From IMG/VR virus record IMGVR_UViG_3300048998_000149, positions 36,510-100,509 of that record: 64,000 bases of DNA; one strand, 5' to 3'. Of this stretch, positions 1-64,000 are shown one piece after another. Within the stretch, counting starts at the first letter, position 1, and every line of letters starts with the position of its first letter. The position numbers and the translations under genes were made by a program. This stretch comes from a virus (Duplodnaviria > Caudoviricetes). The notes beneath the pieces are model-generated. The model saw only the letters and a list, made by a program, of their open reading frames with translations. It made no database searches and was not told the origin of the DNA.

Positions 1-65
1 AGTCACGCTGATCTTCGTCGTCTATCACCTGGTGTACGGCTCTAGACACTGACCTTGGGGGTCTG

Positions 66-437
66 ATGCCTGAACCGGTCTACCGCTACCCCACCCCCGA
101 CGAATGGCTCGAACACACCCTCCGAGGCTTCGATCGACGCATCAAGGCCGCCGAGCACAAACTCTCTCAGATAGGGGCCACCATCGTGTCCGTCCAAGAT
201 CAGGTCGACGCCGCCGCCGCTGCCCTCGCCGACCTCAACGCCAAGGTGACCTCCGAGGACTCCGCCCTCAAGGCCGCTGTTGTGGCCATCCAGGAGTGGA
301 TTGCCGCGCAGCCGCCCGCCGTGGACGTCACCGGGCTCGAAGCTGCCGTGAGCACTCTGACCGCCGCGAATGACGAGCTGGCCGCAGATGTGACCGCAGC
401 CGCCGCACTCGTCCCCGCTGCCCCGCCCGTCGCCTGA
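66..437 (+). CDS. Hypothetical Ala-rich helical/coiled-coil protein
   Basis: ORF with GGGGG RBS-like run, high-GC codon usage, followed by a hairpin. Confidence 0.6.
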   Translation: MPEPVYRYPTPDEWLEHTLRGFDRRIKAAEHKLSQIGATIVSVQDQVDAAAAALADLNAKVTSEDSALKAAVVAIQEWIAAQPPAVDVTGLEAAVSTLTAANDELAADVTAAAALVPAAPPVA

Positions 438-453
438 CCCTGTACGACAGCGA

Positions 454-484
454 GAGAGGCCCCCGGCGCTGCTGGGGGCCTCTC
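454..484. terminator. GC-rich hairpin between convergent genes
   Basis: GAGAGGCCCCC ... GGGGGCCTCTC inverted repeat. Confidence 0.6.
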
Positions 485-507
485 GTGCCTGCGTTCCAGG
501 AGTTAAG

Positions 508-735
508 TCATCGAGCTCCCCACAGTTCGTTGAAGTAGCGGCGATGAGTGCGCTTCATCGCTTCCCGCGACTCCGCGCTCAGCACAACGATCTCCAACGG
601 ATCACCGCGCGCATCCAGCGCCCGCTGCCGTTCCAGTTCGAACCTGCGCTGAAGCGCCAGCCGCCCGTCGTCGAATGGCTCCTCGGCGATCGTTTTGGAT
701 TGCGCCCGGTCGTACACAAACAGGATGCGGATCAA
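508..735 (-). CDS. Small actinobacterial-type hypothetical protein
   Basis: Protein-like sequence LFVYDR...RRFELER...EIVVLSAES...THRRYF, convergent on the hairpin. Confidence 0.6.
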   Translation of the reverse strand: MIRILFVYDRAQSKTIAEEPFDDGRLALQRRFELERQRALDARGDPLEIVVLSAESREAMKRTHRRYFNELWGAR

Positions 736-812
736 CTGCCCCTCCTTTGTCTGACGTCATCATACAGCGGAACGCTCCTGTAAGCAATACTTCAAGCCTA
801 GGGAGACCTCGC

Positions 813-2438
813 GTGTCTAGCCCGCAGACCCACCTCCCCGTCCCCGGTTCGACCCGCAGCGCCCCGTTCGCCGCGTTCCGTCTGCGCGACGCCGAACCTG
901 AGGCGCACGTCGAAACTACCCTGATCTTGCGGCGACCGGACGACGGGCAGATGGACGCCGACCCGGGCGACATTGCCGCCGTCCAGGCGTTCGCCGCCGA
1001 GCACGGCTTGGGCACGGTGGCGACCCACCCGCCGGCCCGCGCAATCACCCTCGCGGGCACCGTCGCCCAGATGAACGACGCCTTCCACGTCGACCTGGGC
1101 GAGTACATCCACGCCGACCGCTCCTACCGGGGCCGTGAGGGCGACGTACACGTGCCCTTCGACATCGCCGGCAGGGTTGTGGCGGTGCTGGGCCTGGACG
1201 AGCGGGCAGCGGCGTTCACCCCTGCGCGCATCTCCCCGCGTGCCAGCAACTCGTTCTCGCCGCAGCAAGTAGCTGCGCACTACAACTTTCCGACCAACGC
1301 GGACGGCACCGGCCAGACGGTCGCGGTGATCGAGCTGGGCGGCGGCTATCGCACGAGCGATCTACAGGCGTATTTCAGCGGCATGGGCCTCCGGGTTCCG
1401 GCGGTGAGTGCCGTATCGGTTGGCGGGGCGACGAACTCGCCTGGCGGCTCCAATGCCGATGTTGAGGTTGCTCTCGATGTTGAGGTGATCGGTGCGGTTG
1501 CCCAAGGTGCAGCGCAGGCTGTCTACTTTGGACCGAACACGGACGCCGGTTTTTATCAGGCGATCGCCACCGCCGTGCATGATCAGGTCCGCAAGCCCTC
1601 GGTGATTTCGATCAGCTGGGGCGGCCCGGAGTCGAGTTGGACCGCGCAGGCACTGGATTCCTACGACGCCCTGTTCGCCGATGCTGGCGCACTCGGCATC
1701 ACCGTGCTCGCGGCGGCTGGCGACAACGGCAGCACCGACGGAACTACTACTAACACAGTTGACTTTCCTGCCTCATCTCCGCACGTCATAGCATGTGGAG
1801 GCACCACACTCACCTCAAGTGGCGAGTGGTCATGGGATGAGTCGTCACGGGGTCAGGGTGCGACTGGCGGCGGGGTCAGCCAGCATTTCGGGCTGCCGTC
1901 GTACCAGGCAAACGTCCGCGTACCGGCGAACCCGAAGGGTCTGCCCGGTCGTGGCGTGCCGGATGTTGCGGGCAATGCGGATCCGATCACCGGTTACCAG
2001 ATTTACGTCGGCGGCCAGTCCGGCATCGTCGGCGGTACGAGCGCCGTCGCGCCGTTGTGGGCTGGCTTGCTGGCCATCGCCAACCAGCTCAATAACAGCC
2101 GTGCAGGCTCGATCCATGCGGCGCTATACGCAAACCCGACCGCATTCACGGACATTACGCTGGGTAACAACGGCGGATACCAGGCCGGCCCGGGATGGGA
2201 CCCAGTAACAGGCCTCGGGGTACCGATCGGCTCGCGGATTGTGCAGGCCGTAGCCCCTGCGCCTGCCCCCACACCCGTGCCGGTCCCTGTCCCGACGCCT
2301 GTACCGACCCCTACGCCCACACCGGTGCCCGTGCCCACGCCAGCACCCACGGACGTTCCGGCGCTACTGACGTTCCTCACAGCCGTACAGGCGGCCTGTA
2401 CGCAGGCCATCACCGCGCTGAACGCTCTACCGAAGTAG
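813..2438 (+). CDS. S53 family serine-carboxyl peptidase (kumamolisin/sedolisin-like) with pro-domain and Pro/Thr/Val-rich tail
   Basis: EVALDVE (catalytic E/D), SISWG, AAGDNG (oxyanion D), FPASSP, GRGVPDVA, GGTSAVAP (catalytic S), GWDPVTGLG; GTG at 813 after GGGAG. Confidence 0.93.
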   Translation: MSSPQTHLPVPGSTRSAPFAAFRLRDAEPEAHVETTLILRRPDDGQMDADPGDIAAVQAFAAEHGLGTVATHPPARAITLAGTVAQMNDAFHVDLGEYIHADRSYRGREGDVHVPFDIAGRVVAVLGLDERAAAFTPARISPRASNSFSPQQVAAHYNFPTNADGTGQTVAVIELGGGYRTSDLQAYFSGMGLRVPAVSAVSVGGATNSPGGSNADVEVALDVEVIGAVAQGAAQAVYFGPNTDAGFYQAIATAVHDQVRKPSVISISWGGPESSWTAQALDSYDALFADAGALGITVLAAAGDNGSTDGTTTNTVDFPASSPHVIACGGTTLTSSGEWSWDESSRGQGATGGGVSQHFGLPSYQANVRVPANPKGLPGRGVPDVAGNADPITGYQIYVGGQSGIVGGTSAVAPLWAGLLAIANQLNNSRAGSIHAALYANPTAFTDITLGNNGGYQAGPGWDPVTGLGVPIGSRIVQAVAPAPAPTPVPVPVPTPVPTPTPTPVPVPTPAPTDVPALLTFLTAVQAACTQAITALNALPK

Positions 2439-2474
2439 CCCCAACACCGGGGATGGCTGAGGGGACGGTTCGCA

Positions 2475-2723
2475 ATGAGCGATAGGGACACCTCGCAGCC
2501 TTTCGCGCCGATCGTCGAGCAGTTGGGTATGCGTGCCGAGCTCGGCGACAGCGACCAAGTCACCGCGATGATCATAATCGTCAAGACAGTCGAATTCGGA
2601 ACCGGCGAAGTCGGCCTCGGCTACTACCGGTCGCCTGGTCTCGACTGGATCGACGCGCGGGGCATGATCGCCACCGCCCAGGACATCCTGACGACCGCCG
2701 ACCGCGCCGATGACGACGACTGA
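2475..2723 (+). CDS. Hypothetical phage protein
   Basis: ORF with RBS, compact alpha/beta composition. Confidence 0.6.
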   Translation: MSDRDTSQPFAPIVEQLGMRAELGDSDQVTAMIIIVKTVEFGTGEVGLGYYRSPGLDWIDARGMIATAQDILTTADRADDDD

Positions 2724-2729
2724 TGCGGC

Positions 2730-2960
2730 ATGGACCTCGATGAGGTAGTTGCCCGCGCCCGCCACGACATCGACATCCTCACCGCGTCGTTTGATCGCCT
2801 CACCAAGACCGACATCGGCACCCTGGTCCTGGCTGCGCACCTGGACGGCCAGTGCGACGCACTCGAGGACGAGGACCTGGTGGCGGCCACACCGGCTGAG
2901 CGTGCCGCACACGTTCAGGCACTCCGGGCTGTCGCCAACCGGCTGATGGACATGCCTTGA
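2730..2960 (+). CDS. Hypothetical protein
   Basis: Operon-like spacing. Confidence 0.55.
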   Translation: MDLDEVVARARHDIDILTASFDRLTKTDIGTLVLAAHLDGQCDALEDEDLVAATPAERAAHVQALRAVANRLMDMP

Positions 2961-3103
2961 CTGTCACGCCGGGTATCGACCAGCTGGTCATGGCGCTCGG
3001 CCTGACCTGCTTGGGTCTGGCGGCCCTCGAGAAGAGCTGGCGGATCGCCCTGTTTGGGCTGCTGCTCATCGCAGCAGTGTTCGTCTTTCCCGACTGGCTC
3101 TAA
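2957..3103 (+). CDS. Small membrane protein (48 aa, not in ORF track)
   Basis: TTG start overlapping previous stop; two hydrophobic stretches. Confidence 0.5.
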   Translation: MTVTPGIDQLVMALGLTCLGLAALEKSWRIALFGLLLIAAVFVFPDWL

Positions 3104-3200
3104 CTATCTCCCACAGTCCGGCCCCCACCCCAAGGACCGACGTCCCCTGCTGCTCCCCACCACCACGCGGGGGGCGTCGGTCCGGCCAACGGAGACCAAC

Positions 3201-3419
3201 ATGCGCCGCTTCGTACTTCGCCGCACCCACGACGCGACCGGCGTATCGGGCACGGGGGACGTCGCTGAGGGCTGTCAGTTCACGGACGGCACTGTCACGA
3301 TCCGCTGGACGACAGGCGAGCACCGCTCCACGGTCGTCTGGGCGAGCATCGCCGCCGCCTTCCACGTTCATGGGCACAACGGCGCAACGGTCATAAAATG
3401 GTGCGACAATGAGGAGTAG
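3201..3419 (+). CDS. Conserved small phage protein (GVSGTG...HGH family)
   Basis: DATGVSGTGDVAEG..F.DG and HGHNG motifs; GGAG RBS before ATG 3201. Confidence 0.75.
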   Translation: MRRFVLRRTHDATGVSGTGDVAEGCQFTDGTVTIRWTTGEHRSTVVWASIAAAFHVHGHNGATVIKWCDNEE

Positions 3420-3489
3420 AAGCGGCCCCCAGGTGCGCTAACACCTGAGGGCCTTACCGACCCACCTGTCTGAGAGGTGAATCGGCGTG
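3417..3489 (+). promoter_or_regulatory. Structured leader upstream of HNH gene (copy A)
   Basis: TAGAAGCGGCCC-stem-GCGCTAAC loop-GGGCC, then a second stem covering the RBS; similar to 20863-20925. Confidence 0.5.
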
Positions 3490-4005
3490 GCCGATCGTAT
3501 CTGCTCCGTGCCGGAATGTCCCCGTAAGCACTACGCCCTCGGCTACTGCTACCTGCACTGGGGCCGCTGCCGTGCCCACGGCGAGCCCGGCTCCGCCCAG
3601 GGGAGGCAGTACAGGGTCGCCGGGTGCACGGTCGCGGACTGCGCGGCGCCGCACAAGGCCGGCGGGTACTGCAATAAGCACTACCTCCGGTTCCGGTTGC
3701 ACGGCGACGCCCTCACGCTGCCAGAACCGACCGTTTACTTTGGCGCTGAGCATCCGGCCTGGAAGGGCGACGGCGTCTGCTATGGCCGGGCCCACACTCG
3801 CGTCGTTGATCTAAATGGGTCCGCCTCTCACCACAGCTGCATCCAGTGCAGTACCCAGGCCGAGGACTGGGCGTATCTGTACGGTGCGCCCGACGAGCGA
3901 CGGGATGAGCGTGGACGGCCATACAGCACGAACCCCAGTTCCTACGCTCCGATGTGTCGCTCCTGCCACAAGACGTTCGACAACGCCCACCGTCGATCCG
4001 AATAA
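3487..4005 (+). CDS. HNH-type endonuclease with two N-terminal Cys/His zinc modules
   Basis: CxxxxC..H...GxCxxH twice; WKGD..Y..AH; CxxC; MCRSCH at C-terminus. Confidence 0.75.
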   Translation: MADRICSVPECPRKHYALGYCYLHWGRCRAHGEPGSAQGRQYRVAGCTVADCAAPHKAGGYCNKHYLRFRLHGDALTLPEPTVYFGAEHPAWKGDGVCYGRAHTRVVDLNGSASHHSCIQCSTQAEDWAYLYGAPDERRDERGRPYSTNPSSYAPMCRSCHKTFDNAHRRSE

Positions 4006-4116
4006 GCCGACGCGCCTCGACGTGCGGCGTGCGCACAAGCCCTGTCACGCAAACTGCCGCGACCAGTGCTCCGACAGCTGCGACGACGACTGCTGCGACA
4101 ACGGGCCGAGCGCGGC

Positions 4117-4536
4117 ATGACGGACGAGGAACGCGCCAGCGTCGAGGGGCGCAAGAGCACCGAGCGGCTGTTCCTGGCTCGCGGCCCGTCCGAGGCCACC
4201 GTGACGGCTACCTATGAACGCGACGCGAACCGCATCCGATTGGACATCACGGCCGACGCCGATACTGCCTACGTCAACGCGTCTGTCACCAGAGGCAACG
4301 GCCTATGCCGGGACGCGCTCTGGCCCGCCGCAGGGCTTCTCGCCGACTGGCCCCCGAAGGGGGTAGCCCCAGTCGGCGGTTCGGCGGTGATCTACGACTA
4401 CTTGGCGCCGCTGAACATGCCCAGCGAGTATCTGGTGACCTTCTACCAGGGGCCTCGGCGGATCCTGAAGTTTGCCCGTACCGCCGCGGTCACCCCGCGC
4501 GATGACCGGCACTGGTTGAAGCGCCCAGCGACGTGA
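4117..4536 (+). CDS. Stand-alone paralog of an internal domain of tail protein 31265-32911
   Basis: YDYLAPLNMPSEY and DDRHWLKRPA match YDYVAPLNVTSQY and DTRHWLKNPA in the tail protein. Confidence 0.65.
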   Translation: MTDEERASVEGRKSTERLFLARGPSEATVTATYERDANRIRLDITADADTAYVNASVTRGNGLCRDALWPAAGLLADWPPKGVAPVGGSAVIYDYLAPLNMPSEYLVTFYQGPRRILKFARTAAVTPRDDRHWLKRPAT

Positions 4537-4633
4537 AGCTTCACCGCCGCTGCAAGCCAGGTACCTGCGAAGGCTGTGATCTTCGCCGAGACGCACTCAA
4601 AACGCCCACGCCGAAACCACGCCGAGGTACCCG

Positions 4634-4786
4634 ATGAAGCTCCGCGAGGCACTTCTCCTGGCCCTGCTCACCCGCAACCCGCTGGGTTTGGCCGTGCTGG
4701 ACCGCGAAGTCGCCAAGACGGTCGACCAGCGGATCGCGGCCAACAACACAGCTCTAGCCGACGCCCTCGCACGCCAGAAGGGCTGA
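4634..4786 (+). CDS. 50-aa protein ending in a tape-measure C-terminus-like peptide (not in ORF track)
   Basis: MKLREALLLALLTRNP...NNTALADALARQKG; GAGG RBS; paralogous to next gene. Confidence 0.7.
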   Translation: MKLREALLLALLTRNPLGLAVLDREVAKTVDQRIAANNTALADALARQKG

Positions 4787-4791
4787 GGCGG

Positions 4792-5013
4792 ATGAAGCTC
4801 CGCGTAGCCCTCATCAAGGCACTGTTCAGCCGCAACCCTGTGGCCAAGTTTGAGCGCTGGCAGACCGAACAGTTCCGCCAGCAGGTCAACCGCGCCGCAG
4901 GTGTCGACGTGCACATCCACCTGGACGGCCAGGAACTGTCGACGGCGTTCAAGGCGTACACCGACAAGAGCCTCGAGGCCTTCGCGGCATCCATCGCACG
5001 CCAAAGGCGGTGA
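4792..5013 (+). CDS. 73-aa protein ending in a tape-measure C-terminus-like peptide
   Basis: MKLRVALIKALFSRNP...VHIHLDGQEL...SLEAFAASIARQRR; GAGG RBS. Confidence 0.7.
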   Translation: MKLRVALIKALFSRNPVAKFERWQTEQFRQQVNRAAGVDVHIHLDGQELSTAFKAYTDKSLEAFAASIARQRR

Positions 5014-5267
5014 CCGCCATGTACCGGCTCCCCGCCAATGTGCTGTCCGACGCCGACCAGTCGAAAGCCCACACCGACCAGGTCATCGCAGGCATGGTCG
5101 CCAGCCTCCGCAGCGACCTCGCCGAAGGCATCGACCTGACCACCTTGTGGTGGACGCTGTCCCGAGGGTTCAACCGCGATCCGGAAACCACCAAAGCGCA
5201 CCTGGCGGTAGGTCTGGCGGCTGCGATTTTGCAGCTGGCCACCCGGGATGCGGCACCCGATGCCTAG
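5010..5267 (+). CDS. Hypothetical protein
   Basis: GTGA overlap with previous gene. Confidence 0.55.
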   Translation: MTAMYRLPANVLSDADQSKAHTDQVIAGMVASLRSDLAEGIDLTTLWWTLSRGFNRDPETTKAHLAVGLAAAILQLATRDAAPDA

Positions 5268-6036
5268 CCCAGGTAGAACGCGGATCAAAACCCCCAACGC
5301 GGCCAAGATCCTGATCATGGACATCGAGCGCCTACCTGGGCTGGCGCGTGTGTGGGAGCCGAGGACGAAGTACATCGGCCCCCGCAACTTTGTGGAGTGG
5401 CCGAGCCTGCTCTGCTGGGCGGCGCGTTGGTACGGCGAGAAAGAACAGATGTTCGCGGCCGAGTGGATAAGCCACGACGACATGATTTCCGAAATGTGGG
5501 CACTTTACGATCAAGCTGACATCCTCGTCAGCTTCAACGGGATCGGGTTCGATTCTAGGCATCTCAAGAGTGAGTGGCTGATGGCAGGCCTACAGCCGCC
5601 GAGGCCATGGAAAGACGTTGACCTGTACAAAGTGGTCAAGCAGTTCGGTTTCGAAAGCAAGAGTTTGGATTCGGTCTCGAGACGCCTTGGTCGTCCGGGC
5701 AAGGCTCTTTCTTATAATATGGATCTTGCGTACGCAGCCCAGGGCGGCAGTGTGCGCGCCCAGAACACGCTGCGCCGCTACAACGCCGGCGACGTCGAGC
5801 TGACCGAGTGGCTGTATGACCGGCTGCGCGGCTGGATCCCCACCCATCCGATCATCGGCGCCACCGATGGTGAAGATAAACGCTGCAACCAGTGCGGCTC
5901 GGACAAGCTGCGCAACCAGCCGTCCAAGTACCGCGCGGTGGTCATCGACTACAACCTCCTCAGATGTGCCCACTGCGGCGGCCTGAGCCGTGCGGGTTGG
6001 CACAGCAGGGTCTCATCCACCCGTGGTGTCGCATGA
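5260..6036 (+). CDS. DnaQ-like / RNase H-like 3'-5' exonuclease with C-terminal zinc ribbon
   Basis: Exo I MDIE, Exo II FNGIGFD, Exo III YNAGD; CNQC...CAHC. Confidence 0.85.
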   Translation: MPSPGRTRIKTPNAAKILIMDIERLPGLARVWEPRTKYIGPRNFVEWPSLLCWAARWYGEKEQMFAAEWISHDDMISEMWALYDQADILVSFNGIGFDSRHLKSEWLMAGLQPPRPWKDVDLYKVVKQFGFESKSLDSVSRRLGRPGKALSYNMDLAYAAQGGSVRAQNTLRRYNAGDVELTEWLYDRLRGWIPTHPIIGATDGEDKRCNQCGSDKLRNQPSKYRAVVIDYNLLRCAHCGGLSRAGWHSRVSSTRGVA

Positions 6037-6263
6037 TCGACGGCGGCCGACCGGTGGCGGAAGCCGCCGTGAGCACGCTGAAAATCTACTGCTCTCGCTG
6101 CGGCGGACCCGCCGTCTGCCCGCTGGCCACCGACCACGTGCGCGTCGATGGTCTCGGCACGCTGATGTCGTGGACGTTGCATCCGCCGGTCGATGATGAG
6201 TATTGCTGTTGGCCCGACAGGCCGGTGTGGCAACTGAAAAAGCCCACACGCGGAGTCGCCTGA
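6033..6263 (+). CDS. Small Cys-containing hypothetical protein
   Basis: ATGA overlap; CSRC motif. Confidence 0.45.
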   Translation: MIDGGRPVAEAAVSTLKIYCSRCGGPAVCPLATDHVRVDGLGTLMSWTLHPPVDDEYCCWPDRPVWQLKKPTRGVA

Positions 6264-6397
6264 TGAACGACGACGACGCAGCCCCAGGTCAGCACTGCAC
6301 CGAATGCGGCGGCCCTGGCCACGTGTGGTGCCTCGACATTCCCGACCCGTTCGTCGAACCTCTCGCAGCTGTACTAGCCAACCCACACTGCGACTGA
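6263..6397 (+). CDS. Small hypothetical protein
   Basis: TGATG overlap; CTEC motif. Confidence 0.4.
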   Translation: MNDDDAAPGQHCTECGGPGHVWCLDIPDPFVEPLAAVLANPHCD

Positions 6398-6418
6398 CCG
6401 CCACACGCACCCGAACGT

Positions 6419-6496
6419 GGTGAGCGATGCCGAAGCGGACGAGGCCCAAGGTTGTGAACCTTGGTTTAGCGGGTTCGAGTCCCGTCGCTCACCCCA
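6419..6496 (+). tRNA. tRNA-His (GTG)
   Basis: Acceptor GTGAGCG/CGCTCAC with G-1 and C73, encoded CCA, anticodon arm CAAGG-TTGTGAA-CCTTG, GGTTCGAGTCC T-arm. Confidence 0.92.
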
Positions 6497-6524
6497 ACCA
6501 CGCCGACCACCGAAGGGAGCCACC

Positions 6525-7112
6525 ATGGCCACCAACACCCCTGACACCCCCAAGGACGACGCAGCGGCCAACGGTGCTCCCGCAGGGCAGCCCGAAGCCG
6601 CCACGCCCGCAGCGGCCCCCACAGCGTCGAAGCGGCGTGGCCGGCCGAACATGCGCATGAACTCGAAAACCAGCCCCGCTGCGATCGAACGCCTCGAACG
6701 CGACCTAGCCAACGTCAACCTGCGCCGCTCCGGTGTCGCCTGGGATGCCATCGCCACCCAGCTCGGCTACGCCGACGCAGGCCACGCCCATCGCCGCTTC
6801 ATGGCCGTCATGGCCGCATACCCGCGTGAGGACGTCGACCAGGCCCGCCAGGTCGAACTAGACCGCCTCGACCAAATCCAGCACGCCATCTGGGCGCAGT
6901 GTTTGGACACCGAAAGCAAAAATCAGCATTGGGCGATCGACCGCATGCTGAAACTCTCTGACCAGCGCGCCAGGTTGCTCGGCTTGAACGCCCCTGTCAG
7001 GCAGGAGATCTCCGTGCTGTCCGAGTCGGTTGTCGATAAGGCGATCCGCGAGTTGCAGGCACAGATGCAGGCTCAGGCCAGCGAGGCTGGCGTAGAACTA
7101 CCCGCCGAGTAG
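6525..7112 (+). CDS. HTH protein, probable terminase small subunit
   Basis: LRRSG..WDAIATQLGY HTH, ELDRLD, RARLLGLNAP motif typical of actinophage TerS-like proteins; GGGAG RBS. Confidence 0.6.
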   Translation: MATNTPDTPKDDAAANGAPAGQPEAATPAAAPTASKRRGRPNMRMNSKTSPAAIERLERDLANVNLRRSGVAWDAIATQLGYADAGHAHRRFMAVMAAYPREDVDQARQVELDRLDQIQHAIWAQCLDTESKNQHWAIDRMLKLSDQRARLLGLNAPVRQEISVLSESVVDKAIRELQAQMQAQASEAGVELPAE

Positions 7113-7364
7113 GTGTAGCCCGCGCACTCGGCAGCCCAGGCAGTAGCCGTCCGCTAGGGCCACGCGCAGGCTCTCGTGGCCTTCCACGGTGGTCCGGCCG
7201 CATCCCACGCATGGCACTTCCGGCCCTGATTCGAGCGGGTCGACAGGTTCGGCCGTCGCCTCGGGGAGCACTGTGCGGCCCAGGCGGCAGCGTTCGCACA
7301 CGTCGCGCCCTTCGCCGAGCAGGAACAGTTTCTGTCCGCAGCGCCTGCACTCAGTCGGGATCAC
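7098..7364 (-). CDS. Zinc-ribbon hypothetical protein
   Basis: Four CxxC pairs; GTG start overlapping upstream gene. Confidence 0.5.
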   Translation of the reverse strand: MIPTECRRCGQKLFLLGEGRDVCERCRLGRTVLPEATAEPVDPLESGPEVPCVGCGRTTVEGHESLRVALADGYCLGCRVRGLHLLGG

Positions 7365-7770
7365 GACCGCTGCCCTTGGCCTGGAGATACTTAGATCGAG
7401 CCGCCTGGAACGCGTCCCGGTCTCCGCCCCTGTCTGGATGGGCGTCGGCCATTGCACGCCGCAGCTCCGACACGGATCGCGGTCCCGGTCGGCGGCTGAT
7501 GATCTCCGGTGGTTCGACATAGACGGGGAAGTCCTTCTCCCACCATCGGCCTGACCGCCGGTACACCTTGCCTTCGGTCTCAAGCTTGATCCGGTCAACG
7601 AACCCGATCTCGGGGCCGCGGTAGGTTTCTTCCCGGACGTAGTAGATCCGCTTAGCTGTCTTCTTCGTGATCCGGAATCGAACGACGACCGAAACGAAGT
7701 CGGTGTGTTCGCCGTAGTCCTTCCCGTAGAGGTACTCGACGGGAGCGGCGTCCTGTGGTGGCTCGGTCAC
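7351..7770 (-). CDS. Protein with C-terminal J-domain-like (HPD) module
   Basis: ELRRAMADAHPDRGGDRDAFQAARSKY. Confidence 0.65.
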   Translation of the reverse strand: MTEPPQDAAPVEYLYGKDYGEHTDFVSVVVRFRITKKTAKRIYYVREETYRGPEIGFVDRIKLETEGKVYRRSGRWWEKDFPVYVEPPEIISRRPGPRSVSELRRAMADAHPDRGGDRDAFQAARSKYLQAKGSGRDPD

Positions 7771-8132
7771 TGTTGCGGCTCGGGTGACAGCAGGGACCGT
7801 TTCGCTTCGATCTCCGCGTCTCGTTGGCGGTCGATGCCGTTCGCACAGTGAGGTAGTCCTCGCGCGAACGCTGCCTCACCGATGGGATGCAGTCCCTGGT
7901 AGTTGTAGCGGGGCCGCTCGGTCCTGATGGCCAGCAGCTCAGCGTCGTGCGTGGCTTCCCTGCTTGGCAGGAAGTCGAGGGTGATGCGCTCGATTTCCGC
8001 AGCCCAGTGCTTCGCCCTGGCATAGGCGATGCGGTCGGCTATCTGCGCTAGGTGCGTTCGGCCGACGTACAGCAGCGTGGCGTCTAGCGCCCAGATGCGG
8101 TACACGATGTGGATTTTGATGGCGGGGGCCAT
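7767..8132 (-). CDS. GIY-YIG superfamily nuclease domain protein
   Basis: VYRIW...LLYVGRT...E..AIRTERPRYN. Confidence 0.75.
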   Translation of the reverse strand: MAPAIKIHIVYRIWALDATLLYVGRTHLAQIADRIAYARAKHWAAEIERITLDFLPSREATHDAELLAIRTERPRYNYQGLHPIGEAAFARGLPHCANGIDRQRDAEIEAKRSLLSPEPQQ

Positions 8133-8309
8133 TTAGCGGGTCCTCTTCGGGGTGGTGCGAGCCGTCATGGCCTCGCTGAGGAGCTTTCGAATCATCTGGG
8201 ACACGTTGCCCTCGGTTTCAAGGTCGGCGAGGCGACGCACTTCGGCGAGTGCGGTTGGCGCCAGCCGGACCGGGAAAACCTCCCGAGGAGCCCGTTTCGT
8301 ATCTGTCAC
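8133..8309 (-). CDS. Ribbon-helix-helix DNA-binding protein
   Basis: VFPVRL (beta)...AEVRRLA...NVSQMIRKLL; leaderless GTG. Confidence 0.7.
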   Translation of the reverse strand: MTDTKRAPREVFPVRLAPTALAEVRRLADLETEGNVSQMIRKLLSEAMTARTTPKRTR

Positions 8310-8390
8310 GATTACGATTCTACCACATTTAAGGGTGGCGTAGTCGGATGGATTACGCGTCTGACCTGCGCTTATGGTAAACTGGGTGTC
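8310..8390. promoter_or_regulatory. Divergent leaderless promoters with repeated GATTACG boxes
   Basis: Minus strand TGG-TAGAAT 7 nt before GTG 8309; plus strand TGG-TAAACT 7 nt before ATG 8391; GATTACG near 8310 and 8351. Confidence 0.5.
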
Positions 8391-8585
8391 ATGGAGCCAC
8401 CGTCCAGTCAGGCTGTCAGCATCAACCGGGCAGTCGAGCTCATGTTCGACGCGTTCGACCTCGCCGAGGAAGGCGAACACAGCCTCGGCTACTACAACCG
8501 CCCGAGCGGTGTCGTCGATGCGCAGGCCGCCGAGATCGTCAGGGCACTCCTAGCGGCCGGCTGGCAGGTGCCGTCCGATGACTGA
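8391..8585 (+). CDS. Hypothetical protein
   Basis: Leaderless ATG; AEIVRALLAAGW-type phage motif. Confidence 0.55.
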   Translation: MEPPSSQAVSINRAVELMFDAFDLAEEGEHSLGYYNRPSGVVDAQAAEIVRALLAAGWQVPSDD

Positions 8586-8820
8586 CCCGCAGCGCTGCTC
8601 AACGTGCGACAAGCTCCCACCGCTGGCATTCCTCGCGCCCACCGTGCACTGCCGCGTCGCGGAGTTCGTCCTCGAAGCTGACGACCACGGCAACCACATC
8701 ACCGTGCACGCCGCCCAGACCTACAGCCGTAAAGGGCTGACAGACAACCCGGCAGCCCTCAACGTCGAGCAAGCCCAACGGCTCCGCGACTGGCTCACCA
8801 CCTGGCTAGACCGCCAATGA
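8578..8820 (+). CDS. Hypothetical protein
   Basis: Coupled ORF. Confidence 0.55.
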   Translation: MTDPQRCSTCDKLPPLAFLAPTVHCRVAEFVLEADDHGNHITVHAAQTYSRKGLTDNPAALNVEQAQRLRDWLTTWLDRQ

Positions 8821-9044
8821 GCGAGCTGCGTCCGTGCCTCGTCGCCACCGCAGGCGTGCCCCTGAAGATCTACCACCACTGCCCCAACGGGGAGGCTTGC
8901 AGCTGCACCGTCGTAGTCGACCCGCCCGAACTGGCCGACCGCCTCCAGCTCATCCACATCCCGGCAGACCCGCAGCAGCCCACAACGATGCGCGTCAACA
9001 TCCGACACTCCGACGAGTGGACCAACCTAGAGGTCATCGAGTGA
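8817..9044 (+). CDS. Hypothetical protein
   Basis: ATGA overlap. Confidence 0.5.
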   Translation: MSELRPCLVATAGVPLKIYHHCPNGEACSCTVVVDPPELADRLQLIHIPADPQQPTTMRVNIRHSDEWTNLEVIE

Positions 9045-9226
9045 CCGACCGAGTCGGTAAGCGTCGCACCCTGAAGTACCGCATGACAGGCGCCGTGCTG
9101 ATCGCCACGGCATCCCTCGTCGCCATGGCAGCCCTACTGCAAGCACAGATGACCTGGCAGGCATACGGCGTCCACGCCCTCGGCCTACTCGCCATCATCC
9201 TCCGGCTCAACATCGGCTGGCGATGA
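9041..9226 (+). CDS. Small membrane protein
   Basis: GTGA overlap; two hydrophobic helices. Confidence 0.5.
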   Translation: MTDRVGKRRTLKYRMTGAVLIATASLVAMAALLQAQMTWQAYGVHALGLLAIILRLNIGWR

Positions 9227-9292
9227 CGAATAACGGGCCATCCCGTCCAATCGTGCGAGACCAAACGCGCGCGGGTATACGGCGTGCGCCTG

Positions 9293-9658
9293 CTATTGGC
9301 TGCAGTGGTGCCGCTTCCCGTGCTTGTGGTGCTTGCCGTGCCGATGCTTGCCGTGGTGCTTGTGCACCCGGTGATGCCCGGCGGCCCGTGTCACGCGATG
9401 CGGCGTCTTCGCTGTCGTGGCGTGTTTGGCCACAGGCTTGGCGGCATGTGCAGCGGGCGCCGTGACGACCGGTGTGGCCTCAACAGGGGCGGGGTGCACT
9501 GCGGGTGGGGTCGGGGCGGATAGCTCGGCTGGCTGCTGCTGAGCGGCCGGCGCAGGCGTGTCGTCGAGGTTGATCGAGCTGCCCAACAGCACGCCGAGCA
9601 CGCCGGCGGCTGCGAGCAGCATCGGTAATCGACTTCGGGGCTTGCGGTGACGGTTCAC
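9293..9658 (-). CDS. Exported Pro/Ala-rich protein with His/Lys-rich tail
   Basis: RHRKP + hydrophobic signal; C-terminal HHRVHKHHGKHRHGKHHKHGKRHH. Confidence 0.55.
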   Translation of the reverse strand: MNRHRKPRSRLPMLLAAAGVLGVLLGSSINLDDTPAPAAQQQPAELSAPTPPAVHPAPVEATPVVTAPAAHAAKPVAKHATTAKTPHRVTRAAGHHRVHKHHGKHRHGKHHKHGKRHHCSQ

Positions 9659-9659
9659 G

Positions 9660-9860
9660 TCAGGCGAAGCGAGCGAACGGAACGTCGACCACGGGCTTGC
9701 CGTCTTCGTCCTCGATGCGCCCACAGGTGGCGCACTCGGCCCAGTCGCTATTCGGGGCGGCCAGCTTGCCGTCGCGGTAGATCGGCGAGAACCAGCTGTG
9801 CGCGTGCCCGAACTTGCAGGTGTTCTGCGACTTCGGGTTGCTCTGGCACTTCGTGGCCAT
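9660..9860 (-). CDS. Small Cys/His hypothetical protein
   Basis: AGGAG RBS; CxxC. Confidence 0.55.
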   Translation of the reverse strand: MATKCQSNPKSQNTCKFGHAHSWFSPIYRDGKLAAPNSDWAECATCGRIEDEDGKPVVDVPFARFA

Positions 9861-9945
9861 CGGGTTCTCCTGGCGTGGTGGTGGTGTGGCCGGGCGGTCG
9901 CCGAGTGGGCTCAGGCTGGCTGAGCCCCTCGGGTGTTACGTCCGG

Positions 9946-10170
9946 TCAGAACTGGGTGCGGTAGAACTTGCCGCCGCGGCTGACAGCGTCAGCGGCGTGC
10001 GTCCACGTCACGTCGATGCAGCGCCCATTCCGATCGACAACTCGCGCGTAGCCCCAAACCGGGCTGCTGATCTGGGCCGGCTGGCCGTCCAGGGTGACGC
10101 CCTTCGCACGGCACAGCTCGGAGCGCTTGTCGGCGGTGAGTACGTCGCTGGTGGTGGTCGTGGTGGTCAT
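9946..10170 (-). CDS. Hypothetical protein
   Basis: AGGAGG RBS. Confidence 0.65.
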   Translation of the reverse strand: MTTTTTTSDVLTADKRSELCRAKGVTLDGQPAQISSPVWGYARVVDRNGRCIDVTWTHAADAVSRGGKFYRTQF

Positions 10171-10376
10171 GTGGTGCCTCCTGTGAGATGGGGTGGGAGC
10201 TCAACCTGTCTGACGTAATCATACACCGGATCTGCCGGATGTGCCATACCTAAGGTGGGGAAACGGGCCGCGCCGCCCTAAAGGGGTGGGGGGCGACGCG
10301 GCCCCGCTGGGGAGCTGGCCTAGTGGGAGAAAACAAAGCGGCGACCGCTTAACAAAGCGACGACCGTTCGGCGCAG

Positions 10377-11459
10377 CTAGCGCCAGGCGTTCAGGATCGG
10401 CGGCACCGACAGATCCAACGGCGGGTACGAGTCGCGGGTAGTGGACCGGCCACTACGGCGCAACGCCAACCGGCCCGACTGGATCAGGAACGGCTCCACA
10501 TCGGCCGACAGCTCCCTCGGGTTCATCCCCAATGCGGTAGCTAGCGGGTTGATGCCGATCGGACCGCCCTTGAACGTCGTCGCCAACGTTTGCAGCACAC
10601 GCCGGTCACGTCCGTCTAGGCCGTACTGGTCGACGCCGGCGTACTCCATGCCCTGCAACGCGGTCTCAGCGTCCAGCACAGCGGCCGGATCGCCGGTCAG
10701 GTCATCGGAGTACACCTGCACCGCACCCAACAGTTCCAGGGCCTTACGGGGCGTCGAGCGGGATGCGCCCGCAATGACCAGGGCAGCATCGACGTCGAGG
10801 TGGATGCCAGCCTCTTCGCAGTGCGACAGCAGCAGCATCGCCAAGTCGTCCACCGCATACGGCTCGATGTGCGCGTGGAACTTGAACCTGTTCCGCAGCG
10901 GGGCCAACACCGAACCCGGCTCGGTCGTCGCGGCGATCAGAGTGAACGGCGCCAGCTGCACAGTCTGCGGGCCATCCTCGCTGGGCATGATGGCAAACCC
11001 GTCCTGCATCGCGTTGTACAGGCCTTCCTGGACGCTGTGGTGCACGCTGTGCACTTCATCCAGGAACAGCACATCGTTGGGCCGCAGCATCGACAGGGTT
11101 ATGGCCAGCGACCGCGCATCGGGCAGCGCGTTCGGCATCACCTGGTGGAACGTCGATGCCACACCCTCAGCGACCAGCTCGCCGTGAACAGCCTGCGCAA
11201 TGAGCGTCTTCCCGAACCCGGGCGCACCATCCAGAAACACATGGCCGGCGGCCTGCCCGCGCAGCTTCGCCGAACGGATCAGCGACCCGAGCCGCATCGT
11301 CAACTCGGGCTGGCCGATCACATCGGACAGCCGCTTAGACGGAGGCTCGGGCACTACCTCAGGTTCGGGTTCGTCGGACACCACACGCAAGGCCCGCGGC
11401 TTGGGGGCCACGATGCCGTGCTTCGCGGCGAGCCGCTCGAACGGGCTGGGGCTGGTCAT
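10377..11459 (-). CDS. ruvB: RuvB-like Holliday junction branch-migration AAA+ ATPase
   Basis: DVIGQ, Walker A GAPGFGKT, Walker B FLDEVH, FTLIAATT, PLRNRF, TPR, GLD..D, GGPIG, EPFLIQ.G wHTH. Confidence 0.88.
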   Translation of the reverse strand: MTSPSPFERLAAKHGIVAPKPRALRVVSDEPEPEVVPEPPSKRLSDVIGQPELTMRLGSLIRSAKLRGQAAGHVFLDGAPGFGKTLIAQAVHGELVAEGVASTFHQVMPNALPDARSLAITLSMLRPNDVLFLDEVHSVHHSVQEGLYNAMQDGFAIMPSEDGPQTVQLAPFTLIAATTEPGSVLAPLRNRFKFHAHIEPYAVDDLAMLLLSHCEEAGIHLDVDAALVIAGASRSTPRKALELLGAVQVYSDDLTGDPAAVLDAETALQGMEYAGVDQYGLDGRDRRVLQTLATTFKGGPIGINPLATALGMNPRELSADVEPFLIQSGRLALRRSGRSTTRDSYPPLDLSVPPILNAWR

Positions 11460-11539
11460 TGCTTGGCTCCTCGGGAGCTGGGTAGTGCAGGTCTGGCAAC
11501 CAGGAACGGCCCTGTCGCATGCAGGGCCGAAGCTGGTGG

Positions 11540-11683
11540 TCAGAGCAGGTCGAACATGGCGGCTGTAGCTGCCCTGTGGGCAGCCTCAACCTGGGTGCGC
11601 ACGTCGGTAGGGGTGTCGTCCGTGAGGGCGTCCAGTGCAGCCTGAGCGGCATCCAGCGCGGCGAACACATCGACGATGGCCAT
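11540..11683 (-). CDS. 47-aa helical hypothetical protein (not in ORF track)
   Basis: GAGGAG RBS; MAIVDVFAALDAAQAALDAL... Confidence 0.55.
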   Translation of the reverse strand: MAIVDVFAALDAAQAALDALTDDTPTDVRTQVEAAHRAATAAMFDLL

Positions 11684-11694
11684 GGCGTGTCTCC

Positions 11695-11868
11695 TCAGAG
11701 CTCGGGGTAGGCAGACGCGGCGAACACAGCGGCAACCTTCGCCGCCATGCGGGCAGCCTCACGGCCCTGACCCGACAGGGCAGCCACAAACAGCGGGCCA
11801 ATCGTCGGCTCGTCCACCACGGGGCGGTCGTGGTCCCAGTCGCTGTGCGGGTTGTATGGAGCGGACAT
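11695..11868 (-). CDS. 57-aa hypothetical protein (not in ORF track)
   Basis: GGAGG RBS; MSAPYNPHSDWDHD... Confidence 0.55.
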   Translation of the reverse strand: MSAPYNPHSDWDHDRPVVDEPTIGPLFVAALSGQGREAARMAAKVAAVFAASAYPEL

Positions 11869-11949
11869 CTGGTGCCTCCGTGGGGTGGGGTCGGAGCAGG
11901 TCTGGCGACCAACGCGACGCCCTGGGGGTGCAGGGCGCCGCGCAAGCGG

Positions 11950-12153
11950 TCAGGCCTGGTACATGCGGTAGATGCCAATCGGGCGGATCGCGTGGGTGGT
12001 GACGGCGGTACGCAGCACCTGGGCGTTGCGACCCTTGACGCCGGCGGCGTAGGCGTCGGCGTGGGCTTCGGTGTCGAACAGGAACGGCACGGTGTGGGTG
12101 CGGTGGGCGTTGCCGCTCAGGTCTGCGGCGGTGATCGCGACGGTGGTGGTCAT
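11950..12153 (-). CDS. Hypothetical protein
   Basis: GGAGG RBS before ATG 12153. Confidence 0.6.
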   Translation of the reverse strand: MTTTVAITAADLSGNAHRTHTVPFLFDTEAHADAYAAGVKGRNAQVLRTAVTTHAIRPIGIYRMYQA

Positions 12154-12242
12154 GTGGTGCCTCCGTGAAGCTGGGAGCCCGGGGTGGGGAGCTCTTGGTG
12201 TATGACCTGAGTCTACTCCCAATGCAGTGAGGTGGGGGGTTT

Positions 12243-12274
12243 GTGACCATCCTGTGACATCACAGGATGGTCAC
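12243..12274. repeat. Perfect 15-bp inverted repeat upstream of terL
   Basis: GTGACCATCCTGTGA-CA-TCACAGGATGGTCAC. Confidence 0.85.
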
Positions 12275-12440
12275 GGGTAGGGCACAAGGTGGTGACGGTG
12301 ATCAAGTCACGGTCAGGTCACAACTCGGTAACCCCCCCCCTGTTGATCAACACCCGGGGCCCCAGGGCAAGGGTTTAATTTCGTCCGTATTTTTGCGGGA
12401 TTTTTTGCGGAGACATTTCTTGATCATCTGAGGGGGTCTG

Positions 12441-13847
12441 ATGCCTGATCCGCAGGTGGTTGAGGCTCCTCTGGCGAAGCTGGAGCTTCTGGCGCGGTTG
12501 CAGGCGCAGCAGGCGGAGTTGCAGCGGCGGATCGCCAAGATGGCGCCACCGAGGCCCCGTGCGTGGCATGAGCAGGCTCGGACGGCGCAGTTGCCTCCGC
12601 CGGGTGATTGGGCGATCTGGTTGGTGTTGGCGGGCCGTGGGTTTGGGAAGACGAGGCTGGCGGCTGAGTGGATCGCCGAGCAGGCGGCTACGCATCCGGA
12701 TACGGAGTGGGCGATTGTGGCCCCGACGTGGAGGGATTGCCGCAAGACGTGCATTGAGGGGCCGTCGGGTTTGGTGCGGGCGTTGCTGCCTGGCGAGCTT
12801 GAGTCGATGAACGCGAGTGATTTGCAGATCCGGTTGAGCAACGGCTCCCGGATCTACGGGTACAGCGCGGATCGGCCTGACCGGCTGCGTGGCGCGAACT
12901 TGTCGGGCGCCTGGGTGGATGAGGCGGCGGCGATGGTGCACGCCGACGAGTTGTTCGGCGAGGCGTTGATGCCGGCGCTGCGGATCGGCGAAAACCCCAG
13001 GGTGTTGATCACGACGACGCCTCGGCCGGTGAAGTTGCTGCGCGACTTGTTGGCGCGCGACGACGGCACGGTGGCGGTCGTTCGGGGTTCGACGTGGGAC
13101 AACGCGAAGAACTTGTCGCGGACGGCGCTAGCGGAGTTGCGGGCCCGGTATGAGGGCACCCGACTGGGCCGCCAGGAGCTCGAGGGTGAGCTGCTGGAGG
13201 ACATTGAGGGTGCGCTGTGGTCGCGGGAGATTCTCGACGGCACCAGGGTTGATCGGGCTCCGACGTTGGCGCGGATCGTGGTGGGTGTCGACCCCGCTGT
13301 GACGTCCGGCGAGAAGTCCGACTACACGGGCATTGTGGTTGCCGGCCGGTCCCCCGATGGGCATCTGTACATCCTTGAGGACGCCACGATGAAGGGGACG
13401 CCGCACAACTGCATGTCGGCTGCTGTGTCGGCCTATCACCGTTGGCATGCCGACAGGATTGTCGGCGAGGTCAACAACGGTGGGGACTACATCGGCACCG
13501 TGTTGAAGACGATCGACGCGAACGCCGCGTACAGCACGGTTCGCGCGACCCGAGGGAAAGTTGTTCGGGCCGAACCGATTTCGGCGCTGTGGGAGCAGGG
13601 TCGCGGTCATATTGTCGGCGCGCTGCCGACGCTGGAAGACCAGATGTGCTCCTTCACGCCGGACACGAAAGAGTCGCCGGACAACATGGACGCCATGGTG
13701 TGGGCGGCCCACGAGTTGAATGTGGGCACGTCGGCGCTGGTGTACCTGTCGGCGATCTCCACGATGTGCGAGAAGTGCGAGATGCCCAACTCGAAGAAGT
13801 CGACGGCGTGTCGTGGTTGTGGCACTGCTCTGTCGTCGGCGGCTTAG
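12441..13847 (+). CDS. terL: Terminase large subunit with C-terminal zinc ribbon
   Basis: GRGFGKT Walker A, WVDEAA Walker B, TTTPRP, RQELEGE, GVDPA nuclease, SPD.MDA; CEKC...CRGC. Confidence 0.95.
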   Translation: MPDPQVVEAPLAKLELLARLQAQQAELQRRIAKMAPPRPRAWHEQARTAQLPPPGDWAIWLVLAGRGFGKTRLAAEWIAEQAATHPDTEWAIVAPTWRDCRKTCIEGPSGLVRALLPGELESMNASDLQIRLSNGSRIYGYSADRPDRLRGANLSGAWVDEAAAMVHADELFGEALMPALRIGENPRVLITTTPRPVKLLRDLLARDDGTVAVVRGSTWDNAKNLSRTALAELRARYEGTRLGRQELEGELLEDIEGALWSREILDGTRVDRAPTLARIVVGVDPAVTSGEKSDYTGIVVAGRSPDGHLYILEDATMKGTPHNCMSAAVSAYHRWHADRIVGEVNNGGDYIGTVLKTIDANAAYSTVRATRGKVVRAEPISALWEQGRGHIVGALPTLEDQMCSFTPDTKESPDNMDAMVWAAHELNVGTSALVYLSAISTMCEKCEMPNSKKSTACRGCGTALSSAA

Positions 13848-14302
13848 CGGCGGTTGGAGTACCAGGCTTGGCCGTGGGGCGGCTCGGGTGGCCTTTGGGT
13901 GGGACATGTGGTGGCGTGTGGTGTGCCGACGGGTAGACGGCAGCAGGTGTAGAAGTCGGGTACCCGGGTTTTCGCGGGCGCCATTCTGGATCCGAGTAGG
14001 GCTAGGCCGCCGAGGATCGCAACGGTGACCCCGATGGTGATGAGCACCCCGACCATGTTCGGGGTCGCTGCCGCTACGGGCGCGGCCGGGACGTGTACGG
14101 GTGGTGGCGCTGGGTGGCCTGTGATCGGGACGAACACGCCGTCGGGGCCTTGGGTCCAGCCAGGTGGGGCGGCGGCTTGAGGTGGGGTGCTGGTGCCGGC
14201 GATGCCGCCGATGGCGGCTACGGCTAGGAGCACGAGGAGACAGCCCGCGCCGCCACCGGATGAGTTTCGGGGCGTGCACGATCTGATGGTGCGTCGTGCC
14301 AT
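13844..14302 (-). CDS. Membrane protein
   Basis: Two hydrophobic segments separated by a Pro-rich linker. Confidence 0.5.
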   Translation of the reverse strand: MARRTIRSCTPRNSSGGGAGCLLVLLAVAAIGGIAGTSTPPQAAAPPGWTQGPDGVFVPITGHPAPPPVHVPAAPVAAATPNMVGVLITIGVTVAILGGLALLGSRMAPAKTRVPDFYTCCRLPVGTPHATTCPTQRPPEPPHGQAWYSNRR

Positions 14303-14313
14303 CCAGAACAACA

Positions 14314-14715
14314 TCACGCGCCACCCACCTGCGACTTCTGTCGCCGTAGCCGTTGACCACAGATGCGGCTGCACGTTGTGGGTGTGTGCTTGTACTTGTT
14401 CTGCGAGAACTCGATGCCGCAGATCGGGCAGTTGACCCAGACGTTGTAGGCGCCTTGGGCTTCTCTGACCGCCCGGGAGCAGTTCCCGGAGCAGAACCGT
14501 GAGCGATCCGGGAACGGCGTCGCATATTCAGTCCCGCAGCGATCGCAGTTGCGGGTGACGAAGTCGCGGTCTTGGAATTCGCTCCAGTCGCGGCGGCCAT
14601 GTTCGCGATGCCACGCGAGCCCTTCGGGGCTGCTGTGCCACGCCGCCGCGAGTGGCCGTATCCGCTCTAGGTGAGCGCGCCGGGCTTCGCTGTGGGCGCT
14701 CACGTCGCTTGTCAT
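14314..14715 (-). CDS. Zinc-binding protein resembling the DNA-binding C-terminal half of phage HNH endonucleases
   Basis: WHSSPEG.AWHREH, CDRC...FCSGNC, CPIC...CSRIC; no HNH core. Confidence 0.6.
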   Translation of the reverse strand: MTSDVSAHSEARRAHLERIRPLAAAWHSSPEGLAWHREHGRRDWSEFQDRDFVTRNCDRCGTEYATPFPDRSRFCSGNCSRAVREAQGAYNVWVNCPICGIEFSQNKYKHTPTTCSRICGQRLRRQKSQVGGA

Positions 14716-14721
14716 AGCAGC

Positions 14722-14750
14722 AAGATAACACCCCCACGGTAATGCGTCAA
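14722..14750 (-). promoter_or_regulatory. SigA-type leaderless promoter
   Basis: TTGACG-17 nt-TATCTT with extended TG, 6 nt before ATG 14715. Confidence 0.65.
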
Positions 14751-14800
14751 GGATGACCAGGCGTTTTGCCTAACTAAAACGAGGAAGAAGGGGTGAGTCC

Positions 14801-16723
14801 GTGTCGCGTCGTCGCCGCCGCCCCGCCCAGCAGGACAGGCCGCAGAGCAACGGGCCGGATGTTCGGCAGATTATCCAGGAGGAGCTGACCAAAGCCCTCG
14901 CGTTGCCCGCCGGCGCCACCGCCACAAACGTGACCGCCGGCTACCTTCAGCAGTTGCAGCAGGCCGGTAGCCCCCGCATCTCTGGGACGGCCGCGCTGAG
15001 CCGCGACCCGTACAACAACGTCTCCTTCGGGCCGGGCGTGCCGCTGTTCCCAGCGCCGATCGACCCGCTACTGCCCTCCGGTAGGCCAGCGCCGCGCCGC
15101 TCGGAATTCGACGTCTCATGGAACCTGCAAACCACCACCACCCGCAACGTGCCGTGGTCGGTGCTGCGGGACGCCGCCGACCAGGTGTCGGTGATGCGGT
15201 CCTGCATCGAAGTCAACAAGTCAGCGATCACCGGCCTGCAATGGTCGTTCGAGATTGACTCCGGACGGGCGCAGCACCTCGCTAAGCGCGCCGGAACCTC
15301 CAGCCATGCGGTCACGTCGGACTTGCAAGACAAATACGCCGACGACATGGACAGGCTGCACCAGTGGTGGCAGACGCCGGACCGCATCAACAACTGGACG
15401 TTCTCTGAGTGGCTCGGCGCGCTCCTCGAGGACCAGCTCGTGTTGGATGCGGTCGCGCTGTACCCGCACATGCAGATGAACGGCGACCTGCACTCGCTGG
15501 AGCTGCTGGACGCGACCACCATCAAGCCGCTGCTGGACCACCGTGGGGCCACCCCACAGCCGCCGTATGCCGCGTTCCAGCAGATCCTGTGGGGTTTCCC
15601 GCGCGGGGAGTACGCGCAGTCCCCTCCGGAGCAGGTCGACGCTTCCTTCGTCTCCGCGATCTACGGCCGCACCACAGGTATTGAGGCCGGCACCGACGCG
15701 CTGATCTACAAAGTGCGGAACCGGCGCACCCGCAGCCCCTACGGGTTCTCCAACGTCGAACAGGCGTTGGTGGATGTTGACCTGTGGTTGAAGCGGTTCG
15801 ACTGGTTGCGCTCCGAATACACCGCCGGTGTCACCCCAGAAATGATCGTCGGGGTTGACGCGAACATGACCCCCGAGCAGTTGAGAAGCTACGAGGCCGT
15901 CTTCAACGACGACCTGTCCGGCAGGACAGCCGAGAGGCACCGCGCCCGCTTCCTGCCGGCCGGGTTCACCACCAGCTACCCGCAGTCGCACGACGCGAAG
16001 TTCAACTCCGATTTCGACCTGCACCTGATCCGGCTGATCTGCGCGGCGTTCGATGTGCTGCCCACCAGCATCGGATTTAGCCCGAACCACGGCATGGGCG
16101 GCATGGGCGGCCAAGGCCACCAGCAGGGCGAACAGGACAGCCAGCTGCAACGCGGCACCAAACCCACCGCCACATGGATCACAGACCTGGTCAACAAGGT
16201 TTGCGTCCACTACCTGGGGATGCCGCCCGAGGTGACGTTCCGCTTCCACGGGCTCGACCAAGAGGACGAGCAGAAGGAAGCGACCCTCCTCGGCGGCTAC
16301 GTCAACGGCGGCCTGAAAACCCTCAACGAAGGCCGGGACCAGCTCAGCCTGCCCCGCTACGACTTCGAAGAGGCCAACCAGCCGTTCCTGTCCACCCCCA
16401 CCGGGCCTGCGTTTCTGAACGTTGAGGTGCAGCCCGTTGGGATGCCAGGGAACTTGCCGTCGGCGGCACAAAACCAGCCGCAAAGCCAGCCCGCCAAGGA
16501 ACCGGCGTCCACGCCGGAACCGCAGGGCGAGCAGGCGCAGGACGCCAAGCGCACCGAGCAGAAAGCGTTCATGACGTTCCTGCGGAAACGCGCTGGCGGG
16601 GCGTGGCGGGACTTCACCTTCACCGCCCACCCGCAGTCGGTCGCGGAAGCCGCAAACCGGCTGGCCGCCGCCGGCGATGTGGACGCCGTCAAGGCGCTGT
16701 TCGCCATGAACGAGGGGGATTGA
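14801..16723 (+). CDS. Portal protein
   Basis: Follows terL; LEDQLVLDA..LY, LDATTIKPL, PYGFS.VE, ICAAFDV.P.SIG, TLNEGR. Confidence 0.9.
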   Translation: MSRRRRRPAQQDRPQSNGPDVRQIIQEELTKALALPAGATATNVTAGYLQQLQQAGSPRISGTAALSRDPYNNVSFGPGVPLFPAPIDPLLPSGRPAPRRSEFDVSWNLQTTTTRNVPWSVLRDAADQVSVMRSCIEVNKSAITGLQWSFEIDSGRAQHLAKRAGTSSHAVTSDLQDKYADDMDRLHQWWQTPDRINNWTFSEWLGALLEDQLVLDAVALYPHMQMNGDLHSLELLDATTIKPLLDHRGATPQPPYAAFQQILWGFPRGEYAQSPPEQVDASFVSAIYGRTTGIEAGTDALIYKVRNRRTRSPYGFSNVEQALVDVDLWLKRFDWLRSEYTAGVTPEMIVGVDANMTPEQLRSYEAVFNDDLSGRTAERHRARFLPAGFTTSYPQSHDAKFNSDFDLHLIRLICAAFDVLPTSIGFSPNHGMGGMGGQGHQQGEQDSQLQRGTKPTATWITDLVNKVCVHYLGMPPEVTFRFHGLDQEDEQKEATLLGGYVNGGLKTLNEGRDQLSLPRYDFEEANQPFLSTPTGPAFLNVEVQPVGMPGNLPSAAQNQPQSQPAKEPASTPEPQGEQAQDAKRTEQKAFMTFLRKRAGGAWRDFTFTAHPQSVAEAANRLAAAGDVDAVKALFAMNEGD

Positions 16724-17163
16724 TGCTGGGCAGACGTAAGGCGGCCAAGTCGGTCGCTGCGCATGACCAGCAGATCACCCACCACTACGTGATCGCGTAC
16801 CCCGAACACGCACCTCGGGAGGGCGACCCGCACTACCGGGATTTCGAGGCGTACCGCCGCCGCACCGCTGGGCTCGCTCAGTGCCAGTTCGCGCTGGACA
16901 CCGGGGACAAGTCCGAGTGCAAGGGCGGCTTCGAGCTCCACCACGCCCACATCGAGTTTTCGATGCAGAACGGCGTCGACCTGAAGCGGCTCGAGCGCGC
17001 CTACCCGGGCGTGTCCGACCCGGACGAGGTCGGCGCGTGGGTCGAGTCAGCAGACAACCTGATCTATCTGTGCGCTTGGCATCACCGCGGTCACGGCGGC
17101 GTCCATTCCGCCGCTGCGGCTGACTACGAGGCGTCGAAATTCGTCAAAAAGCTGATCACGTAG
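16723..17163 (+). CDS. HNH-like His/Cys-rich protein
   Basis: ELHH...NL..LC.WHH...GVH pattern; TGATG coupling to portal. Confidence 0.6.
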   Translation: MLGRRKAAKSVAAHDQQITHHYVIAYPEHAPREGDPHYRDFEAYRRRTAGLAQCQFALDTGDKSECKGGFELHHAHIEFSMQNGVDLKRLERAYPGVSDPDEVGAWVESADNLIYLCAWHHRGHGGVHSAAAADYEASKFVKKLIT

Positions 17164-17277
17164 CCCTCGCTGAGCAGTGACCAACGCCGAACACCAGGCC
17201 GTTTTCGCAGGTCAACGCACCCATGCGGCCGTCCTAGTGGGACAAAGCCCACGCGTACTTAAGGAGCACGGACCCAC

Positions 17278-19011
17278 ATGGACCTGACCACCGCATTCTC
17301 CGAGATCGTCAAGACCGCGCCCCAGGAAGACGGTTCCCTGCTGGTCTACGGCAAGGCAACTGGCTCCGATCTAGACATGGACGAGCAGCGTTGCGACCCG
17401 GCGTGGTTGAGCACGGCTATGCCTGAGTGGTTCCGCACCGCGGGGAATGTCAGAGAACAGCACGATGCGAAGCGTGCCGTGGGTAAGGCCATCGAGCACG
17501 AGACCATCGAAGACGGTTCCCACATGATTCGGGCGCGGGTCGTTGATCCCGTAGCGAAGGCGAAGGTCGAAGCCGGCATCCTCACGGGGTTCTCAATCGG
17601 CATCAAATCCCCCCGAATTGCCAAGAGCGCCGACGCGAAGAACGGTCTGATCGTCGGCGGCCAGATCGTCGAAATTAGCCTCGTCGACCGCCCCTGCCTC
17701 CCGACCGCGACCCTCACCATGTGCAAGGCCGCCGCCGCAGGCTGGGAAGGCTCCCCCGCCGACCTGGACGAAGACCTCGGCCTGGTCAAGTGCGAAGAGC
17801 TGAGCATCGAGAAGGCCGCTGACGTTGTCGAAGACGCCGCGCCCGTTGAGGACGCCGACAAGGCCGCTGACGCTGACGACAAGCCCGAAGAGGCTGTCGA
17901 GGTCGTCGAGGTCGAGAAGTCGGCCGAGACTGAGGCGCCGACCGACGTCGAAGGGGTAACGCCGGCCGACGTCGAGAAGGCTAGCGACCCCGACATCTCG
18001 GAGCCAAAGTTCGACCGTGAGGCCGCGAAGGCACTGGTCGCCGACACCCTCGCCAAGGCCGTCGACGACGGGCTGGGTCAGGACGAGTCCGGTGACATCG
18101 GCGGCGCCGAACAGGCCATCGCCATCATCGCCCAGTTGGTCATCTCCGAGGCGCAGGATCTCGCCAAGATGCCCGCCCAAGGCTGCGACATCCACCTTTT
18201 GATGAGCGCCGTGGACGCGCTGCGGTGCTTCTCCCGCCGCGAGCAGGCCGAACAGTCCGGCGTCGACCCCGACCAGGCGATCTACCTGGGCGCCGACGCG
18301 GACGCCACAAAGGCCGAGGTCACAAAGGCCAAGTACTCCGCCGAAGAGCTGCGCCAGATGCTCAAGGACGGCCACGCCATGAAGGGCCCCGACGGCGAGC
18401 CGGACTACCCCATCGGCGACGAAGAGGATCTCAAGAACGCCATCCACGCTGTGGGGCGCGGCAAGGGCGATCACGCCGACATTCGGGCGTACATCGTGCG
18501 GCGCGCCAAGATGATGGGCAAAATCAGCGAGGTCCCCAGCTACTGGACCGAAGCCGGACTTTCCTTCGCGGCCGACGCCGACATGGCCAAAACCGCCGAG
18601 CCCGATGCTGTCGAGGCCGACACCACCAAGACTGCGGAGCCGGAAGCCGTCAAGGCCACCGACGTTTCCGCTGATCCAGACGCCCTCGTCAAGGCCCTCA
18701 CCGCGGCTTTGGAGAAGGCAGACAACCCGCTACGCAAGCTTTTTGTGGGCATCGTTGAGGCATCGACAGAGGCCACCGCAAAGTCGCTCGGGGAACTGGG
18801 CGAGCGGTTGGTGAAGGTCGAGGGCATGGCGACCCCCGGAGGCCCGGCGCTGCGGCGCACCGAGATTGAACGAGTCAGTGCCCGCAAGAACGACCTGGTC
18901 ATGCAGCACGCCCGCTACAAGGCGCTGGCAATGCACGCCACTGACCCGATCGACGCCAAGGGATACGGCACTAAGGCCGCCCAGCTTGAGGCCGAAATCA
19001 AGGCCCTGTAA
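17278..19011 (+). CDS. HK97-type prohead protease fused to acidic scaffold
   Basis: VYGKAT...D.DEQ, NVREQH, TGFSIG, EISLVDRP; E/K/A-rich scaffold. Confidence 0.88.
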   Translation: MDLTTAFSEIVKTAPQEDGSLLVYGKATGSDLDMDEQRCDPAWLSTAMPEWFRTAGNVREQHDAKRAVGKAIEHETIEDGSHMIRARVVDPVAKAKVEAGILTGFSIGIKSPRIAKSADAKNGLIVGGQIVEISLVDRPCLPTATLTMCKAAAAGWEGSPADLDEDLGLVKCEELSIEKAADVVEDAAPVEDADKAADADDKPEEAVEVVEVEKSAETEAPTDVEGVTPADVEKASDPDISEPKFDREAAKALVADTLAKAVDDGLGQDESGDIGGAEQAIAIIAQLVISEAQDLAKMPAQGCDIHLLMSAVDALRCFSRREQAEQSGVDPDQAIYLGADADATKAEVTKAKYSAEELRQMLKDGHAMKGPDGEPDYPIGDEEDLKNAIHAVGRGKGDHADIRAYIVRRAKMMGKISEVPSYWTEAGLSFAADADMAKTAEPDAVEADTTKTAEPEAVKATDVSADPDALVKALTAALEKADNPLRKLFVGIVEASTEATAKSLGELGERLVKVEGMATPGGPALRRTEIERVSARKNDLVMQHARYKALAMHATDPIDAKGYGTKAAQLEAEIKAL

Positions 19012-19083
19012 CACGCGCCCCGATCCACACACCCAACCCCCGAGCCGCATGTGCGCCGGGGGTTCTTCTGTGAAGAGGACACA

Positions 19084-20772
19084 ATGCCCCAGCCCCGTAC
19101 CGCCGATCTGTTCGGCGATGCCGCAAGCCCAGTCGAGATGGTCGAGCGTTTCGAAGAGTACAAGGAAGCTCTCAACAAGTCCGCCCGTAACCCAGTGGCG
19201 CCAGCCGGCGGCGGCCAAGCCGCCCCGGAAAGTGAGTCTGCGCAGCTCCAGAAGGCACTTGGGTCGGACCTGCTCTCCAAGGCTCTGTCCCCAGAGCTGC
19301 TGGCGTCTGTCCGCGAGTCCCTCGCCCAGACCGACCTGGGCAAGGACCTGCTCGTGGCTGGCCCCGGCTCTACCGGCGGCCTGGTCGCGTACGACCTTGA
19401 GGCCCCGGCGAAGCTGCTGGCCCCGCGTCCCACGCCGCTGCGTAACCGCATTGCGCGGCGACGCGGCGTGGGCACGGCCCACCAGTTCAAGCGGATCACC
19501 GGCTTCAGTGGTTCGGGCACCGGCGGCGTTGCCACTCCGCGTCCGGGCATCACTGAGACTGGCCAGACCACCTGGGGTGGCCAGACCCTGCGTCGGCCCC
19601 CGGCCATCAGCTACTCCGGTGACCAGTCCTCGGTTCCGTACCTCGAGTTCGGTGCGTCGGACTCCGTGTCGTGGCGTGCCCAGTTCGCCGGCCAGGGCTA
19701 CCAGGACATCCGCCAGCTGTCCCAGAGCAGCGTGCTGTACTCCAGCATGCTGCAGGAGGAGCGTCTCCTCCTCGGTGGACGCGGCACTGTCGGCAGCTTC
19801 TCCGGTGCGCTGGCCGCGCCGACCGCGCCGACCAGCACGCCCATCGCGGCTGTCGCTGCGACCGGCTACGCCCCCATCACCGGCTACACCACCAACATCT
19901 ACGTCCGGGTCACCTCGGAGTCGGTGTTTGGCGACTCCGTCCCCTGCGCCGTGGCCACGGTGGTCGCCGCATCGGGCAGCTACATTGCGGTGACCGGCGT
20001 CACGCTGCCCGCGAACGCGACCGGCATGAAGGTCTACGCCGGCACCGGCGCCTCGGACCCCGGTATTGCTGGCAGCTACTACGTGGGCCGCCAGTCGAGC
20101 GGCAGCACCCCGTTCATCATCCAGGGTGCACTGCCGGTCGCCAACGGCAGCCCCGCCACGAATAACATCCCCGCTGCGGACACCTCCGCGTCGGCGCTGG
20201 ACTACGACGGCATCCTGACCTACTGCACCAGTGCGCAGTCGGGCTACCTCAAGAACATCAGCGCCGTCACTGGAGCTGGCAGCGTCGTCGGCGCACTGAG
20301 CGCCAACCCCGGCAACGAGTTCAACGTCGCCTTCGCGTCGCTGTACGACAGCGTGAAGGCCTCGCCGGACGAGATCCTGGCCAACGGCAACGACCGCAAG
20401 CAGCTGTCCGACCTGCTGAAGACCTCGTCTTCGTCCAACTACCGCATCAACCTGACAAACGAAGGCGATGCTCACGGCGCGCAGCTCGGCGCCATGGTCA
20501 CCTCGATCCAAAACGAAGTGACCGGCGACATTGTGAACATCACCGTCCACCCGTGGCTGCCCCAGGGCAACATGCCCATCATCAGTTGGACCCTGCCACT
20601 GCCCGACAGCAACGTCTCCGACGTATTCAGCGTCTACGATGTGCAACCGATTCAAATGATCGAATGGCCGGTCAACCAGCTGTCATACGATGTCAGCTCG
20701 TACTGGTTCGGCACATTTGTCTGTTACGCACCGGCCTGGTGCGGTGCCATTACTGGCATCACCAAGGTCTGA
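19084..20772 (+). CDS. Major capsid protein with an internal Thr/Ala-rich insertion
   Basis: Position after protease; YDLEAPAKLL, TPLRNRI, EER.LLGG, VHPWLPQG; strong codon bias. Confidence 0.85.
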   Translation: MPQPRTADLFGDAASPVEMVERFEEYKEALNKSARNPVAPAGGGQAAPESESAQLQKALGSDLLSKALSPELLASVRESLAQTDLGKDLLVAGPGSTGGLVAYDLEAPAKLLAPRPTPLRNRIARRRGVGTAHQFKRITGFSGSGTGGVATPRPGITETGQTTWGGQTLRRPPAISYSGDQSSVPYLEFGASDSVSWRAQFAGQGYQDIRQLSQSSVLYSSMLQEERLLLGGRGTVGSFSGALAAPTAPTSTPIAAVAATGYAPITGYTTNIYVRVTSESVFGDSVPCAVATVVAASGSYIAVTGVTLPANATGMKVYAGTGASDPGIAGSYYVGRQSSGSTPFIIQGALPVANGSPATNNIPAADTSASALDYDGILTYCTSAQSGYLKNISAVTGAGSVVGALSANPGNEFNVAFASLYDSVKASPDEILANGNDRKQLSDLLKTSSSSNYRINLTNEGDAHGAQLGAMVTSIQNEVTGDIVNITVHPWLPQGNMPIISWTLPLPDSNVSDVFSVYDVQPIQMIEWPVNQLSYDVSSYWFGTFVCYAPAWCGAITGITKV

Positions 20773-20791
20773 TCGTATTTTTCTGATCGGA

Positions 20792-20832
20792 GGGAGAGCG
20801 GGCGTCGAAGTGGCGCCCGCTTTCCCTTCGGT
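20792..20832 (+). terminator. Intrinsic terminator after capsid gene
   Basis: GGGAGAGCGGGCG...CGCCCGCTTTCCC then T-rich. Confidence 0.6.
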
Positions 20833-20862
20833 TTCTGTCGGGGTTTCTTGATAGAATCACGA

Positions 20863-20925
20863 TAGAAGGGCCCGGCGACGGCGGTAACCGTCCCGGGCTG
20901 TGGCCGACTGACTGGAGTCGACATG
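20863..20925 (+). promoter_or_regulatory. Structured leader upstream of endonuclease gene (copy B)
   Basis: TAGAAT -10 at 20852; TAGAAGGGCCC-stem-GCGGTAAC-stem-GGGC; similar to 3417-3489. Confidence 0.5.
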
Positions 20926-20951
20926 TCTGAGACTACCCGCATGCTGGCGGA

Positions 20952-22049
20952 GTGCCAATGTCTGCGCGGCTGAACCCTGACGATGCGGTCGCCGTGATGC
21001 GGGCGTCTGGGGTCGAGCCCCTTGGTCCGTATCCAGGTGCCAGGGCTAAGTGGCCGTGCCGGTGCATATCGTGTGGCCGTTGTGTTGAACCCCTCTACAC
21101 GAACGTGCAGAAGGGATGTTTGGGCTGCAAGTGGTGTGGCCGAGAGTTGGGCGCCGCCAAGTACCGCCTGAACTCGGCTGAAGCTGCCGCCGCCTTGGCG
21201 GTGGAGCGCGATCTTGAGCCGCTGGAGCCGTACCCGGGGGCGACGTTCCCCTGGCGCTGCCGCTGTCTGCGGTGCGGCGCGGAGGCTGCTCCGACTTATC
21301 ACAGCCTGAAGGTGGCCGGCGGTTGCCGCAATTGCGGGCACGTCGTCAGGGCCGCTAAGCAGCGTGGCCCCGCAGGCGTTGCGGTCGCGGATCTGCAGGC
21401 CGCGGGGTTTGATCCGCTGGACGAGTTTCCGGGGGTAATGAACCCGTGGCGCTGCCAGTGCCGTTCCTGCGGAAAGACGGTCCTGAAGAGCCTAAACGAC
21501 ATCAGAAGTGGTGTCACTGGGTGCCGGTGGTGCCTACGTCTCGTCGTCGACCCGGCGGTCGCGGTGAAGGTGATGCAGGATGCGGGGCTGGAACCTCTGG
21601 TCGACTACCCGGGCAGTGGCACTCCGTGGAGTTGCCGCTGTCTCCGCTGCTTGCGGACCGTTAGCCCTCGGTACAGCTCGGTGGCTGGCGCCCAGGGTGG
21701 CTGTCGGTGGTGTGCCAAGTACGGCTTCAAAGCCTCCGAAGAGGCCATCGTCTACCTGATTGAGCATCGTGAGCATGGCGCCGTGAAGGTTGGCATTGCC
21801 GACACCAAGGGCTCGCGCCTGAGGAAACACGGACAGCGCGGCTGGCAGGTACTGGCTGTCGTCCAGGTTCCCGGTGAGCGCGCGATGGCTATAGAGAAGA
21901 ACATCTTGGGCTGGTGGCGCCTTGATCTGTGCCTTCCGCCGTTTCTGAGCAAGACCGAGATGTCGCAGCTTGGTTGGACCGAGACGGTCGACGCGGACGC
22001 GATCGACGTTCTGGCCACGATCGAACGCATCAGGCTTCTCGCCGCTTAG
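20952..22049 (+). CDS. Homing-endonuclease-like protein: four zinc-ribbon repeats plus a C-terminal GIY-YIG/T5orf172-like domain
   Basis: PL..(Y/F)PG...W.C.C..C...GC..C four times; VYLI...VKVGIA...RL..H. Confidence 0.75.
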   Translation: MPMSARLNPDDAVAVMRASGVEPLGPYPGARAKWPCRCISCGRCVEPLYTNVQKGCLGCKWCGRELGAAKYRLNSAEAAAALAVERDLEPLEPYPGATFPWRCRCLRCGAEAAPTYHSLKVAGGCRNCGHVVRAAKQRGPAGVAVADLQAAGFDPLDEFPGVMNPWRCQCRSCGKTVLKSLNDIRSGVTGCRWCLRLVVDPAVAVKVMQDAGLEPLVDYPGSGTPWSCRCLRCLRTVSPRYSSVAGAQGGCRWCAKYGFKASEEAIVYLIEHREHGAVKVGIADTKGSRLRKHGQRGWQVLAVVQVPGERAMAIEKNILGWWRLDLCLPPFLSKTEMSQLGWTETVDADAIDVLATIERIRLLAA

Positions 22050-22125
22050 CGGGCCCATCAAATTCTCACAAGGGGCATCCGGTTCATCGGGTGCCCTTTC
22101 TTCATGCCCATCGAAAGGTTCATCC

Positions 22126-22368
22126 ATGCCTGAGGACGCCGAGTCCCAGCCCGTGAAGCGCGGTCCGGGACGGCCGCGCAAGGTGGCGGCCCCGAAGGTT
22201 GACGTGTCGCCGCCCGATGAGTGGAAGACCAGCGAGCCGGAGCCGGTAGCGAAGTCAGCGGATCCGCGTATCGGCCAGTCATGTCCCTCCAGCTGGAGCA
22301 GCGTCGGCTATGGCGACGGTTCCACCTACCGCTGCGAGAACGGCAAAATTGTGGAAAGGGTCATCTGA
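22126..22368 (+). CDS. Small protein with AT-hook-like motif
   Basis: KRGPGRPRK; GAAAGG RBS. Confidence 0.55.
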   Translation: MPEDAESQPVKRGPGRPRKVAAPKVDVSPPDEWKTSEPEPVAKSADPRIGQSCPSSWSSVGYGDGSTYRCENGKIVERVI

Positions 22369-22757
22369 TGGCGCTCACGGCGAGCTACACCAATCTTGGC
22401 GCTACCACAGCCGTTGCGGGGGTTCAGGTCCAAGCAGTCGCGCAAGTTGATGGCCTCGGCAACGTTGCCACCCCCGGCGGCACGACGACTGCGACGATCG
22501 TCGCCGGAACCGGCACGACTGTGCAGGTTGTCAAAGCCTCCGCCGGCCGGCTTTACCGCGTCCTCGTCACGGGGGCAACTTCCACTGCGGCGCTGACTTT
22601 CTACGACAACGCATCCGCCGCAAGCGGCACGGTCATCGGCATCGTCCCCAGTGGCGCCACCACGGGGCAGTCCTTCGACATTCAGATGCCCGCCAACAAC
22701 GGCATTACCGCTGGACTGCTCAGCGGCTCCGCATCCGTCACCGTCAGCTACTACTAA
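22368..22757 (+). CDS. Virion structural/decoration protein (beta-rich)
   Basis: Thr/Ala/Gly-rich; GRLYRVLVT, LTFYDNA. Confidence 0.6.
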   Translation: MALTASYTNLGATTAVAGVQVQAVAQVDGLGNVATPGGTTTATIVAGTGTTVQVVKASAGRLYRVLVTGATSTAALTFYDNASAASGTVIGIVPSGATTGQSFDIQMPANNGITAGLLSGSASVTVSYY

Positions 22758-22769
22758 GAGGGGGACCTG

Positions 22770-23030
22770 ATGCCCAGACTTCTCTCCCCCGATGACGCCT
22801 GCATCGGGGTTGATGTGCCGACGTACGGCGGCAAGGCCAGCTATAACGGCCGCACGATCGACGTCTCGGACCCTTCGCACGTGAAGGCTCTGCGGGCTGT
22901 CGGTTATGTCCCAGCGGCCGTTGCTGGCGCCCCAATCCGTTCTGGCGGTTACCGCTGCACTGGATGCGGGTTCAACGCCTACTTCCGTACCTGCTCGAGG
23001 TGCGGCGCCACCTGCGAACGCCCCGAATAG
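22770..23030 (+). CDS. Small zinc-ribbon protein in head module
   Basis: CTGCGF...CSRCG. Confidence 0.6.
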   Translation: MPRLLSPDDACIGVDVPTYGGKASYNGRTIDVSDPSHVKALRAVGYVPAAVAGAPIRSGGYRCTGCGFNAYFRTCSRCGATCERPE

Positions 23031-23040
23031 GAGCAGCACC

Positions 23041-23340
23041 ATGGCCACCTCTGAGTATTTGGCGACTCTAGACATCAAACGGTATTTCTTCTCAACCTAT
23101 TCGCAGGCGTCGGTGTCCCTGTTCGCCACCCAGTTCAACGCCGACTGGGCGTCTGTGCTGGGCGGGACGGTGGCGGTGACGGCTACCACTGCCGCCCCGC
23201 TTGTGGCGCTGATCATCATCAACGCCAACCTGGTACTCACCGTGAACCCGGGTGATTTCGTCGGGTTCAACTACGGCAACTGGCAGGTTGTGCAGGCCTC
23301 GAAGATGTCGGGCCTGTCGTTCACCGCCTCGACTGTCTGA
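23041..23340 (+). CDS. Hypothetical virion protein
   Basis: AGGAG RBS; synteny. Confidence 0.55.
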   Translation: MATSEYLATLDIKRYFFSTYSQASVSLFATQFNADWASVLGGTVAVTATTAAPLVALIIINANLVLTVNPGDFVGFNYGNWQVVQASKMSGLSFTASTV

Positions 23341-23384
23341 CCTGCACGTTTCCGCTTTGAGTTGCCTGTGGAGGGTTGGCCGGT

Positions 23385-24242
23385 ATGCCTAGCTTGACTA
23401 CTTCGGTGCCGAGCACTCCGTATTTGACGGTGGCCGAGTTGAAGCGGTCGCCGATTTACACGCAGCTGCAAAAGTTGGTGCCGGGCGGTTCGACTGCCGA
23501 TAACGATGCGGAGTTGGGTCGGATCATCATGCGGGTCTCCGCGATGATCAACGGGGAGACCCGCCAGAATTTGGCGGCCTCCGTGGACACCGAGGCGGAT
23601 TGGGCGACGTTTTCGGATCGCGGGGAGCTGCGGATTCACACCCGAGGCAATCCGATCATTTCGGTGGTGTCGGTGCTGATCGGTCCGGATCCGTACAACT
23701 TGACTGCGGTCAGCGATTTGACGCATGTCGAGTTGGATCCGTGGCAGATCACCATCCCAGCTTTCGCGCTGGGCGGGTTTGGCGGTTTCGGTGGCTGCAG
23801 GTCGAGGCGACGAGTGTGGGCGCAGTGGACGTACGTCACCGGCTACCCGGTGACGACGTTGGCTTCGGCCGTTTCGGCTGGCGCCACGTCGCTGACTGTG
23901 GCTGACGCTACCGGCGTTGTGGTCGGTCAGACCGTCCTCACGATCGAGGATGGTAAGTGGCTGGAGATGCTTCACCCGACTGCCGTTGCCGGCAATGTGC
24001 TGACTGTGGCGCCGCTGGCGTTCGCCCATCAGGTGGGGGTTGGGGTGTCTGCGCTGCCCGGCGATATCACGGAGGCGGCGCTGCTGCTGATTTCGCGGCT
24101 GCACGACAGCTGGAGTCTGTCGATGGGTGCTATCACCCACGACGGGACTGGCGCTCGGAAGCCGAAGGGCGGCGCCGGTACTGGCGCCCGGGCACTGTGT
24201 GACGCCGGCGTGATCCTGGCCCCATATAAGCGGGTCTGGTGA
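23385..24242 (+). CDS. Head-tail adaptor/connector
   Basis: PYLTVAELK start, YVTGYP, LPGDITEAALLL, ILAPYKRV end. Confidence 0.75.
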   Translation: MPSLTTSVPSTPYLTVAELKRSPIYTQLQKLVPGGSTADNDAELGRIIMRVSAMINGETRQNLAASVDTEADWATFSDRGELRIHTRGNPIISVVSVLIGPDPYNLTAVSDLTHVELDPWQITIPAFALGGFGGFGGCRSRRRVWAQWTYVTGYPVTTLASAVSAGATSLTVADATGVVVGQTVLTIEDGKWLEMLHPTAVAGNVLTVAPLAFAHQVGVGVSALPGDITEAALLLISRLHDSWSLSMGAITHDGTGARKPKGGAGTGARALCDAGVILAPYKRVW

Positions 24243-24643
24243 GCAACTACAACGATGTGCGCACCGCACTGGGTACTGCTATTCAGCGGTATCAGCCGGG
24301 TTTGAACGTCTACTACTACGTGCCGCAGTCGTTGGTGCCGCCAGCGGCGATTATTAAGCCGCAGTCGCAGAATGTGCGGACGATTGAGTATGCGCAGGCG
24401 CACGGTGACAGTTCGCTCGCTAAGTGGCATTTCCAGGTTTTGCTGGTTATCGGCCAGTTGGATGAGCAGGCCGCGCAGGAGCAGGCCGGCGAGTTGATTT
24501 CTCCGGGTTCGACGCTGGTGCGGTCGTTGTCCGGTCGGCTGTCTACCGGGTTTTCGCAGGTCACCGAGGGTGGCATCAGCTCGATGATGTTTGACCAGGG
24601 CCTTTACACGTACGCCCAGCTGACGGTGGCCGTTCTCGCATAG
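24239..24643 (+). CDS. Tail terminator / tail-completion protein
   Basis: Synteny; VRTALGTAI..., PPAAII. Confidence 0.6.
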   Translation: MSNYNDVRTALGTAIQRYQPGLNVYYYVPQSLVPPAAIIKPQSQNVRTIEYAQAHGDSSLAKWHFQVLLVIGQLDEQAAQEQAGELISPGSTLVRSLSGRLSTGFSQVTEGGISSMMFDQGLYTYAQLTVAVLA

Positions 24644-24659
24644 CCGTTCTCCCCTCTCT

Positions 24660-24714
24660 GCCCCCGCTATGGGGGCTTTTTGTTTGTCCGTCCCCCTTCA
24701 TGGGGGTTTTTTTG
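24660..24714 (+). terminator. Two tandem intrinsic terminator-like hairpins
   Basis: GCCCCC-GCTAT-GGGGGC-TTTTT and CCCCC-TTCAT-GGGGG-TTTTTTT. Confidence 0.6.
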
Positions 24715-24740
24715 TTGCCCCCATTCTAGGAAGGCATGCC

Positions 24741-24950
24741 GTGGCAGGAAAGCAGTACGAGGCCATTCGGGTGTGGAGACGAACCGACCCGCGAACGGGC
24801 GCCGACACCAACTATGTGCCGGGTGACCCGTATACGGCGCCTGTCGAGCCAAACATGGTCAGTCCGGAAGGCCCTGACGGTAAAGGGCCTGTGATCGCCG
24901 AGAAGTCCACCCCCGCCATCTCTGGCGACTCCAGCAGCAAGGAGAAGTGA
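24741..24950 (+). CDS. Small hypothetical protein
   Basis: GTG start after AGGAAGG; coupled to tail tube gene. Confidence 0.5.
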   Translation: MAGKQYEAIRVWRRTDPRTGADTNYVPGDPYTAPVEPNMVSPEGPDGKGPVIAEKSTPAISGDSSSKEK

Positions 24951-25732
24951 CCATGGCTATTGACCTGAACCCGGTGACCATCGCATACCCGGGCTACAAG
25001 ACTCAGTGGGGCATCGAGGGACTGTTGTTCAGCGCTCAGGGTAACGACCTGGAGCACAGCCGTAAGGCCGACAAGGTTGACGGTTCGGGGTTCGGCACTC
25101 GCGTCCGCAACTCGCTGCCGGGCATGCAGGAAGGCTCCTTGAAGATCAAGGGCCTGGCCGCCATGGAAAAGGGCGCGCTGAACTGGCAGATCAACCAGTG
25201 GTTCGGCCGCAAGTCGGCTGTGAACGCCTGGTTCGCGCTGGAGGGCCTGACCACGGGGTCGCCGATCACCATGCAGCCCTCTTCGATCATTGACGCGTCG
25301 ATCACCGCGAAGCTGAAGGACGCCATCGACTTCTCCATGGAGCTGGATGCGCGGGGCGCCTACGACGACGGCTTCATTCTGCTGTCCCCGCAGAACCTGC
25401 TGACCGGCGCGTCCGGCACGGGCCCGCAGGATCTGAACGCCCTCTTCGGGGGTGCCACCACTTCCGGTGCGACCGCGCAGCTGCACGTGTGGGCGTTTGA
25501 CGGCGGCACCACCCCAGCGGTGACTGTGACCGTCCAGCACAGCCCAGATGGCACCTCCTGGACCCCGCTGATGACCTTCGCGGCGCAGTCGACGGTGGGT
25601 TCGCAGCGGATCGTGCTGCCGTCCACCACCTCGGTGAACGCGTTTGTGCAGGCCACTTGGACTGTGTCGGGTGCGCCGACTGACGTGCAGGTGCTGCTCG
25701 GGTTCTCCCGCGGCATCAACCTCAACATCTGA
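24947..25732 (+). CDS. Major tail (tube) protein with C-terminal beta-sandwich
   Basis: D.SGFG..R..LPG..EGSL motif; directly precedes chaperone/TMP; strong codon bias. Confidence 0.78.
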   Translation: MTMAIDLNPVTIAYPGYKTQWGIEGLLFSAQGNDLEHSRKADKVDGSGFGTRVRNSLPGMQEGSLKIKGLAAMEKGALNWQINQWFGRKSAVNAWFALEGLTTGSPITMQPSSIIDASITAKLKDAIDFSMELDARGAYDDGFILLSPQNLLTGASGTGPQDLNALFGGATTSGATAQLHVWAFDGGTTPAVTVTVQHSPDGTSWTPLMTFAAQSTVGSQRIVLPSTTSVNAFVQATWTVSGAPTDVQVLLGFSRGINLNI

Positions 25733-25742
25733 TCCCACGCCG

Positions 25743-25961
25743 ATGGCCCACGATCCGATATGCGAGTTCTTCACAAGGGTTTCTGGGGCTGACGATCTCA
25801 AGAAGACGCTCGATCCGGACAAGCTTCTGAAAACGGCTTGCCGGGTGATTAAGCACCCGGATTGTTGCGTGTTGTGTGCGGCCAACAACGACTGTGCGCG
25901 AATACCACTTCACTACAACTGCCGCTGTAAGCCGGAAGGCTATCTCGAACTCGCGCCGTAG
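25743..25961 (+). CDS. Small Cys-rich protein with MuF-like CxxC...PLHxNCRC motif
   Basis: CVLC...IPLHYNCRC. Confidence 0.5.
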   Translation: MAHDPICEFFTRVSGADDLKKTLDPDKLLKTACRVIKHPDCCVLCAANNDCARIPLHYNCRCKPEGYLELAP

Positions 25962-26012
25962 GCGTGTTTCGACGAGCGCAGATTCCCCACAATCTAGGAG
26001 GAGCAATTCCCC

Positions 26013-26456
26013 ATGTCCGACGCCGACGATGACCTGGACTTTGAGCTTGTCACGAGCGCCAAGCAGCTGGCCGCTGCCCCCCCGTTGCGTCACGAGAAGG
26101 TGACCGTAGCGGACTGGAAGACCACCTCCGGTAAAGCGGCCAGGTTCCTGGTGTGGGAGCTGACCGCCGCAGTCTATGCCGAGTTCTTGGAGTCGGGTCG
26201 GATCTACAAGGACGGGGCGCTCAAGCGCTACGACGTGAAGGACGAGGATGTCCGCCTCCTGGCGTTCACCGTGTGCGACCAGCACGGGAACCGCCTGTGG
26301 AGCACCGTCGAGGCAGCTAAAACCCAGCTTGGGGGTCTGGGTAAGGCCAGTTTGAACCTGCTGTTGAACGCGGCCAACGAGGTTAACAGCGCGAAGCCCA
26401 CGGACACTGAGGGAAACTCCGGCGGGACCCCGAGCGACTCTTCGCCTACGACCTAG
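26013..26456 (+). CDS. Tail assembly chaperone (G)
   Basis: Position before TMP; in-frame slippery G GGA AAC near the 3' end. Confidence 0.8.
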   Translation: MSDADDDLDFELVTSAKQLAAAPPLRHEKVTVADWKTTSGKAARFLVWELTAAVYAEFLESGRIYKDGALKRYDVKDEDVRLLAFTVCDQHGNRLWSTVEAAKTQLGGLGKASLNLLLNAANEVNSAKPTDTEGNSGGTPSDSSPTT

Positions 26457-26689
26457 CCTTCGAGCTGGGTTTTCCATCCCCTGACCATCTGATGACTGTC
26501 ATTTCTAGGCCTCAGTTGTTGGGTTGGATGGTTTGGGCGGCGATTCGGGGTCCGATCGGGGGTCCGCGTCGGGACTTCTATGCGTCGTTTTTGGCGATGC
26601 ATGCGGGTAAGCCGCATGACACCGAGGTTTCGCAGTCGGATTTCATGCCGCCGTGGGTGAAGTCCGAGGAAGACGACGACGAGGACTGA
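26411..26689 (+). CDS. -1 frameshift extension of tail assembly chaperone (GT)
   Basis: GGGAAAC at 26411-26417; -1 frame open: LRRDPERLFAYDLAFELG...GPIGGPRRD...DFMPPW, stop 26689. Confidence 0.8.
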   Translation, partial: GKLRRDPERLFAYDLAFELGFPSPDHLMTVISRPQLLGWMVWAAIRGPIGGPRRDFYASFLAMHAGKPHDTEVSQSDFMPPWVKSEEDDDED

Positions 26690-26704
26690 GAGCGGAGCGC
26701 GGTC

Positions 26705-29700
26705 GTGGCTGAACTGCATATCTCTATCACCGGCGATTGTATCGGCGCCACCTCCGCGATTGACAACACCAAGTCGGCTATTGATTCGCTCAACGGCAAG
26801 ACCGCAGGTGTTGCTGTCGCGTTGAGCGGTTCCGACAGCGCTATCAGCGACCTGGGCAAGGTAGGAGCGGCCAGGCAGGCTGCGGGCGGCACCGTCACGC
26901 TCGGCGTGGACGGCTCGGGCATCAGCGCGGGGCGCGACGCCCTGTCCGGCCTGCGGTCGGATGTGCGGGCGGCTGGCCGGGAACTCGACACTATTAGCGG
27001 TAGCCGGGCGTTGGGCTTCTCCGACAACGGCTCGATCAGGCAGATGACCTCCGATCTGTCTGGGGCGAGCCGCGAGATGCGGGGCATCGGCGCCTCGGCG
27101 CAGGCGTTGGGGCGGGTCGATTCGGCTGCGCAGAGCGTCTCCCGGTCCACGTCGGGGATGGAAGCCAACATGTCGTCCGCTAACCGGACGGCGAGTGCCC
27201 TCAACGCCACTATCAGTGGTGGGGGCGATGCGGCGGCGTCCTCTACGGCTCAGATGCGGCAGTTGTCGATGGCGATGGCTGGTGGCGGCTCCGGCAGTGC
27301 ACTCGCCGAATCCGCCGCCGACGGCAGCACCGCGGTGCGCACCCTCGAGGCCGATATGTCCTCGGCCAGCCGGTCGGCCGGCAAGTTATCCGACCAAGCC
27401 ATCGCGGTCGGCCGAGCCCTCAACACGGGGGGGCTGCCTTCGGGGTTCAACACCTTCGGCGGTAGCGACGCCAGCGTCGGTATTCCCGGCACGGGACACG
27501 GTCCGCCGCGTGGGCCAGGGGGCGGCGGGGGTAGTGGTGGCGGCGGCGCCTTCGGCGGCGGCAGTGAGGGTGGAGGCGAGGGAAGCCTCAGGGGGCTCGG
27601 CGGCCCCGGACTGATTGCGCTGGCGGGCGGGGCTGTCGGCGAGATGGTCGGCGCTGGCGCTGGCCTGGTCGCGGTGTCGGAGACCATCAAGAACGTCCCC
27701 GGGCTGGCGTATGCCGCTAACCAGGCGATGAACCAGTTCGGCAAAGGGGTCGCTGAGACCGGCAAGAGCGCCATGCTTGAGGGGGTGCCTGCGCTTCACC
27801 AGTTGGGGGATGCGCTGGGCGGTCTTGGGCGTGAGGTGGGCACGATCGGCGCCCAGCAGATGGGCACTGTGCTGAACGGTGCGACTCAGCTGGCTGGTGG
27901 CGCTACGACGGCGCTGAAGTCGCTGGAGCCTGCGATCGGCCCGGCTGTGACTGGTGCGATCAATCTGGGTAACGCGCTTTTGGCGGGTGTTGCTAACCCT
28001 GCGGTGACGAATGCGATCAAGGGCTTGGGCAACTCGTTGTCCGGCGCCGGAGTCGCCGACGTTATCAGCGACGCCACTACAGGGCTGCTTACTGCCGGTT
28101 CCATTGCGAGCAAGGTTGCTGTTGATGTTGTCAGTAGCGTCGCGGGAGCACTGGGGGCCGGTAGCCCCGACGCGCCTACGGTGACCACGGACCTCACTGG
28201 CGGTCTCGGCGGCTTCATGGCCGGTAAGGCTCTGGGCGGCCCCAAGATGGGGATTGCGGGCGCCCTTCTCGGTACCGCAGGCATGGCCGCCGCGCAATTC
28301 GAGCAAGCGCATGGGATGAACGCCGCGGTTACCCCCACCATCGTGGGCGAGGGAATCGGCGCTGGGCTTGGCGGCTTGATGTTTGGCCCTGCCGGCGCCT
28401 TTGTTGGTGGCGCTGTCGGCGGCACCGTCGGGTCCACCTTGTCGGAGTCTGCACCCTCGAACACCGGGTGGGGCAGCGCCATGAACACGGGCGGCTCCCT
28501 CCTCAACTTGGCTGGTGCTGCGATCTCTGACATCGCCAACGCTCCGGGCGCGATGATGAACTACGGGTCCGCAAGCCCAAAGAGTTTCGCGGATCGGGCG
28601 AGTTCCGCCTTCGGCGACCTGCACGCAAAGGGCGACGACCTCAACAATCAGATAGCCAACGCCACTGGTATCTACACCGGTGGCGCCGTGCCAGGAGGTG
28701 CGGCGGGCGGTACTGGCGGCTCCACTGCCGCCCAGTACGACGCGTCGGGACATTCCGCCCAGGCCCCAATGGGCTGGAACATGGACCAGCAGGGCAACCT
28801 GTCGCCAGCTACGACGCGGATGCAGGACTACAACGGGGCGCCTCCGCCCCCTCCGTCGTCGCCTGCGGCGACTGGCGGGTTCGGTCAGGGGGCACCTACG
28901 GCGGCGACGGCGCAGGCCGTGCAGCAGCTGAGTGCCGCATTGCCAGCCGCGAATCAGAACTTGCAGCAGACTGGGGCGGCTTCGGCTACCGCCGCATCAG
29001 GGTTGTCGAGGGTTACGCCGAGTTTCACCAGTGCCACGTCGGCGGCGCAAGGGTTGCAGCAGAGTTCTTCTGCCCTGTCGGCGCCGATGCAACAGGTGCA
29101 GCAGCATGCGGCTGCCGCGACTAATGCCGCGCAGGGTTTGCAGCAGCAGGCTCCGCAGACGGCGGCGGCTGTGCAGCAGATGGCCCCGGCGGTGAATCAG
29201 GCGATGACTCAGGCCGGTTCCGCCGTGCAGTCTGGCGGCCAGGCTTTGGGCACGCAGATCCCCGCGTCGATGGGTTCGGGGATTTCGGCGGGCCAGTCGC
29301 AGGCTTGTGATGCGTCGGCCCAGATGGCAGCGCAGGCCGCGAAGTGTGCCGCCGCGGCGTTGCAGGCGGCTTCCCCGTCGAAGGTGTTCGTCGGGTTGGG
29401 TGTGGGCATCGGCGACGGTTTGGCGATCGGTGTGCGGGACAGCACTCCTGGCGCGGTGAGCGCGGTGAAGGACGCGATGAACAGTGTCGTGTCGTCCGGC
29501 GCGACAGGTTTGCAGGCGGCGTCCCCGTCGAAGACGTTCACCCAACTCGGTCAAGACGCCATGAACAGCGTCGCTGGTGGGGTCAGGGGCGGCGACGGTG
29601 CCTCGCTGCCGCAGTACGGCGGCGTCAACTCTTACGGTGGCCAGCCTCCGCGCACCGGCGGCATTGCACATCGGGTCGACCTGGCCGCCGGTCATGACGA

Positions 29701-31183
29701 TCTGTCGGAGCGCCAGCAGCGGGCCAACACGCTGTCCGACATGAACGCCGCGAACATGCCGCAGCAGCGGATGGCGGATGCCCAGCGGCAGGCTGAGAAG
29801 CAGAAGGCCGATCAGGACAAGGCGGACAGCCCGGAGCAGAAGCGCGCCGATGCGTTCCGCAAGAATCTGGAGAAGCTGGGCTATTCGAAGGACACGATCG
29901 ACCGGCTCAGCGGGAACCAGCAGCGGCACGATGCGAATAAGGACAGGCTGGACGCCGCAAGGAGAATCCGCCAGCAGGACGCGCAGGACCGAGCGTTCGG
30001 CAACCAGAATATTGACCCTAAAACGGGTCTGCCTATGACCCACGACCAGCGTGCACTGCAGCTCCAGAACCGGGCTGGGCAAACCCAGAAGGATGCACTG
30101 GCCGCCGCTCGCCAGGGCATTTCGCTGTCCGAGTACCGGCAGAACCAGCAGAACGCCGCACTGGGCGCCGGGCCGATGAACTCTAGGCCGGGTACTCCAC
30201 CCAACCCCTTCGGGCAGACGCTGGCAGGCACTGGCGGTGGCGCCACTCCCCCCAAGCCCCAGGGTTCGGCCGCCGTGGAGGGTGCCAAAAAGTGGAACGA
30301 GCACGTGGCCGACGGGAAGCGCGCTGCGGCTGACGCCAAGGGACAAGGCAACCAGATCGGTCAGGGCTTGATGCAGGGCCAGGCCGATGGGATCAAGCAG
30401 GGCCAGGGCCAGGTGAACGACGCGGCCAACAAGGCCGCCGACGGGACCACCAACACGACCAAGAAGAAGCACGGCATCCATTCTCCGTCGAGGGAGTACC
30501 ACGACATCGGCAACAACCTGATGCGCGGTATGGCTGAGGGCGTTCATCACGGTCGCCGACATGTGGACCGTGAGTTCGACGACATGGATCGCGATATGCA
30601 CGATCGGGACGACAAGAGAGGCGACAGGTGGTGGCGGGGCCTCGGCATCCCCAGCGTCGTCCAGAGTAGCGGCGGCGGTGGCGGAGGAGGCGGGGGCGGC
30701 GGGGCTTCTGGCGGCGGTGGCGGAGGAGGCGGGGGCGGCGGCGGGGGCGCCCTTGGGATTGGCGCGTCCCAAGCCGAGGCTGTAGCCGCTTTGACTGGGG
30801 CCTTGGGCTCCGGCGTGCAGGCCGCTTCCGATGGGGTTCTGCCGATCGCCTCCAGCCACGGGTTGATGGTCGGCTATGCGTGGGCGCGCAGCGTCGAAAC
30901 CGGCGCCGATTCGGTGCTGAAGAAGGCTGACTTCATGGCGTCGGCGCTGCCAGCGGTTGGAAGCGCACTGGCGAAGACGGCGCTGGGTACGGCAGGGCTG
31001 TTGGGGCCGGCTGGGTCTGGCGCGTCGATAGACAAGACACCCGCGGTGACCCTGACCGCGTCGGCGCCAGTGGTGCACAACCATTTCTATGTCGACGGCA
31101 AAGAGATCCAGGGCATCACCCAGCAGGTGGTGGACAGCAACTTAGACGCGCTCGCCGACTCGATCGGCCGGCAACGCGGCTAA
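26705..31183 (+). CDS. Tape measure protein (Gly/Ala-rich, 1492 aa)
   Basis: Longest ORF, follows G/GT; repeated ASPSK.F / IHSPSR..G....GL..G motifs; C-terminal ..VDGKEI. Confidence 0.85.
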   Translation: MAELHISITGDCIGATSAIDNTKSAIDSLNGKTAGVAVALSGSDSAISDLGKVGAARQAAGGTVTLGVDGSGISAGRDALSGLRSDVRAAGRELDTISGSRALGFSDNGSIRQMTSDLSGASREMRGIGASAQALGRVDSAAQSVSRSTSGMEANMSSANRTASALNATISGGGDAAASSTAQMRQLSMAMAGGGSGSALAESAADGSTAVRTLEADMSSASRSAGKLSDQAIAVGRALNTGGLPSGFNTFGGSDASVGIPGTGHGPPRGPGGGGGSGGGGAFGGGSEGGGEGSLRGLGGPGLIALAGGAVGEMVGAGAGLVAVSETIKNVPGLAYAANQAMNQFGKGVAETGKSAMLEGVPALHQLGDALGGLGREVGTIGAQQMGTVLNGATQLAGGATTALKSLEPAIGPAVTGAINLGNALLAGVANPAVTNAIKGLGNSLSGAGVADVISDATTGLLTAGSIASKVAVDVVSSVAGALGAGSPDAPTVTTDLTGGLGGFMAGKALGGPKMGIAGALLGTAGMAAAQFEQAHGMNAAVTPTIVGEGIGAGLGGLMFGPAGAFVGGAVGGTVGSTLSESAPSNTGWGSAMNTGGSLLNLAGAAISDIANAPGAMMNYGSASPKSFADRASSAFGDLHAKGDDLNNQIANATGIYTGGAVPGGAAGGTGGSTAAQYDASGHSAQAPMGWNMDQQGNLSPATTRMQDYNGAPPPPPSSPAATGGFGQGAPTAATAQAVQQLSAALPAANQNLQQTGAASATAASGLSRVTPSFTSATSAAQGLQQSSSALSAPMQQVQQHAAAATNAAQGLQQQAPQTAAAVQQMAPAVNQAMTQAGSAVQSGGQALGTQIPASMGSGISAGQSQACDASAQMAAQAAKCAAAALQAASPSKVFVGLGVGIGDGLAIGVRDSTPGAVSAVKDAMNSVVSSGATGLQAASPSKTFTQLGQDAMNSVAGGVRGGDGASLPQYGGVNSYGGQPPRTGGIAHRVDLAAGHDDLSERQQRANTLSDMNAANMPQQRMADAQRQAEKQKADQDKADSPEQKRADAFRKNLEKLGYSKDTIDRLSGNQQRHDANKDRLDAARRIRQQDAQDRAFGNQNIDPKTGLPMTHDQRALQLQNRAGQTQKDALAAARQGISLSEYRQNQQNAALGAGPMNSRPGTPPNPFGQTLAGTGGGATPPKPQGSAAVEGAKKWNEHVADGKRAAADAKGQGNQIGQGLMQGQADGIKQGQGQVNDAANKAADGTTNTTKKKHGIHSPSREYHDIGNNLMRGMAEGVHHGRRHVDREFDDMDRDMHDRDDKRGDRWWRGLGIPSVVQSSGGGGGGGGGGGASGGGGGGGGGGGGGALGIGASQAEAVAALTGALGSGVQAASDGVLPIASSHGLMVGYAWARSVETGADSVLKKADFMASALPAVGSALAKTALGTAGLLGPAGSGASIDKTPAVTLTASAPVVHNHFYVDGKEIQGITQQVVDSNLDALADSIGRQRG

Positions 31184-31196
31184 CCATTTGATCAAT

Positions 31197-31233
31197 CGGC
31201 CCTAGTCCCAGAGCGAGTTCGGGGCTAGGGCCG
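31197..31233 (+). terminator. Hairpin after TMP
   Basis: CGGCCCTAGTCCC ... GGGCTAGGGCCG. Confidence 0.5.
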
Positions 31234-31264
31234 TTCACTGTCCAAACTTCCATGGGGGGCTTTA

Positions 31265-32911
31265 GTGGCGCTCACCGTCGTGACTTTGCGGCCGAACTCC
31301 ACCTCCCAGCTTGGGCTGGGAACGGTCACCGGCGCTGCGACCGCCGATGCGGCCCTCGCCGATAACGTCGACACCTCCTATGTGCAGATTTCCAGCCGTG
31401 TCCGGCTGGATTCGCAAGTCACTCGGGTTGGGTTCCCAACCCCAGCGATTCCCGCCGGCGCGAAGGTGTATTCGGTTGGTTTGAGGCGCCGCATCCAGAC
31501 GGTGGTCACCGGCGCGGATATCCCGGTATGCAACCACTGGCTTCGATCGATCACCGGCGCCATCCTGGTGGCGGGGCAGGCTCAGGCCATCCAGAAGTCG
31601 TTTTTCAGTTCAACTAACCCCGTCTCGCCGACCACGGCGACGTGGGTGGAGGAGAACCTCGGCACCTTCACGTCCGGCCCGGGTGGGCAGGTGTGGGATC
31701 CGACGACAAACCTTGTTGGGCTTACCTACGACCTGGGTCGAGGTGACGACTCGGTGACTTCGGTGCTGCAGGTCAGCGCCGTCTATTTGGACGTCACCTA
31801 CCAGTCGCTTTCGTCGGTCACCGTCACCGGCCCCACCGGCACCGTCACCTCGACGCGGCCCACAGTCAAATGGACGTATTCCAGCCCGAACAGCCAGCCG
31901 CAGCAGTCCTACCAGGTGGCCATCTACACGTCGGCGCAGGTCGCTTCGCTCGGGTTCACACCGTTTGTGACCACACCGCTCCAGACGTCGGGGGTGGTAT
32001 TGGGCGAGGATTTGCAGTGGACTCTGACCAGCGACATCACCGACGGCGCCTATTCGGCGTATGTGCAGTCCACGTCGCGGTGGTCTGGTTCGGGGAGCTT
32101 CGCCACCGCCGTCTCCTCTGCCACCTGGACCCGGGCGGCTGCTCCGGCGAACCCGCCCCCAGCTGCGGTGTTGTCGGCGGCGGTGTTCGACTCGGCCAAC
32201 AATCGGGTCGCCTTAACGTTTGCTCCCGGCGGGTCGAGCCCCGCAACCACGGCGTTCACCGTCCAGTCTTCCCAGAACGGTGGGGTGACTTTTACGAGCA
32301 TCCCCAGCCTGACCTATGTGCCCGCGACCGGCCTGACCCCCATAACCAAATACGACTATGTGGCGCCGTTGAACGTCACGTCGCAATACCGGGTGTTGGC
32401 CTACAGCGGAACGGTGTTGGTGGCCGCCACCGCCCCGTCGAATGTGCTGTCGGCGACCCCTGCGGATACTCGGCATTGGTTGAAGAACCCGGCTAATCCG
32501 CTGCAGAACACGCCGTTGCCGGTGGCTGCTCCGAAGACGAGTGACGTCGGCATCAAGATCACCAAACGCCGGATGATGGGCACGTTCCAACTCTTGGGTG
32601 GCCCAGGGTCAGAAGTGTTGCCGTTCGTTGTGAACGGTCCAACCTACGGCGATGAATACGCAATCGAATTGATCTTCCTTTGGGACGATCCGGTCGATCT
32701 CTGGCCAGCGGTCGACCAGTTGGACCGCACCGGCGGCACCTTGCTGTTCCAAAAACCGAACGGCGACCAACTGTGGGTGGCCTTGGGTCCCGGCTCAAGC
32801 GGGCAGGAAACAGAAGAGACCTACAACGCCCCCGCTGGCGATCCGACCAAGATCCAGTGGCGTCGCCGAAAGCTGATCCTCACGGAGACGGTTCCGCCAA
32901 GCTTCTACTAG
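31265..32911 (+). CDS. Minor tail protein (Dit position) with FN3/Ig-like domains
   Basis: Immediately after TMP; Thr/Ser-rich beta domains; YDY.APLN and WLK.P motifs. Confidence 0.7.
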   Translation: MALTVVTLRPNSTSQLGLGTVTGAATADAALADNVDTSYVQISSRVRLDSQVTRVGFPTPAIPAGAKVYSVGLRRRIQTVVTGADIPVCNHWLRSITGAILVAGQAQAIQKSFFSSTNPVSPTTATWVEENLGTFTSGPGGQVWDPTTNLVGLTYDLGRGDDSVTSVLQVSAVYLDVTYQSLSSVTVTGPTGTVTSTRPTVKWTYSSPNSQPQQSYQVAIYTSAQVASLGFTPFVTTPLQTSGVVLGEDLQWTLTSDITDGAYSAYVQSTSRWSGSGSFATAVSSATWTRAAAPANPPPAAVLSAAVFDSANNRVALTFAPGGSSPATTAFTVQSSQNGGVTFTSIPSLTYVPATGLTPITKYDYVAPLNVTSQYRVLAYSGTVLVAATAPSNVLSATPADTRHWLKNPANPLQNTPLPVAAPKTSDVGIKITKRRMMGTFQLLGGPGSEVLPFVVNGPTYGDEYAIELIFLWDDPVDLWPAVDQLDRTGGTLLFQKPNGDQLWVALGPGSSGQETEETYNAPAGDPTKIQWRRRKLILTETVPPSFY

Positions 32912-32923
32912 AGGGGGGCCTGG

Positions 32924-33316
32924 ATGCAGGGCCGTTCCAGTCAATTTGATGCCACGATCCAAAAGCCGCACACCGCGGTCCCTCGCGCTGACGTAATCCA
33001 AGACGGCAAGGTTGTGGATCAACTCGCTGTTCACGCCGGGTCGGTGTCGGCGGATCGCACCGCCGCGCAGATGCGGACCTTCGAGGTGGAGGTCAGCGCC
33101 TCGGAGGGCAGCCCCCTCATTCCTGTGGGCATGACCTCCGAGCTGGCGCCTTTCGGGACCCGAATGCAGTTGTGGCGGGGTGTGCGAATCAGCAACGTCC
33201 AAACCCAGGCGGTGCTCTATAACGCCGCGAACCCGTGGGTCGTATCTGGCACTTCAACTGGGGTGCTTAACAGCGTGAAGGTCGATGGTTCAGGCAACCT
33301 CACTTTGGGGCCTTGA
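32924..33316 (+). CDS. N-terminal half of baseplate hub (DUF5047-like)
   Basis: GSVSADRTA..RT, LAPFGT...LWRGV. Confidence 0.65.
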   Translation: MQGRSSQFDATIQKPHTAVPRADVIQDGKVVDQLAVHAGSVSADRTAAQMRTFEVEVSASEGSPLIPVGMTSELAPFGTRMQLWRGVRISNVQTQAVLYNAANPWVVSGTSTGVLNSVKVDGSGNLTLGP

Positions 33317-33341
33317 GCCCGTGACTTTGGAAGGCTGACGT

Positions 33342-33797
33342 ATGGCAACCTGGGTCAATACATTCGCCAAGGGCCGGATCATTGAAAAATGTTCGTTGCC
33401 GCTCGGCACCGACAATATTCTGATCATCCCGTTGCAGAGCACTGGTTTGCCGTCGGACACCACACTGCGAAACGCGGCGAACTTGGCGGCAATCTTCACG
33501 GCGGGCGGGCTGGAGGCAACGTTTACTAACTATGCCCGTAAGGTACTGGCCGGCACCGATATCACGATCGCCAACAATCTCGGCACATTCCAGGCGACGG
33601 CAACGGTCAACGCCGCGCAAAGCTGGGCCTCGGCGGGCGGGGCGGTAAACAACACCATCGCTAAAATCGTGGTTGCTTATCGCCCGACGTCAAGCTCGCC
33701 CGATTCTAGCTGCATGGTATTAGCCACCCAGGACTACAGCGGCTCCACCACTGGCGGGGCATTCACGGTCACCGTCGGCGTTCTAACCGCGGCGTGA
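33342..33797 (+). CDS. Minor tail/structural protein
   Basis: AKGRII, EATFTNYARK.L motif. Confidence 0.6.
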   Translation: MATWVNTFAKGRIIEKCSLPLGTDNILIIPLQSTGLPSDTTLRNAANLAAIFTAGGLEATFTNYARKVLAGTDITIANNLGTFQATATVNAAQSWASAGGAVNNTIAKIVVAYRPTSSSPDSSCMVLATQDYSGSTTGGAFTVTVGVLTAA

Positions 33798-33846
33798 TAG
33801 CAATGACTCCGGCCAGGGCTGGCACTACCGTGGATGGGGATACCTG

Positions 33847-34299
33847 ATGACCGCATACAGTATTTGCACCATAGTTAACTCGGACAGTGGTGAATCCGTT
33901 GCGATTCAAGCCAACGCCTACGAACTGAAGATCGCTCGAGTCGAGGCATACAACAACCTCATTCCAACCAATAGCACGTTCCTAACGGCCGCAGTCTCCC
34001 GCTACTCAGGATCGACAGTGTCCGGCGGTTCCGTATTCACTCCGACAGCGCTGCGCGGGGGCGCGCCGGCAGCGTCAGCATCGTGCAGGTTCGGGCCCGT
34101 GTCTGTCTCGGGGACCAGTGCGCTAATTGCTAAAACAACCGTGGCGGCGGCCCAAACGGGCGTAGTTGCACCTCCGTTCGACTTAACCATCCCAGTCGGG
34201 TCCGCGCTCGCTGTGAAGACGACCAACAATGCCACAGGCACTTTTAACGCGCTTGTGACCATCTACTTCGAGGAGTTGCGGCTCGCATGGCACTACTAG
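33847..34299 (+). CDS. Minor tail/structural protein
   Basis: Beta-rich, ends IYFEE like IWEE of 38376-38885. Confidence 0.55.
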   Translation: MTAYSICTIVNSDSGESVAIQANAYELKIARVEAYNNLIPTNSTFLTAAVSRYSGSTVSGGSVFTPTALRGGAPAASASCRFGPVSVSGTSALIAKTTVAAAQTGVVAPPFDLTIPVGSALAVKTTNNATGTFNALVTIYFEELRLAWHY

Positions 34300-34468
34300 A
34301 CGGGCGCGGCAGGCCGTGATCCTCAGCTAGGCACGTAGTGGTCAGCCGACCCGAAAGACCGCCCGCATTGGCGACAAGTGCGCACTCAATCACGTGCCTC
34401 TATTAACACGGGAGTTAGCCATCAAAGCGACGTTAACTGTCCCGTTCATCGGAATGGCGCAGTAGGCC

Positions 34469-36550
34469 ATGGCCGTGCAACTGCAATTTTTCGACATGTC
34501 CGTGACGCTCACGCCACCCGGTGGACATTTGGAGCCGCTGCCTATCACGCTGGGGCCGAACTGGCAACCGAACGACATTCGACTGGCGTTTGTGTCGGCG
34601 TCCGCGACCGGCGGCGGTCAGGCCACATTGACGATGTCGATGAACCCAGATGCCCCCACTGGGTTCACCGCCGCCTACTCCCGAAACCCGGGCAAAGAAA
34701 CCCACGGCGTGTATTACCGACGGCTCGCGGCGGGGGACGCCGACACCGGCGTGTATTGGACGAAGCCAACGGGCTGGCTACATTTCATGCTTGCCCTGGT
34801 CACCGTACGCGGGGTAAGCCCCACGAGTGGCCCGACCGCCGGGAATCAGACGGTCACCTACACCACCGGTGATTCGACGGGTATGACCGCCACGGTCCCT
34901 TCGTTAGCGGTGCCCGGTGCGGGCGCAATGGTCATGATGGTGGGCAATGTGGCCACCCCAGAGCAGATCCCCTGGCCTAACTGGGCCGTCCCCGTGGGCG
35001 TTCCCGCGGGGTGGACACACCTTGCCGCCACCGACAAGTCAGGTCTCAACTTCTATCAATACGACACGTCACCGGGTCTCGTGGTGGTCGGGAAGTCTTT
35101 TGCTGGGTCCGGGTCAACGGGGTCCATGGTGTTCCCGACCGGCAACGGCTCTCCCGCGTTCGCCTCGCTGTACGCGTTCCTGCCCGCAGCGGCTGATGTG
35201 TCAGGCACCGCAGGGGCCGCTTCGGAGACCGACACATCAGCCAGCGCAACGTTCTTGTCCTCAACGACCAGCGCCAACACCGCCGGGAGTGCGTCGGAGA
35301 CTGATACGACTGGGACGGCGTTCAACGCGCTGCAGGGATATTGGATCTCGGATCCACTGACGTTGCCCGGTGATCCAGTGTCTGGGTCGGTGGTGCGCTG
35401 GACGGCTACCACTCCGTCGGTTGGCTCAACCGTGAAGGTCGAAACGTCGATCAACAACGGAGCGAGCTGGGATCTGGCCGCCGTCAACCAGCCGGTGCCG
35501 AGGTTGCAGGCCGGTGACACGGTCACCCGCAGTGTGCTCGCTCGGGTCACCCTGACCCGCGTTCTTGCGACCGATCCGCCGCCGACTGTGTCTGCGCTTG
35601 AGGTGCAGGTGTCCGCCGACTCTAGTGTGGACGAACTGGTGCCGATCGGTCACGGGATGATCGACAAAGTCACGGTGAAGGCAGTCGCGGGTACTGCGGG
35701 TAGTGGCTCGACTGCCAGTGGCGTCAGCTCCGGTGCCGTGACCCGTACTAGCGGTGGCCAGTCTGGCGGGGGCACCTCCATCACGGTCCACGTCACGGAC
35801 CTGTCCAGGGCGATCAAGCGCAACGTGTGGCAGCAGCCGTTCACAGTGCCGTCTGGGCTGAACTACGGGCAGGCCGCCATGTCCATGGTGAAAAACCGGC
35901 TGCCGTCACAGACCGATTTTTCTATTGCATCCACGACGCGCCTGACGCCGCTACTGGTGTACGGGATGGACCAGGGCGGCGATCCGTGGCAGGACATCGC
36001 CGAGTTGGCGCAGGCGATCGGGTTCGAAGCGTTTTTTGACCCGCGCGGGGTGTTTGTGTTCCGACCAGTCCCGGATCCGCGTCAGGGCATCCCGGTGTGG
36101 ACGTTCGACGAGAACTTCAACCCCATCGTCGCGGAGGCCAGCCGGGAACTCAGCGACGAACAGACGTTCAACGACGTGGTTGTTGCTGGCCAGAGTTCCA
36201 GTTCGCAGAACCCGGTGACGGCGGAGGCGTTCGACGACGACCCGTCCAGTCCGACCTACATTTTGGGTCCTTACGGGCGGGTGACGCAGCGGCTCACGTT
36301 TTCGCAGATCATTGATCAGGGTCAGGCTCAGGACGCGGCCAACGCCACGCTCTACAACAGCTTGGGCGCGGCGGACACGGTGACCATCACTGTCGTTCCG
36401 CATCCAGCTCTCGAGCCGGGCGACGTCGTAAAGATCAACGTGTCGAATGTGAACGCCAACGGCACCTACATGATCAATTCGATGGTGACCCCGCTATCCC
36501 CCGCCGAAGCACAGCAGCTCGTCTGTTTCAGGCAGAGCACCAACACTTAA
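34469..36550 (+). CDS. Tail protein whose C-terminal half is the rest of the baseplate hub
   Basis: ELVPIG, D.W..I.ELA.AIG.E.FFD..G.FV.RP.P, FN.VVV.G, PHPALEPGDVV. Confidence 0.7.
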   Translation: MAVQLQFFDMSVTLTPPGGHLEPLPITLGPNWQPNDIRLAFVSASATGGGQATLTMSMNPDAPTGFTAAYSRNPGKETHGVYYRRLAAGDADTGVYWTKPTGWLHFMLALVTVRGVSPTSGPTAGNQTVTYTTGDSTGMTATVPSLAVPGAGAMVMMVGNVATPEQIPWPNWAVPVGVPAGWTHLAATDKSGLNFYQYDTSPGLVVVGKSFAGSGSTGSMVFPTGNGSPAFASLYAFLPAAADVSGTAGAASETDTSASATFLSSTTSANTAGSASETDTTGTAFNALQGYWISDPLTLPGDPVSGSVVRWTATTPSVGSTVKVETSINNGASWDLAAVNQPVPRLQAGDTVTRSVLARVTLTRVLATDPPPTVSALEVQVSADSSVDELVPIGHGMIDKVTVKAVAGTAGSGSTASGVSSGAVTRTSGGQSGGGTSITVHVTDLSRAIKRNVWQQPFTVPSGLNYGQAAMSMVKNRLPSQTDFSIASTTRLTPLLVYGMDQGGDPWQDIAELAQAIGFEAFFDPRGVFVFRPVPDPRQGIPVWTFDENFNPIVAEASRELSDEQTFNDVVVAGQSSSSQNPVTAEAFDDDPSSPTYILGPYGRVTQRLTFSQIIDQGQAQDAANATLYNSLGAADTVTITVVPHPALEPGDVVKINVSNVNANGTYMINSMVTPLSPAEAQQLVCFRQSTNT

Positions 36551-36560
36551 GGAGGGGGCT

Positions 36561-36872
36561 ATGGCGTCTAGCTCGGCCATCGACCGGCTGGCCCGAAGCG
36601 TCAAACGCGGCGACCAGCCCGCCTGGGTGCCGCGCGCACCGCAAGTGACGATGTACCAAGGCTCCGTCACCGCCGTGGACACCTTCAAAGGCATCGTCGG
36701 GTTCCAGTTCAACGACCCATCCGGACTGGTCCTGCCGGGGGTGCGGTATTTGCAGTCATACTCCGCCGCCAATCCGCCCGCAGCGGGAGACGTGGTGTGG
36801 GCGCAGCACTTCGGCACCGACATCGTCATCCTCGGGCAGCACGTGGTGCCCGCCAACCTGATCATCCCCTGA
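36561..36872 (+). CDS. Minor tail protein (OB-fold-like)
   Basis: G.VTAV, YLQSY..P.AGD.VW, VILG. Confidence 0.65.
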   Translation: MASSSAIDRLARSVKRGDQPAWVPRAPQVTMYQGSVTAVDTFKGIVGFQFNDPSGLVLPGVRYLQSYSAANPPAAGDVVWAQHFGTDIVILGQHVVPANLIIP

Positions 36873-37252
36873 TGGGCGCGATCACACGCAACCCCAGTGG
36901 GGCCGTCCGCGACGACATCACCGTCCCCCAAGGGGCGGCATGGTCACGAACCTGGGCCATCACCGACCCCCTGGGTAATCCCCTCAACGTCGATAACTGG
37001 ACGGTGCGCGCCCAAATCCGCTACAGCCACGACGACCTCCCATTCTTCGAGTGGAACACCGCTGGTGGGGTCGGAATCGGCACCGCCTCCGCAACAGGCA
37101 CAGACGTCACCATCCACCTGTCCGGGGCCGAAACGCCCACCTGGCTGTTCGGCAGCGCCGTCTACGACGTCGTCCTGCGCGACCCCGGCGGCATCCCCAC
37201 GCGGATCGTCGAAGGCCAACTCACCCTGTCCCCGTCGATCACCCACAGCTAG
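36872..37252 (+). CDS. BppU-N-like baseplate/adaptor protein
   Basis: DI.VPQGA.W, RAQIR, YDV.L, RIVEG.L.LSP.IT. Confidence 0.65.
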   Translation: MGAITRNPSGAVRDDITVPQGAAWSRTWAITDPLGNPLNVDNWTVRAQIRYSHDDLPFFEWNTAGGVGIGTASATGTDVTIHLSGAETPTWLFGSAVYDVVLRDPGGIPTRIVEGQLTLSPSITHS

Positions 37253-37295
37253 ACCCGCCGAACGGGTCCCCCACCACCAAAACGGAAGGAAACGC

Positions 37296-37577
37296 ATGGC
37301 CACCGTCTACCTAGGCAACCCGGGCCCCATATTCAACGGGCAGCCAACAGACGACCCCGATGCGATCACCAAAGTTGTCATCCCCGACGGCCGATCCCTC
37401 GACAGCGCCATCCGGGACATCATCCACAGCGACGGCCTGTGGCAGATCCACAGCACCCGGCCGCCGGCATGGGTCGAATCCGACACTCCTGAACTCGCCG
37501 AAGCCATCGCCAAACACTTCGGATGTCCGATCGGGCGCCCGGCCAACAAGCAGGATGACGAAGGGCGAGTCAAGTGA
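37296..37577 (+). CDS. Hypothetical protein in tail module
   Basis: AAGGA RBS; PAWVESD.PELA.AIA.HFGC. Confidence 0.55.
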   Translation: MATVYLGNPGPIFNGQPTDDPDAITKVVIPDGRSLDSAIRDIIHSDGLWQIHSTRPPAWVESDTPELAEAIAKHFGCPIGRPANKQDDEGRVK

Positions 37578-38269
37578 AAACAGACATCGGACAGGGCAAG
37601 CAGTCCCTCGCATTGGCGGGCGGCGGTATTCCCGGGTATGTGAACACCTCGGGCGCTGTCACCTACAGTTCCACCACGGTCACGCCCACCACCTCGCCAG
37701 CGTGGACTGTGTCCACTTCCAGCAACCTCGGCACCGCGAACGTGTGGACCGGATACATCGTCGTCGCCGGTGGTGGCGTGTCCGGCGTCATGACCTACGG
37801 GGTCATCGTCTCCAACACCGCCACCGCCCTCACCATCGACAAGTGGTACAACCCCGCCAACCCGACGGGCTCCGCAATCGGGCCGCCCGCCGTCAACACC
37901 TCGTTCATCATCGTCCCCGGCAACGCGTCCGTGTTCTACATGGCGCTGACCAACACCGGCACCTTCCCGGCGCCCGGCCCCGTGCACGGCGACACGTCAC
38001 TCGCCGGGGAGCAGACCACCAACGGCCTGTCACGCCAAGCCGCCACCTTCGCCCACACCTTCTCCGCCAGCAGCACCAACAACACCTACACCCTCACCAG
38101 CACCTGGACCTACACCGGCAGCTCGCCAGTCACTCTCACCGGAATCGGCACCTTCGACTCCGCCACCTCATCCACAGGGGTCATGTTCCACGAAACCGCA
38201 CTGTCGTCCAGCGCCACTGTGTCCGCCAATGGGGATCAGATTACGGTCACCCAGACGGTCACTCTCTGA
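37574..38269 (+). CDS. Minor tail protein
   Basis: Thr/Ser-rich; YMALT, GLSRQAAT, GD.ITVT.T end. Confidence 0.65.
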   Translation: MKTDIGQGKQSLALAGGGIPGYVNTSGAVTYSSTTVTPTTSPAWTVSTSSNLGTANVWTGYIVVAGGGVSGVMTYGVIVSNTATALTIDKWYNPANPTGSAIGPPAVNTSFIIVPGNASVFYMALTNTGTFPAPGPVHGDTSLAGEQTTNGLSRQAATFAHTFSASSTNNTYTLTSTWTYTGSSPVTLTGIGTFDSATSSTGVMFHETALSSSATVSANGDQITVTQTVTL

Positions 38270-38375
38270 AGTTATTTGACTACTCGGCGTTATCGGCTAG
38301 CAGACGGCGGGGGTAGCGCGCTTGCTGCTCAATCAAGCAGTCAAGCGCGCCACCTACTACTAGGAGACGATCCCT

Positions 38376-38885
38376 GTGGCAACTCTCTACTGGGCAGCCA
38401 ACGGCGCCATGCCTACCGCGACGGCGCTGGTCAAGCAGTCCACCACCACCGCCATCCGCACCATGCTCCAGATCGGGACCAGTGCCACTCGGCCGATCAA
38501 GGTCGTGGAATGGGGCATCTCGTTCGACGGCAGTGCAGCAGCGACGCCTATCCAGTGCGAGCTGGTCCAGACAGATGTCGGCGCATCCGGCACTAACTGG
38601 ACGGCCCATGTTGCCGCCGGTGTTCAGCCCTACGACGATCCCAATGCGCCAGCCTCAACTATCACGCTGGCGAACAGCGGCTACAGCGTCGGCGCCACGG
38701 TCACGGAGGGATCCATTACCGCTACCCGATACGGCGATCTTCAGCTGATCGCGCCTACGAACCAGTACGTCAAGCAGTGGCCTCTTGGACGTGAGTTCCA
38801 GCTGCCGGTGTCGAGGTTTCTGCGGGTCAGAGTTACGGCAGGCGCGGCGGTCAATGCGTACTGCTATGTGATCTGGGAAGAGTGA
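38376..38885 (+). CDS. Minor tail/structural protein
   Basis: EWGISFDG, QWPLGREF, FLRVRVT. Confidence 0.65.
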   Translation: MATLYWAANGAMPTATALVKQSTTTAIRTMLQIGTSATRPIKVVEWGISFDGSAAATPIQCELVQTDVGASGTNWTAHVAAGVQPYDDPNAPASTITLANSGYSVGATVTEGSITATRYGDLQLIAPTNQYVKQWPLGREFQLPVSRFLRVRVTAGAAVNAYCYVIWEE

Positions 38886-38926
38886 TCGTCTAGCTGCCAG
38901 TCTGTCGCAAGTGAGGGGGGTGGCTG

Positions 38927-41900
38927 GTGGCGAGGTTTGGGCGGTCGTTCCCAATACGTCCGAAGATGTCGCGGCGATTCACAGGGACGCATGTCGCCCT
39001 GTCGTCGTCGGTTTCTGACGCCGCAGCCGCATCGGACGGCATCCTCCGCACGGTCGTGGAGTCCCGACCAGTCGCCGACACCGCCGCCGCAGTGGGTACT
39101 GCCACCACCAGGGTTGTGGGGTCCCGGTCGGTAGCCGATTCGGCTGTCGCGGTGGGGACGTTGGGGGCGCAGTTCCGGACAGTCGCGGAAGGCCTACTCA
39201 CCCCTGACCTGGGCTTGTACCCATCCACAGGGCTGTTCCCGAATGGCACCGGGTCGGACAGTATCGGCTCTGCGCTGGTCCTCACGCGCGCTGTGGCCGA
39301 CACGGCTTCAGGCTCGGACGTCGTCGTTCGCGGCCCGCGACGTTCCACTCGCGGTTTAACGGCTACGGCTTCGGCGTCGGATAGCGTCGCCCGGCATCTG
39401 GCTGCCAGTCGGTTGGTTGCTGATGCTGCAACCGCAGCGGCGGGTATCCCGTTCATCCCCCGCATCTTCTCGCTGTCCGATTCGGCGGCGGCGTCGGATG
39501 CTGTCGGCTGCACTGTGGCGCTGTCCCCGTCGGCCGACGATGCGGCGACAGCGGATGATTCGGCGAGCCTGGCGCCGCTGGGCTTGATTCGCAGTGTCTC
39601 GGATTCTGCGTCGGCGCAGGAATCACCCACCACGTTGGTTGCGGACTCTGCCGCCGCGTCGGATTCTGTTAGTCGCGGCGCCCTGCTGCTGTTCCAGCTC
39701 GTCAGTGACGTTGCGACTGCGGATGACAACGCGTTCAAGTCGAGTCCGCAGACGTTCCAGCGTTCTGTTTCGGACTCTGCTGTCGCTGTAGCTGCGATCA
39801 CCAAAATTCGGATCCGCAAGGTGGTCGCCGATTCGGCGGCTGCGGTCGCTTCTGTGGCGCAGCACCTGGTGGCGTCTCGTGGCGTCTCCGATTCGGCTGT
39901 CGCCTCGGATGTGGCTTCCCGGGTGACGGTTCGACCTGTCGCCGATTCGGCGTCTGGTTCGGATAGCGTCCAGCGTGCGGCGTTTAGCTTCACTCGCACT
40001 GTGGCCGATAGCGCGTTGGCCACAGAGTTGGTTGCCCGGTCGTTGGTGTTGCCGCGTTCGGCCGCCGACTTTGCGGCGGCGTCTGACGCGGCTGTGCGGG
40101 CGGAAGTTCACTCACGCACCTTCTCGGATAGTGCTGCGGCGGCGGATGCCGTGGTCCGCGCCGCGCAGATCTTTACGCGGACTGTGGCCGACACGGCCGC
40201 TGTCGCGGATGGTGTTGCCCGGACCTTCGTTGTGCCCCGCGCGGTTGCCGATTCGGCGGTGGCCGCGGATGCGGCCGGTCAGGCCCCCCTCGGCTTGGCG
40301 CGCAGCGTTTCGGATACGGCTGTCGGGTCGGATGCGGTTAGCCGTGCGACGGTTCTGCCTCGCAGCGTGTCGGATAGCGCTGCGGCTTCAGATGCCACAA
40401 GCCAGGGGACGCACAGTCTCGCCCGCAGTGTGGCTGATGCTGCTTCGGCTGCGGACGCTGTAGGTCGTGCCGCGCAGGTCATTGCCCGTGTCGTATCGGA
40501 TGCTGCGGTAGCTGGGGATGCTCTCGCCCGGCTCGTTGTTGAGGCCCGGGGTCCAGCCGACTCGGCTTCGGGGTCGGACGCTGTCAGCCGTGCTGGGCAG
40601 ACCCTCACGCGCACCGTGTCGGATTCCGCGGCCGCCACGGATGTGGCCTCTCGCGGCGGTCCGTCTACCCGCGAGGCTGCAGACAGTGCTTCAGCTGCTG
40701 ACTCGGTTTCTATACGCGTAGTTGTGGGGCGTGGCCCGTCGGATTCGGCGACGGCCTCGGACAGTGTCACCAGGTCGTTGACCGCCAGTCGGCCCATGTC
40801 GGACGGCGCGGGCGCCGCGGATACGGCGGCCCGTGCGGGCACGGCTCCGCGCGCCGTCGGTGATGCCGCAGCGGGTTCTGATACGGCTACAAGGGTTCTG
40901 GTTCAGACCCGTGCCCGCACTGATGCTGCGGCGGCCACGGACACTGTCGGACAGGCAGCGGTTGATGCCCGAGGTGTCGCCGACAGCGCCACAGCTAGCG
41001 ATGTCGCTGGCCGGGCGCCGCTGGCTCTCTTCCGCGTCACGTCGACGGGGTATCCCGGCCTGTCGGTGTATCCAAGCCTCAACCTGTATCCGGATAGCGC
41101 TCCGGGCAGCGATGCGGTTGTCGGGCACGTTGTCACAGCCAGGGCTGTGGCCGACTCGGCGATCGCGGCCGATGGCATCGTGCGGGGAGTCCCATCTGCC
41201 CGCACCATCTCCGACAGCGCTTTGGTCGGCGACGCCCTTACCCGGGTCCTCGTTGTTACTCGGGCCGTTGGCGATAACGCTCTGGTCGGCGATGCGACCG
41301 GTAGGCAAGTTGGGTGGCTTAGGGGCCTGGCCGATTCGGCGTCCGCAGCCGATGTGGTGGCCAGAGATGCGACGGTCGGGCGTGCAGCGTCGGACACGGC
41401 GCTGGCCAGCGATTCGGTCAGCCGTAGCGAGATCGCATCGCGTGTGGTGTCGGATGCGGCGGCGGCGGCCGACGTCCTTTCCAGGCCGGTGCTGGAGGTG
41501 GGCGACAGTTCACGGGCCAGTGATGTTGTTGCGCGCACCTGCGTTGCCTCTCGCGCTGTTGGCGATAACGCCGCAGGCAGTGACGCAACTCTGCTCGGCG
41601 CGCTGCGGCCTGTAGTCGACTCGGCGTCGGCAGCCGACGGCATCGTCCGACTTGCGGTGCTTAGGCATGCCGTCGCCGACACGGCGCCAGTCGGTGACAC
41701 CGTCCTCCGCACGTGGTTCACATCGCGTCCGGTTTCGGATTCGGCAGTGGGGATCGACGCCGCTACGGCTTTCGTCGGGGGGCACACTCGCGCGGTCTCC
41801 GACTCTGCCTTCGCGGCCGATGTAGCTGCCCTACAGCTGCGTCAGGTTTCTCGGGCCGTCGACGACACCGCCTTCGCAGTGGATGCGGCGGAGCGGTCGC

Positions 41901-42154
41901 GGATGGTCCTGCGGGTTCTGGCCGACCTGGCGGGCTCCACCGATGCGGTCGCGCGTACAGCCGCCCTCAGTCGCGCGGTTTCCGACAGCGCCACAGTCAC
42001 AGATCAATGGCCGCTTCCGTCGACTGTTGGGGTCGGCATGACGGCCTATCTGGCGCTGGCTGCCGATCTCGGCATCACAGTGCCGGAGGTTTCAGCCGGG
42101 CTTGGCGTCACTACGCCTGCGGCGATGGCGGCTGGTTCGGGCGTCAGCCACTGA
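38927..42154 (+). CDS. Long repetitive tail-fibre-like protein
   Basis: About 21-22 aa unit R.V.D(S/A/T)A.A.D.V.R repeated along almost the whole 1075 aa. Confidence 0.7.
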   Translation: MARFGRSFPIRPKMSRRFTGTHVALSSSVSDAAAASDGILRTVVESRPVADTAAAVGTATTRVVGSRSVADSAVAVGTLGAQFRTVAEGLLTPDLGLYPSTGLFPNGTGSDSIGSALVLTRAVADTASGSDVVVRGPRRSTRGLTATASASDSVARHLAASRLVADAATAAAGIPFIPRIFSLSDSAAASDAVGCTVALSPSADDAATADDSASLAPLGLIRSVSDSASAQESPTTLVADSAAASDSVSRGALLLFQLVSDVATADDNAFKSSPQTFQRSVSDSAVAVAAITKIRIRKVVADSAAAVASVAQHLVASRGVSDSAVASDVASRVTVRPVADSASGSDSVQRAAFSFTRTVADSALATELVARSLVLPRSAADFAAASDAAVRAEVHSRTFSDSAAAADAVVRAAQIFTRTVADTAAVADGVARTFVVPRAVADSAVAADAAGQAPLGLARSVSDTAVGSDAVSRATVLPRSVSDSAAASDATSQGTHSLARSVADAASAADAVGRAAQVIARVVSDAAVAGDALARLVVEARGPADSASGSDAVSRAGQTLTRTVSDSAAATDVASRGGPSTREAADSASAADSVSIRVVVGRGPSDSATASDSVTRSLTASRPMSDGAGAADTAARAGTAPRAVGDAAAGSDTATRVLVQTRARTDAAAATDTVGQAAVDARGVADSATASDVAGRAPLALFRVTSTGYPGLSVYPSLNLYPDSAPGSDAVVGHVVTARAVADSAIAADGIVRGVPSARTISDSALVGDALTRVLVVTRAVGDNALVGDATGRQVGWLRGLADSASAADVVARDATVGRAASDTALASDSVSRSEIASRVVSDAAAAADVLSRPVLEVGDSSRASDVVARTCVASRAVGDNAAGSDATLLGALRPVVDSASAADGIVRLAVLRHAVADTAPVGDTVLRTWFTSRPVSDSAVGIDAATAFVGGHTRAVSDSAFAADVAALQLRQVSRAVDDTAFAVDAAERSRMVLRVLADLAGSTDAVARTAALSRAVSDSATVTDQWPLPSTVGVGMTAYLALAADLGITVPEVSAGLGVTTPAAMAAGSGVSH

Positions 42155-42202
42155 GTTCGTCTCGGTCGCCTGTTTGAACGATGAGGAAGGTGGCTGGGGT
42201 AG

Positions 42203-42898
42203 ATGTCGGTCCGATTCGATGGGACAGCGAACACGCCGTACACGGCAACGACAGGTCTGCCCTCGACGTCGGTCGTCACGGTCACGTTCTGGGCCCGAAT
42301 CGTCGTTGACAGGAACGCCTTTTCCGGTTTGTGCGCGGTGGCCGCAAGCGTGGGTGGTGCGTCAGTGTTTATGACTCAAACAGATTCTGACGGAACCACG
42401 CTGCGGATGTGGGACACGGCCGCTTCGCTGGGCTCACAGGCCATGACGGTCGGCACGTGGTACCAGCTGGCGTATGTGGTGAGCGGTGCCAACGCTTCGT
42501 TTTACAGCGGCCCGGCCAGCACGTTGAACGTGTCGTCGACTGCCAGTTTCGCTCCGACAGGGTCAACTCCGGGGTATCTGAGCATCGGCCGGGACCAGTT
42601 CAGTGGCGACTACCTGAATGGCGGTATCGCGGCGTTCAAGATGTGGAATGCCGGGCTCAATGCCACTGAGGTGGCCGCCGAACTGGCCCAGTTCGCTCCG
42701 GTGCGGAGCGCGAACCTATTGCGGTATCACCCGTTTCATGTGGCGGAAACCACGGACTATTCAGGTAACAGCAACACGTTGACGGCGGGCACAACGGCGG
42801 CGACTACCGAGTCGGACCCGCCGATTCCCGAGGTGGCGGGCGTGACGCCCCGCCTGGTCGTCCGCTCCCAAGCAGTTATGCGTTCCTCTAGCTTCTAA
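42203..42898 (+). CDS. LamG/concanavalin A-like tail protein
   Basis: VTFWARI, GTWYQLAYV, LSIG, LNGGIA..KMWN..L...EV. Confidence 0.75.
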   Translation: MSVRFDGTANTPYTATTGLPSTSVVTVTFWARIVVDRNAFSGLCAVAASVGGASVFMTQTDSDGTTLRMWDTAASLGSQAMTVGTWYQLAYVVSGANASFYSGPASTLNVSSTASFAPTGSTPGYLSIGRDQFSGDYLNGGIAAFKMWNAGLNATEVAAELAQFAPVRSANLLRYHPFHVAETTDYSGNSNTLTAGTTAATTESDPPIPEVAGVTPRLVVRSQAVMRSSSF

Positions 42899-42906
42899 GG
42901 AGAACC

Positions 42907-44991
42907 GTGCCGTACTCGATCCCAAGCTGGCAGAACTCTCCCTCGACTGCCACTCCGTTGAGCGCGGCGAACCTCGGCCAGTTGAACACGGCGATCAACG
43001 ACCTGGACTCACGAATCACCCAGATCACATTCAACGTCCAACATTATGGCGCAACGGGGAACGGCGCCACGGACGACAGAACGGCCGTCTCGGCGGCTCT
43101 TGCTGCTGCCGCCAGCGGCGGGATCGTCTACTTCCCCCCCGGAACGTACAAGCTGCCTGTCTCAACGCCGTATGTCATCAACCCCCAACTTGTCTCTCTC
43201 CAGGGTTCCGGGCCGACCAGCATCCTCGATTTTTCGTCCGCCTCCGCCTCAGAAGTAATCGACATCGCTAGTAACTCCGGCGACCATCAGGTGAGGTACC
43301 CGCTTGCCCATCTTGCGTTGAGTGGGCCCACTGCGAGTAACACTACCGTTAATGGCGTGGTGCAGGGTGGCGGGAGCAACTGGGCGCCGCATTGCGTGTT
43401 TACAAACGTACGGCTGATCGGCTTTGCTCATCAATGGACAATGTCCTCTAATGTCTGGTCCACGAAGTGGTACAATTGCCATTTCGAGAATTCGGCCGCG
43501 TCTAGCTTCCGGACTGATCCAGCAGGCTCTGGCCTGGGGGAGAACAGCAGCTTTTTCGGATGCCTTTTTTCTGGCAATTTGCAAGAGTCCATTATCTTGC
43601 AAACGCCGGGCACGGATCTAGCCTTCTTTGGTTGTCAATTTGACTACTGCGGGCGCGCCATCAATCACAGCTATGGCCATATCATCTGTGTGGGCTGTCA
43701 CTTCGAGGCCGATAACACGAACGTGGCAACCGGCGCGAACGAGTACATCCTGATGAACAGGTCCGGCTCCCAGGATCTTCCTCTCTTGGAGTTGACCGGC
43801 TGTACCTATTTTCCAGCCTGGACGGCACGCCAGGCCACTATCACCCTGACGGGAACGGTAGGTAGCTGTGAATTAGTCGTTAACGGCGGTCAGGTATCGA
43901 CTGGCTCGTCCTATACCGTACTCACCTTCGTACAAGATACGGGTACGAACCCAGCAGACATCACGATCAACAATCTGAAGTATTCCCAGCCCACGACGAA
44001 CGCACCGCTCAACCTGGTGACCGCTTCGGGTGCGTTCGCTATTACTCCGAGCACTACCGGTCAGGCCGTGCCGCTGGCCGAAGGTCTGACGGGTGGCACC
44101 ATTGCGTTAACGCCACTCTGGGGGGTGTATCCGCCGACGGTCACACAGGTCGGCACCGCCGGTTCAACATCGTATTGGTATAAGTGGGTTGCCCAAATCG
44201 TACAAGGCTCCGGCGTCGGCGAAACAGCACCGAGCAGTGCGATCCAAACCTCCACCGGCAACGCGACCCTGAACACCATCAACTACAACAGTGTGGCTGG
44301 CATAGCGACACCAGGAGCGACTTCATACCGCTTACTTAAATCGACCAACGGCACGACATACACTTCGCTGGCGAACGGCCTTGCAACACCATCTTATAAG
44401 GACCAAGGGCAAAGCACGTCAGCGTACACTGCAACAACGTTCGTCAACCCGACGCCCAGCATCACCGCAGGCGGCATTATTCTTCGCGGGGTAGGCGCAA
44501 ACAACAACGTTGCAACGAACTATGGCAGCGAGTGCGCCCTGTTCACGGACAATGACAGCCGCTTGTTTTTAATGGCCAAAAATGGGCCAATATCCATACT
44601 CCCCGGTGGTCAAGGAGTGAGTACGGGCCAGGTTACTGTTAACACATCGCAGACCACCTTCAATGGCGCCGTCGCCCACGCCGTTAACGCGCAAACGCTG
44701 TCTTCCAACGGTGCCGTGACGCTGAACGCCAACCTGGGCGATGTTCAGGCTGTGACATTGCAGGCAAACGCAACGTCGTCCAGCATTACAAACCCATCAA
44801 CGGGGCAGCGTATGACGATCCGCTGGATTCAAGATGCAACCGGCGGCCGTACAGTTAGTTGGCCAACTAACTGTAAATTTGCCGGGGGTAGCGCTCCAAG
44901 CAGCACCACGGCTAGTAAGGCGACCTCTGCGACGTTCGAGTATGACGGCACCAACTGGATTGAGGTGTGCCGTGCGGTTGCCGTTGGCTGA
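42907..44991 (+). CDS. Tail spike / depolymerase with pectate-lyase-3-like beta-helix
   Basis: FNVQHYGATGNGATDDRTAV..A...GGIVYFPPGTY; Asn/Cys ladder; C-terminal QDATGGRTVSWP domain. Confidence 0.8.
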   Translation: MPYSIPSWQNSPSTATPLSAANLGQLNTAINDLDSRITQITFNVQHYGATGNGATDDRTAVSAALAAAASGGIVYFPPGTYKLPVSTPYVINPQLVSLQGSGPTSILDFSSASASEVIDIASNSGDHQVRYPLAHLALSGPTASNTTVNGVVQGGGSNWAPHCVFTNVRLIGFAHQWTMSSNVWSTKWYNCHFENSAASSFRTDPAGSGLGENSSFFGCLFSGNLQESIILQTPGTDLAFFGCQFDYCGRAINHSYGHIICVGCHFEADNTNVATGANEYILMNRSGSQDLPLLELTGCTYFPAWTARQATITLTGTVGSCELVVNGGQVSTGSSYTVLTFVQDTGTNPADITINNLKYSQPTTNAPLNLVTASGAFAITPSTTGQAVPLAEGLTGGTIALTPLWGVYPPTVTQVGTAGSTSYWYKWVAQIVQGSGVGETAPSSAIQTSTGNATLNTINYNSVAGIATPGATSYRLLKSTNGTTYTSLANGLATPSYKDQGQSTSAYTATTFVNPTPSITAGGIILRGVGANNNVATNYGSECALFTDNDSRLFLMAKNGPISILPGGQGVSTGQVTVNTSQTTFNGAVAHAVNAQTLSSNGAVTLNANLGDVQAVTLQANATSSSITNPSTGQRMTIRWIQDATGGRTVSWPTNCKFAGGSAPSSTTASKATSATFEYDGTNWIEVCRAVAVG

Positions 44992-45067
44992 CGCGGAAGT
45001 GGCGTGACGCTACGCCTACGCCACTTCCCTGGGCCACGTCGGAGATCGGACGACGAGGTGGCCTGGC

Positions 45068-45218
45068 GCGGGAATCCCGCGCACCCAACGGCGGGAATCC
45101 TGGCGGGAGTCTGCGGGAATCCCGCGTGACCCGTTGGCAGGAATCCCGCAGGACCCGAGGCGGGAACCCCGCGCCCCTCCACCCCCTGGCCGGGCGGGAA
45201 TCTGCGCGGGGTTCCCGC
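45068..45218. repeat. Intergenic array of 8 GCGGGAWTCCCGC-like near-palindromes
   Basis: Copies at 45068, 45091, 45103, 45113, 45137, 45160, 45194, 45206. Confidence 0.85.
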
Positions 45219-45251
45219 TGGTGAAACTACCGACCGAAGGGCGCGTGCCGC

Positions 45252-45722
45252 ATGCCTCGCTGGTGGCGTCTGAGAGATATCCCCAGGAAACGTTACGGTC
45301 GCCGCCGCATGCTCCTCGGCCTGATCGGCGTCATCTGGCTGGCGTACGGGTGGGGGCTGTTCAACAGCCCCGCGTCGTCGCTGAGGCAGTTCGGGCATCT
45401 CCCCAGCCTCATCGACGAGGTGCTCTCCGACCACCGCTCCGCCCTGCTGTGGGCGCTGTGCGGGTTGACGGGAATCGCCGCCGCCGTGTTGCCGCGGGGG
45501 CGCATGCCCGACGCCTACGGGTTCAACGCGCTGCTCATGCCGCCGCTGATCTGGACTGTGCTGTCCGGCTGCTCCTGGCTGATTTTTGTGATCACCCGGG
45601 GGGAGTTCGGCAGCCCCCGCAGCTGGATGTCGGCGGTGATCTGGTCGGCCGCCGTCACCGTCCTGCTCATCACCTCCGGCTGGCCCGACCCAGACGACGC
45701 CGACCACCCGGGCGAGGAGTGA
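45252..45722 (+). CDS. Four-TM membrane protein of lysis region
   Basis: Hydrophobic helices; position before endolysin. Confidence 0.65.
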   Translation: MPRWWRLRDIPRKRYGRRRMLLGLIGVIWLAYGWGLFNSPASSLRQFGHLPSLIDEVLSDHRSALLWALCGLTGIAAAVLPRGRMPDAYGFNALLMPPLIWTVLSGCSWLIFVITRGEFGSPRSWMSAVIWSAAVTVLLITSGWPDPDDADHPGEE

Positions 45723-46141
45723 CGGCGGTGTCCTCAACGTGGGTAACCATCCTGTCCGCGTCCGGCGGCATCCTCGCCGCAATCGTCACCTACCTGGGCA
45801 TGCGGATCACCCAACGCCAAGCCGCGAAAGCCCAGCAAACCACCGCCGAAATCGAAACAGCCAAGGTTGACGCGCAGGCCTACGCGGAGGCCCGCACGAT
45901 CTGGGATTCCCTCATCAAGGATCTGCGGAACACGGTCGCCGACCAGCGCCGCGAGATCACGAAGCTGCGCGAGGAGACAGCGAGTTTCCGCGCCCGACTG
46001 GAAGACCTCGAGCAGAAGCGCAGCGGCGACCGCTACGCCATTCACGTGCTCACCGTGTACGCCCGGCAGCTCCTCAAGGTGATCACAGCGGCTGATCTGG
46101 TGCCGCCGCCCCCGCCCGAGGGATTGGATCTCGAAGGATGA
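45719..46141 (+). CDS. N-terminal TM plus coiled-coil lysis-region protein
   Basis: GTGA overlap; TM, heptads, PPPPP end. Confidence 0.65.
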   Translation: MTAVSSTWVTILSASGGILAAIVTYLGMRITQRQAAKAQQTTAEIETAKVDAQAYAEARTIWDSLIKDLRNTVADQRREITKLREETASFRARLEDLEQKRSGDRYAIHVLTVYARQLLKVITAADLVPPPPPEGLDLEG

Positions 46142-46341
46142 GCGTCGCCGACGAACTCGTGGTGACGGCCCTGGTCCGCGACCCAGACAAATGTCTACGG
46201 CTCATCCAAAGGCACACGCCCACCGGCAAACGGTGCCGTGAGTGCTGCATCCCCGCCACTCTCCCGCAGCCCTGCCGCCCCTACCGCTTGGCTCGAATCG
46301 CCGCCCATCGGATGGAGTCCGAACGTGTCCGCAGCAGATGA
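46138..46341 (+). CDS. Small hypothetical protein
   Basis: ATGA overlap; H...C.EC...PC. Confidence 0.45.
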   Translation: MSVADELVVTALVRDPDKCLRLIQRHTPTGKRCRECCIPATLPQPCRPYRLARIAAHRMESERVRSR

Positions 46342-47386
46342 CGCCTGGCGCAATGACGACCTAGGATGGTTCCGGCACGTCCCCGGCGTAGACGACGAGC
46401 CGCTCGCCGCAGAGCTCGCACCGCTGGCGAGCCCGAACGCCAGCACCAACGCGCTGGGTATTGATTGCGCGAGCTATCAGGGTGTCCCGAACTTCGTGCA
46501 GGTGGCCGCGTCCGGGCGTTCGTTCTGCTATCTCAAGAGCAGCGACGGGGCAAGTTCCAGCTACCCATCGCTGGACCCGCAGTATCAGGGTGCCACGGCT
46601 GCCGGGATGATCACCGGGCTCTATCACTACGCCCAGCCAGCGTTGACCCCCGAAGCGAATGCCGATGCGTTCTCGGCCCAGGTCAACCGTCTCGGCGCGA
46701 TCGTCGGCCACCTGCCGCCATGTCTTGACCTCGAAACAGGCAGCGGGAACCTGTCCAGTTGGGCGCAGCGGTTTGTGACGCGGCTGCGCGCCAACACTGG
46801 GTGCATTCGGGTGATGGTCTACAGCAACGCGTCGTTCTTCCAGAACCAGATCACTGAGTCCTGGATGGACTCCAACATCGCGCTGTGGATCGCCAGCTGG
46901 GGAACGGCGCCCGGTAAGCCTTCGTACACCAGTCCACGCGTGGCGCTGCACCAATATTCGTCCACAGGCCTGGTGTCGGGAATCGCCGGCAACGTCGATC
47001 TCTCCTATGCGATCTGGCCCCTCTCGACCCTCGTCCCAGGTTCGGAGGCACCTCCCGTGACCACTCCCCCAGCCGCCTCGGCCACCAGCGTTCTAACCGC
47101 TGACGAGCAGGCCAAACTCACCGCCTGCTACCAGCAGTTCTCCGGCTCATCGGTCGTGGGTCAGTGGCCAGGCTGGGCCAGTTGGCCGAGCGGCTCCGGG
47201 CGCTCGCTCACGTTGGTCGACTATTGCCGGCAGAACGACGTTGCGATTGTGGCGCTGAAGGACGAGTTGGATGCGATCAAGGCTCAGCCGTCCGCCATGT
47301 CGGGCGCGCTGTCCGACACGGATGTCACGCGGATCGCCACTGCTGTTGCCGACTTGATGGCTTCCCGGATGCAGAACCGGCCGTGA
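46325..47386 (+). CDS. Endolysin, GH25 muramidase
   Basis: GID.ASYQG, YLK.SDG, G.YHYA, LDLE, LWIA.W, HQYSS.G.V.GI.GNVD. Confidence 0.9.
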   Translation: MSAADDAWRNDDLGWFRHVPGVDDEPLAAELAPLASPNASTNALGIDCASYQGVPNFVQVAASGRSFCYLKSSDGASSSYPSLDPQYQGATAAGMITGLYHYAQPALTPEANADAFSAQVNRLGAIVGHLPPCLDLETGSGNLSSWAQRFVTRLRANTGCIRVMVYSNASFFQNQITESWMDSNIALWIASWGTAPGKPSYTSPRVALHQYSSTGLVSGIAGNVDLSYAIWPLSTLVPGSEAPPVTTPPAASATSVLTADEQAKLTACYQQFSGSSVVGQWPGWASWPSGSGRSLTLVDYCRQNDVAIVALKDELDAIKAQPSAMSGALSDTDVTRIATAVADLMASRMQNRP

Positions 47387-47685
47387 CCCGCCGCTGCCTG
47401 CGGGACCGCTCAGACCTCGTCTGGGCGACGTGGCTGGGTTCTTCTCTGGCGACGTTCGCGGTGATCGAGACCGTCGCGTATCGCACTGGCCGGCCCAAGA
47501 CGTTGAGCCGCTCGCTGTGCCGCTGGCTGGGCATCTACCCAGCAACCCGGTGGCGGCACGCCTCCGTGGTCGCGTTCATCGCGGCGTGGCTTGCCCTAGT
47601 CGTGCACTTGGAAACGCTCGACCGGCCTCTGCCCCTTCGACGCCCTGGCCACTCCCCCCGAAAGGTCACCCGATGGCACTCCTGA
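47383..47685 (+). CDS. Small membrane protein (holin-like)
   Basis: FAVIE..A, TLS, AWL.LVVH. Confidence 0.55.
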   Translation: MTRRCLRDRSDLVWATWLGSSLATFAVIETVAYRTGRPKTLSRSLCRWLGIYPATRWRHASVVAFIAAWLALVVHLETLDRPLPLRRPGHSPRKVTRWHS

Positions 47686-48089
47686 CCGGTCCGATCGAAT
47701 CGAAAGTCCAGGCAGCCAGCCTTTGGACGCTGGGCGCGTCGGTGGGGATCGCGGTGCTGAACGCTGTCGCCGCCAACTCCACGCTGCTGGGCGGGCTGCC
47801 CGCCTTGGCGCAGTTCGCGATTCTTGCGGCCATCCCGCCGACTGCGACGTTCCTCGCCGGCTATGTCGCGCCGAGCACGCCGAGACCCGACCTCTACACC
47901 TACGGCATGCCGGCTGAGCCGTGGCTGCCCATGCCGCCGGAGCCTGCCCAGCCTGCCCCTCCTGCCGCCCCGCTGCCACCGTCGTATTACGACGCGCCGT
48001 ACAGCGACCAGCCGTACTCGTCCGCCCACTACGAGCCGGCGGGCGAGCCCACCCGCAACTTCGACAATCGCGGCCGTCACCGCGCCTGA
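47673..48089 (+). CDS. Holin
   Basis: IESKVQAA, LLGGLP, TFLAGY.AP.TPR typical of actinophage holins. Confidence 0.75.
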   Translation: MALLTGPIESKVQAASLWTLGASVGIAVLNAVAANSTLLGGLPALAQFAILAAIPPTATFLAGYVAPSTPRPDLYTYGMPAEPWLPMPPEPAQPAPPAAPLPPSYYDAPYSDQPYSSAHYEPAGEPTRNFDNRGRHRA

Positions 48090-48106
48090 AACGCACTCCC
48101 CCTTCG

Positions 48107-48136
48107 AGGCCACGGCCCTTTCGGTCGTGGCCTTTC
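48107..48136 (+). terminator. Hairpin after lysis cassette
   Basis: AGGCCACGGCC ... GGTCGTGGCCT TT. Confidence 0.55.
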
Positions 48137-48200
48137 CTGTGGGCAGCGCAGCCCCCGACTTGTAGACGCCAATCCCAGTACCAACGAGGGGGCCGCGCCC

Positions 48201-49481
48201 ATGATTTTCCTACTGCCGGTGCTCCCCCAGTGATCGAAGCAATGATGGCGCCAGCGGTCACTATCGACGCTGGCTGGGCTGCTATGGCGACCGGCGTGCT
48301 GGCTGTCGCGGCGATCGTCGTGGTATTGATCGCCAGCGCCCGGGTGAAGTGGGTGACCCGCACTTTCGGCATCGGCTCGGTGTACGGGACACACCGCGCA
48401 CTCGGCTTGATCGCCTTCGGGGCGGTCGGACTGCACATCGTGTTCGTGCTCGACGAGAGCTGGCTGAACATTGCGCTGCTGTTCCCGTGGTCGGGCACGT
48501 ACGCATCGAAAGCCGCCGACACGTCCACGCTGGCCCTGGTGGCGCTCATCGGTTCGGCGATGTGGCGGCAGCGCCGCAACTACGACCGTTGGCGGTACTC
48601 GCATCTTGTGCTCGCCGGTGTGATGACGATGGGCGCCGCACTGCACGTGTTTTGGCTGAACCACCTCATCCAGGACCCGATGGGGCGGGCGTGGTTCATC
48701 GGCGTGGGCTCGCTGGTGTTGGCGGGCGGCCTGTATCGGCGCGTGTGGACACCGCTGCGCAACGGGCCTTACCAGGTGGTGGGGGTGCACCCGGAGAGCC
48801 CGACGGTGTCCACGGTGACTCTCGCCCCGCAGCAGGGGCGGCATCGCCCGAACCGGCGTGAAGCGCATTTCGCGCCAGGCCAGTTCGGCTGGTTGCGTCT
48901 GAACCGTCGGGCGGCGAGTGCTGACCATCCGTACTCGTTTTCGTCGTCGGCGCAAAACTCGCATCAGGTTCAGGTGACGGTGAAGCGGGGCGGCAAGTTC
49001 ACGGAGCGCCTGGTGGGGACGCGGCCTGGGCGTGCGGTGTGGATGGATGGTCCGCATGGCGGGTTCATTCCGCCTAAGGGGGCCGCCGGGTTGGTGTTGA
49101 TCGCGGCGGGGGTTGGCATCACGCCCATGATGTCGATCATTCGGACGTGCGCGGATCGCCGCGACCGCCGTTCTATCCGCCTGGTGATGGTGGCGGAGTC
49201 GCCCGCCGAGTTGCTGTTCACCAGCGAACTTGACCGGCTCAAGCAGACATTGAACTTGGCTGTCATCCGGATAGTAAGCCGCCCACATCCCGAGTGGGCA
49301 GGTCTGACTGGGCGCATCGACGCGCTGATGTTGCAGCGGGCGTTGCCGCTGCTCAGCGGGTGGATGCGCACCCAACACTATTACCTAATTTGCGGACCGC
49401 CGGCGATGGTTTCCGACACTTCCGCCGCCTTGGCGCTGGCCGGGGTGCCACGCAACCGAATCCACACAGAGCAATTCCTGA
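48201..49481 (+). CDS. Ferric-reductase-like TM domain plus FAD/NAD-binding FNR domain; apparent single-base indels at both ends
   Basis: Haem-ligand His pairs HRALG..LH and YSHL..LH; PGQF, HPYSFSS, DGPHG.F, AAGVGITP, CGPP.M, IHTEQF; open frame as sequenced runs to 49888. Confidence 0.8.
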
Positions 49482-49505
49482 TGCCCAGCCCGAAGGGGAA
49501 CTCCC

Positions 49506-50849
49506 GTGCGCCGAAACATGCTCGCCCGGCTGCTGACGATGTTGGCCCTCGCCGGCCTCGTCCTCAGCCTCACCGCCGAAACGGCGTGGGCCGACCAGCC
49601 GACACAGCCCCAATCCCAGTCGTTCGTGACGGGCGACCAGGGGGACAGTCGGGACCACGGCCAGAAGCAGAAGGTGACGCTCGCGGCGCCCAACCCCAAC
49701 TGCACCATCGTGGTGCCGCCCAACCCCCTGTCCGCGGCGGGTTTGGCAACCCCATACGAGTTGACCGCAACGGACCGCAAGGCTGGCCCGTGCAACGAGG
49801 CCAACGCGGCGCAGAGCGCGTTCGTGGAGGCGACGATCCTCGACCCGGCCACCGGCGCGGTTTCGATTTACCGCCCCCTGGTCATTGACCGGGGCACCCG
49901 GCCGGCGATCCCAACGGTGCTGCCGGTGCTCCCGGCGAACGCCGTGGTGGGGATCTGGTTCGGGTTCCAGGGCACCACGCTGACCTTGGCGCACGGCTAC
50001 GGGTGTGTGAACGGCCTGTTCAACAACCCGTTCGGCCAGTTCGCCTACTGCAACGCCCCAGCGTTCTTCAAGGCCGCACATGCAGCTGTGACCGCCGGTC
50101 TGTTGCAGATACCGCCGCTGGGCACTGGGCTTGACGGGCTACCGTGCCCCAGCACCCGCGACTTTTCGGTGGTCGACCAGGACCAGTCCGACAACGTCAT
50201 CACCAAGTATGTGGCGCTGGCGAACGGTCAGACCGGCCAAGACACCGGACAACTCCCGCCGGGGGCGGTGTACCTGACCAACGGCTCCGACAACGGGCTG
50301 CTGAGCAAGTTCATCCAGCCCGCCCTCGGGTGCGTCCCGTTCTCTGCGCCCGACCAGACCGCTAACGGCCGCACCTCGGTGTCTTTGGCGTTGAACGAAC
50401 TCCAGGCCGGGTTGCAGGTCGCGCCGGTTGCGCTGGTGCCGCCGAACGATCCGATGGTGCTGGTCAACAACCGGTTCTCGTTCCCGAAGATGAACCTGTA
50501 CCGGCTGGGTGTTGACCAGCCGTTCGCGTTCCAGCCCATCGCCGCGGCGAACTACTGCCAAAACCTGATGGTGGTCGCACAGGCTCGGTTGATCCTGGAT
50601 CGGACGTTCGAGGTTGGTAAGCCGTCCCCCGACATTGCCATGGCGCCCGACTTGGCACAGTTCCTGCAGGTGCGCTTCGCCGCCACCCTAGTGAATCTCA
50701 ACTGCCCGACCGGCACACCTGTCGGGCAGAACAACCGGAGGCAGAACAACTTCTTCGGCCCCCAGCGCACCCCGGGAGACAGTTCCGGCGCCGTCCCCGG
50801 CGACAACTCGGGTGACTACTCCGGCGACTACACCGGCGGGGGAAACTGA
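49506..50849 (+). CDS. Secreted Cys-containing protein of unknown function
   Basis: Signal peptide ending AWA; NPNCT..VP.NPL.A.GLATPY, VVDQDQSDNV, NGSDN, ALNELQA. Confidence 0.8.
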   Translation: MRRNMLARLLTMLALAGLVLSLTAETAWADQPTQPQSQSFVTGDQGDSRDHGQKQKVTLAAPNPNCTIVVPPNPLSAAGLATPYELTATDRKAGPCNEANAAQSAFVEATILDPATGAVSIYRPLVIDRGTRPAIPTVLPVLPANAVVGIWFGFQGTTLTLAHGYGCVNGLFNNPFGQFAYCNAPAFFKAAHAAVTAGLLQIPPLGTGLDGLPCPSTRDFSVVDQDQSDNVITKYVALANGQTGQDTGQLPPGAVYLTNGSDNGLLSKFIQPALGCVPFSAPDQTANGRTSVSLALNELQAGLQVAPVALVPPNDPMVLVNNRFSFPKMNLYRLGVDQPFAFQPIAAANYCQNLMVVAQARLILDRTFEVGKPSPDIAMAPDLAQFLQVRFAATLVNLNCPTGTPVGQNNRRQNNFFGPQRTPGDSSGAVPGDNSGDYSGDYTGGGN

Positions 50850-51355
50850 TGGGCTACCGAGGACGCCACCGAGCCCCCGCCCCCCGCATCGCGGTCAACG
50901 CGGCGCGGATCGCGGTCGGCGGCCTGGTGTTGGCGGAAATCACCGGCGGATTCCCAGCCGTGCCGGCCTACGCATCCACCCCCGTGGTGCTCGCGTCGAG
51001 CCACCACAGCACGGACGGGGCCGACAAGCACCTCGCCCACCGTTCGAAACATCACCGCCACCATCCGGCCCAGCACGTCAAGGCGCCTGTCCGGCCTGCC
51101 GTCACCCACCAGGCGGTAACTGCCGCCGTGTACGAGGTGGCACCTGCAACCCCGGAGTCGCAGCCGGCCCCTGCGGCAACCCTCGACCAGCAACAACTGC
51201 TGTTCGACCACTACATCGTCATGCCCGGGGACACCCTCACCCACATCGCCGCCGCCTACCAAGTGCCGTGGGAGTCGCTGTGGGCGTTCAACACCGACGC
51301 CATACCCCACCCCGATGCGATCTACCCAGGGCTGCGACTCCGCCTGCCTGCCTAA
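50849..51355 (+). CDS. Secreted LysM-domain protein
   Basis: Signal peptide; YIV.PGDTL..IA....W..L...N...I..PD.IYPG..L.LP. Confidence 0.85.
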   Translation: MGYRGRHRAPAPRIAVNAARIAVGGLVLAEITGGFPAVPAYASTPVVLASSHHSTDGADKHLAHRSKHHRHHPAQHVKAPVRPAVTHQAVTAAVYEVAPATPESQPAPAATLDQQQLLFDHYIVMPGDTLTHIAAAYQVPWESLWAFNTDAIPHPDAIYPGLRLRLPA

Positions 51356-51382
51356 CCACCACCCCACCGTAAGGAAGGCACC

Positions 51383-51949
51383 ATGAAGCGCACCATCGCT
51401 GCCCTGGCCGTCGTTGTCGCCGCCGCCGGCGCATCCCTCGGCCTGTCCGGCACCGCTTTCGCCGCCACCGCCGTCGACTGCACCAACGCGGTGGCCCTGT
51501 CCGCCACCGCGCAGACCAACTACACCAACGCCCTCAACGTGGCGATCGCCCGGGCGAAGGAGCTCGGTTTCACTGCCGACCAGATTTCTCTGGCGCAGAG
51601 CATCCTCGTGCAGGGCAACATCACCGACGCCCAAAAGGCCCAGTTGATGATGATCTACAGCGAGCACATCAGCATGCTGAGCGTCACCACCGACCTGGCG
51701 AAGGTCAAGGCTGTACTCGACACCCGGCTGACGCTGAACGCGGCCATCGCGGCTCAGGGCATCGCGTGCGCGGGCATGACTGTCCCCGCCCCGGCGGTCA
51801 CCCCGGCTCCGATTGCCACCCCGGCCATGCCGGCACCGGTGTACACCGTGCCAGCTGCCCCCGTGGCGCCGGCGTGTCCGACCACGATGACCGTCCCCAT
51901 GGTCCCCTGCCTCGCCCCGGCTACTGGCGATGGAAGTTCGCAGCGCTAA
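51383..51949 (+). CDS. Secreted protein, probable class F sortase substrate
   Basis: Signal peptide AFA; Pro-rich stalk; C-terminal APATGDGS next to the sortase. Confidence 0.65.
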   Translation: MKRTIAALAVVVAAAGASLGLSGTAFAATAVDCTNAVALSATAQTNYTNALNVAIARAKELGFTADQISLAQSILVQGNITDAQKAQLMMIYSEHISMLSVTTDLAKVKAVLDTRLTLNAAIAAQGIACAGMTVPAPAVTPAPIATPAMPAPVYTVPAAPVAPACPTTMTVPMVPCLAPATGDGSSQR

Positions 51950-52038
51950 CTATCCACTGTCCAATTGTCTGCAACTCTCGAGGTGGGGGTCCCTCACGCC
52001 ATGATCACGCCGACCATCTCGAACCCCAGGGGGGTGTC

Positions 52039-52665
52039 GTGAACTGGCGCGCCATCCTTGCGGGTGGCGTGTCAGTCACGGCGATCGCCGTGGTGGGGAT
52101 TGCTGTCGCCAGCAGTCCCTCAACGCCGGCTACCGCTGCGGCACCAGCGGCTGCCAGCGCTTCGCCGATAGCGAGCACCCCAGCGAGTGCGCCCGCTACG
52201 GGAACCCCGGCGCCTACGGTGGCGCTGCCCACTTCGGTGAGCATTCCAGCAATCAAAGCCATGTCGTCGCTCATCCCACTAGGTGTCAACCCAGATCTGA
52301 CCGTGCAAGTCCCAGACGTGCACCACCCCGAGCAAGCGGGGTATTTCGCCCTAGGTGCGCGCCCGGGCGAGATCGGGTCAGCGGTTCTATTGGGTCACGT
52401 TGATGGCGATGGCCGGCTGGGAATCTTCAACCAGATCGGGAAGCTGAATCTGGGCGATCTGATCCAGGTCGGGCGTGCTGACGGTTCGACGGTCACCTTC
52501 AAGGTGACGCGCGTCCAGACCGTTCTCAAGGCCAACTTCCCCTCCGCCGATGTCTATGGTCCGACGACCGACGCCGAGATCAGGCTCGTAACCTGCGGCG
52601 GCACCCTCGATAAGGCTGCACACAACTATCTGAGCAGTGTGATCGTGTCCGGCAAGCTCGCTTAA
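52039..52665 (+). CDS. Class F sortase
   Basis: N-terminal TM; P..V.IPAI, PGE.GSAVLLGHVD (His), L..GD.I, IRLVTCGG (Cys), Y...VIV. Confidence 0.9.
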   Translation: MNWRAILAGGVSVTAIAVVGIAVASSPSTPATAAAPAAASASPIASTPASAPATGTPAPTVALPTSVSIPAIKAMSSLIPLGVNPDLTVQVPDVHHPEQAGYFALGARPGEIGSAVLLGHVDGDGRLGIFNQIGKLNLGDLIQVGRADGSTVTFKVTRVQTVLKANFPSADVYGPTTDAEIRLVTCGGTLDKAAHNYLSSVIVSGKLA

Positions 52666-52687
52666 CTCTGTCGAGGGGCGGGCCGCC

Positions 52688-53146
52688 ATGAACGCCGCAG
52701 ACAAACGGTTGCTGCGGCGCCTCCTGGCGTGGATGGTTCCGGCTGGGATAGCGGTCGGGATCTGGGGCGGCCTCACCTACCGGGAGCTGCCCTTCCCTAT
52801 GCCTGGCGATCCCCCCGCATCATCATCGCCCGCACCTGCACCACCAACCATCACCTCGGCTCCGGCGCCGACTCCGGTCGCGCCGGAGCCGCAGGTGATT
52901 GTGGTTCCCCCCAACCCCATCACCGTGACCGACACCCCCGCTCCGCTGCCGCCGGTCACTGTCACGCAGACTCCGGCGCCAGTCACTGTCACTCAGATCC
53001 CCACGCCGACTCCCCTGCCGGTGCCGCTGCCCGCGCCGACGGATGTCGCCCCGCTGAGCCCTGTCGAGCCGAGCATCCAGCCGCCGGTTCCACTCACCAC
53101 CGACCCGGGAGATGCGCCATGGCCACCATCTACGGCCGCGGGTTGA
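52688..53146 (+). CDS. Membrane-anchored Pro/Thr-rich protein
   Basis: One TM then PVTVTQTPAP repeats. Confidence 0.6.
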   Translation: MNAADKRLLRRLLAWMVPAGIAVGIWGGLTYRELPFPMPGDPPASSSPAPAPPTITSAPAPTPVAPEPQVIVVPPNPITVTDTPAPLPPVTVTQTPAPVTVTQIPTPTPLPVPLPAPTDVAPLSPVEPSIQPPVPLTTDPGDAPWPPSTAAG

Positions 53147-53274
53147 TGCGACGCCGTTTCGCGCTGTGCCCGTACGGCTGCGGCCGTGTGATCCGGGCCT
53201 GGACGAAGCGGCGCGTGCTGTTGGAGCTGCACCGCCACACGGCTGTGTGCCGGTGGAATCGCACCTGGAGCTGA
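53146..53274 (+). CDS. Small basic C2HC-type peptide
   Basis: TGATG overlap; CPYGC...H...C. Confidence 0.4.
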   Translation: MRRRFALCPYGCGRVIRAWTKRRVLLELHRHTAVCRWNRTWS

Positions 53275-53389
53275 ACCGGTTCCCCTGCCGCATTCGGGAG
53301 ATGCGGGGTCGAGCCGGTTCAAGGTGGCCCCTCGTCGCCTCGCAGCCCCCTGCGCGGTGGCTCGGCGGCGGGGGGCCACCGCACTAATT

Positions 53390-53971
53390 GTGTACCGCAG
53401 ATTAACGATGCGAATGTGGCGCTTCGGCCCGTAATGTCGGGGCTGCTCGGCGTGTGTCTTTCACTTTAGCCACATTGCTTACGCCGAACGGCTGAATACT
53501 GGACAGGCACCGGCCTGAACGGTAACGATGTTCGGGCTGGTGACGAACTGGATAGCGCGAGACCCCTCCACCCCTGGGTGGATCAAGGAGTCAAGACCTC
53601 GCCCCTTGATCCGGTAATGGGGCGACCCCGACTAGCACACACTCCCTGGTAGGCAGCGCAAGTCGGGGCCGCGTCCTAGTACGTTACTCAGCGGTAGCGG
53701 CCCGGTCCATAAGGGGCGAATCTAGACTACTGAGCTACAACCCTGTGGGTTAACAGGGTATTGAGGAGTCCCCTTCCCTGCCGGGAATAAGGCCCCTCTT
53801 TTTTTCTGTCCACATTCTCAGGATCTTGCACAGGCAATTCCCATACTTCACATAATTGGTCGGAGAACTGTCATTCTCTCGGGGAGAACCGTCATTCTCC
53901 CCCCTCGCAAAAACTGAAGGCCCTCGCCACATCCCATTTTTATCACGGGATGCTGGCGAGGGCCCTTTTTT
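53390..53971 (+). other. Structured non-coding region: candidate ncRNA and/or replication origin
   Basis: No convincing ORF, many stems, lower-GC tract, 21-bp-period direct repeat, terminator at end. Confidence 0.4.
53919..53971. terminator. Bidirectional intrinsic terminator
   Basis: GGCCCTCGCCA.ATCCC...GGGATGCTGGCGAGGGCC with T6 after and A5 before. Confidence 0.7.
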
Positions 53972-54002
53972 GCGTTTGCGCCCCGAACTGGACTGTAAGA
54001 CC

Positions 54003-54986
54003 TCAGTTGCGGGCCACCGCCACCAGGTGGGGAGAACGCTCCGACGGCGGCAGGATGCCCCGCTCCTTCAGGGCCGCCTTGGCCTGCCGCCCGTACTTCG
54101 TGTCAGCGCCGAGCAGCTTCGCCGCATCGGTGCCGTTGAGGTCCTTGCCCTCCGCCCACTGCTGCTCGAGCAGCGCCATCAGCTTCTCGAACTTCGTCCT
54201 GCCGGGCAGTTCGTCTGCCAGCGGGTTCCCGCGTTCCTCGGCGGGTTTCCCGCGTGTCGCCGCTGCGGGAGTCCTGGAGGATTCCCGGCGGGATACCCGG
54301 CGGCCTTCCCGCGCCAACTCCCTCGCGGATTCCCGCGTCGCGTCCGCCTCGGCCTGCACTCGGATCCGTTCCAGATCGGCGGCGTGTTCCCGCGCCTGCC
54401 GCTCTGCCTCCCGCTGGTCAGCGAACTGCTGCTGGCGTTCCCGTTCGGCCGTTTCCCGCGCCTCCCGTTCCTGCCGCTCCTGGGATTCCCGCGCCTCCCG
54501 CCGAGCCCGCTCGGCCTCGGAGACCTCCCAGGAGGTCGCCATCGCGTGCAGCCCCATGACTCGGATGTAGAGCACCACGGGCACCGTCCCGGCGATCAGT
54601 GCGATCACAGGACGCAGCCACGACGGCAGCACCACGCTGGCGTCGAGCGCCGCAAGGACAGTGTGCAACGCATTGAACGCGATGATCGCCACGAACGCGA
54701 ACAGGATCGTGTGCCGAGCGTTGCGGCGCACCGGCCAGTCACCGTCGTGCGGCAGCGTGGCGTCGTTGCTGTAAGGCATGACCACGACGACGCCCAGGTC
54801 CACGATCACCGGGTACAGGTACGCCCACGGGTCGGGAACTCCAGCCCACTTGACCATCTCGTATGACCCGTATGACACCCAGACGAGGGCGAAGAGCCCG
54901 AGGCTGTGCAGCGCGCGGCCACGCCAAGCCCGGCGACGAGCTACTGAATCATCGTCATCTGCCCGTTCCGACAGCGCGTGGCTCAT
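54003..54986 (-). CDS. DUF2637-like (plasmid spread, Spd-type) membrane protein with coiled coil and C-terminal HTH
   Basis: Four TM helices, VSY, AYLYPVIVD, FNALH; RE-rich coil; LNGTDAAKLLG..TKYGR HTH. Confidence 0.7.
   Translation of the reverse strand: MSHALSERADDDDSVARRRAWRGRALHSLGLFALVWVSYGSYEMVKWAGVPDPWAYLYPVIVDLGVVVVMPYSNDATLPHDGDWPVRRNARHTILFAFVAIIAFNALHTVLAALDASVVLPSWLRPVIALIAGTVPVVLYIRVMGLHAMATSWEVSEAERARREARESQERQEREARETAERERQQQFADQREAERQAREHAADLERIRVQAEADATRESARELAREGRRVSRRESSRTPAAATRGKPAEERGNPLADELPGRTKFEKLMALLEQQWAEGKDLNGTDAAKLLGADTKYGRQAKAALKERGILPPSERSPHLVAVARN
54221..54495 (-). repeat. GCGGGAWTCCCGC-like motif cluster inside the DUF2637 gene
   Basis: GCGGGTTCCCGC, GCGGGTTTCCCGC, GCGGGAGTCC, GGATTCCCGG, GCGGGATACCCGG, GCGGATTCCCGC, GGGATTCCCGC. 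Confidence 0.7.
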
Positions 54987-55294
54987 GCCGCATCCTCCCC
55001 CGCTAGCAACGCTTTGCCTTGGGCCACGCGATACCCGACGGTGTCCTTGTGGATACCCAGTTCCCTGTCCACATCCCGGTAGCTAACCTTCCCCGGACCC
55101 TCGCTGTTGGCGATGGCCAGGGCGATCGGCAGGGCGTCCTTGGCTGCGTCGAGGATGTGGTGCACGCTCCGGACGTGCTGGATGTTCGCGTCGTGGTCAT
55201 CGCTGGCGGGTCGGCGGGCGTAGGCCCGGATCTGCTTCACGATCCGGGCGGCTTCACGGTCGGGTTTGCCGTTGGCGCGGGGCAGCGTAGACAT
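54983..55294 (-). CDS. Small HTH protein
   Basis: SYRDVDRELGIHKDTVGYRV. Confidence 0.65.
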   Translation of the reverse strand: MSTLPRANGKPDREAARIVKQIRAYARRPASDDHDANIQHVRSVHHILDAAKDALPIALAIANSEGPGKVSYRDVDRELGIHKDTVGYRVAQGKALLAGEDAA

Positions 55295-55396
55295 GATTCG
55301 GCGTCCTTCGGGTGTCGGGATACGCCGGACAGGTTAGGCGAGGGGAGGCTGTCGCCGCTTCCCGACACGCCGTCATGGGATTACCGCGCCCGCTAC

Positions 55397-55684
55397 TTAG
55401 GCCGGCTTCTGCCAACGAGTGGGGATGCGCATGTTGTGGATGGGCGACTCTTCCGCGTAAACGCGGCGCTCCTCATTCTCCGCATCTTCACGGGTCTGAT
55501 GCCAGGTGACGCGCGTCTTGGCAATGTCCCACCACCACCGCCAAGCCGTGCTGCGGTGCTGGTTGTACCTCTTCTGCGGATCCCTGGCGCTGCCCACGTA
55601 CAGAAGCGCACCGTCTTTGTCGTAGTACCGGTATACGGCGACCCTGCCGGGTTGCTGCGACCAGTGGTCGGACCTAACCATCAA
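55397..55684 (-). CDS. GIY-YIG nuclease domain protein
   Basis: VYRYYD..G.LLYVGSA.DP..R..QH...E.R....E.P.HN. Confidence 0.8.
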   Translation of the reverse strand: MMVRSDHWSQQPGRVAVYRYYDKDGALLYVGSARDPQKRYNQHRSTAWRWWWDIAKTRVTWHQTREDAENEERRVYAEESPIHNMRIPTRWQKPA

Positions 55685-56511
55685 GCGCTCCTGTACCGGT
55701 CAGCGACCTGGCGCAGGATGGCGCTGGCCTCATCATCGAACACCGCGAGCGGCTCCAGCTTGGCGAACTGCTCGACGTAGGGAGACACGTCGGGAGGGAT
55801 CAGGACGACCTGCCTCCGCAGGATGCCGGGGACCACCGCGCTCTCGTCGTACAGATTCCAGTTGGATACGGGGAACACTGGGCGCGGCGTACCGAACGGA
55901 ATGATTCCGACGCGGACGACGGGCTTCCTGGCTACCAGTTCGATGTGTTCCAACTGGCGGACCATCATCTCGGGCGGCCCTGCGGCCCATCCAAGGGCGC
56001 CTTCGGTGGTCAGGATCGTGATCCGACGCCCGGGTTCATCAAGGACGTTCTGGCCTTCGAGACGCGCCCTGACTGAACCCCCCGCATCGGCGGGCGTCGT
56101 ACCCCCTGCAGCGAAGACCGCCTGCATGTACTCGGCTGTCTGCAGCAGGCCGGGGATGATGACGGGGGAGAACTCGCGGATCTCCGTGGCGTCGCGGTTG
56201 AGGTCTGCGATTCGTTTCTGAAACTCGGCCCGGTTCGCGCGGGATAGCACTACGCGCCGGTTCGTGGCCTTGACGTGTTCAGCTAGTTCGATCAGGCGCT
56301 GTCGGATCTCTGTGGGTGCGTGGTATGCCTCTGCGAGCTTGGCTACGTCGGCCGGGTTCGGGACGTTGTTCTCCCTCTCGATACGGCTGATCTTGGCCTG
56401 GGAGAAGCCCGTTCGCTCGGCCGCTTGCATGCCGGTGAGCCCGGCGTCCTGGCGGAGCTGTTTCAGGGTGCGCGACAGCTCGTTCAGGCCGCCGGGTCCG
56501 GTGTTTGCCAT
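55681..56511 (-). CDS. XRE-family HTH regulator with DUF5753 domain
   Basis: L..LR..AGL, SQAKISRIE, IPGLLQTAEY, EGAL, M..QL.H, VGIIP. Confidence 0.9.
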   Translation of the reverse strand: MANTGPGGLNELSRTLKQLRQDAGLTGMQAAERTGFSQAKISRIERENNVPNPADVAKLAEAYHAPTEIRQRLIELAEHVKATNRRVVLSRANRAEFQKRIADLNRDATEIREFSPVIIPGLLQTAEYMQAVFAAGGTTPADAGGSVRARLEGQNVLDEPGRRITILTTEGALGWAAGPPEMMVRQLEHIELVARKPVVRVGIIPFGTPRPVFPVSNWNLYDESAVVPGILRRQVVLIPPDVSPYVEQFAKLEPLAVFDDEASAILRQVADRYRSA

Positions 56512-56518
56512 CGGTCGG

Positions 56519-57058
56519 TCAGGCCGCCCGCCGCTGCCGGTACTCGGGATGCGCGGCGCGCCACTCGTCATATTCCACGGCCTCGTCCCACATGGCCTGG
56601 GCCGCCTTGGCCCATGCCTCAGGGAGGTCGGCCACCTGGGCCTCGAAGAACTTGCCCTGCGGGTCGTAGTAGCTGATCGCTACCCGCTCCCCGCCGTTGA
56701 TCACGAAGCAGTCCGTCAGGTGCCCGAGCTCCTGCTCGTCCACAACCAAGACCCGGATCTGCTCCCCGTACTCGACGTTCAGTGGGAACTGGACGCCCAA
56801 CTCAAAGCGCAGATAGTCGTTCAGCGGCCCCTTCGGGATCACGCGGACTCGACGCAGGACAGTGCCTCCGGCGACATTGGCGCGGATGCCGTCCAGCCAT
56901 CCTTGCCATGCATCGTCGACCTCAACGGTTCCATCGTCGAGCCACCGTCGAAAGTGCGGATCGTCGCCAGCACTGTCGTACCAGTCCCGCGTCTCGACGC
57001 GGAGCCGGTCGCGCGTGCTGGGTCGGCGCAGGTAGGCGCCGAGTTCCTTCAGGTCCAT
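56519..57058 (-). CDS. DUF6879-like protein
   Basis: R.ETRDWY, G...RRVRV...PL.DYLRFE, N...GE.IR. Confidence 0.8.
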   Translation of the reverse strand: MDLKELGAYLRRPSTRDRLRVETRDWYDSAGDDPHFRRWLDDGTVEVDDAWQGWLDGIRANVAGGTVLRRVRVIPKGPLNDYLRFELGVQFPLNVEYGEQIRVLVVDEQELGHLTDCFVINGGERVAISYYDPQGKFFEAQVADLPEAWAKAAQAMWDEAVEYDEWRAAHPEYRQRRAA

Positions 57059-57061
57059 GGG

Positions 57062-57256
57062 TTACCCCTTCAGTGCTCGCAGGAGCGCCGCCGGCACGAC
57101 CACGAGGTCTTCGTTGCCGGGCAGGCTGAGCTGTGCGCGGGTGGCAGCGTCGGGCCGGTAGCCGCGCATAAGCAGGCTCCCGTCCTCGAGTTCGTAGATC
57201 TCGGGGCAGTCGTCGCCTGCTCCGCAGTCCTTGGCCAAGCTCCTGACGATCTTCAT
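57062..57256 (-). CDS. Small partner protein of DUF6879/XRE triad
   Basis: C....CP.IY....G...RGY, LP..E..V.VP..LL. Confidence 0.7.
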   Translation of the reverse strand: MKIVRSLAKDCGAGDDCPEIYELEDGSLLMRGYRPDAATRAQLSLPGNEDLVVVPAALLRALKG

Positions 57257-57328
57257 GGGTTCCCTCCCGGGCCGGTGGTCCTTACCCGTCTAGTGTCCCC
57301 GCCATCAAGGTCGTCAGTCAATCTGGAC

Positions 57329-57356
57329 TTGAATATACGGATCGAAGGTGCATAAT
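57329..57356 (+). promoter_or_regulatory. SigA-like promoter for the transfer operon
   Basis: TTGAAT-16 nt-CATAAT in the divergent intergenic region. Confidence 0.5.
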
Positions 57357-57458
57357 GGCAACTAACCGGGACGCCCGCCGCTGACAGTGGACTTCCCTCC
57401 CCGGCTCGTGGCGGGTGACCCGGCTCCACTGACCTCCTACGCGGGAGCTGCAAAGCCG

Positions 57459-57743
57459 ATGACCACCGTCCAGCGCAACTACGAACTGTCCGAGGAGACC
57501 AAGGACCTGATTGACCAGGCGTACACCGCCCTTGACAAGGAGGTGTGTGCGATGCGCAAGCGGTTCGCCACTGAGACGGCCGCATGGCAACGCTCCGATG
57601 CTGGAGGGTTCGCGGGGGACTGGCTGGCAGACATGGCGCAGCTGCGCGACGCCGTGATGATCGCCGAGTGGAACACCAACCCTCTCACTGATGGCTGCAC
57701 TTCGTTCGACGAGAACGGCGACCCGATCGACGACGATGACTAG
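57459..57743 (+). CDS. Hypothetical protein
   Basis: GGGAG RBS; first gene of operon. Confidence 0.55.
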   Translation: MTTVQRNYELSEETKDLIDQAYTALDKEVCAMRKRFATETAAWQRSDAGGFAGDWLADMAQLRDAVMIAEWNTNPLTDGCTSFDENGDPIDDDD

Positions 57744-58065
57744 ACCGGCCCCCACCCCAAGAAAGCCCGCGACGTCTCCCCTGGCCGGCGGGGACGTCGC
57801 GGGCGCCGGTCTGACTGTCGTCGAGGACCTGCACTGGTCGAAGCGTCTGGGCACCTACCGGCCGTCCGGCATGGGCGACAGTTGGCTGTTCGCCGCCCCG
57901 ATCGCGGGTACCGCCATTGGCTGGGTCATCAACCACGGCCTGTGGGCTCAGGTGCTTTACCTGGCTGCGGGGGCGTTGGTGCTGGTCATCCTGGCCGATC
58001 TGATCGCCGAGCAGGTTCAGAAGGTCGAGAAGAAGCGTCGCAGGCTGGCACGAGCCAGCAGGTAA
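57736..58065 (+). CDS. Small two-TM membrane protein
   Basis: Hydrophobic helices, basic tail; start uncertain. Confidence 0.55.
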   Translation: MTRPAPTPRKPATSPLAGGDVAGAGLTVVEDLHWSKRLGTYRPSGMGDSWLFAAPIAGTAIGWVINHGLWAQVLYLAAGALVLVILADLIAEQVQKVEKKRRRLARASR

Positions 58066-58104
58066 GTAACCGGCGCGCAGCGCCACGACAGGAAGGTGAT
58101 CGAG

Positions 58105-58266
58105 ATGGGCAAGCGTGAGCGTGAGACGTTCAAGGCCGAACTGGAGAAGCTCGGCAAGATCAAGGAGGAGGGGCCGGAGTTCTACAAGCAGAACGCCAAG
58201 GTCGCCCGCGCGGAGAAGAAGCTCAACATCGCTGAGAACCTGTGGGTTCGGAACCAGGTGGACTGA
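58105..58266 (+). CDS. 53-aa charged protein (not in ORF track)
   Basis: MGKRERETFKAELEKLG...; AGGTG RBS; coupled to next. Confidence 0.5.
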   Translation: MGKRERETFKAELEKLGKIKEEGPEFYKQNAKVARAEKKLNIAENLWVRNQVD

Positions 58267-58406
58267 TGGGCATGTGGACACGAACGGTCCGCTCGAGTGT
58301 CAAGAAGACCGAGGTACGTGAGCAGGGTTGCCGGGGCGGCAGCTTCGGCGGCCGGGGCAGGACTGTCACCGGCAGCGCGCTGTCCGGCGGGAAGAGGAAG
58401 CGCTGA
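58266..58406 (+). CDS. 46-aa basic peptide (not in ORF track)
   Basis: TGATG coupling at both ends. Confidence 0.4.
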   Translation: MGMWTRTVRSSVKKTEVREQGCRGGSFGGRGRTVTGSALSGGKRKR

Positions 58407-58573
58407 TGGGCTTCTGCAAGGACGGCAACCACCAGCCGCGGCGGATGCGTCTGAATGACTGGGACGACGTGACCCAGTGCGCGCGCTCGGGCTGCGGGCA
58501 TTGGATTCAGGTCCACCACAACGTGCGGGGCTCGAACCCGAACTTCAGTCAGGGCAAGCGAAAGGGCGGGTAA
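58406..58573 (+). CDS. Small Cys/His peptide
   Basis: TGATG coupling; C....H...C....C. Confidence 0.45.
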   Translation: MGFCKDGNHQPRRMRLNDWDDVTQCARSGCGHWIQVHHNVRGSNPNFSQGKRKGG

Positions 58574-58576
58574 GCG

Positions 58577-60601
58577 GTGGCAGGCCGCCGTAAAAAGCTC
58601 CGCAACGCGAGCCCTATCGACTTGATGGGGCTCGTAGTTGTCTTCCTGGGCAAGCACGCCGGTCGGTTCGTGTGGCGTTGCCGGGCCGGGCTGATGCCGG
58701 TGTGGTGGTGTATCGCGTTCCTGGTCGCAGGCTGGGTGGGTTCGTGGTGGCCGCTGTACTGGCCCATCCCGATCAGCCTCGGGCTGGTGGTTGCGTCGGT
58801 GCTGTGGTTTGCGGGGGAGAAACTGTCGCCGCACGCACAGTCCATGTGGCTGTGGCTCGTCCCGGACGGCCTGGACGACGGCAAAGCCGGCGTGTTGGAC
58901 CGGGCCACCGAACGCGGGTATCTGTGCCTGCTGATGTTGGGCGGCGGTGGCTGGCTGTCGGCGCGGATGCAGTACGGCTGGGTCCAGGACGTCCAACTGG
59001 CGCTGCTGATCCTGCTGGCCGCGCTGGGGGTGCCGTGGTGGTGGCATCGGGGTTTCCGCCGCCGTAAGCCGTTGAACGTGTATGTGCGGAAGTGGAAGCG
59101 TGTCGAGCAGAACGAGGATTTGAAGGTTTGGCACGGCTCGAAGATCACGGGCACGACGACCGCGGCGAACGCGACGCTGCTGGTGGTGAAGCTGCGCGGC
59201 GGTCGCACCGTCAAACATGTCGGCGGGGATGCCCTGATCCTGTGTTCGCAGCTTGGGCTCCGTCCGGGGGCGATCACGGTGGCCGTCGACAAGGCGGCTG
59301 CTCGGCGGGTCCTGGTGCGGGTTGTGCCGCGCGACCCGTGGAAGGGGGCTCTTCCGCATCCGCTGCCGCCGGTCGGGTCGATGCTTCTGTCGAAGACCCC
59401 CAAGCCGACGGTCGGCAAGTATGAGGATGCTTCCGACGACATGCTCAAGCTTGGGCAACATCTCTTAGTGGTCGGCGCAACCGGTTCGGGCAAGTCGGTT
59501 TGGCTTGAGGCGTTGCTCGCGTGGATCTTGGCGTATGCGGATGCTCGGGTCGTCGCGGCCGACCTTGCCTCGGGCGCGACGTTCGGGATCTGGGAGACGG
59601 TGTTCGCCGCGCCCCTGGCCACGGATGTCCGGTCTGCGCTGGAGTTGTTGCGGCGCGTCTTCGGGGTCATCGAATACCGCGAGGGTCTGCTGTCGCGGAT
59701 GAAGCGCGAAGGTCAGCTCATCGACGTGCTCGAGCCGTCCCCGGAGATGCCGTGGCTGTTCTTCATCATCGACGAGTTCCCCGACCTGATCAAGGCGGCG
59801 AAACAGGCCAGCCTGGATGTCATCACCATCCTCGAGCGGCTGGCGAACAAGGGCCGCAAGGTTGGGGTGTGGCTCATCCTGGGGGCGCAGAACCCCACCG
59901 TCACCGATGTGGGCTCGACCGAGCTGCGCGGTGCGCTCACCGGCATCGTCGGGCTCGGCCTGTCGCAGCAGCAGTCCAAGACCTTGTGGGGTTCGGATCG
60001 CGCCGACGGTTGGGACTCGACGCCGCTCACGATCGGCACGTACCTGTTGCGGGATCGGGACGCCGAGCACCAGACGCCGCGGGTGGCGAAGGGTCTCTAC
60101 ATCCCCCCGCGTCAGCGTCTGGATTTGATCCGTGCGGCGTCATCTCGCCGCCAGCCGCTCGACCGACAGTCGGCGTTGATTCTCGAAGGAAACACGCCCG
60201 CAGTCCCGCTTGGGGAGACCGCCCGGACGGGCGCGTTTGAGGAGGTGGGGATGCCGGAGGCGGCGCAGCCCCGCCTCCGCGTGGTGCGGGAACCCGCCAG
60301 CGCCCGGGGCGGGAATCCCCCCGTGCTCGAGGCGGGAATCCCGACGCCTGCCGACGGAGGAATCTCGCGCGGGGCGTTCGCGGGAATCTTGGGGCACACG
60401 CGGGAATCCCGTTCGGCTGAACTTGACGAGAGGGTCTATGCCGAGGTTCCGGATTCCCGTCAGGGCGGCATCGGCGGGACAGACCTGGCAACGCAACTTG
60501 AGGTGTCGCGGGATCGGGTCAAGCGGTCGTTCGCCCGGCTGGAGAAGGCGGGGCGGGTCAGGCCTCACCCGCGTGGCGATGGCACCTGGTGCCGCACCTG
60601 A
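58577..60601 (+). CDS. traB: TraB-like FtsK/SpoIIIE DNA translocase
   Basis: N-terminal TM helices ending VPWWWHR, HLLVVGATGSGKS Walker A, FIIDEFPDL Walker B, GRKVGV.LI...QNP, C-terminal winged helix. Confidence 0.85.
   Translation: MAGRRKKLRNASPIDLMGLVVVFLGKHAGRFVWRCRAGLMPVWWCIAFLVAGWVGSWWPLYWPIPISLGLVVASVLWFAGEKLSPHAQSMWLWLVPDGLDDGKAGVLDRATERGYLCLLMLGGGGWLSARMQYGWVQDVQLALLILLAALGVPWWWHRGFRRRKPLNVYVRKWKRVEQNEDLKVWHGSKITGTTTAANATLLVVKLRGGRTVKHVGGDALILCSQLGLRPGAITVAVDKAAARRVLVRVVPRDPWKGALPHPLPPVGSMLLSKTPKPTVGKYEDASDDMLKLGQHLLVVGATGSGKSVWLEALLAWILAYADARVVAADLASGATFGIWETVFAAPLATDVRSALELLRRVFGVIEYREGLLSRMKREGQLIDVLEPSPEMPWLFFIIDEFPDLIKAAKQASLDVITILERLANKGRKVGVWLILGAQNPTVTDVGSTELRGALTGIVGLGLSQQQSKTLWGSDRADGWDSTPLTIGTYLLRDRDAEHQTPRVAKGLYIPPRQRLDLIRAASSRRQPLDRQSALILEGNTPAVPLGETARTGAFEEVGMPEAAQPRLRVVREPASARGGNPPVLEAGIPTPADGGISRGAFAGILGHTRESRSAELDERVYAEVPDSRQGGIGGTDLATQLEVSRDRVKRSFARLEKAGRVRPHPRGDGTWCRT
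60286..60460. repeat. GCGGGAATCCCG motif cluster in traB linker
   Basis: About seven copies (60286, 60309, 60332, 60356, 60380, 60400, 60449) read in different frames. Confidence 0.8.
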
Positions 60602-60688
60602 CGATGGTCCGCGCCTGCGCGCGTATAGACGTACACGCGAACCGCCCAGCAGCCCCACCGCCCGCCCAATCGCCCAGAGCTCGCCGGG

Positions 60689-61496
60689 TCATCTGATCCA
60701 TTCTCCGTGACCGTCGGGAGCTGCCTTCCCAGCCTTGCGGAGGCGGGTGAGTGTTCGGTACACCCTGGAGCGGTCCTCTCCAAGGCGCCGCGAGAGATCT
60801 GACGCGCCGATGGCCCCTTGTCCTTCCTGGGGGGATCTCGGCGAGCACCCGCGCGTTGAGATCAGCGAGCACTTCCTGACGCGACTTCCCCCACGGCACC
60901 TCATGCAGCATCTGGTCAGTTGCGGCGTCCACGCGTGCGGGAATGCCGTTCGCCGCATGCTCGGTTGGCGATTTGGGTGTACACCATGCTGCGTCAGGGA
61001 AGGCGTCGATCACATCGCTGAAGCGGCCGGTGACCTTCCAATGGCGGTCGCTGGCGGTGCGTTCGACGTCGCCCGCCTCGACTAGTTCATGGAGCAGGTC
61101 CCTGACCACGCGCGATGACATGCCTGCCTCGCGGGCGAGGCGCTTAGCGGAGACCCCCGATTCGAAGGATCTCAACGCCGTAAGTAGCTGGAACCGTTCG
61201 GTGCCAGGAAGGCACGAGCGACGCAGCCCGACAGTGTGGACGATGTTCTCGCGGGGCCCTTCCTCGGCGATTGCCCGCCGCTCCGCTTCCTCCGCCAGTG
61301 ACTTGTTGGGGTAACACTCCCAACCGATTGCGCCTACTTCCATCCACCAGTCCTGGCCGGTCAGGTGGTTGCGGACGCGTCCCCGGGGGTCATTGGTCGA
61401 CCCGACATACAGCAGTGCGCCGTGATGGCCGTAGATGCGGTAGACGAAGTGCGCGTAGTAGAACGGACGGTCGCTGAGCGGTAGACCGATGCTCAC
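60689..61496 (-). CDS. GIY-YIG nuclease + HTH + TraB-like winged helix (frameshift at C6 run 60829-60834)
   Basis: VYRIY...LLYVGST.DP..R..H; SAKRLAREAG HTH; shifted frame gives QGAIGASDLSRRLGEDRSRVYRTLTRLRKAG. Confidence 0.7.
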
Positions 61497-61708
61497 GAGC
61501 CGCCCCTGGGGCGACGACTACGGCGTTCCCGCCAGTACAAGCCGAACGGGCCGTCGATGTACCAGCCGCGCTTGGTGTTCCATGTTGCGAAGCCGAGGTG
61601 GATGGACAGGCTCACCCCGGTCTTGGCGAAGTTGAGCCACATGAAGTGGGGGATGAGCGGGAGCTTCTCGCGCCACCCCCAGGAGAAGCGGCGTCGTCGG
61701 CGGGTCAC
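61493..61708 (-). CDS. DUF4236-like small protein
   Basis: WLNFAKTGVSLS, WNT, P.GLYWR. Confidence 0.65.
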   Translation of the reverse strand: MTRRRRRFSWGWREKLPLIPHFMWLNFAKTGVSLSIHLGFATWNTKRGWYIDGPFGLYWRERRSRRPRGGS

Positions 61709-61901
61709 AGCGTCCCGCCTTCCCCGCAGGTTCGCTCTCCCCGAGGTTGTGCCGCATCTCGCCGGCCCACCATGCGTCGCCTGCGATGCGGTAGATGGTG
61801 ACGGCGCCGCGGTGGAGGTGTTCGGATGCCCACCGGAGGGCGTACGTGGTGTCGACGATGTAGCCGACGATGTGCATGACGTAGAAGCGGACTATCCGCA
61901 T
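61518..61901 (-). CDS. Hypothetical protein (3' end overlaps next gene; uncertain)
   Basis: GAGG RBS before ATG 61901. Confidence 0.4.
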   Translation of the reverse strand: MRIVRFYVMHIVGYIVDTTYALRWASEHLHRGAVTIYRIAGDAWWAGEMRHNLGESEPAGKAGRCDPPTTPLLLGVAREAPAHPPLHVAQLRQDRGEPVHPPRLRNMEHQARLVHRRPVRLVLAGTP

Positions 61902-61952
61902 GGTGCCTCTCTCGGGGTTTCCGGCAGGGGTGGGCGCCGGGGTGTGGTCAGG

Positions 61953-62105
61953 TTAGCTGCGGCTGCGCCTGTCGGCTCGGGCGGCGGCGAACCAGAAGGA
62001 TGCGGCGGCGGCGAGCGCCCAGATCCACCCGTACTGGAGCAGGACGATCCAGGTGGCGATGATGGCGACAACCACGGCGAAGGTGCGGCCGATCATCGGG
62101 TCCAT
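61953..62105 (-). CDS. Small membrane protein
   Basis: Two hydrophobic helices. Confidence 0.5.
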   Translation of the reverse strand: MDPMIGRTFAVVVAIIATWIVLLQYGWIWALAAAASFWFAAARADRRSRS

Positions 62106-62572
62106 CCGTTCGCCCGGTTCAGTTCGTCCAGCACGCCCGCGGGAACCGTGCAGGTGCCGCCGGTCTTGAGTTCCACGTCGATCCGCTGGAACTTGTATGT
62201 GAAGTCCCACATGGCGAAGGAGGCGCCGCTATTGCGCAGGGTGACCTGCTGGAAATATCTGCGGTGCTCGAAGCTGTTCCACACGTCGATTTGGACCACG
62301 TTGGGCCCGGGGGCGGTCACGCCCAGGGCTACCCCGTTGTGGGTCATCGAGTGCACGGTTACTAGGTCCGGGTCGCACAAGCGCGCACTGGGGGCCGTCT
62401 CGGCGGTGACTGGCGTGGTGTGCGTCGAGCTGAGCATCACTACGGCGGCCACGATGGCCAGCACCGCTGTTGCGGCGAGGACCGTCCAGGCCCGTGGCGA
62501 GAGGGAACGGGCCGACGGCGGGGTAGATGGCTGAGTGTTGTCTGGGAGTGTCGGAGCGACCGTCTCGGCCAT
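62093..62572 (-). CDS. Membrane-anchored exported protein
   Basis: One TM then beta domain with two Cys. Confidence 0.55.
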   Translation of the reverse strand: MAETVAPTLPDNTQPSTPPSARSLSPRAWTVLAATAVLAIVAAVVMLSSTHTTPVTAETAPSARLCDPDLVTVHSMTHNGVALGVTAPGPNVVQIDVWNSFEHRRYFQQVTLRNSGASFAMWDFTYKFQRIDVELKTGGTCTVPAGVLDELNRANGWTR

Positions 62573-62749
62573 GGAGTGGTGCCTCTGCTTCTTGGGGTGG
62601 TTGTGAGGTTTGGGTGAATGATCGCGTGGCGGGGTGGATTCCAATGCGGCCATTTGGGGGAGTGATTGTGGCAATGGGGCAGCTAGCCACCCCATTGCGG
62701 TTGAGTCTGTCGGCACTCATCATACAGCGTACACGTGATCTGGCCATAC

Positions 62750-63118
62750 CTACGGCGCGAGTCGCTCAGCCCCTCGGTGTTGCTCCAACAGCACGCTGAT
62801 CATGTGCAGCACCGCGTCCCGCTCCCGACGGGTCAACTGATCCACATCTTGGGGCAACTCCGCAGTGAACGGCGGCCCAGGCGCGGGCAGATCGGCCGCC
62901 CTATACGCAGCGTCGAGAGACACCCCCGCAAGCCAGGCGATTGCTTCGAGCAGTGGCTTGCCTGGTCGTGAGCTGTAGGTACCCTTCCGGATTTCGGCGA
63001 TAGTTGTCCGGTTGGTCTTAAACCCGTGGAGTTCGGCCAGGTTCGACAGATCGGAGACATACCGGGCGTGGTGTTTCTGGAACGCCATGTCGAGGAGGTC
63101 CCGCAAAGTCTCGCTCAC
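62750..63118 (-). CDS. Repressor-like HTH protein
   Basis: NRTTIAEIRKGTY...LEAIAWLAGV, PF.AELP..VD.L..RER; GGAGG RBS. Confidence 0.7.
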   Translation of the reverse strand: MSETLRDLLDMAFQKHHARYVSDLSNLAELHGFKTNRTTIAEIRKGTYSSRPGKPLLEAIAWLAGVSLDAAYRAADLPAPGPPFTAELPQDVDQLTRRERDAVLHMISVLLEQHRGAERLAP

Positions 63119-63501
63119 GTTCCCTCCTCCCATCCGCATGCCTGGGCGAGCGCCGTGACCGCAAACCACAGGCCGGTCACCTCGCCGGCATCAGCCTGCT
63201 TGTGCTCGGCGTAGAACTCCTGCGCACCTTGGTACTCGGCGAGGATCTTCCGGGCCGCGTCGTGCCGCAGCACCTCCTGACTGGGGGAGGGCTTGGCGCC
63301 GACTAGCTCGTCGTACTGCTCCCGGGTCAGATCGCAACGACAGGGGTCCACCCGGGTGCCAGTCAGGCCGACCCCCTCCATGCGATGGCCGCACCCCGGG
63401 CACGGTGCCCCGAAGTAGTCCTTGGTCCAAGTTCGCTTGCGGCTCTCCTGGGCCTCGAGCTTGTCCAGGTGGGCGGCCAGGAACTCGGCGGCGTCAGTCA
63501 T
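63115..63501 (-). CDS. DUF6221-like phage protein
   Basis: EFL.A.LD..E, VLR...A.R.IL..Y, V..LA. Confidence 0.55.
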   Translation of the reverse strand: MTDAAEFLAAHLDKLEAQESRKRTWTKDYFGAPCPGCGHRMEGVGLTGTRVDPCRCDLTREQYDELVGAKPSPSQEVLRHDAARKILAEYQGAQEFYAEHKQADAGEVTGLWFAVTALAQACGWEEGT

Positions 63502-63649
63502 CGGTGGCCACCCACTCACCGTTGCGCCAGACCCAGTCCTGAACGCGCCCGTCCCACCACCCATATCGCTTACGTAGCGGGTCCAGCCACGTCGTGATGT
63601 GATGGGGCGGGTCTGGCCCGTCGAACAACTCGTCGAACCCGTCGCTCAC
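63494..63649 (-). CDS. Small Trp-rich hypothetical protein
   Basis: GGAG RBS; coupled ORF. Confidence 0.5.
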   Translation of the reverse strand: MSDGFDELFDGPDPPHHITTWLDPLRKRYGWWDGRVQDWVWRNGEWVATDD

Positions 63650-63873
63650 CGCTTCTCCTCTCCCCGCCGCGCACGGCAAGCAGCCGGGGTGTGCACGGTC
63701 GTGTGCATCAGGAACGGATCATCCCGATCCGGGGACACCTCGTAGAGCATGCGGGTGCCCGTCACCGCGATCGCGACAACGGGGGTACCGCAGTTTTCGC
63801 ACGGCTCGACGCTGTCTAGAACTGTGCCGAGGCGGTCGGCTGGGATCCGGGGCTCGGCGGGGTCGTCACTCAC
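63646..63873 (-). CDS. Small zinc-binding hypothetical protein
   Basis: CENCG...HT...C; GTGA overlap. Confidence 0.55.
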   Translation of the reverse strand: MSDDPAEPRIPADRLGTVLDSVEPCENCGTPVVAIAVTGTRMLYEVSPDRDDPFLMHTTVHTPAACRARRGEEKR

Positions 63874-64000
63874 GGGTGCACCGGGTCGCTGGGCTCGAAC
63901 CGGACCTCGACGTGGCCGTTAGAGAGGGCCGAATGGTCATCGACGCTCGCCCAGTTGACGCTCTGCATGTAGTTGCTGACATCGAGCGGGGACAGCCAGC

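Follow-up and report, generated by a model that had tools for sequence, protein, structure and literature searches.

The locus at 54,003-60,601 raises the question of whether a tailed phage can carry, as an integral and conserved element of its genome, a machinery for DNA translocation like that of the actinomycete conjugative plasmids. The source is an uncultured tailed phage of about 100 kb of high-GC actinobacteria, and the window analyzed here is a 64,000-nucleotide stretch of its contig. Coordinates refer to the window unless the contig is named.

The central gene is the last of the rightward operon, where four small coupled ORFs precede it, and encodes a protein hereafter called the pump. 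This protein matched PF01580 in Pfam (2e-14). In the AlphaFold2 model (mean pLDDT 81) N-terminal hydrophobic helices (aa 1-185) and a beta domain are followed by an ATPase domain (aa 290-540) with the Walker A motif GATGSGKS (lysine K306), a disordered linker (aa 541-606) and a C-terminal winged helix-turn-helix (wHTH, aa 609-673). The top Foldseek matches of the model were FtsK motor domains (E 1e-17). Among the NCBIfam profiles plasmid_TraB scored best (6.5e-18; 64.6 bits, far under its equivalog cut-off of 800), followed by EccCa (47.8) and FtsK (26.2), and Pfam matched neither FtsK gamma (PF09397) nor FtsK_4TM. In a maximum likelihood tree the pump was placed amid plasmid Tra/TraB proteins, which a branch supported at 94/93 separates from the FtsK and EccC clades, and within a phage-borne clade of 16 entries (support 100/100). 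The nearest plasmid relatives of this clade are Tra of pFP4 and pTFSG2 and TraA of pZL12, with weak sister support (66/68), and the FtsK-like proteins of Bacillus phages group with FtsK, apart from the pump clade. These sequence comparisons support the view that the pump is TraB-like rather than an FtsK or EccC protein. The first-pass annotation had described a TraB-architecture FtsK/SpoIIIE protein closing an operon of tiny coupled ORFs and had proposed a phylogeny of the ATPase with TraB, FtsK and EccC; the established fold and domain order, the ORF junctions and the kinship with Tra/TraB in the tree all agree with it. The product of the first small ORF had no family match in profile searches including Pfam and NCBIfam. 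The two operons diverge from a region with predicted promoter-like sites (Table 1).

Table 1 Features of the transfer-like module and of the phage genome around it
Feature	Position	Strand	Remarks
Virion and lysis arm	12441-47386	+	PHROGs; Pfam GH25
TerL	12441-13847	+	PHROGs
Portal	14801-16723	+	PHROGs
Tape measure	26705-31183	+	PHROGs
Tail protein	34469-36550	+	PHROGs
Intergenic array	45068-45218	.	six palindrome copies 22-24 nt apart; terminator-like hairpin before, lysis genes after
GH25 endolysin	46238-47386	+	Pfam GH25
DUF2637-like membrane protein in SpdB2 position	54003-54986	-	327 aa; 4 TM helices, long coiled coil, C-terminal HTH (AlphaFold2)
Palindrome and half-site cluster in membrane-protein gene	54223-54495	.	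coiled-coil and linker coding part
103-aa protein with HTH-like C-terminal segment	54983-55294	-	ATGA overlap with membrane-protein gene; translation
Short GIY-YIG endonuclease ORF	55397-55684	-	95 aa; Pfam GIY-YIG 8e-7; PHROG endonuclease 6e-16
XRE-type HTH_31 + DUF5753 regulator (Scr1/WhiJ-like)	55681-56571	-	Pfam DUF5753 2e-31, HTH_31 4e-17
DUF6879 protein, partner of DUF5753 regulator	56519-57058	-	Pfam DUF6879 5e-29
First small ORF, leftward operon	57062-57256	-	64 aa; GC3 0.85; translation
Divergent promoter region between both operons	57257-57386	.	predicted sigma-70-like sites back to back, 57329-57361
First small ORF, pump operon	57387-57743	+	118 aa, acidic C-terminus; GC3 0.81; stop overlaps next start
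Small two-TM membrane protein	57736-58065	+	start overlaps preceding stop, ATGACTAG; translationally coupled; translation and start scan
Charged helical ORF	58096-58266	+	56 aa; GC3 0.89; translation
Small ORF with Cys/His	58328-58573	+	GC3 0.85; stop 3 nt ahead of pump GTG start
TraB-like FtsK/SpoIIIE dsDNA translocase (pump)	58577-60601	+	674 aa; Pfam, NCBIfam, AlphaFold2, Foldseek, tree
GCGGGAAY(CC) palindromes in pump linker-coding DNA	60286-60412	.	five copies; spacing 23, 23, 48, 20 nt
GIY-YIG + wHTH ORF	60558-61496	-	convergent with pump gene; Pfam

The leftward operon is closed by the gene of a membrane protein, coupled to the preceding gene by an ATGA overlap. Its model shows four long helices, then an unbroken helix (aa 124-228, pLDDT >90 over approximately aa 165-220) and a small HTH at aa 265-308. 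The DUF2637 match of this protein, the only one in the genome, is sub-threshold in Pfam (11 bits), and an hhalign comparison with the DUF2637 proteins encoded next to pump homologs gave 78%; these weak signals all fall on one region. No sequence similarity to pIJ101 SpdB was found. The architecture and the operon position first reported for this protein hold, whereas its DUF2637 label is weak. Among relatives, homologs of the membrane protein adjoin the pump in L018 and L024, a DUF2637 gene lies directly upstream of the pump in L021 (9e-22) and L004 (8.8e-5), and in L020 such a gene (2.5e-22) lies about 3 kb upstream; in the present phage the DUF2637-like gene is divergent, 3.6 kb off and in a separate operon. 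The DUF2637-like linkage is established, and these cases support the view that a protein with membrane, coiled-coil and HTH parts travels with the pump in relatives. Elsewhere in the leftward operon, the 103-aa protein had no family match in profile searches including Pfam and NCBIfam, the closest named homolog of the HTH_31/DUF5753 regulator is from a Pseudonocardia sp. (71%), and DUF6879 and the DUF5753 regulator are fused in some homologs (P0126, P0156). No GntR regulator of the Kor/TraR type is present in the module.

The module had been described as flanked by phage-type genes on both sides. Virion and lysis genes are indeed present, but the 6 kb or so immediately to the left is cargo (a NOX-like reductase, a LysM protein and a sortase) with no virion genes. 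To the right, another frame within the 3' part of the GIY-YIG + wHTH ORF (60689-60958) holds a copy of the pump wHTH domain, with 45% identity to pump aa 623-673 and 53-56% to the wHTH of relatives; a C6 run marks the junction of the two frames. No direct repeats of at least 13 nt flank the module, no integrase or Rep adjoins it, and G+C is uniform. The earlier statement that no integrase or att junction is visible stands for the att repeats and for the window, but an Xer-like tyrosine recombinase (PF00589, 6e-28) is encoded just outside, 3 kb ahead of the window start (contig 32636-33598), with a dif-like CATAA-N6-TTATG site at the start of its own gene. The module lies some 57 kb downstream of this sole recombinase; measured around the wrapped genome, about 43 kb separate them. 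The search of the contig proposed in the first-pass annotation thus recovered a recombinase, but neither ParA, ParB nor evidence of Rep was found in the phage genome, and the suggested extrachromosomal phage-plasmid is not borne out by such genes. In the independent relative L018 the order is the same, with the membrane protein, the pump and then directly the DnaN arm, and three 60-kb genomes, complete and bounded by direct terminal repeats, carry the DUF2637 gene and the pump between TerL and portal. The absence of att repeats around the module, which has no AICE borders, argues that it is not a passenger AICE, and the order kept in relatives agrees with the earlier view of a functionally integrated module.

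With one mismatch at most allowed, the 13-base palindrome GCGGGAATCCCGC has 9 sites, compared with 0.39 expected, and is clustered in three places: the linker-coding DNA of the pump gene, where the copies occupy all three reading frames, the membrane-protein gene and the intergenic array at 45 kb. The early arm has one more perfect copy, at contig 6784. Copies are found in the matching pump-gene region of L018, L022 and L023, and L018 also has a perfect copy in the homologous membrane-protein gene, so that relatives at 60-72% identity retain the palindrome in both of these genes. L024 lacks the palindrome, and the recognition helix of its pump wHTH differs. In more distant relatives no repeat arrays were found at the 3' end of the pump gene. 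The arrays are thus non-random and conserved, and the sharing of the motif with the virion/lysis arm, pointed out in the first annotation, is real.

The explanation that we favour, at about even chances, is that the module belongs integrally to the phage genome, is passed on vertically with it and functions in the manner of the TraB/Spd apparatus known from actinomycete conjugative plasmids. The pump would assemble into a membrane-anchored hexameric motor of the FtsK type, whose C-terminal winged helix would read the palindrome and dock on the arrays; the one in the pump's own linker-coding DNA would parallel the clt sites in or near traB, and the membrane-protein gene and the 45 kb region would offer further arrays. 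The motor would move double-stranded phage DNA through a septum or a cell-cell contact, and the four-TM, coiled-coil, HTH protein together with the small membrane ORFs may form a SpdB2-like channel or partner set. With a pump, a likely membrane partner and palindrome arrays, the phage may spread without virions. DNA would then pass between cells with the phage genome as cargo, spreading a phage or prophage independently of capsids within or between host filaments or cells, and two transmission routes, virions and transfer, could coexist. Counting against transfer are the location of the 45 kb array, where a lysis-gene operator could sit, the unmet TraB equivalog cut-off, the low identity to pZL12 TraA over the ATPase core (22%), the lack of a GntR regulator, the palindromic form of the motif, the missing repeat arrays in the pump genes of more distant relatives, a membrane protein that is under the Pfam DUF2637 threshold and unlike pIJ101 SpdB, and a host that may be non-mycelial.

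Other readings are less probable. The pump could serve maintenance, clearing extrachromosomal or freshly replicated phage genomes across closing septa into daughter compartments or spores as FtsK or SpoIIIE does, with the arrays as loading or centromere-like sites and the Xer-like recombinase and dif-like site resolving dimers. The FtsK motor fold, the dif-like site at the recombinase and the regular array spacing, which resembles centromere or iteron arrays, agree with this, and in the absence of ParA and ParB another segregation device would be required. We nevertheless regard it as unlikely: the pump clusters with plasmid transfer proteins and not with chromosomal FtsK, it lacks matches to FtsK gamma and FtsK_4TM, five complete 60-kb relatives that bear a pump have no tyrosine recombinase, and a plasmid state of this phage is hypothetical. 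Just as unlikely is that the palindromes are operators of a dimeric phage regulator, for which the 103-aa protein with its HTH-like segment, the HTH_31/DUF5753 regulator and the membrane protein's HTH are candidates, the pump being non-specific or using another site. The 13-bp dyad symmetry suggests a dimeric regulator, whereas the TraB sites on record consist of 8-bp repeats in direct orientation; the best array is intergenic, between a terminator-like hairpin and lysis genes, the early arm has a perfect copy as well, and in Streptomyces plasmids palindromic sps sites within spdA are bound by SpdA, not TraB (PMC4170104). In contrast, two clusters lie deep in coding DNA, distant from any promoter, and in exactly both genes of the transfer-like pair, likewise in relatives, and the sole relative without the motif (L024) has an altered pump wHTH helix.

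Somewhat less probable again is an envelope device acting on incoming DNA, in superinfection exclusion, defence or genome entry, and not in export or transfer. PHROGs assigns phage FtsK/SpoIIIE-like proteins to the moron/host takeover category, and the module adjoins cargo and the toxin-antitoxin-like HTH_31/DUF5753-DUF6879 pair; but the Bacillus-phage proteins belong to another clade, with FtsK, and the DUF2637 pairing and the putatively sequence-specific wHTH better suit a plasmid transfer set. That the module is a passenger AICE or plasmid fragment, or the contig a chimera, is very improbable. It is flanked by the cargo block and two GIY-YIG ORFs, and the ends of this metagenomic contig overlap imperfectly. 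However, the lack of flanking repeats, the distance to the only recombinase, the uniform G+C, the arm order repeated in L018 and a pump clade that is phage-borne throughout all speak against it.

The host looks like a member of the Pseudonocardiaceae or Mycobacteriales and is not demonstrably Streptomyces, judging from the named relatives: Pseudonocardia, Amycolatopsis and one Mycobacterium-labelled MAG, which holds the closest relative. The host may be non-mycelial, and the 'Streptomyces-type' label first given to the module overstated the case.

The two-route idea behind the TraB/Spd-like reading is not new and has cultured precedents in pZL12 and pFP4, two plasmid-phages of Streptomyces that have been described and carry Tra genes. 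pZL12 (phiZL12, GenBank GQ919031; Zhong et al. 2010, J Bacteriol 192:3747, cited in PMC3583192 and PMC4487206), of about 90 kb, likewise has a full tailed-virion module beside an FtsK/SpoIIIE-type tra gene (pZL12.71c), plus an integrase/recombinase, and its conjugal transfer is described as needing the major tra gene and adjacent genes (PMC3583192). It differs in having ParA and ParB and in its unrelated portal and other virion genes; the palindrome arrays and the HTH_31/DUF5753 regulator set belong to the present phage, for which a plasmid state and transfer are hypothetical. The plasmid-phage pFP4 (NC_017833; Chen et al. 2012, Plasmid 68:170) and the linear Streptomyces plasmid pTFSG2 have the gene order DUF2637 protein, small ORFs, FtsK/SpoIIIE protein, and their Tra proteins are approximately 27-30% identical to the pump; here, in contrast, the DUF2637-like gene is divergent and under the Pfam threshold.

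In the Streptomyces conjugative plasmids pSVH1 and pIJ101, the FtsK-like TraB forms a hexameric motor anchored in the membrane; its C-terminal wHTH recognizes the short 8-bp repeats of clt, and TraB acts with the four-TM, oligomeric SpdB2 (PMC4447253, PMC4170104). Operons of small translationally coupled genes and a divergent regulator are further likenesses to the present module, which differs in a pump below the TraB equivalog score, 13-bp palindromes instead of direct repeats, a regulator that is not GntR, a membrane protein unlike pIJ101 SpdB and a 100-kb phage as replicon. A further parallel comes from uncultured actinophages of about 60 kb (IMG/VR, L004-L008) with a backward-facing DUF2637 and FtsK-like pair. 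Direct terminal repeats are present in three of these genomes, a tyrosine recombinase is absent from all of them, and the pair is found between the TerL and portal genes, close to a YdjM-family gene. Their pumps belong to the same clade (35-41% identity, 100/100) and are paired with a membrane protein, and short repeat clusters, in sequence unlike the present palindrome, lie beside or inside the pair.

The TraB-like FtsK/SpoIIIE protein of this phage (P0001, 674 aa, hereafter the pump) matches PF01580 at 2e-14 and carries the Walker motifs GATGSGKS and IIDEFP. Its AF2 model (mean pLDDT 81) opens with a hydrophobic helix bundle (aa 1-185) and a beta domain, followed by a RecA-like ATPase (aa 290-540), a disordered linker (aa 541-606) and a winged helix (wHTH, aa 609-673) of the order H-H-H-beta-beta, modelled with pLDDT >90. 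Pfam matches of MarR, IclR and ArsR type were seen in pump relatives. Four small ORFs precede the pump gene, their stops and starts overlapping or almost touching; one of these ORFs encodes a two-TM protein. The anatomy proposed in the first-pass annotation, with membrane helices, ATPase and C-terminal wHTH at the end of an operon of tiny coupled ORFs, is thus confirmed throughout by Pfam, the AF2 models and the ORF layout.

Foldseek searches with the pump gave FtsK motor domains as best hits (E 1e-17, target-normalised TM-score 0.61-0.69), followed by the conjugation coupling protein TcpA and by EccC. Amongst the NCBIfam models, plasmid_TraB (NF041214) ranked first over aa 198-470 (E 6.5e-18) with 64.6 bits, far under the curated 800-bit cut-off of this equivalog, ahead of EccCa (47.8) and FtsK (26.2). 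None of the chromosomal-FtsK domains PF13491 (FtsK_4TM), PF17854 (FtsK alpha) and PF09397 (gamma) was found in P0001, while the same search detected all of them in true FtsK proteins. Searching isolated phages with tblastn returned solely Bacillus-type FtsK-like proteins (25-30% identity) and no isolated actinophage. A maximum likelihood tree (IQ-TREE) was computed on the 357-column pump core with few reference rows, namely six plasmid proteins (pIJ101, a 9-kb S. californicus plasmid, pFP4, pTFSG2, an NBC_01278 plasmid and pZL12), eight FtsK (one of Amycolatopsis), three EccC and one Bacillus-phage FtsK-like protein. The FtsK clade (93/86), to which the Bacillus-phage protein is sister, and the EccC clade (100/99) lie across a 94/93 branch from the query. 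The query itself belongs to a 16-row phage-borne clade (100/100) nested among plasmid Tra proteins, which do not form one supported clade; its nearest neighbours are pFP4, pTFSG2 and pZL12, with weak support (66/68). The TraB reading made earlier from the sequence alone therefore agrees with the tree, which sets the pump apart from FtsK and EccC. Because tree placement and domain order have to be set against the sub-cut-off score and only 22% identity to pZL12 TraA, we describe the pump, as judged from its sequence, as TraB-like by architecture and kinship and not as an equivalog of characterised TraB.

The second protein of the module, the membrane protein P0002 (327 aa), is encoded by the final gene of the divergent operon, which also contains a 64-aa ORF, a DUF6879 protein, an HTH_31/DUF5753 regulator, a short GIY-YIG ORF and a 103-aa HTH-like protein. 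The intergenic region of the two operons holds back-to-back promoter-like sites. In some homologs (P0126, P0156) the DUF5753 regulator and the DUF6879 protein form a single fused protein, and a 56% identical copy is found on a 107-kb contig together with a 49% identical pump.

P0002 had been described as a DUF2637-like TM/coiled-coil/HTH protein. The structural part of this description is upheld by its AF2 model, with four long helices, a continuous helix at aa 124-228 and a small HTH at aa 265-308, whereas the DUF2637 signal stays below threshold. Using hmmscan at E 0.01, P0002 had no match in Pfam; DUF2637 (PF10935) scored 11 bits (E 0.0165), under the 22.8-bit gathering score, over the TM core (aa 49-143), and this sub-threshold signal is the sole one in the whole record. 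An hhalign comparison of a profile of P0002 and three homologs with the DUF2637 neighbours of pump homologs gave 78% probability (E 1.8e-5) over 80 columns, a stretch that takes in the S-Y...W..YP..VD motif; the same region aligned weakly with the DUF2637 protein of pTFSG2 (6.5% probability). SpdB_N and DUF2637 clusters were among the Atlas look-alikes of P0002, with scores under 0.9, and there was no similarity to pIJ101 SpdB. Given no Pfam match, an 11-bit signal, the hhalign result and nothing against SpdB, the label DUF2637-like is plausible from sequence but unproven. Gene position is a stronger argument than sequence for a DUF2637/Spd-type partner. A true DUF2637 gene lies directly upstream of the pump in uncultured actinophages of about 60 kb and in Amycolatopsis loci (9e-22 in L021, 8.8e-5 in L004), and about 3 kb upstream in L020 (2.5e-22). 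In the nearer relatives L018 and L024 the arrangement is the one seen here, with a divergent P0002 homolog at a distance of 3-4 kb from the pump. Likewise, DUF2637, small ORFs and FtsK/SpoIIIE are grouped in the Streptomyces plasmids pTFSG2 and pFP4. SpdB2, the partner of TraB, has four TM helices, oligomerises and forms pores (PMC4447253), and P0002 shares with SpdB2-type proteins the four TM helices and coiled coil (AF2) and the linkage to a Tra-type gene (L018, L024).

Features of the phage module and its surroundings (window coordinates unless another reference is named; L015 is a part of the same record)
Feature	Position	Strand	Remarks
HNH/endonuclease-like ORF, 365 aa	20952-22049	+	phrog_681, phrog_559; inside head-gene block
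Palindrome array, intergenic	45068-45218		spacing 22-24 nt; 3' of terminator-like hairpin, ahead of lysis genes
Cargo block	47921-52665		between lysis genes and module
Membrane-protein gene (P0002)	54003-54986	-	
Palindrome cluster within membrane-protein gene	54223-54495		
HTH_31/DUF5753 regulator and DUF6879 protein, overlapping	55681-57058	-	
Pump gene (P0001)	58577-60601	+	
Palindrome copies in DNA coding the pump's disordered linker	60286-60412		five copies; all three reading frames
GIY-YIG ORF, 312 aa	60558-61496	-	GIY-YIG domain and MarR-like wHTH; convergent with pump gene
Out-of-frame copy of pump wHTH	60689-60958	-	in 3' third of GIY-YIG ORF
Two palindrome copies near DnaN	contig 6784 and 6864		
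dif-like site	L015:12623-12638		CATAA-TTTGTG-TTATG; overlaps recombinase start codon
Xer-like tyrosine recombinase	contig 32636-33598 (L015:12636-13598)	+	PF00589 6e-28, SAM-like N-domain

The DNA motif reported to be shared by the module and the 45-kb arm proved to be real and is kept in relatives. Allowing one mismatch or fewer, GCGGGAATCCCGC has 9 sites in the window where 0.39 would be expected, and 0 of 100 shuffles reached 9. The 10-mer GCGGGAAYCC is present in 14 copies in the record, confined to four places, and besides a coding repeat in the tape measure gene the palindrome is the sole clustered 8-mer family of the genome. Two relatives with pumps about 60% identical (L022 and L023) have four copies in linker-coding DNA; in L018 (pump 72%) the copy within the membrane-protein gene is perfect and those in the linker are degenerate. 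L024 (pump 50%) has no copy, and the recognition helix of its wHTH reads SRHVVGRAL against [ST]R[DS][RK]V[KN]RS[FL], a single contrast only. In Streptomyces plasmids TraB assembles at clt, where it recognises 8-bp repeats, and sps palindromes inside a spd gene are bound by SpdA (PMC4170104). The palindromes in the linker-coding DNA of the pump mirror the clt sites of these plasmids in location, and by this analogy may be candidate clt-like sites of the pump wHTH.

A search of pump-gene 3' ends in distant relatives gave no 8-mer repeat arrays; repeats lie upstream of the gene instead. GC-rich short-word clusters (for instance CCGGTGCC x7), in mixed frames and strands, occupy the 3' half of the DUF2637 gene that immediately precedes the pump gene in 60-kb phages and an Amycolatopsis locus (L006:9427-9612, L012:9469-9545, L021:9407-9732). 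Scanning the collection for palindrome pairs gave 25 matches, about chance level. Some are unrelated contigs that lack a pump gene and carry perfect 21-nt tandem repeats; in the IMG/VR loci L065:13315-13377 and L070:4805-4867 these repeats hold the same palindrome (GGTGCGGGAATCCCGCAGGAG), and the two contigs have no protein in common with the phage.

The copy of the pump C-terminal domain in the convergent GIY-YIG ORF is out of frame, and shares 45% identity with P0001 and 53-56% with the wHTH of relatives. The two frames join at a C6 run (about 60831-60836) and together restore the full domain, from ELD..VLAE.P to GEW. The sequence thus suggests a GIY-YIG nuclease with the DNA-reading domain of the pump, split either by a homopolymer error or by a real frameshift. 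Such a protein may target the locus as a homing endonuclease or act as a nuclease partner of the pump. A representative-library search with the 89-aa out-of-frame wHTH ORF found repetitive proteins only. Of note, the distant relative L031 has a GIY-YIG ORF directly upstream of its pump.

The IMG/VR record has 100,509 bases, of which the window covers bases 36510-100509; it is classed linear and was estimated by CheckV to be 86% complete. Its last 357 bases (contig 100153-100509, window 63644-64000) match bases 32-400 with 92% identity, the final 127 being exact. In addition, L018, an independent 15-kb contig in a MAG labelled Mycobacterium, carries homologs of the record's left-end genes (HTH_31 protein, DnaN and others) within 3.5 kb past its pump gene. 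Owing to these overlapping ends and the gene order in L018, the contig most likely wraps round a complete genome of about 100 kb, which the sequence suggests is closed and was assembled across a strain-variable junction. The module sits between the late arm (TerL, portal, tape measure, tail protein, GH25 endolysin) and the early/replication arm, and the remainder of the record encodes DnaN, an N6 methylase, RecT-like and RuvB-like proteins and the tyrosine recombinase. Gene calls rest on GC3 and family matches. By blastn the region had no match in 50,697 phage records, and the portal protein, compared with plasmids, showed no relationship to pZL12 or pSLE1.

An integrase had been reported as not visible, and indeed none lies inside the window, but an Xer-like tyrosine recombinase with a dif-like site was found 3 kb outside it. 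This pair may serve either phage integration or dimer resolution of a plasmid form. The idea of an extrachromosomal phage-plasmid gained no support: ParA (AAA_31, CbiA) and ParB_N had no match in the whole record, which is 86% complete by estimate and has overlapping ends, and no Rep was recognised among the scanned ORFs. The genome thereby differs from pZL12-type phage-plasmids, where ParAB and plasmid replication stand beside virion genes. As for the host, among named homologs of the DUF5753 regulator those from Pseudonocardia (71%) and from Pseudonocardiaceae MAGs come closest, pump relatives occur in Amycolatopsis genomes, and the nearest relative is in the MAG labelled Mycobacterium. A non-mycelial host would not exclude a transfer role, by analogy, because FtsK-type AICEs are predicted in non-tuberculous Mycobacterium (PMC3218068).

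It is highly improbable that the module is a passenger or the contig a chimera. An AICE combines Int, Rep and Tra in one att-bounded element (PMC3218068). Here a Tra-type gene is present, and there is neither an integrase nor a Rep in the neighbourhood of the module; the sole recombinase lies some 57 kb upstream, or about 43 kb round the wrapped genome. No direct repeats of at least 13 nt join the two flanks, G+C is even across the module, and the order of membrane protein and pump recurs in L018 and L024. We therefore rejected a passenger AICE, against which the first-pass annotation had also argued, and likewise a chimeric assembly on the even G+C and this shared order. The pump clade is on phage DNA throughout, with 11 IMG/VR loci that include three genomes of about 60 kb with direct terminal repeats, rated 100% complete, in which the DUF2637-pump pair sits between TerL and portal. 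These 60-kb relatives are phages by their portal and TerL PHROG matches, although negative for PF10145 and PF05065, and in Amycolatopsis genomes the pair is accompanied by a GntR/UTRA regulator and phage-like genes. Since the clade is phage-borne and the pair conserved in its placement, and given the results on flanking repeats, G+C and adjoining Int or Rep, the module appears from sequence to be an old component of these phages and not a recent AICE insert.

Overall, the earlier observations stand and their interpretation is supported in part. We give an even chance to the reading that a TraB/Spd-like module for dsDNA translocation, integral to the phage and loading at the palindrome arrays, allows capsid-free spread. 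The pump would dock at the arrays and then translocate dsDNA. A role in segregation together with the Xer/dif pair is unlikely; the dif-like site and the FtsK-like motor fold would fit it, and the position of the pump apart from FtsK in the tree would not. We consider it just as unlikely that the palindromes are operators in which the pump has no part. Their dyad symmetry would also suit a dimeric regulator; the copies in linker-coding DNA, which relatives share, speak against this reading. Less probable again is an envelope or exclusion role, which fits less well with the conserved pairing of pump and DUF2637 proteins.

Tentatively, and with rather less confidence than in the translocation module itself, the reading may extend to the whole actinophage clade, lytic-looking 60-kb genomes included. 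Each phage would then have its own TraB-like pump and linker-DNA arrays for cell-to-cell or septal movement of the naked genome, with the GIY-YIG nuclease of the present phage possibly breaking the DNA. We know of no enzyme identified in Streptomyces conjugation for breaking circular DNA before the motor threads it, and the GIY-YIG nuclease could supply the break through which a ring-shaped motor threads a circular genome. If true, pumping of naked genomes would be a second, capsid-free infection route, and TraB-type conjugation would be common to plasmids, AICEs and phages. Should the pump carry phage DNA from cell to cell, views of host range, spread and defence that are built on virions would overlook one route of these actinophages. 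Material for tests exists in the clade: a putatively sequence-specific wHTH, candidate loading arrays kept in relatives and a nuclease with the same domain. The concept is not a first, as the cultured plasmid-phages pZL12 and pFP4 already join virions with Tra genes. Reportedly, it was also proposed in 2015 that SpdB2-like genes in phiC31 and VWB help spread phage DNA.

Several further features were observed in this genome and its relatives. The non-coding stretch between cargo block and module (window 53390-54000, 600 nt, lower G+C) matched nothing in Rfam and gave no tRNA or att candidate; it contains a tandem pair of GGAGAACYGTCATTCTC and two terminator-like hairpins with T runs behind them. 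The probable capsid-region proteins (17278-20772) match solely PHROGs of unknown function. A YdjM-family inner-membrane protein (PF04307, about 1e-25), absent from this phage, is conserved within a few genes of the pump at 18 related loci (L004:12665-13372 on the minus strand, L020:8624-9295 on the plus strand and 16 further loci). The cargo block encodes a NOX-like ferric reductase (655 aa; Ferric_reduct, FAD and NAD domains), a LysM protein, a sortase-domain protein and a secreted 447-aa protein of no family.
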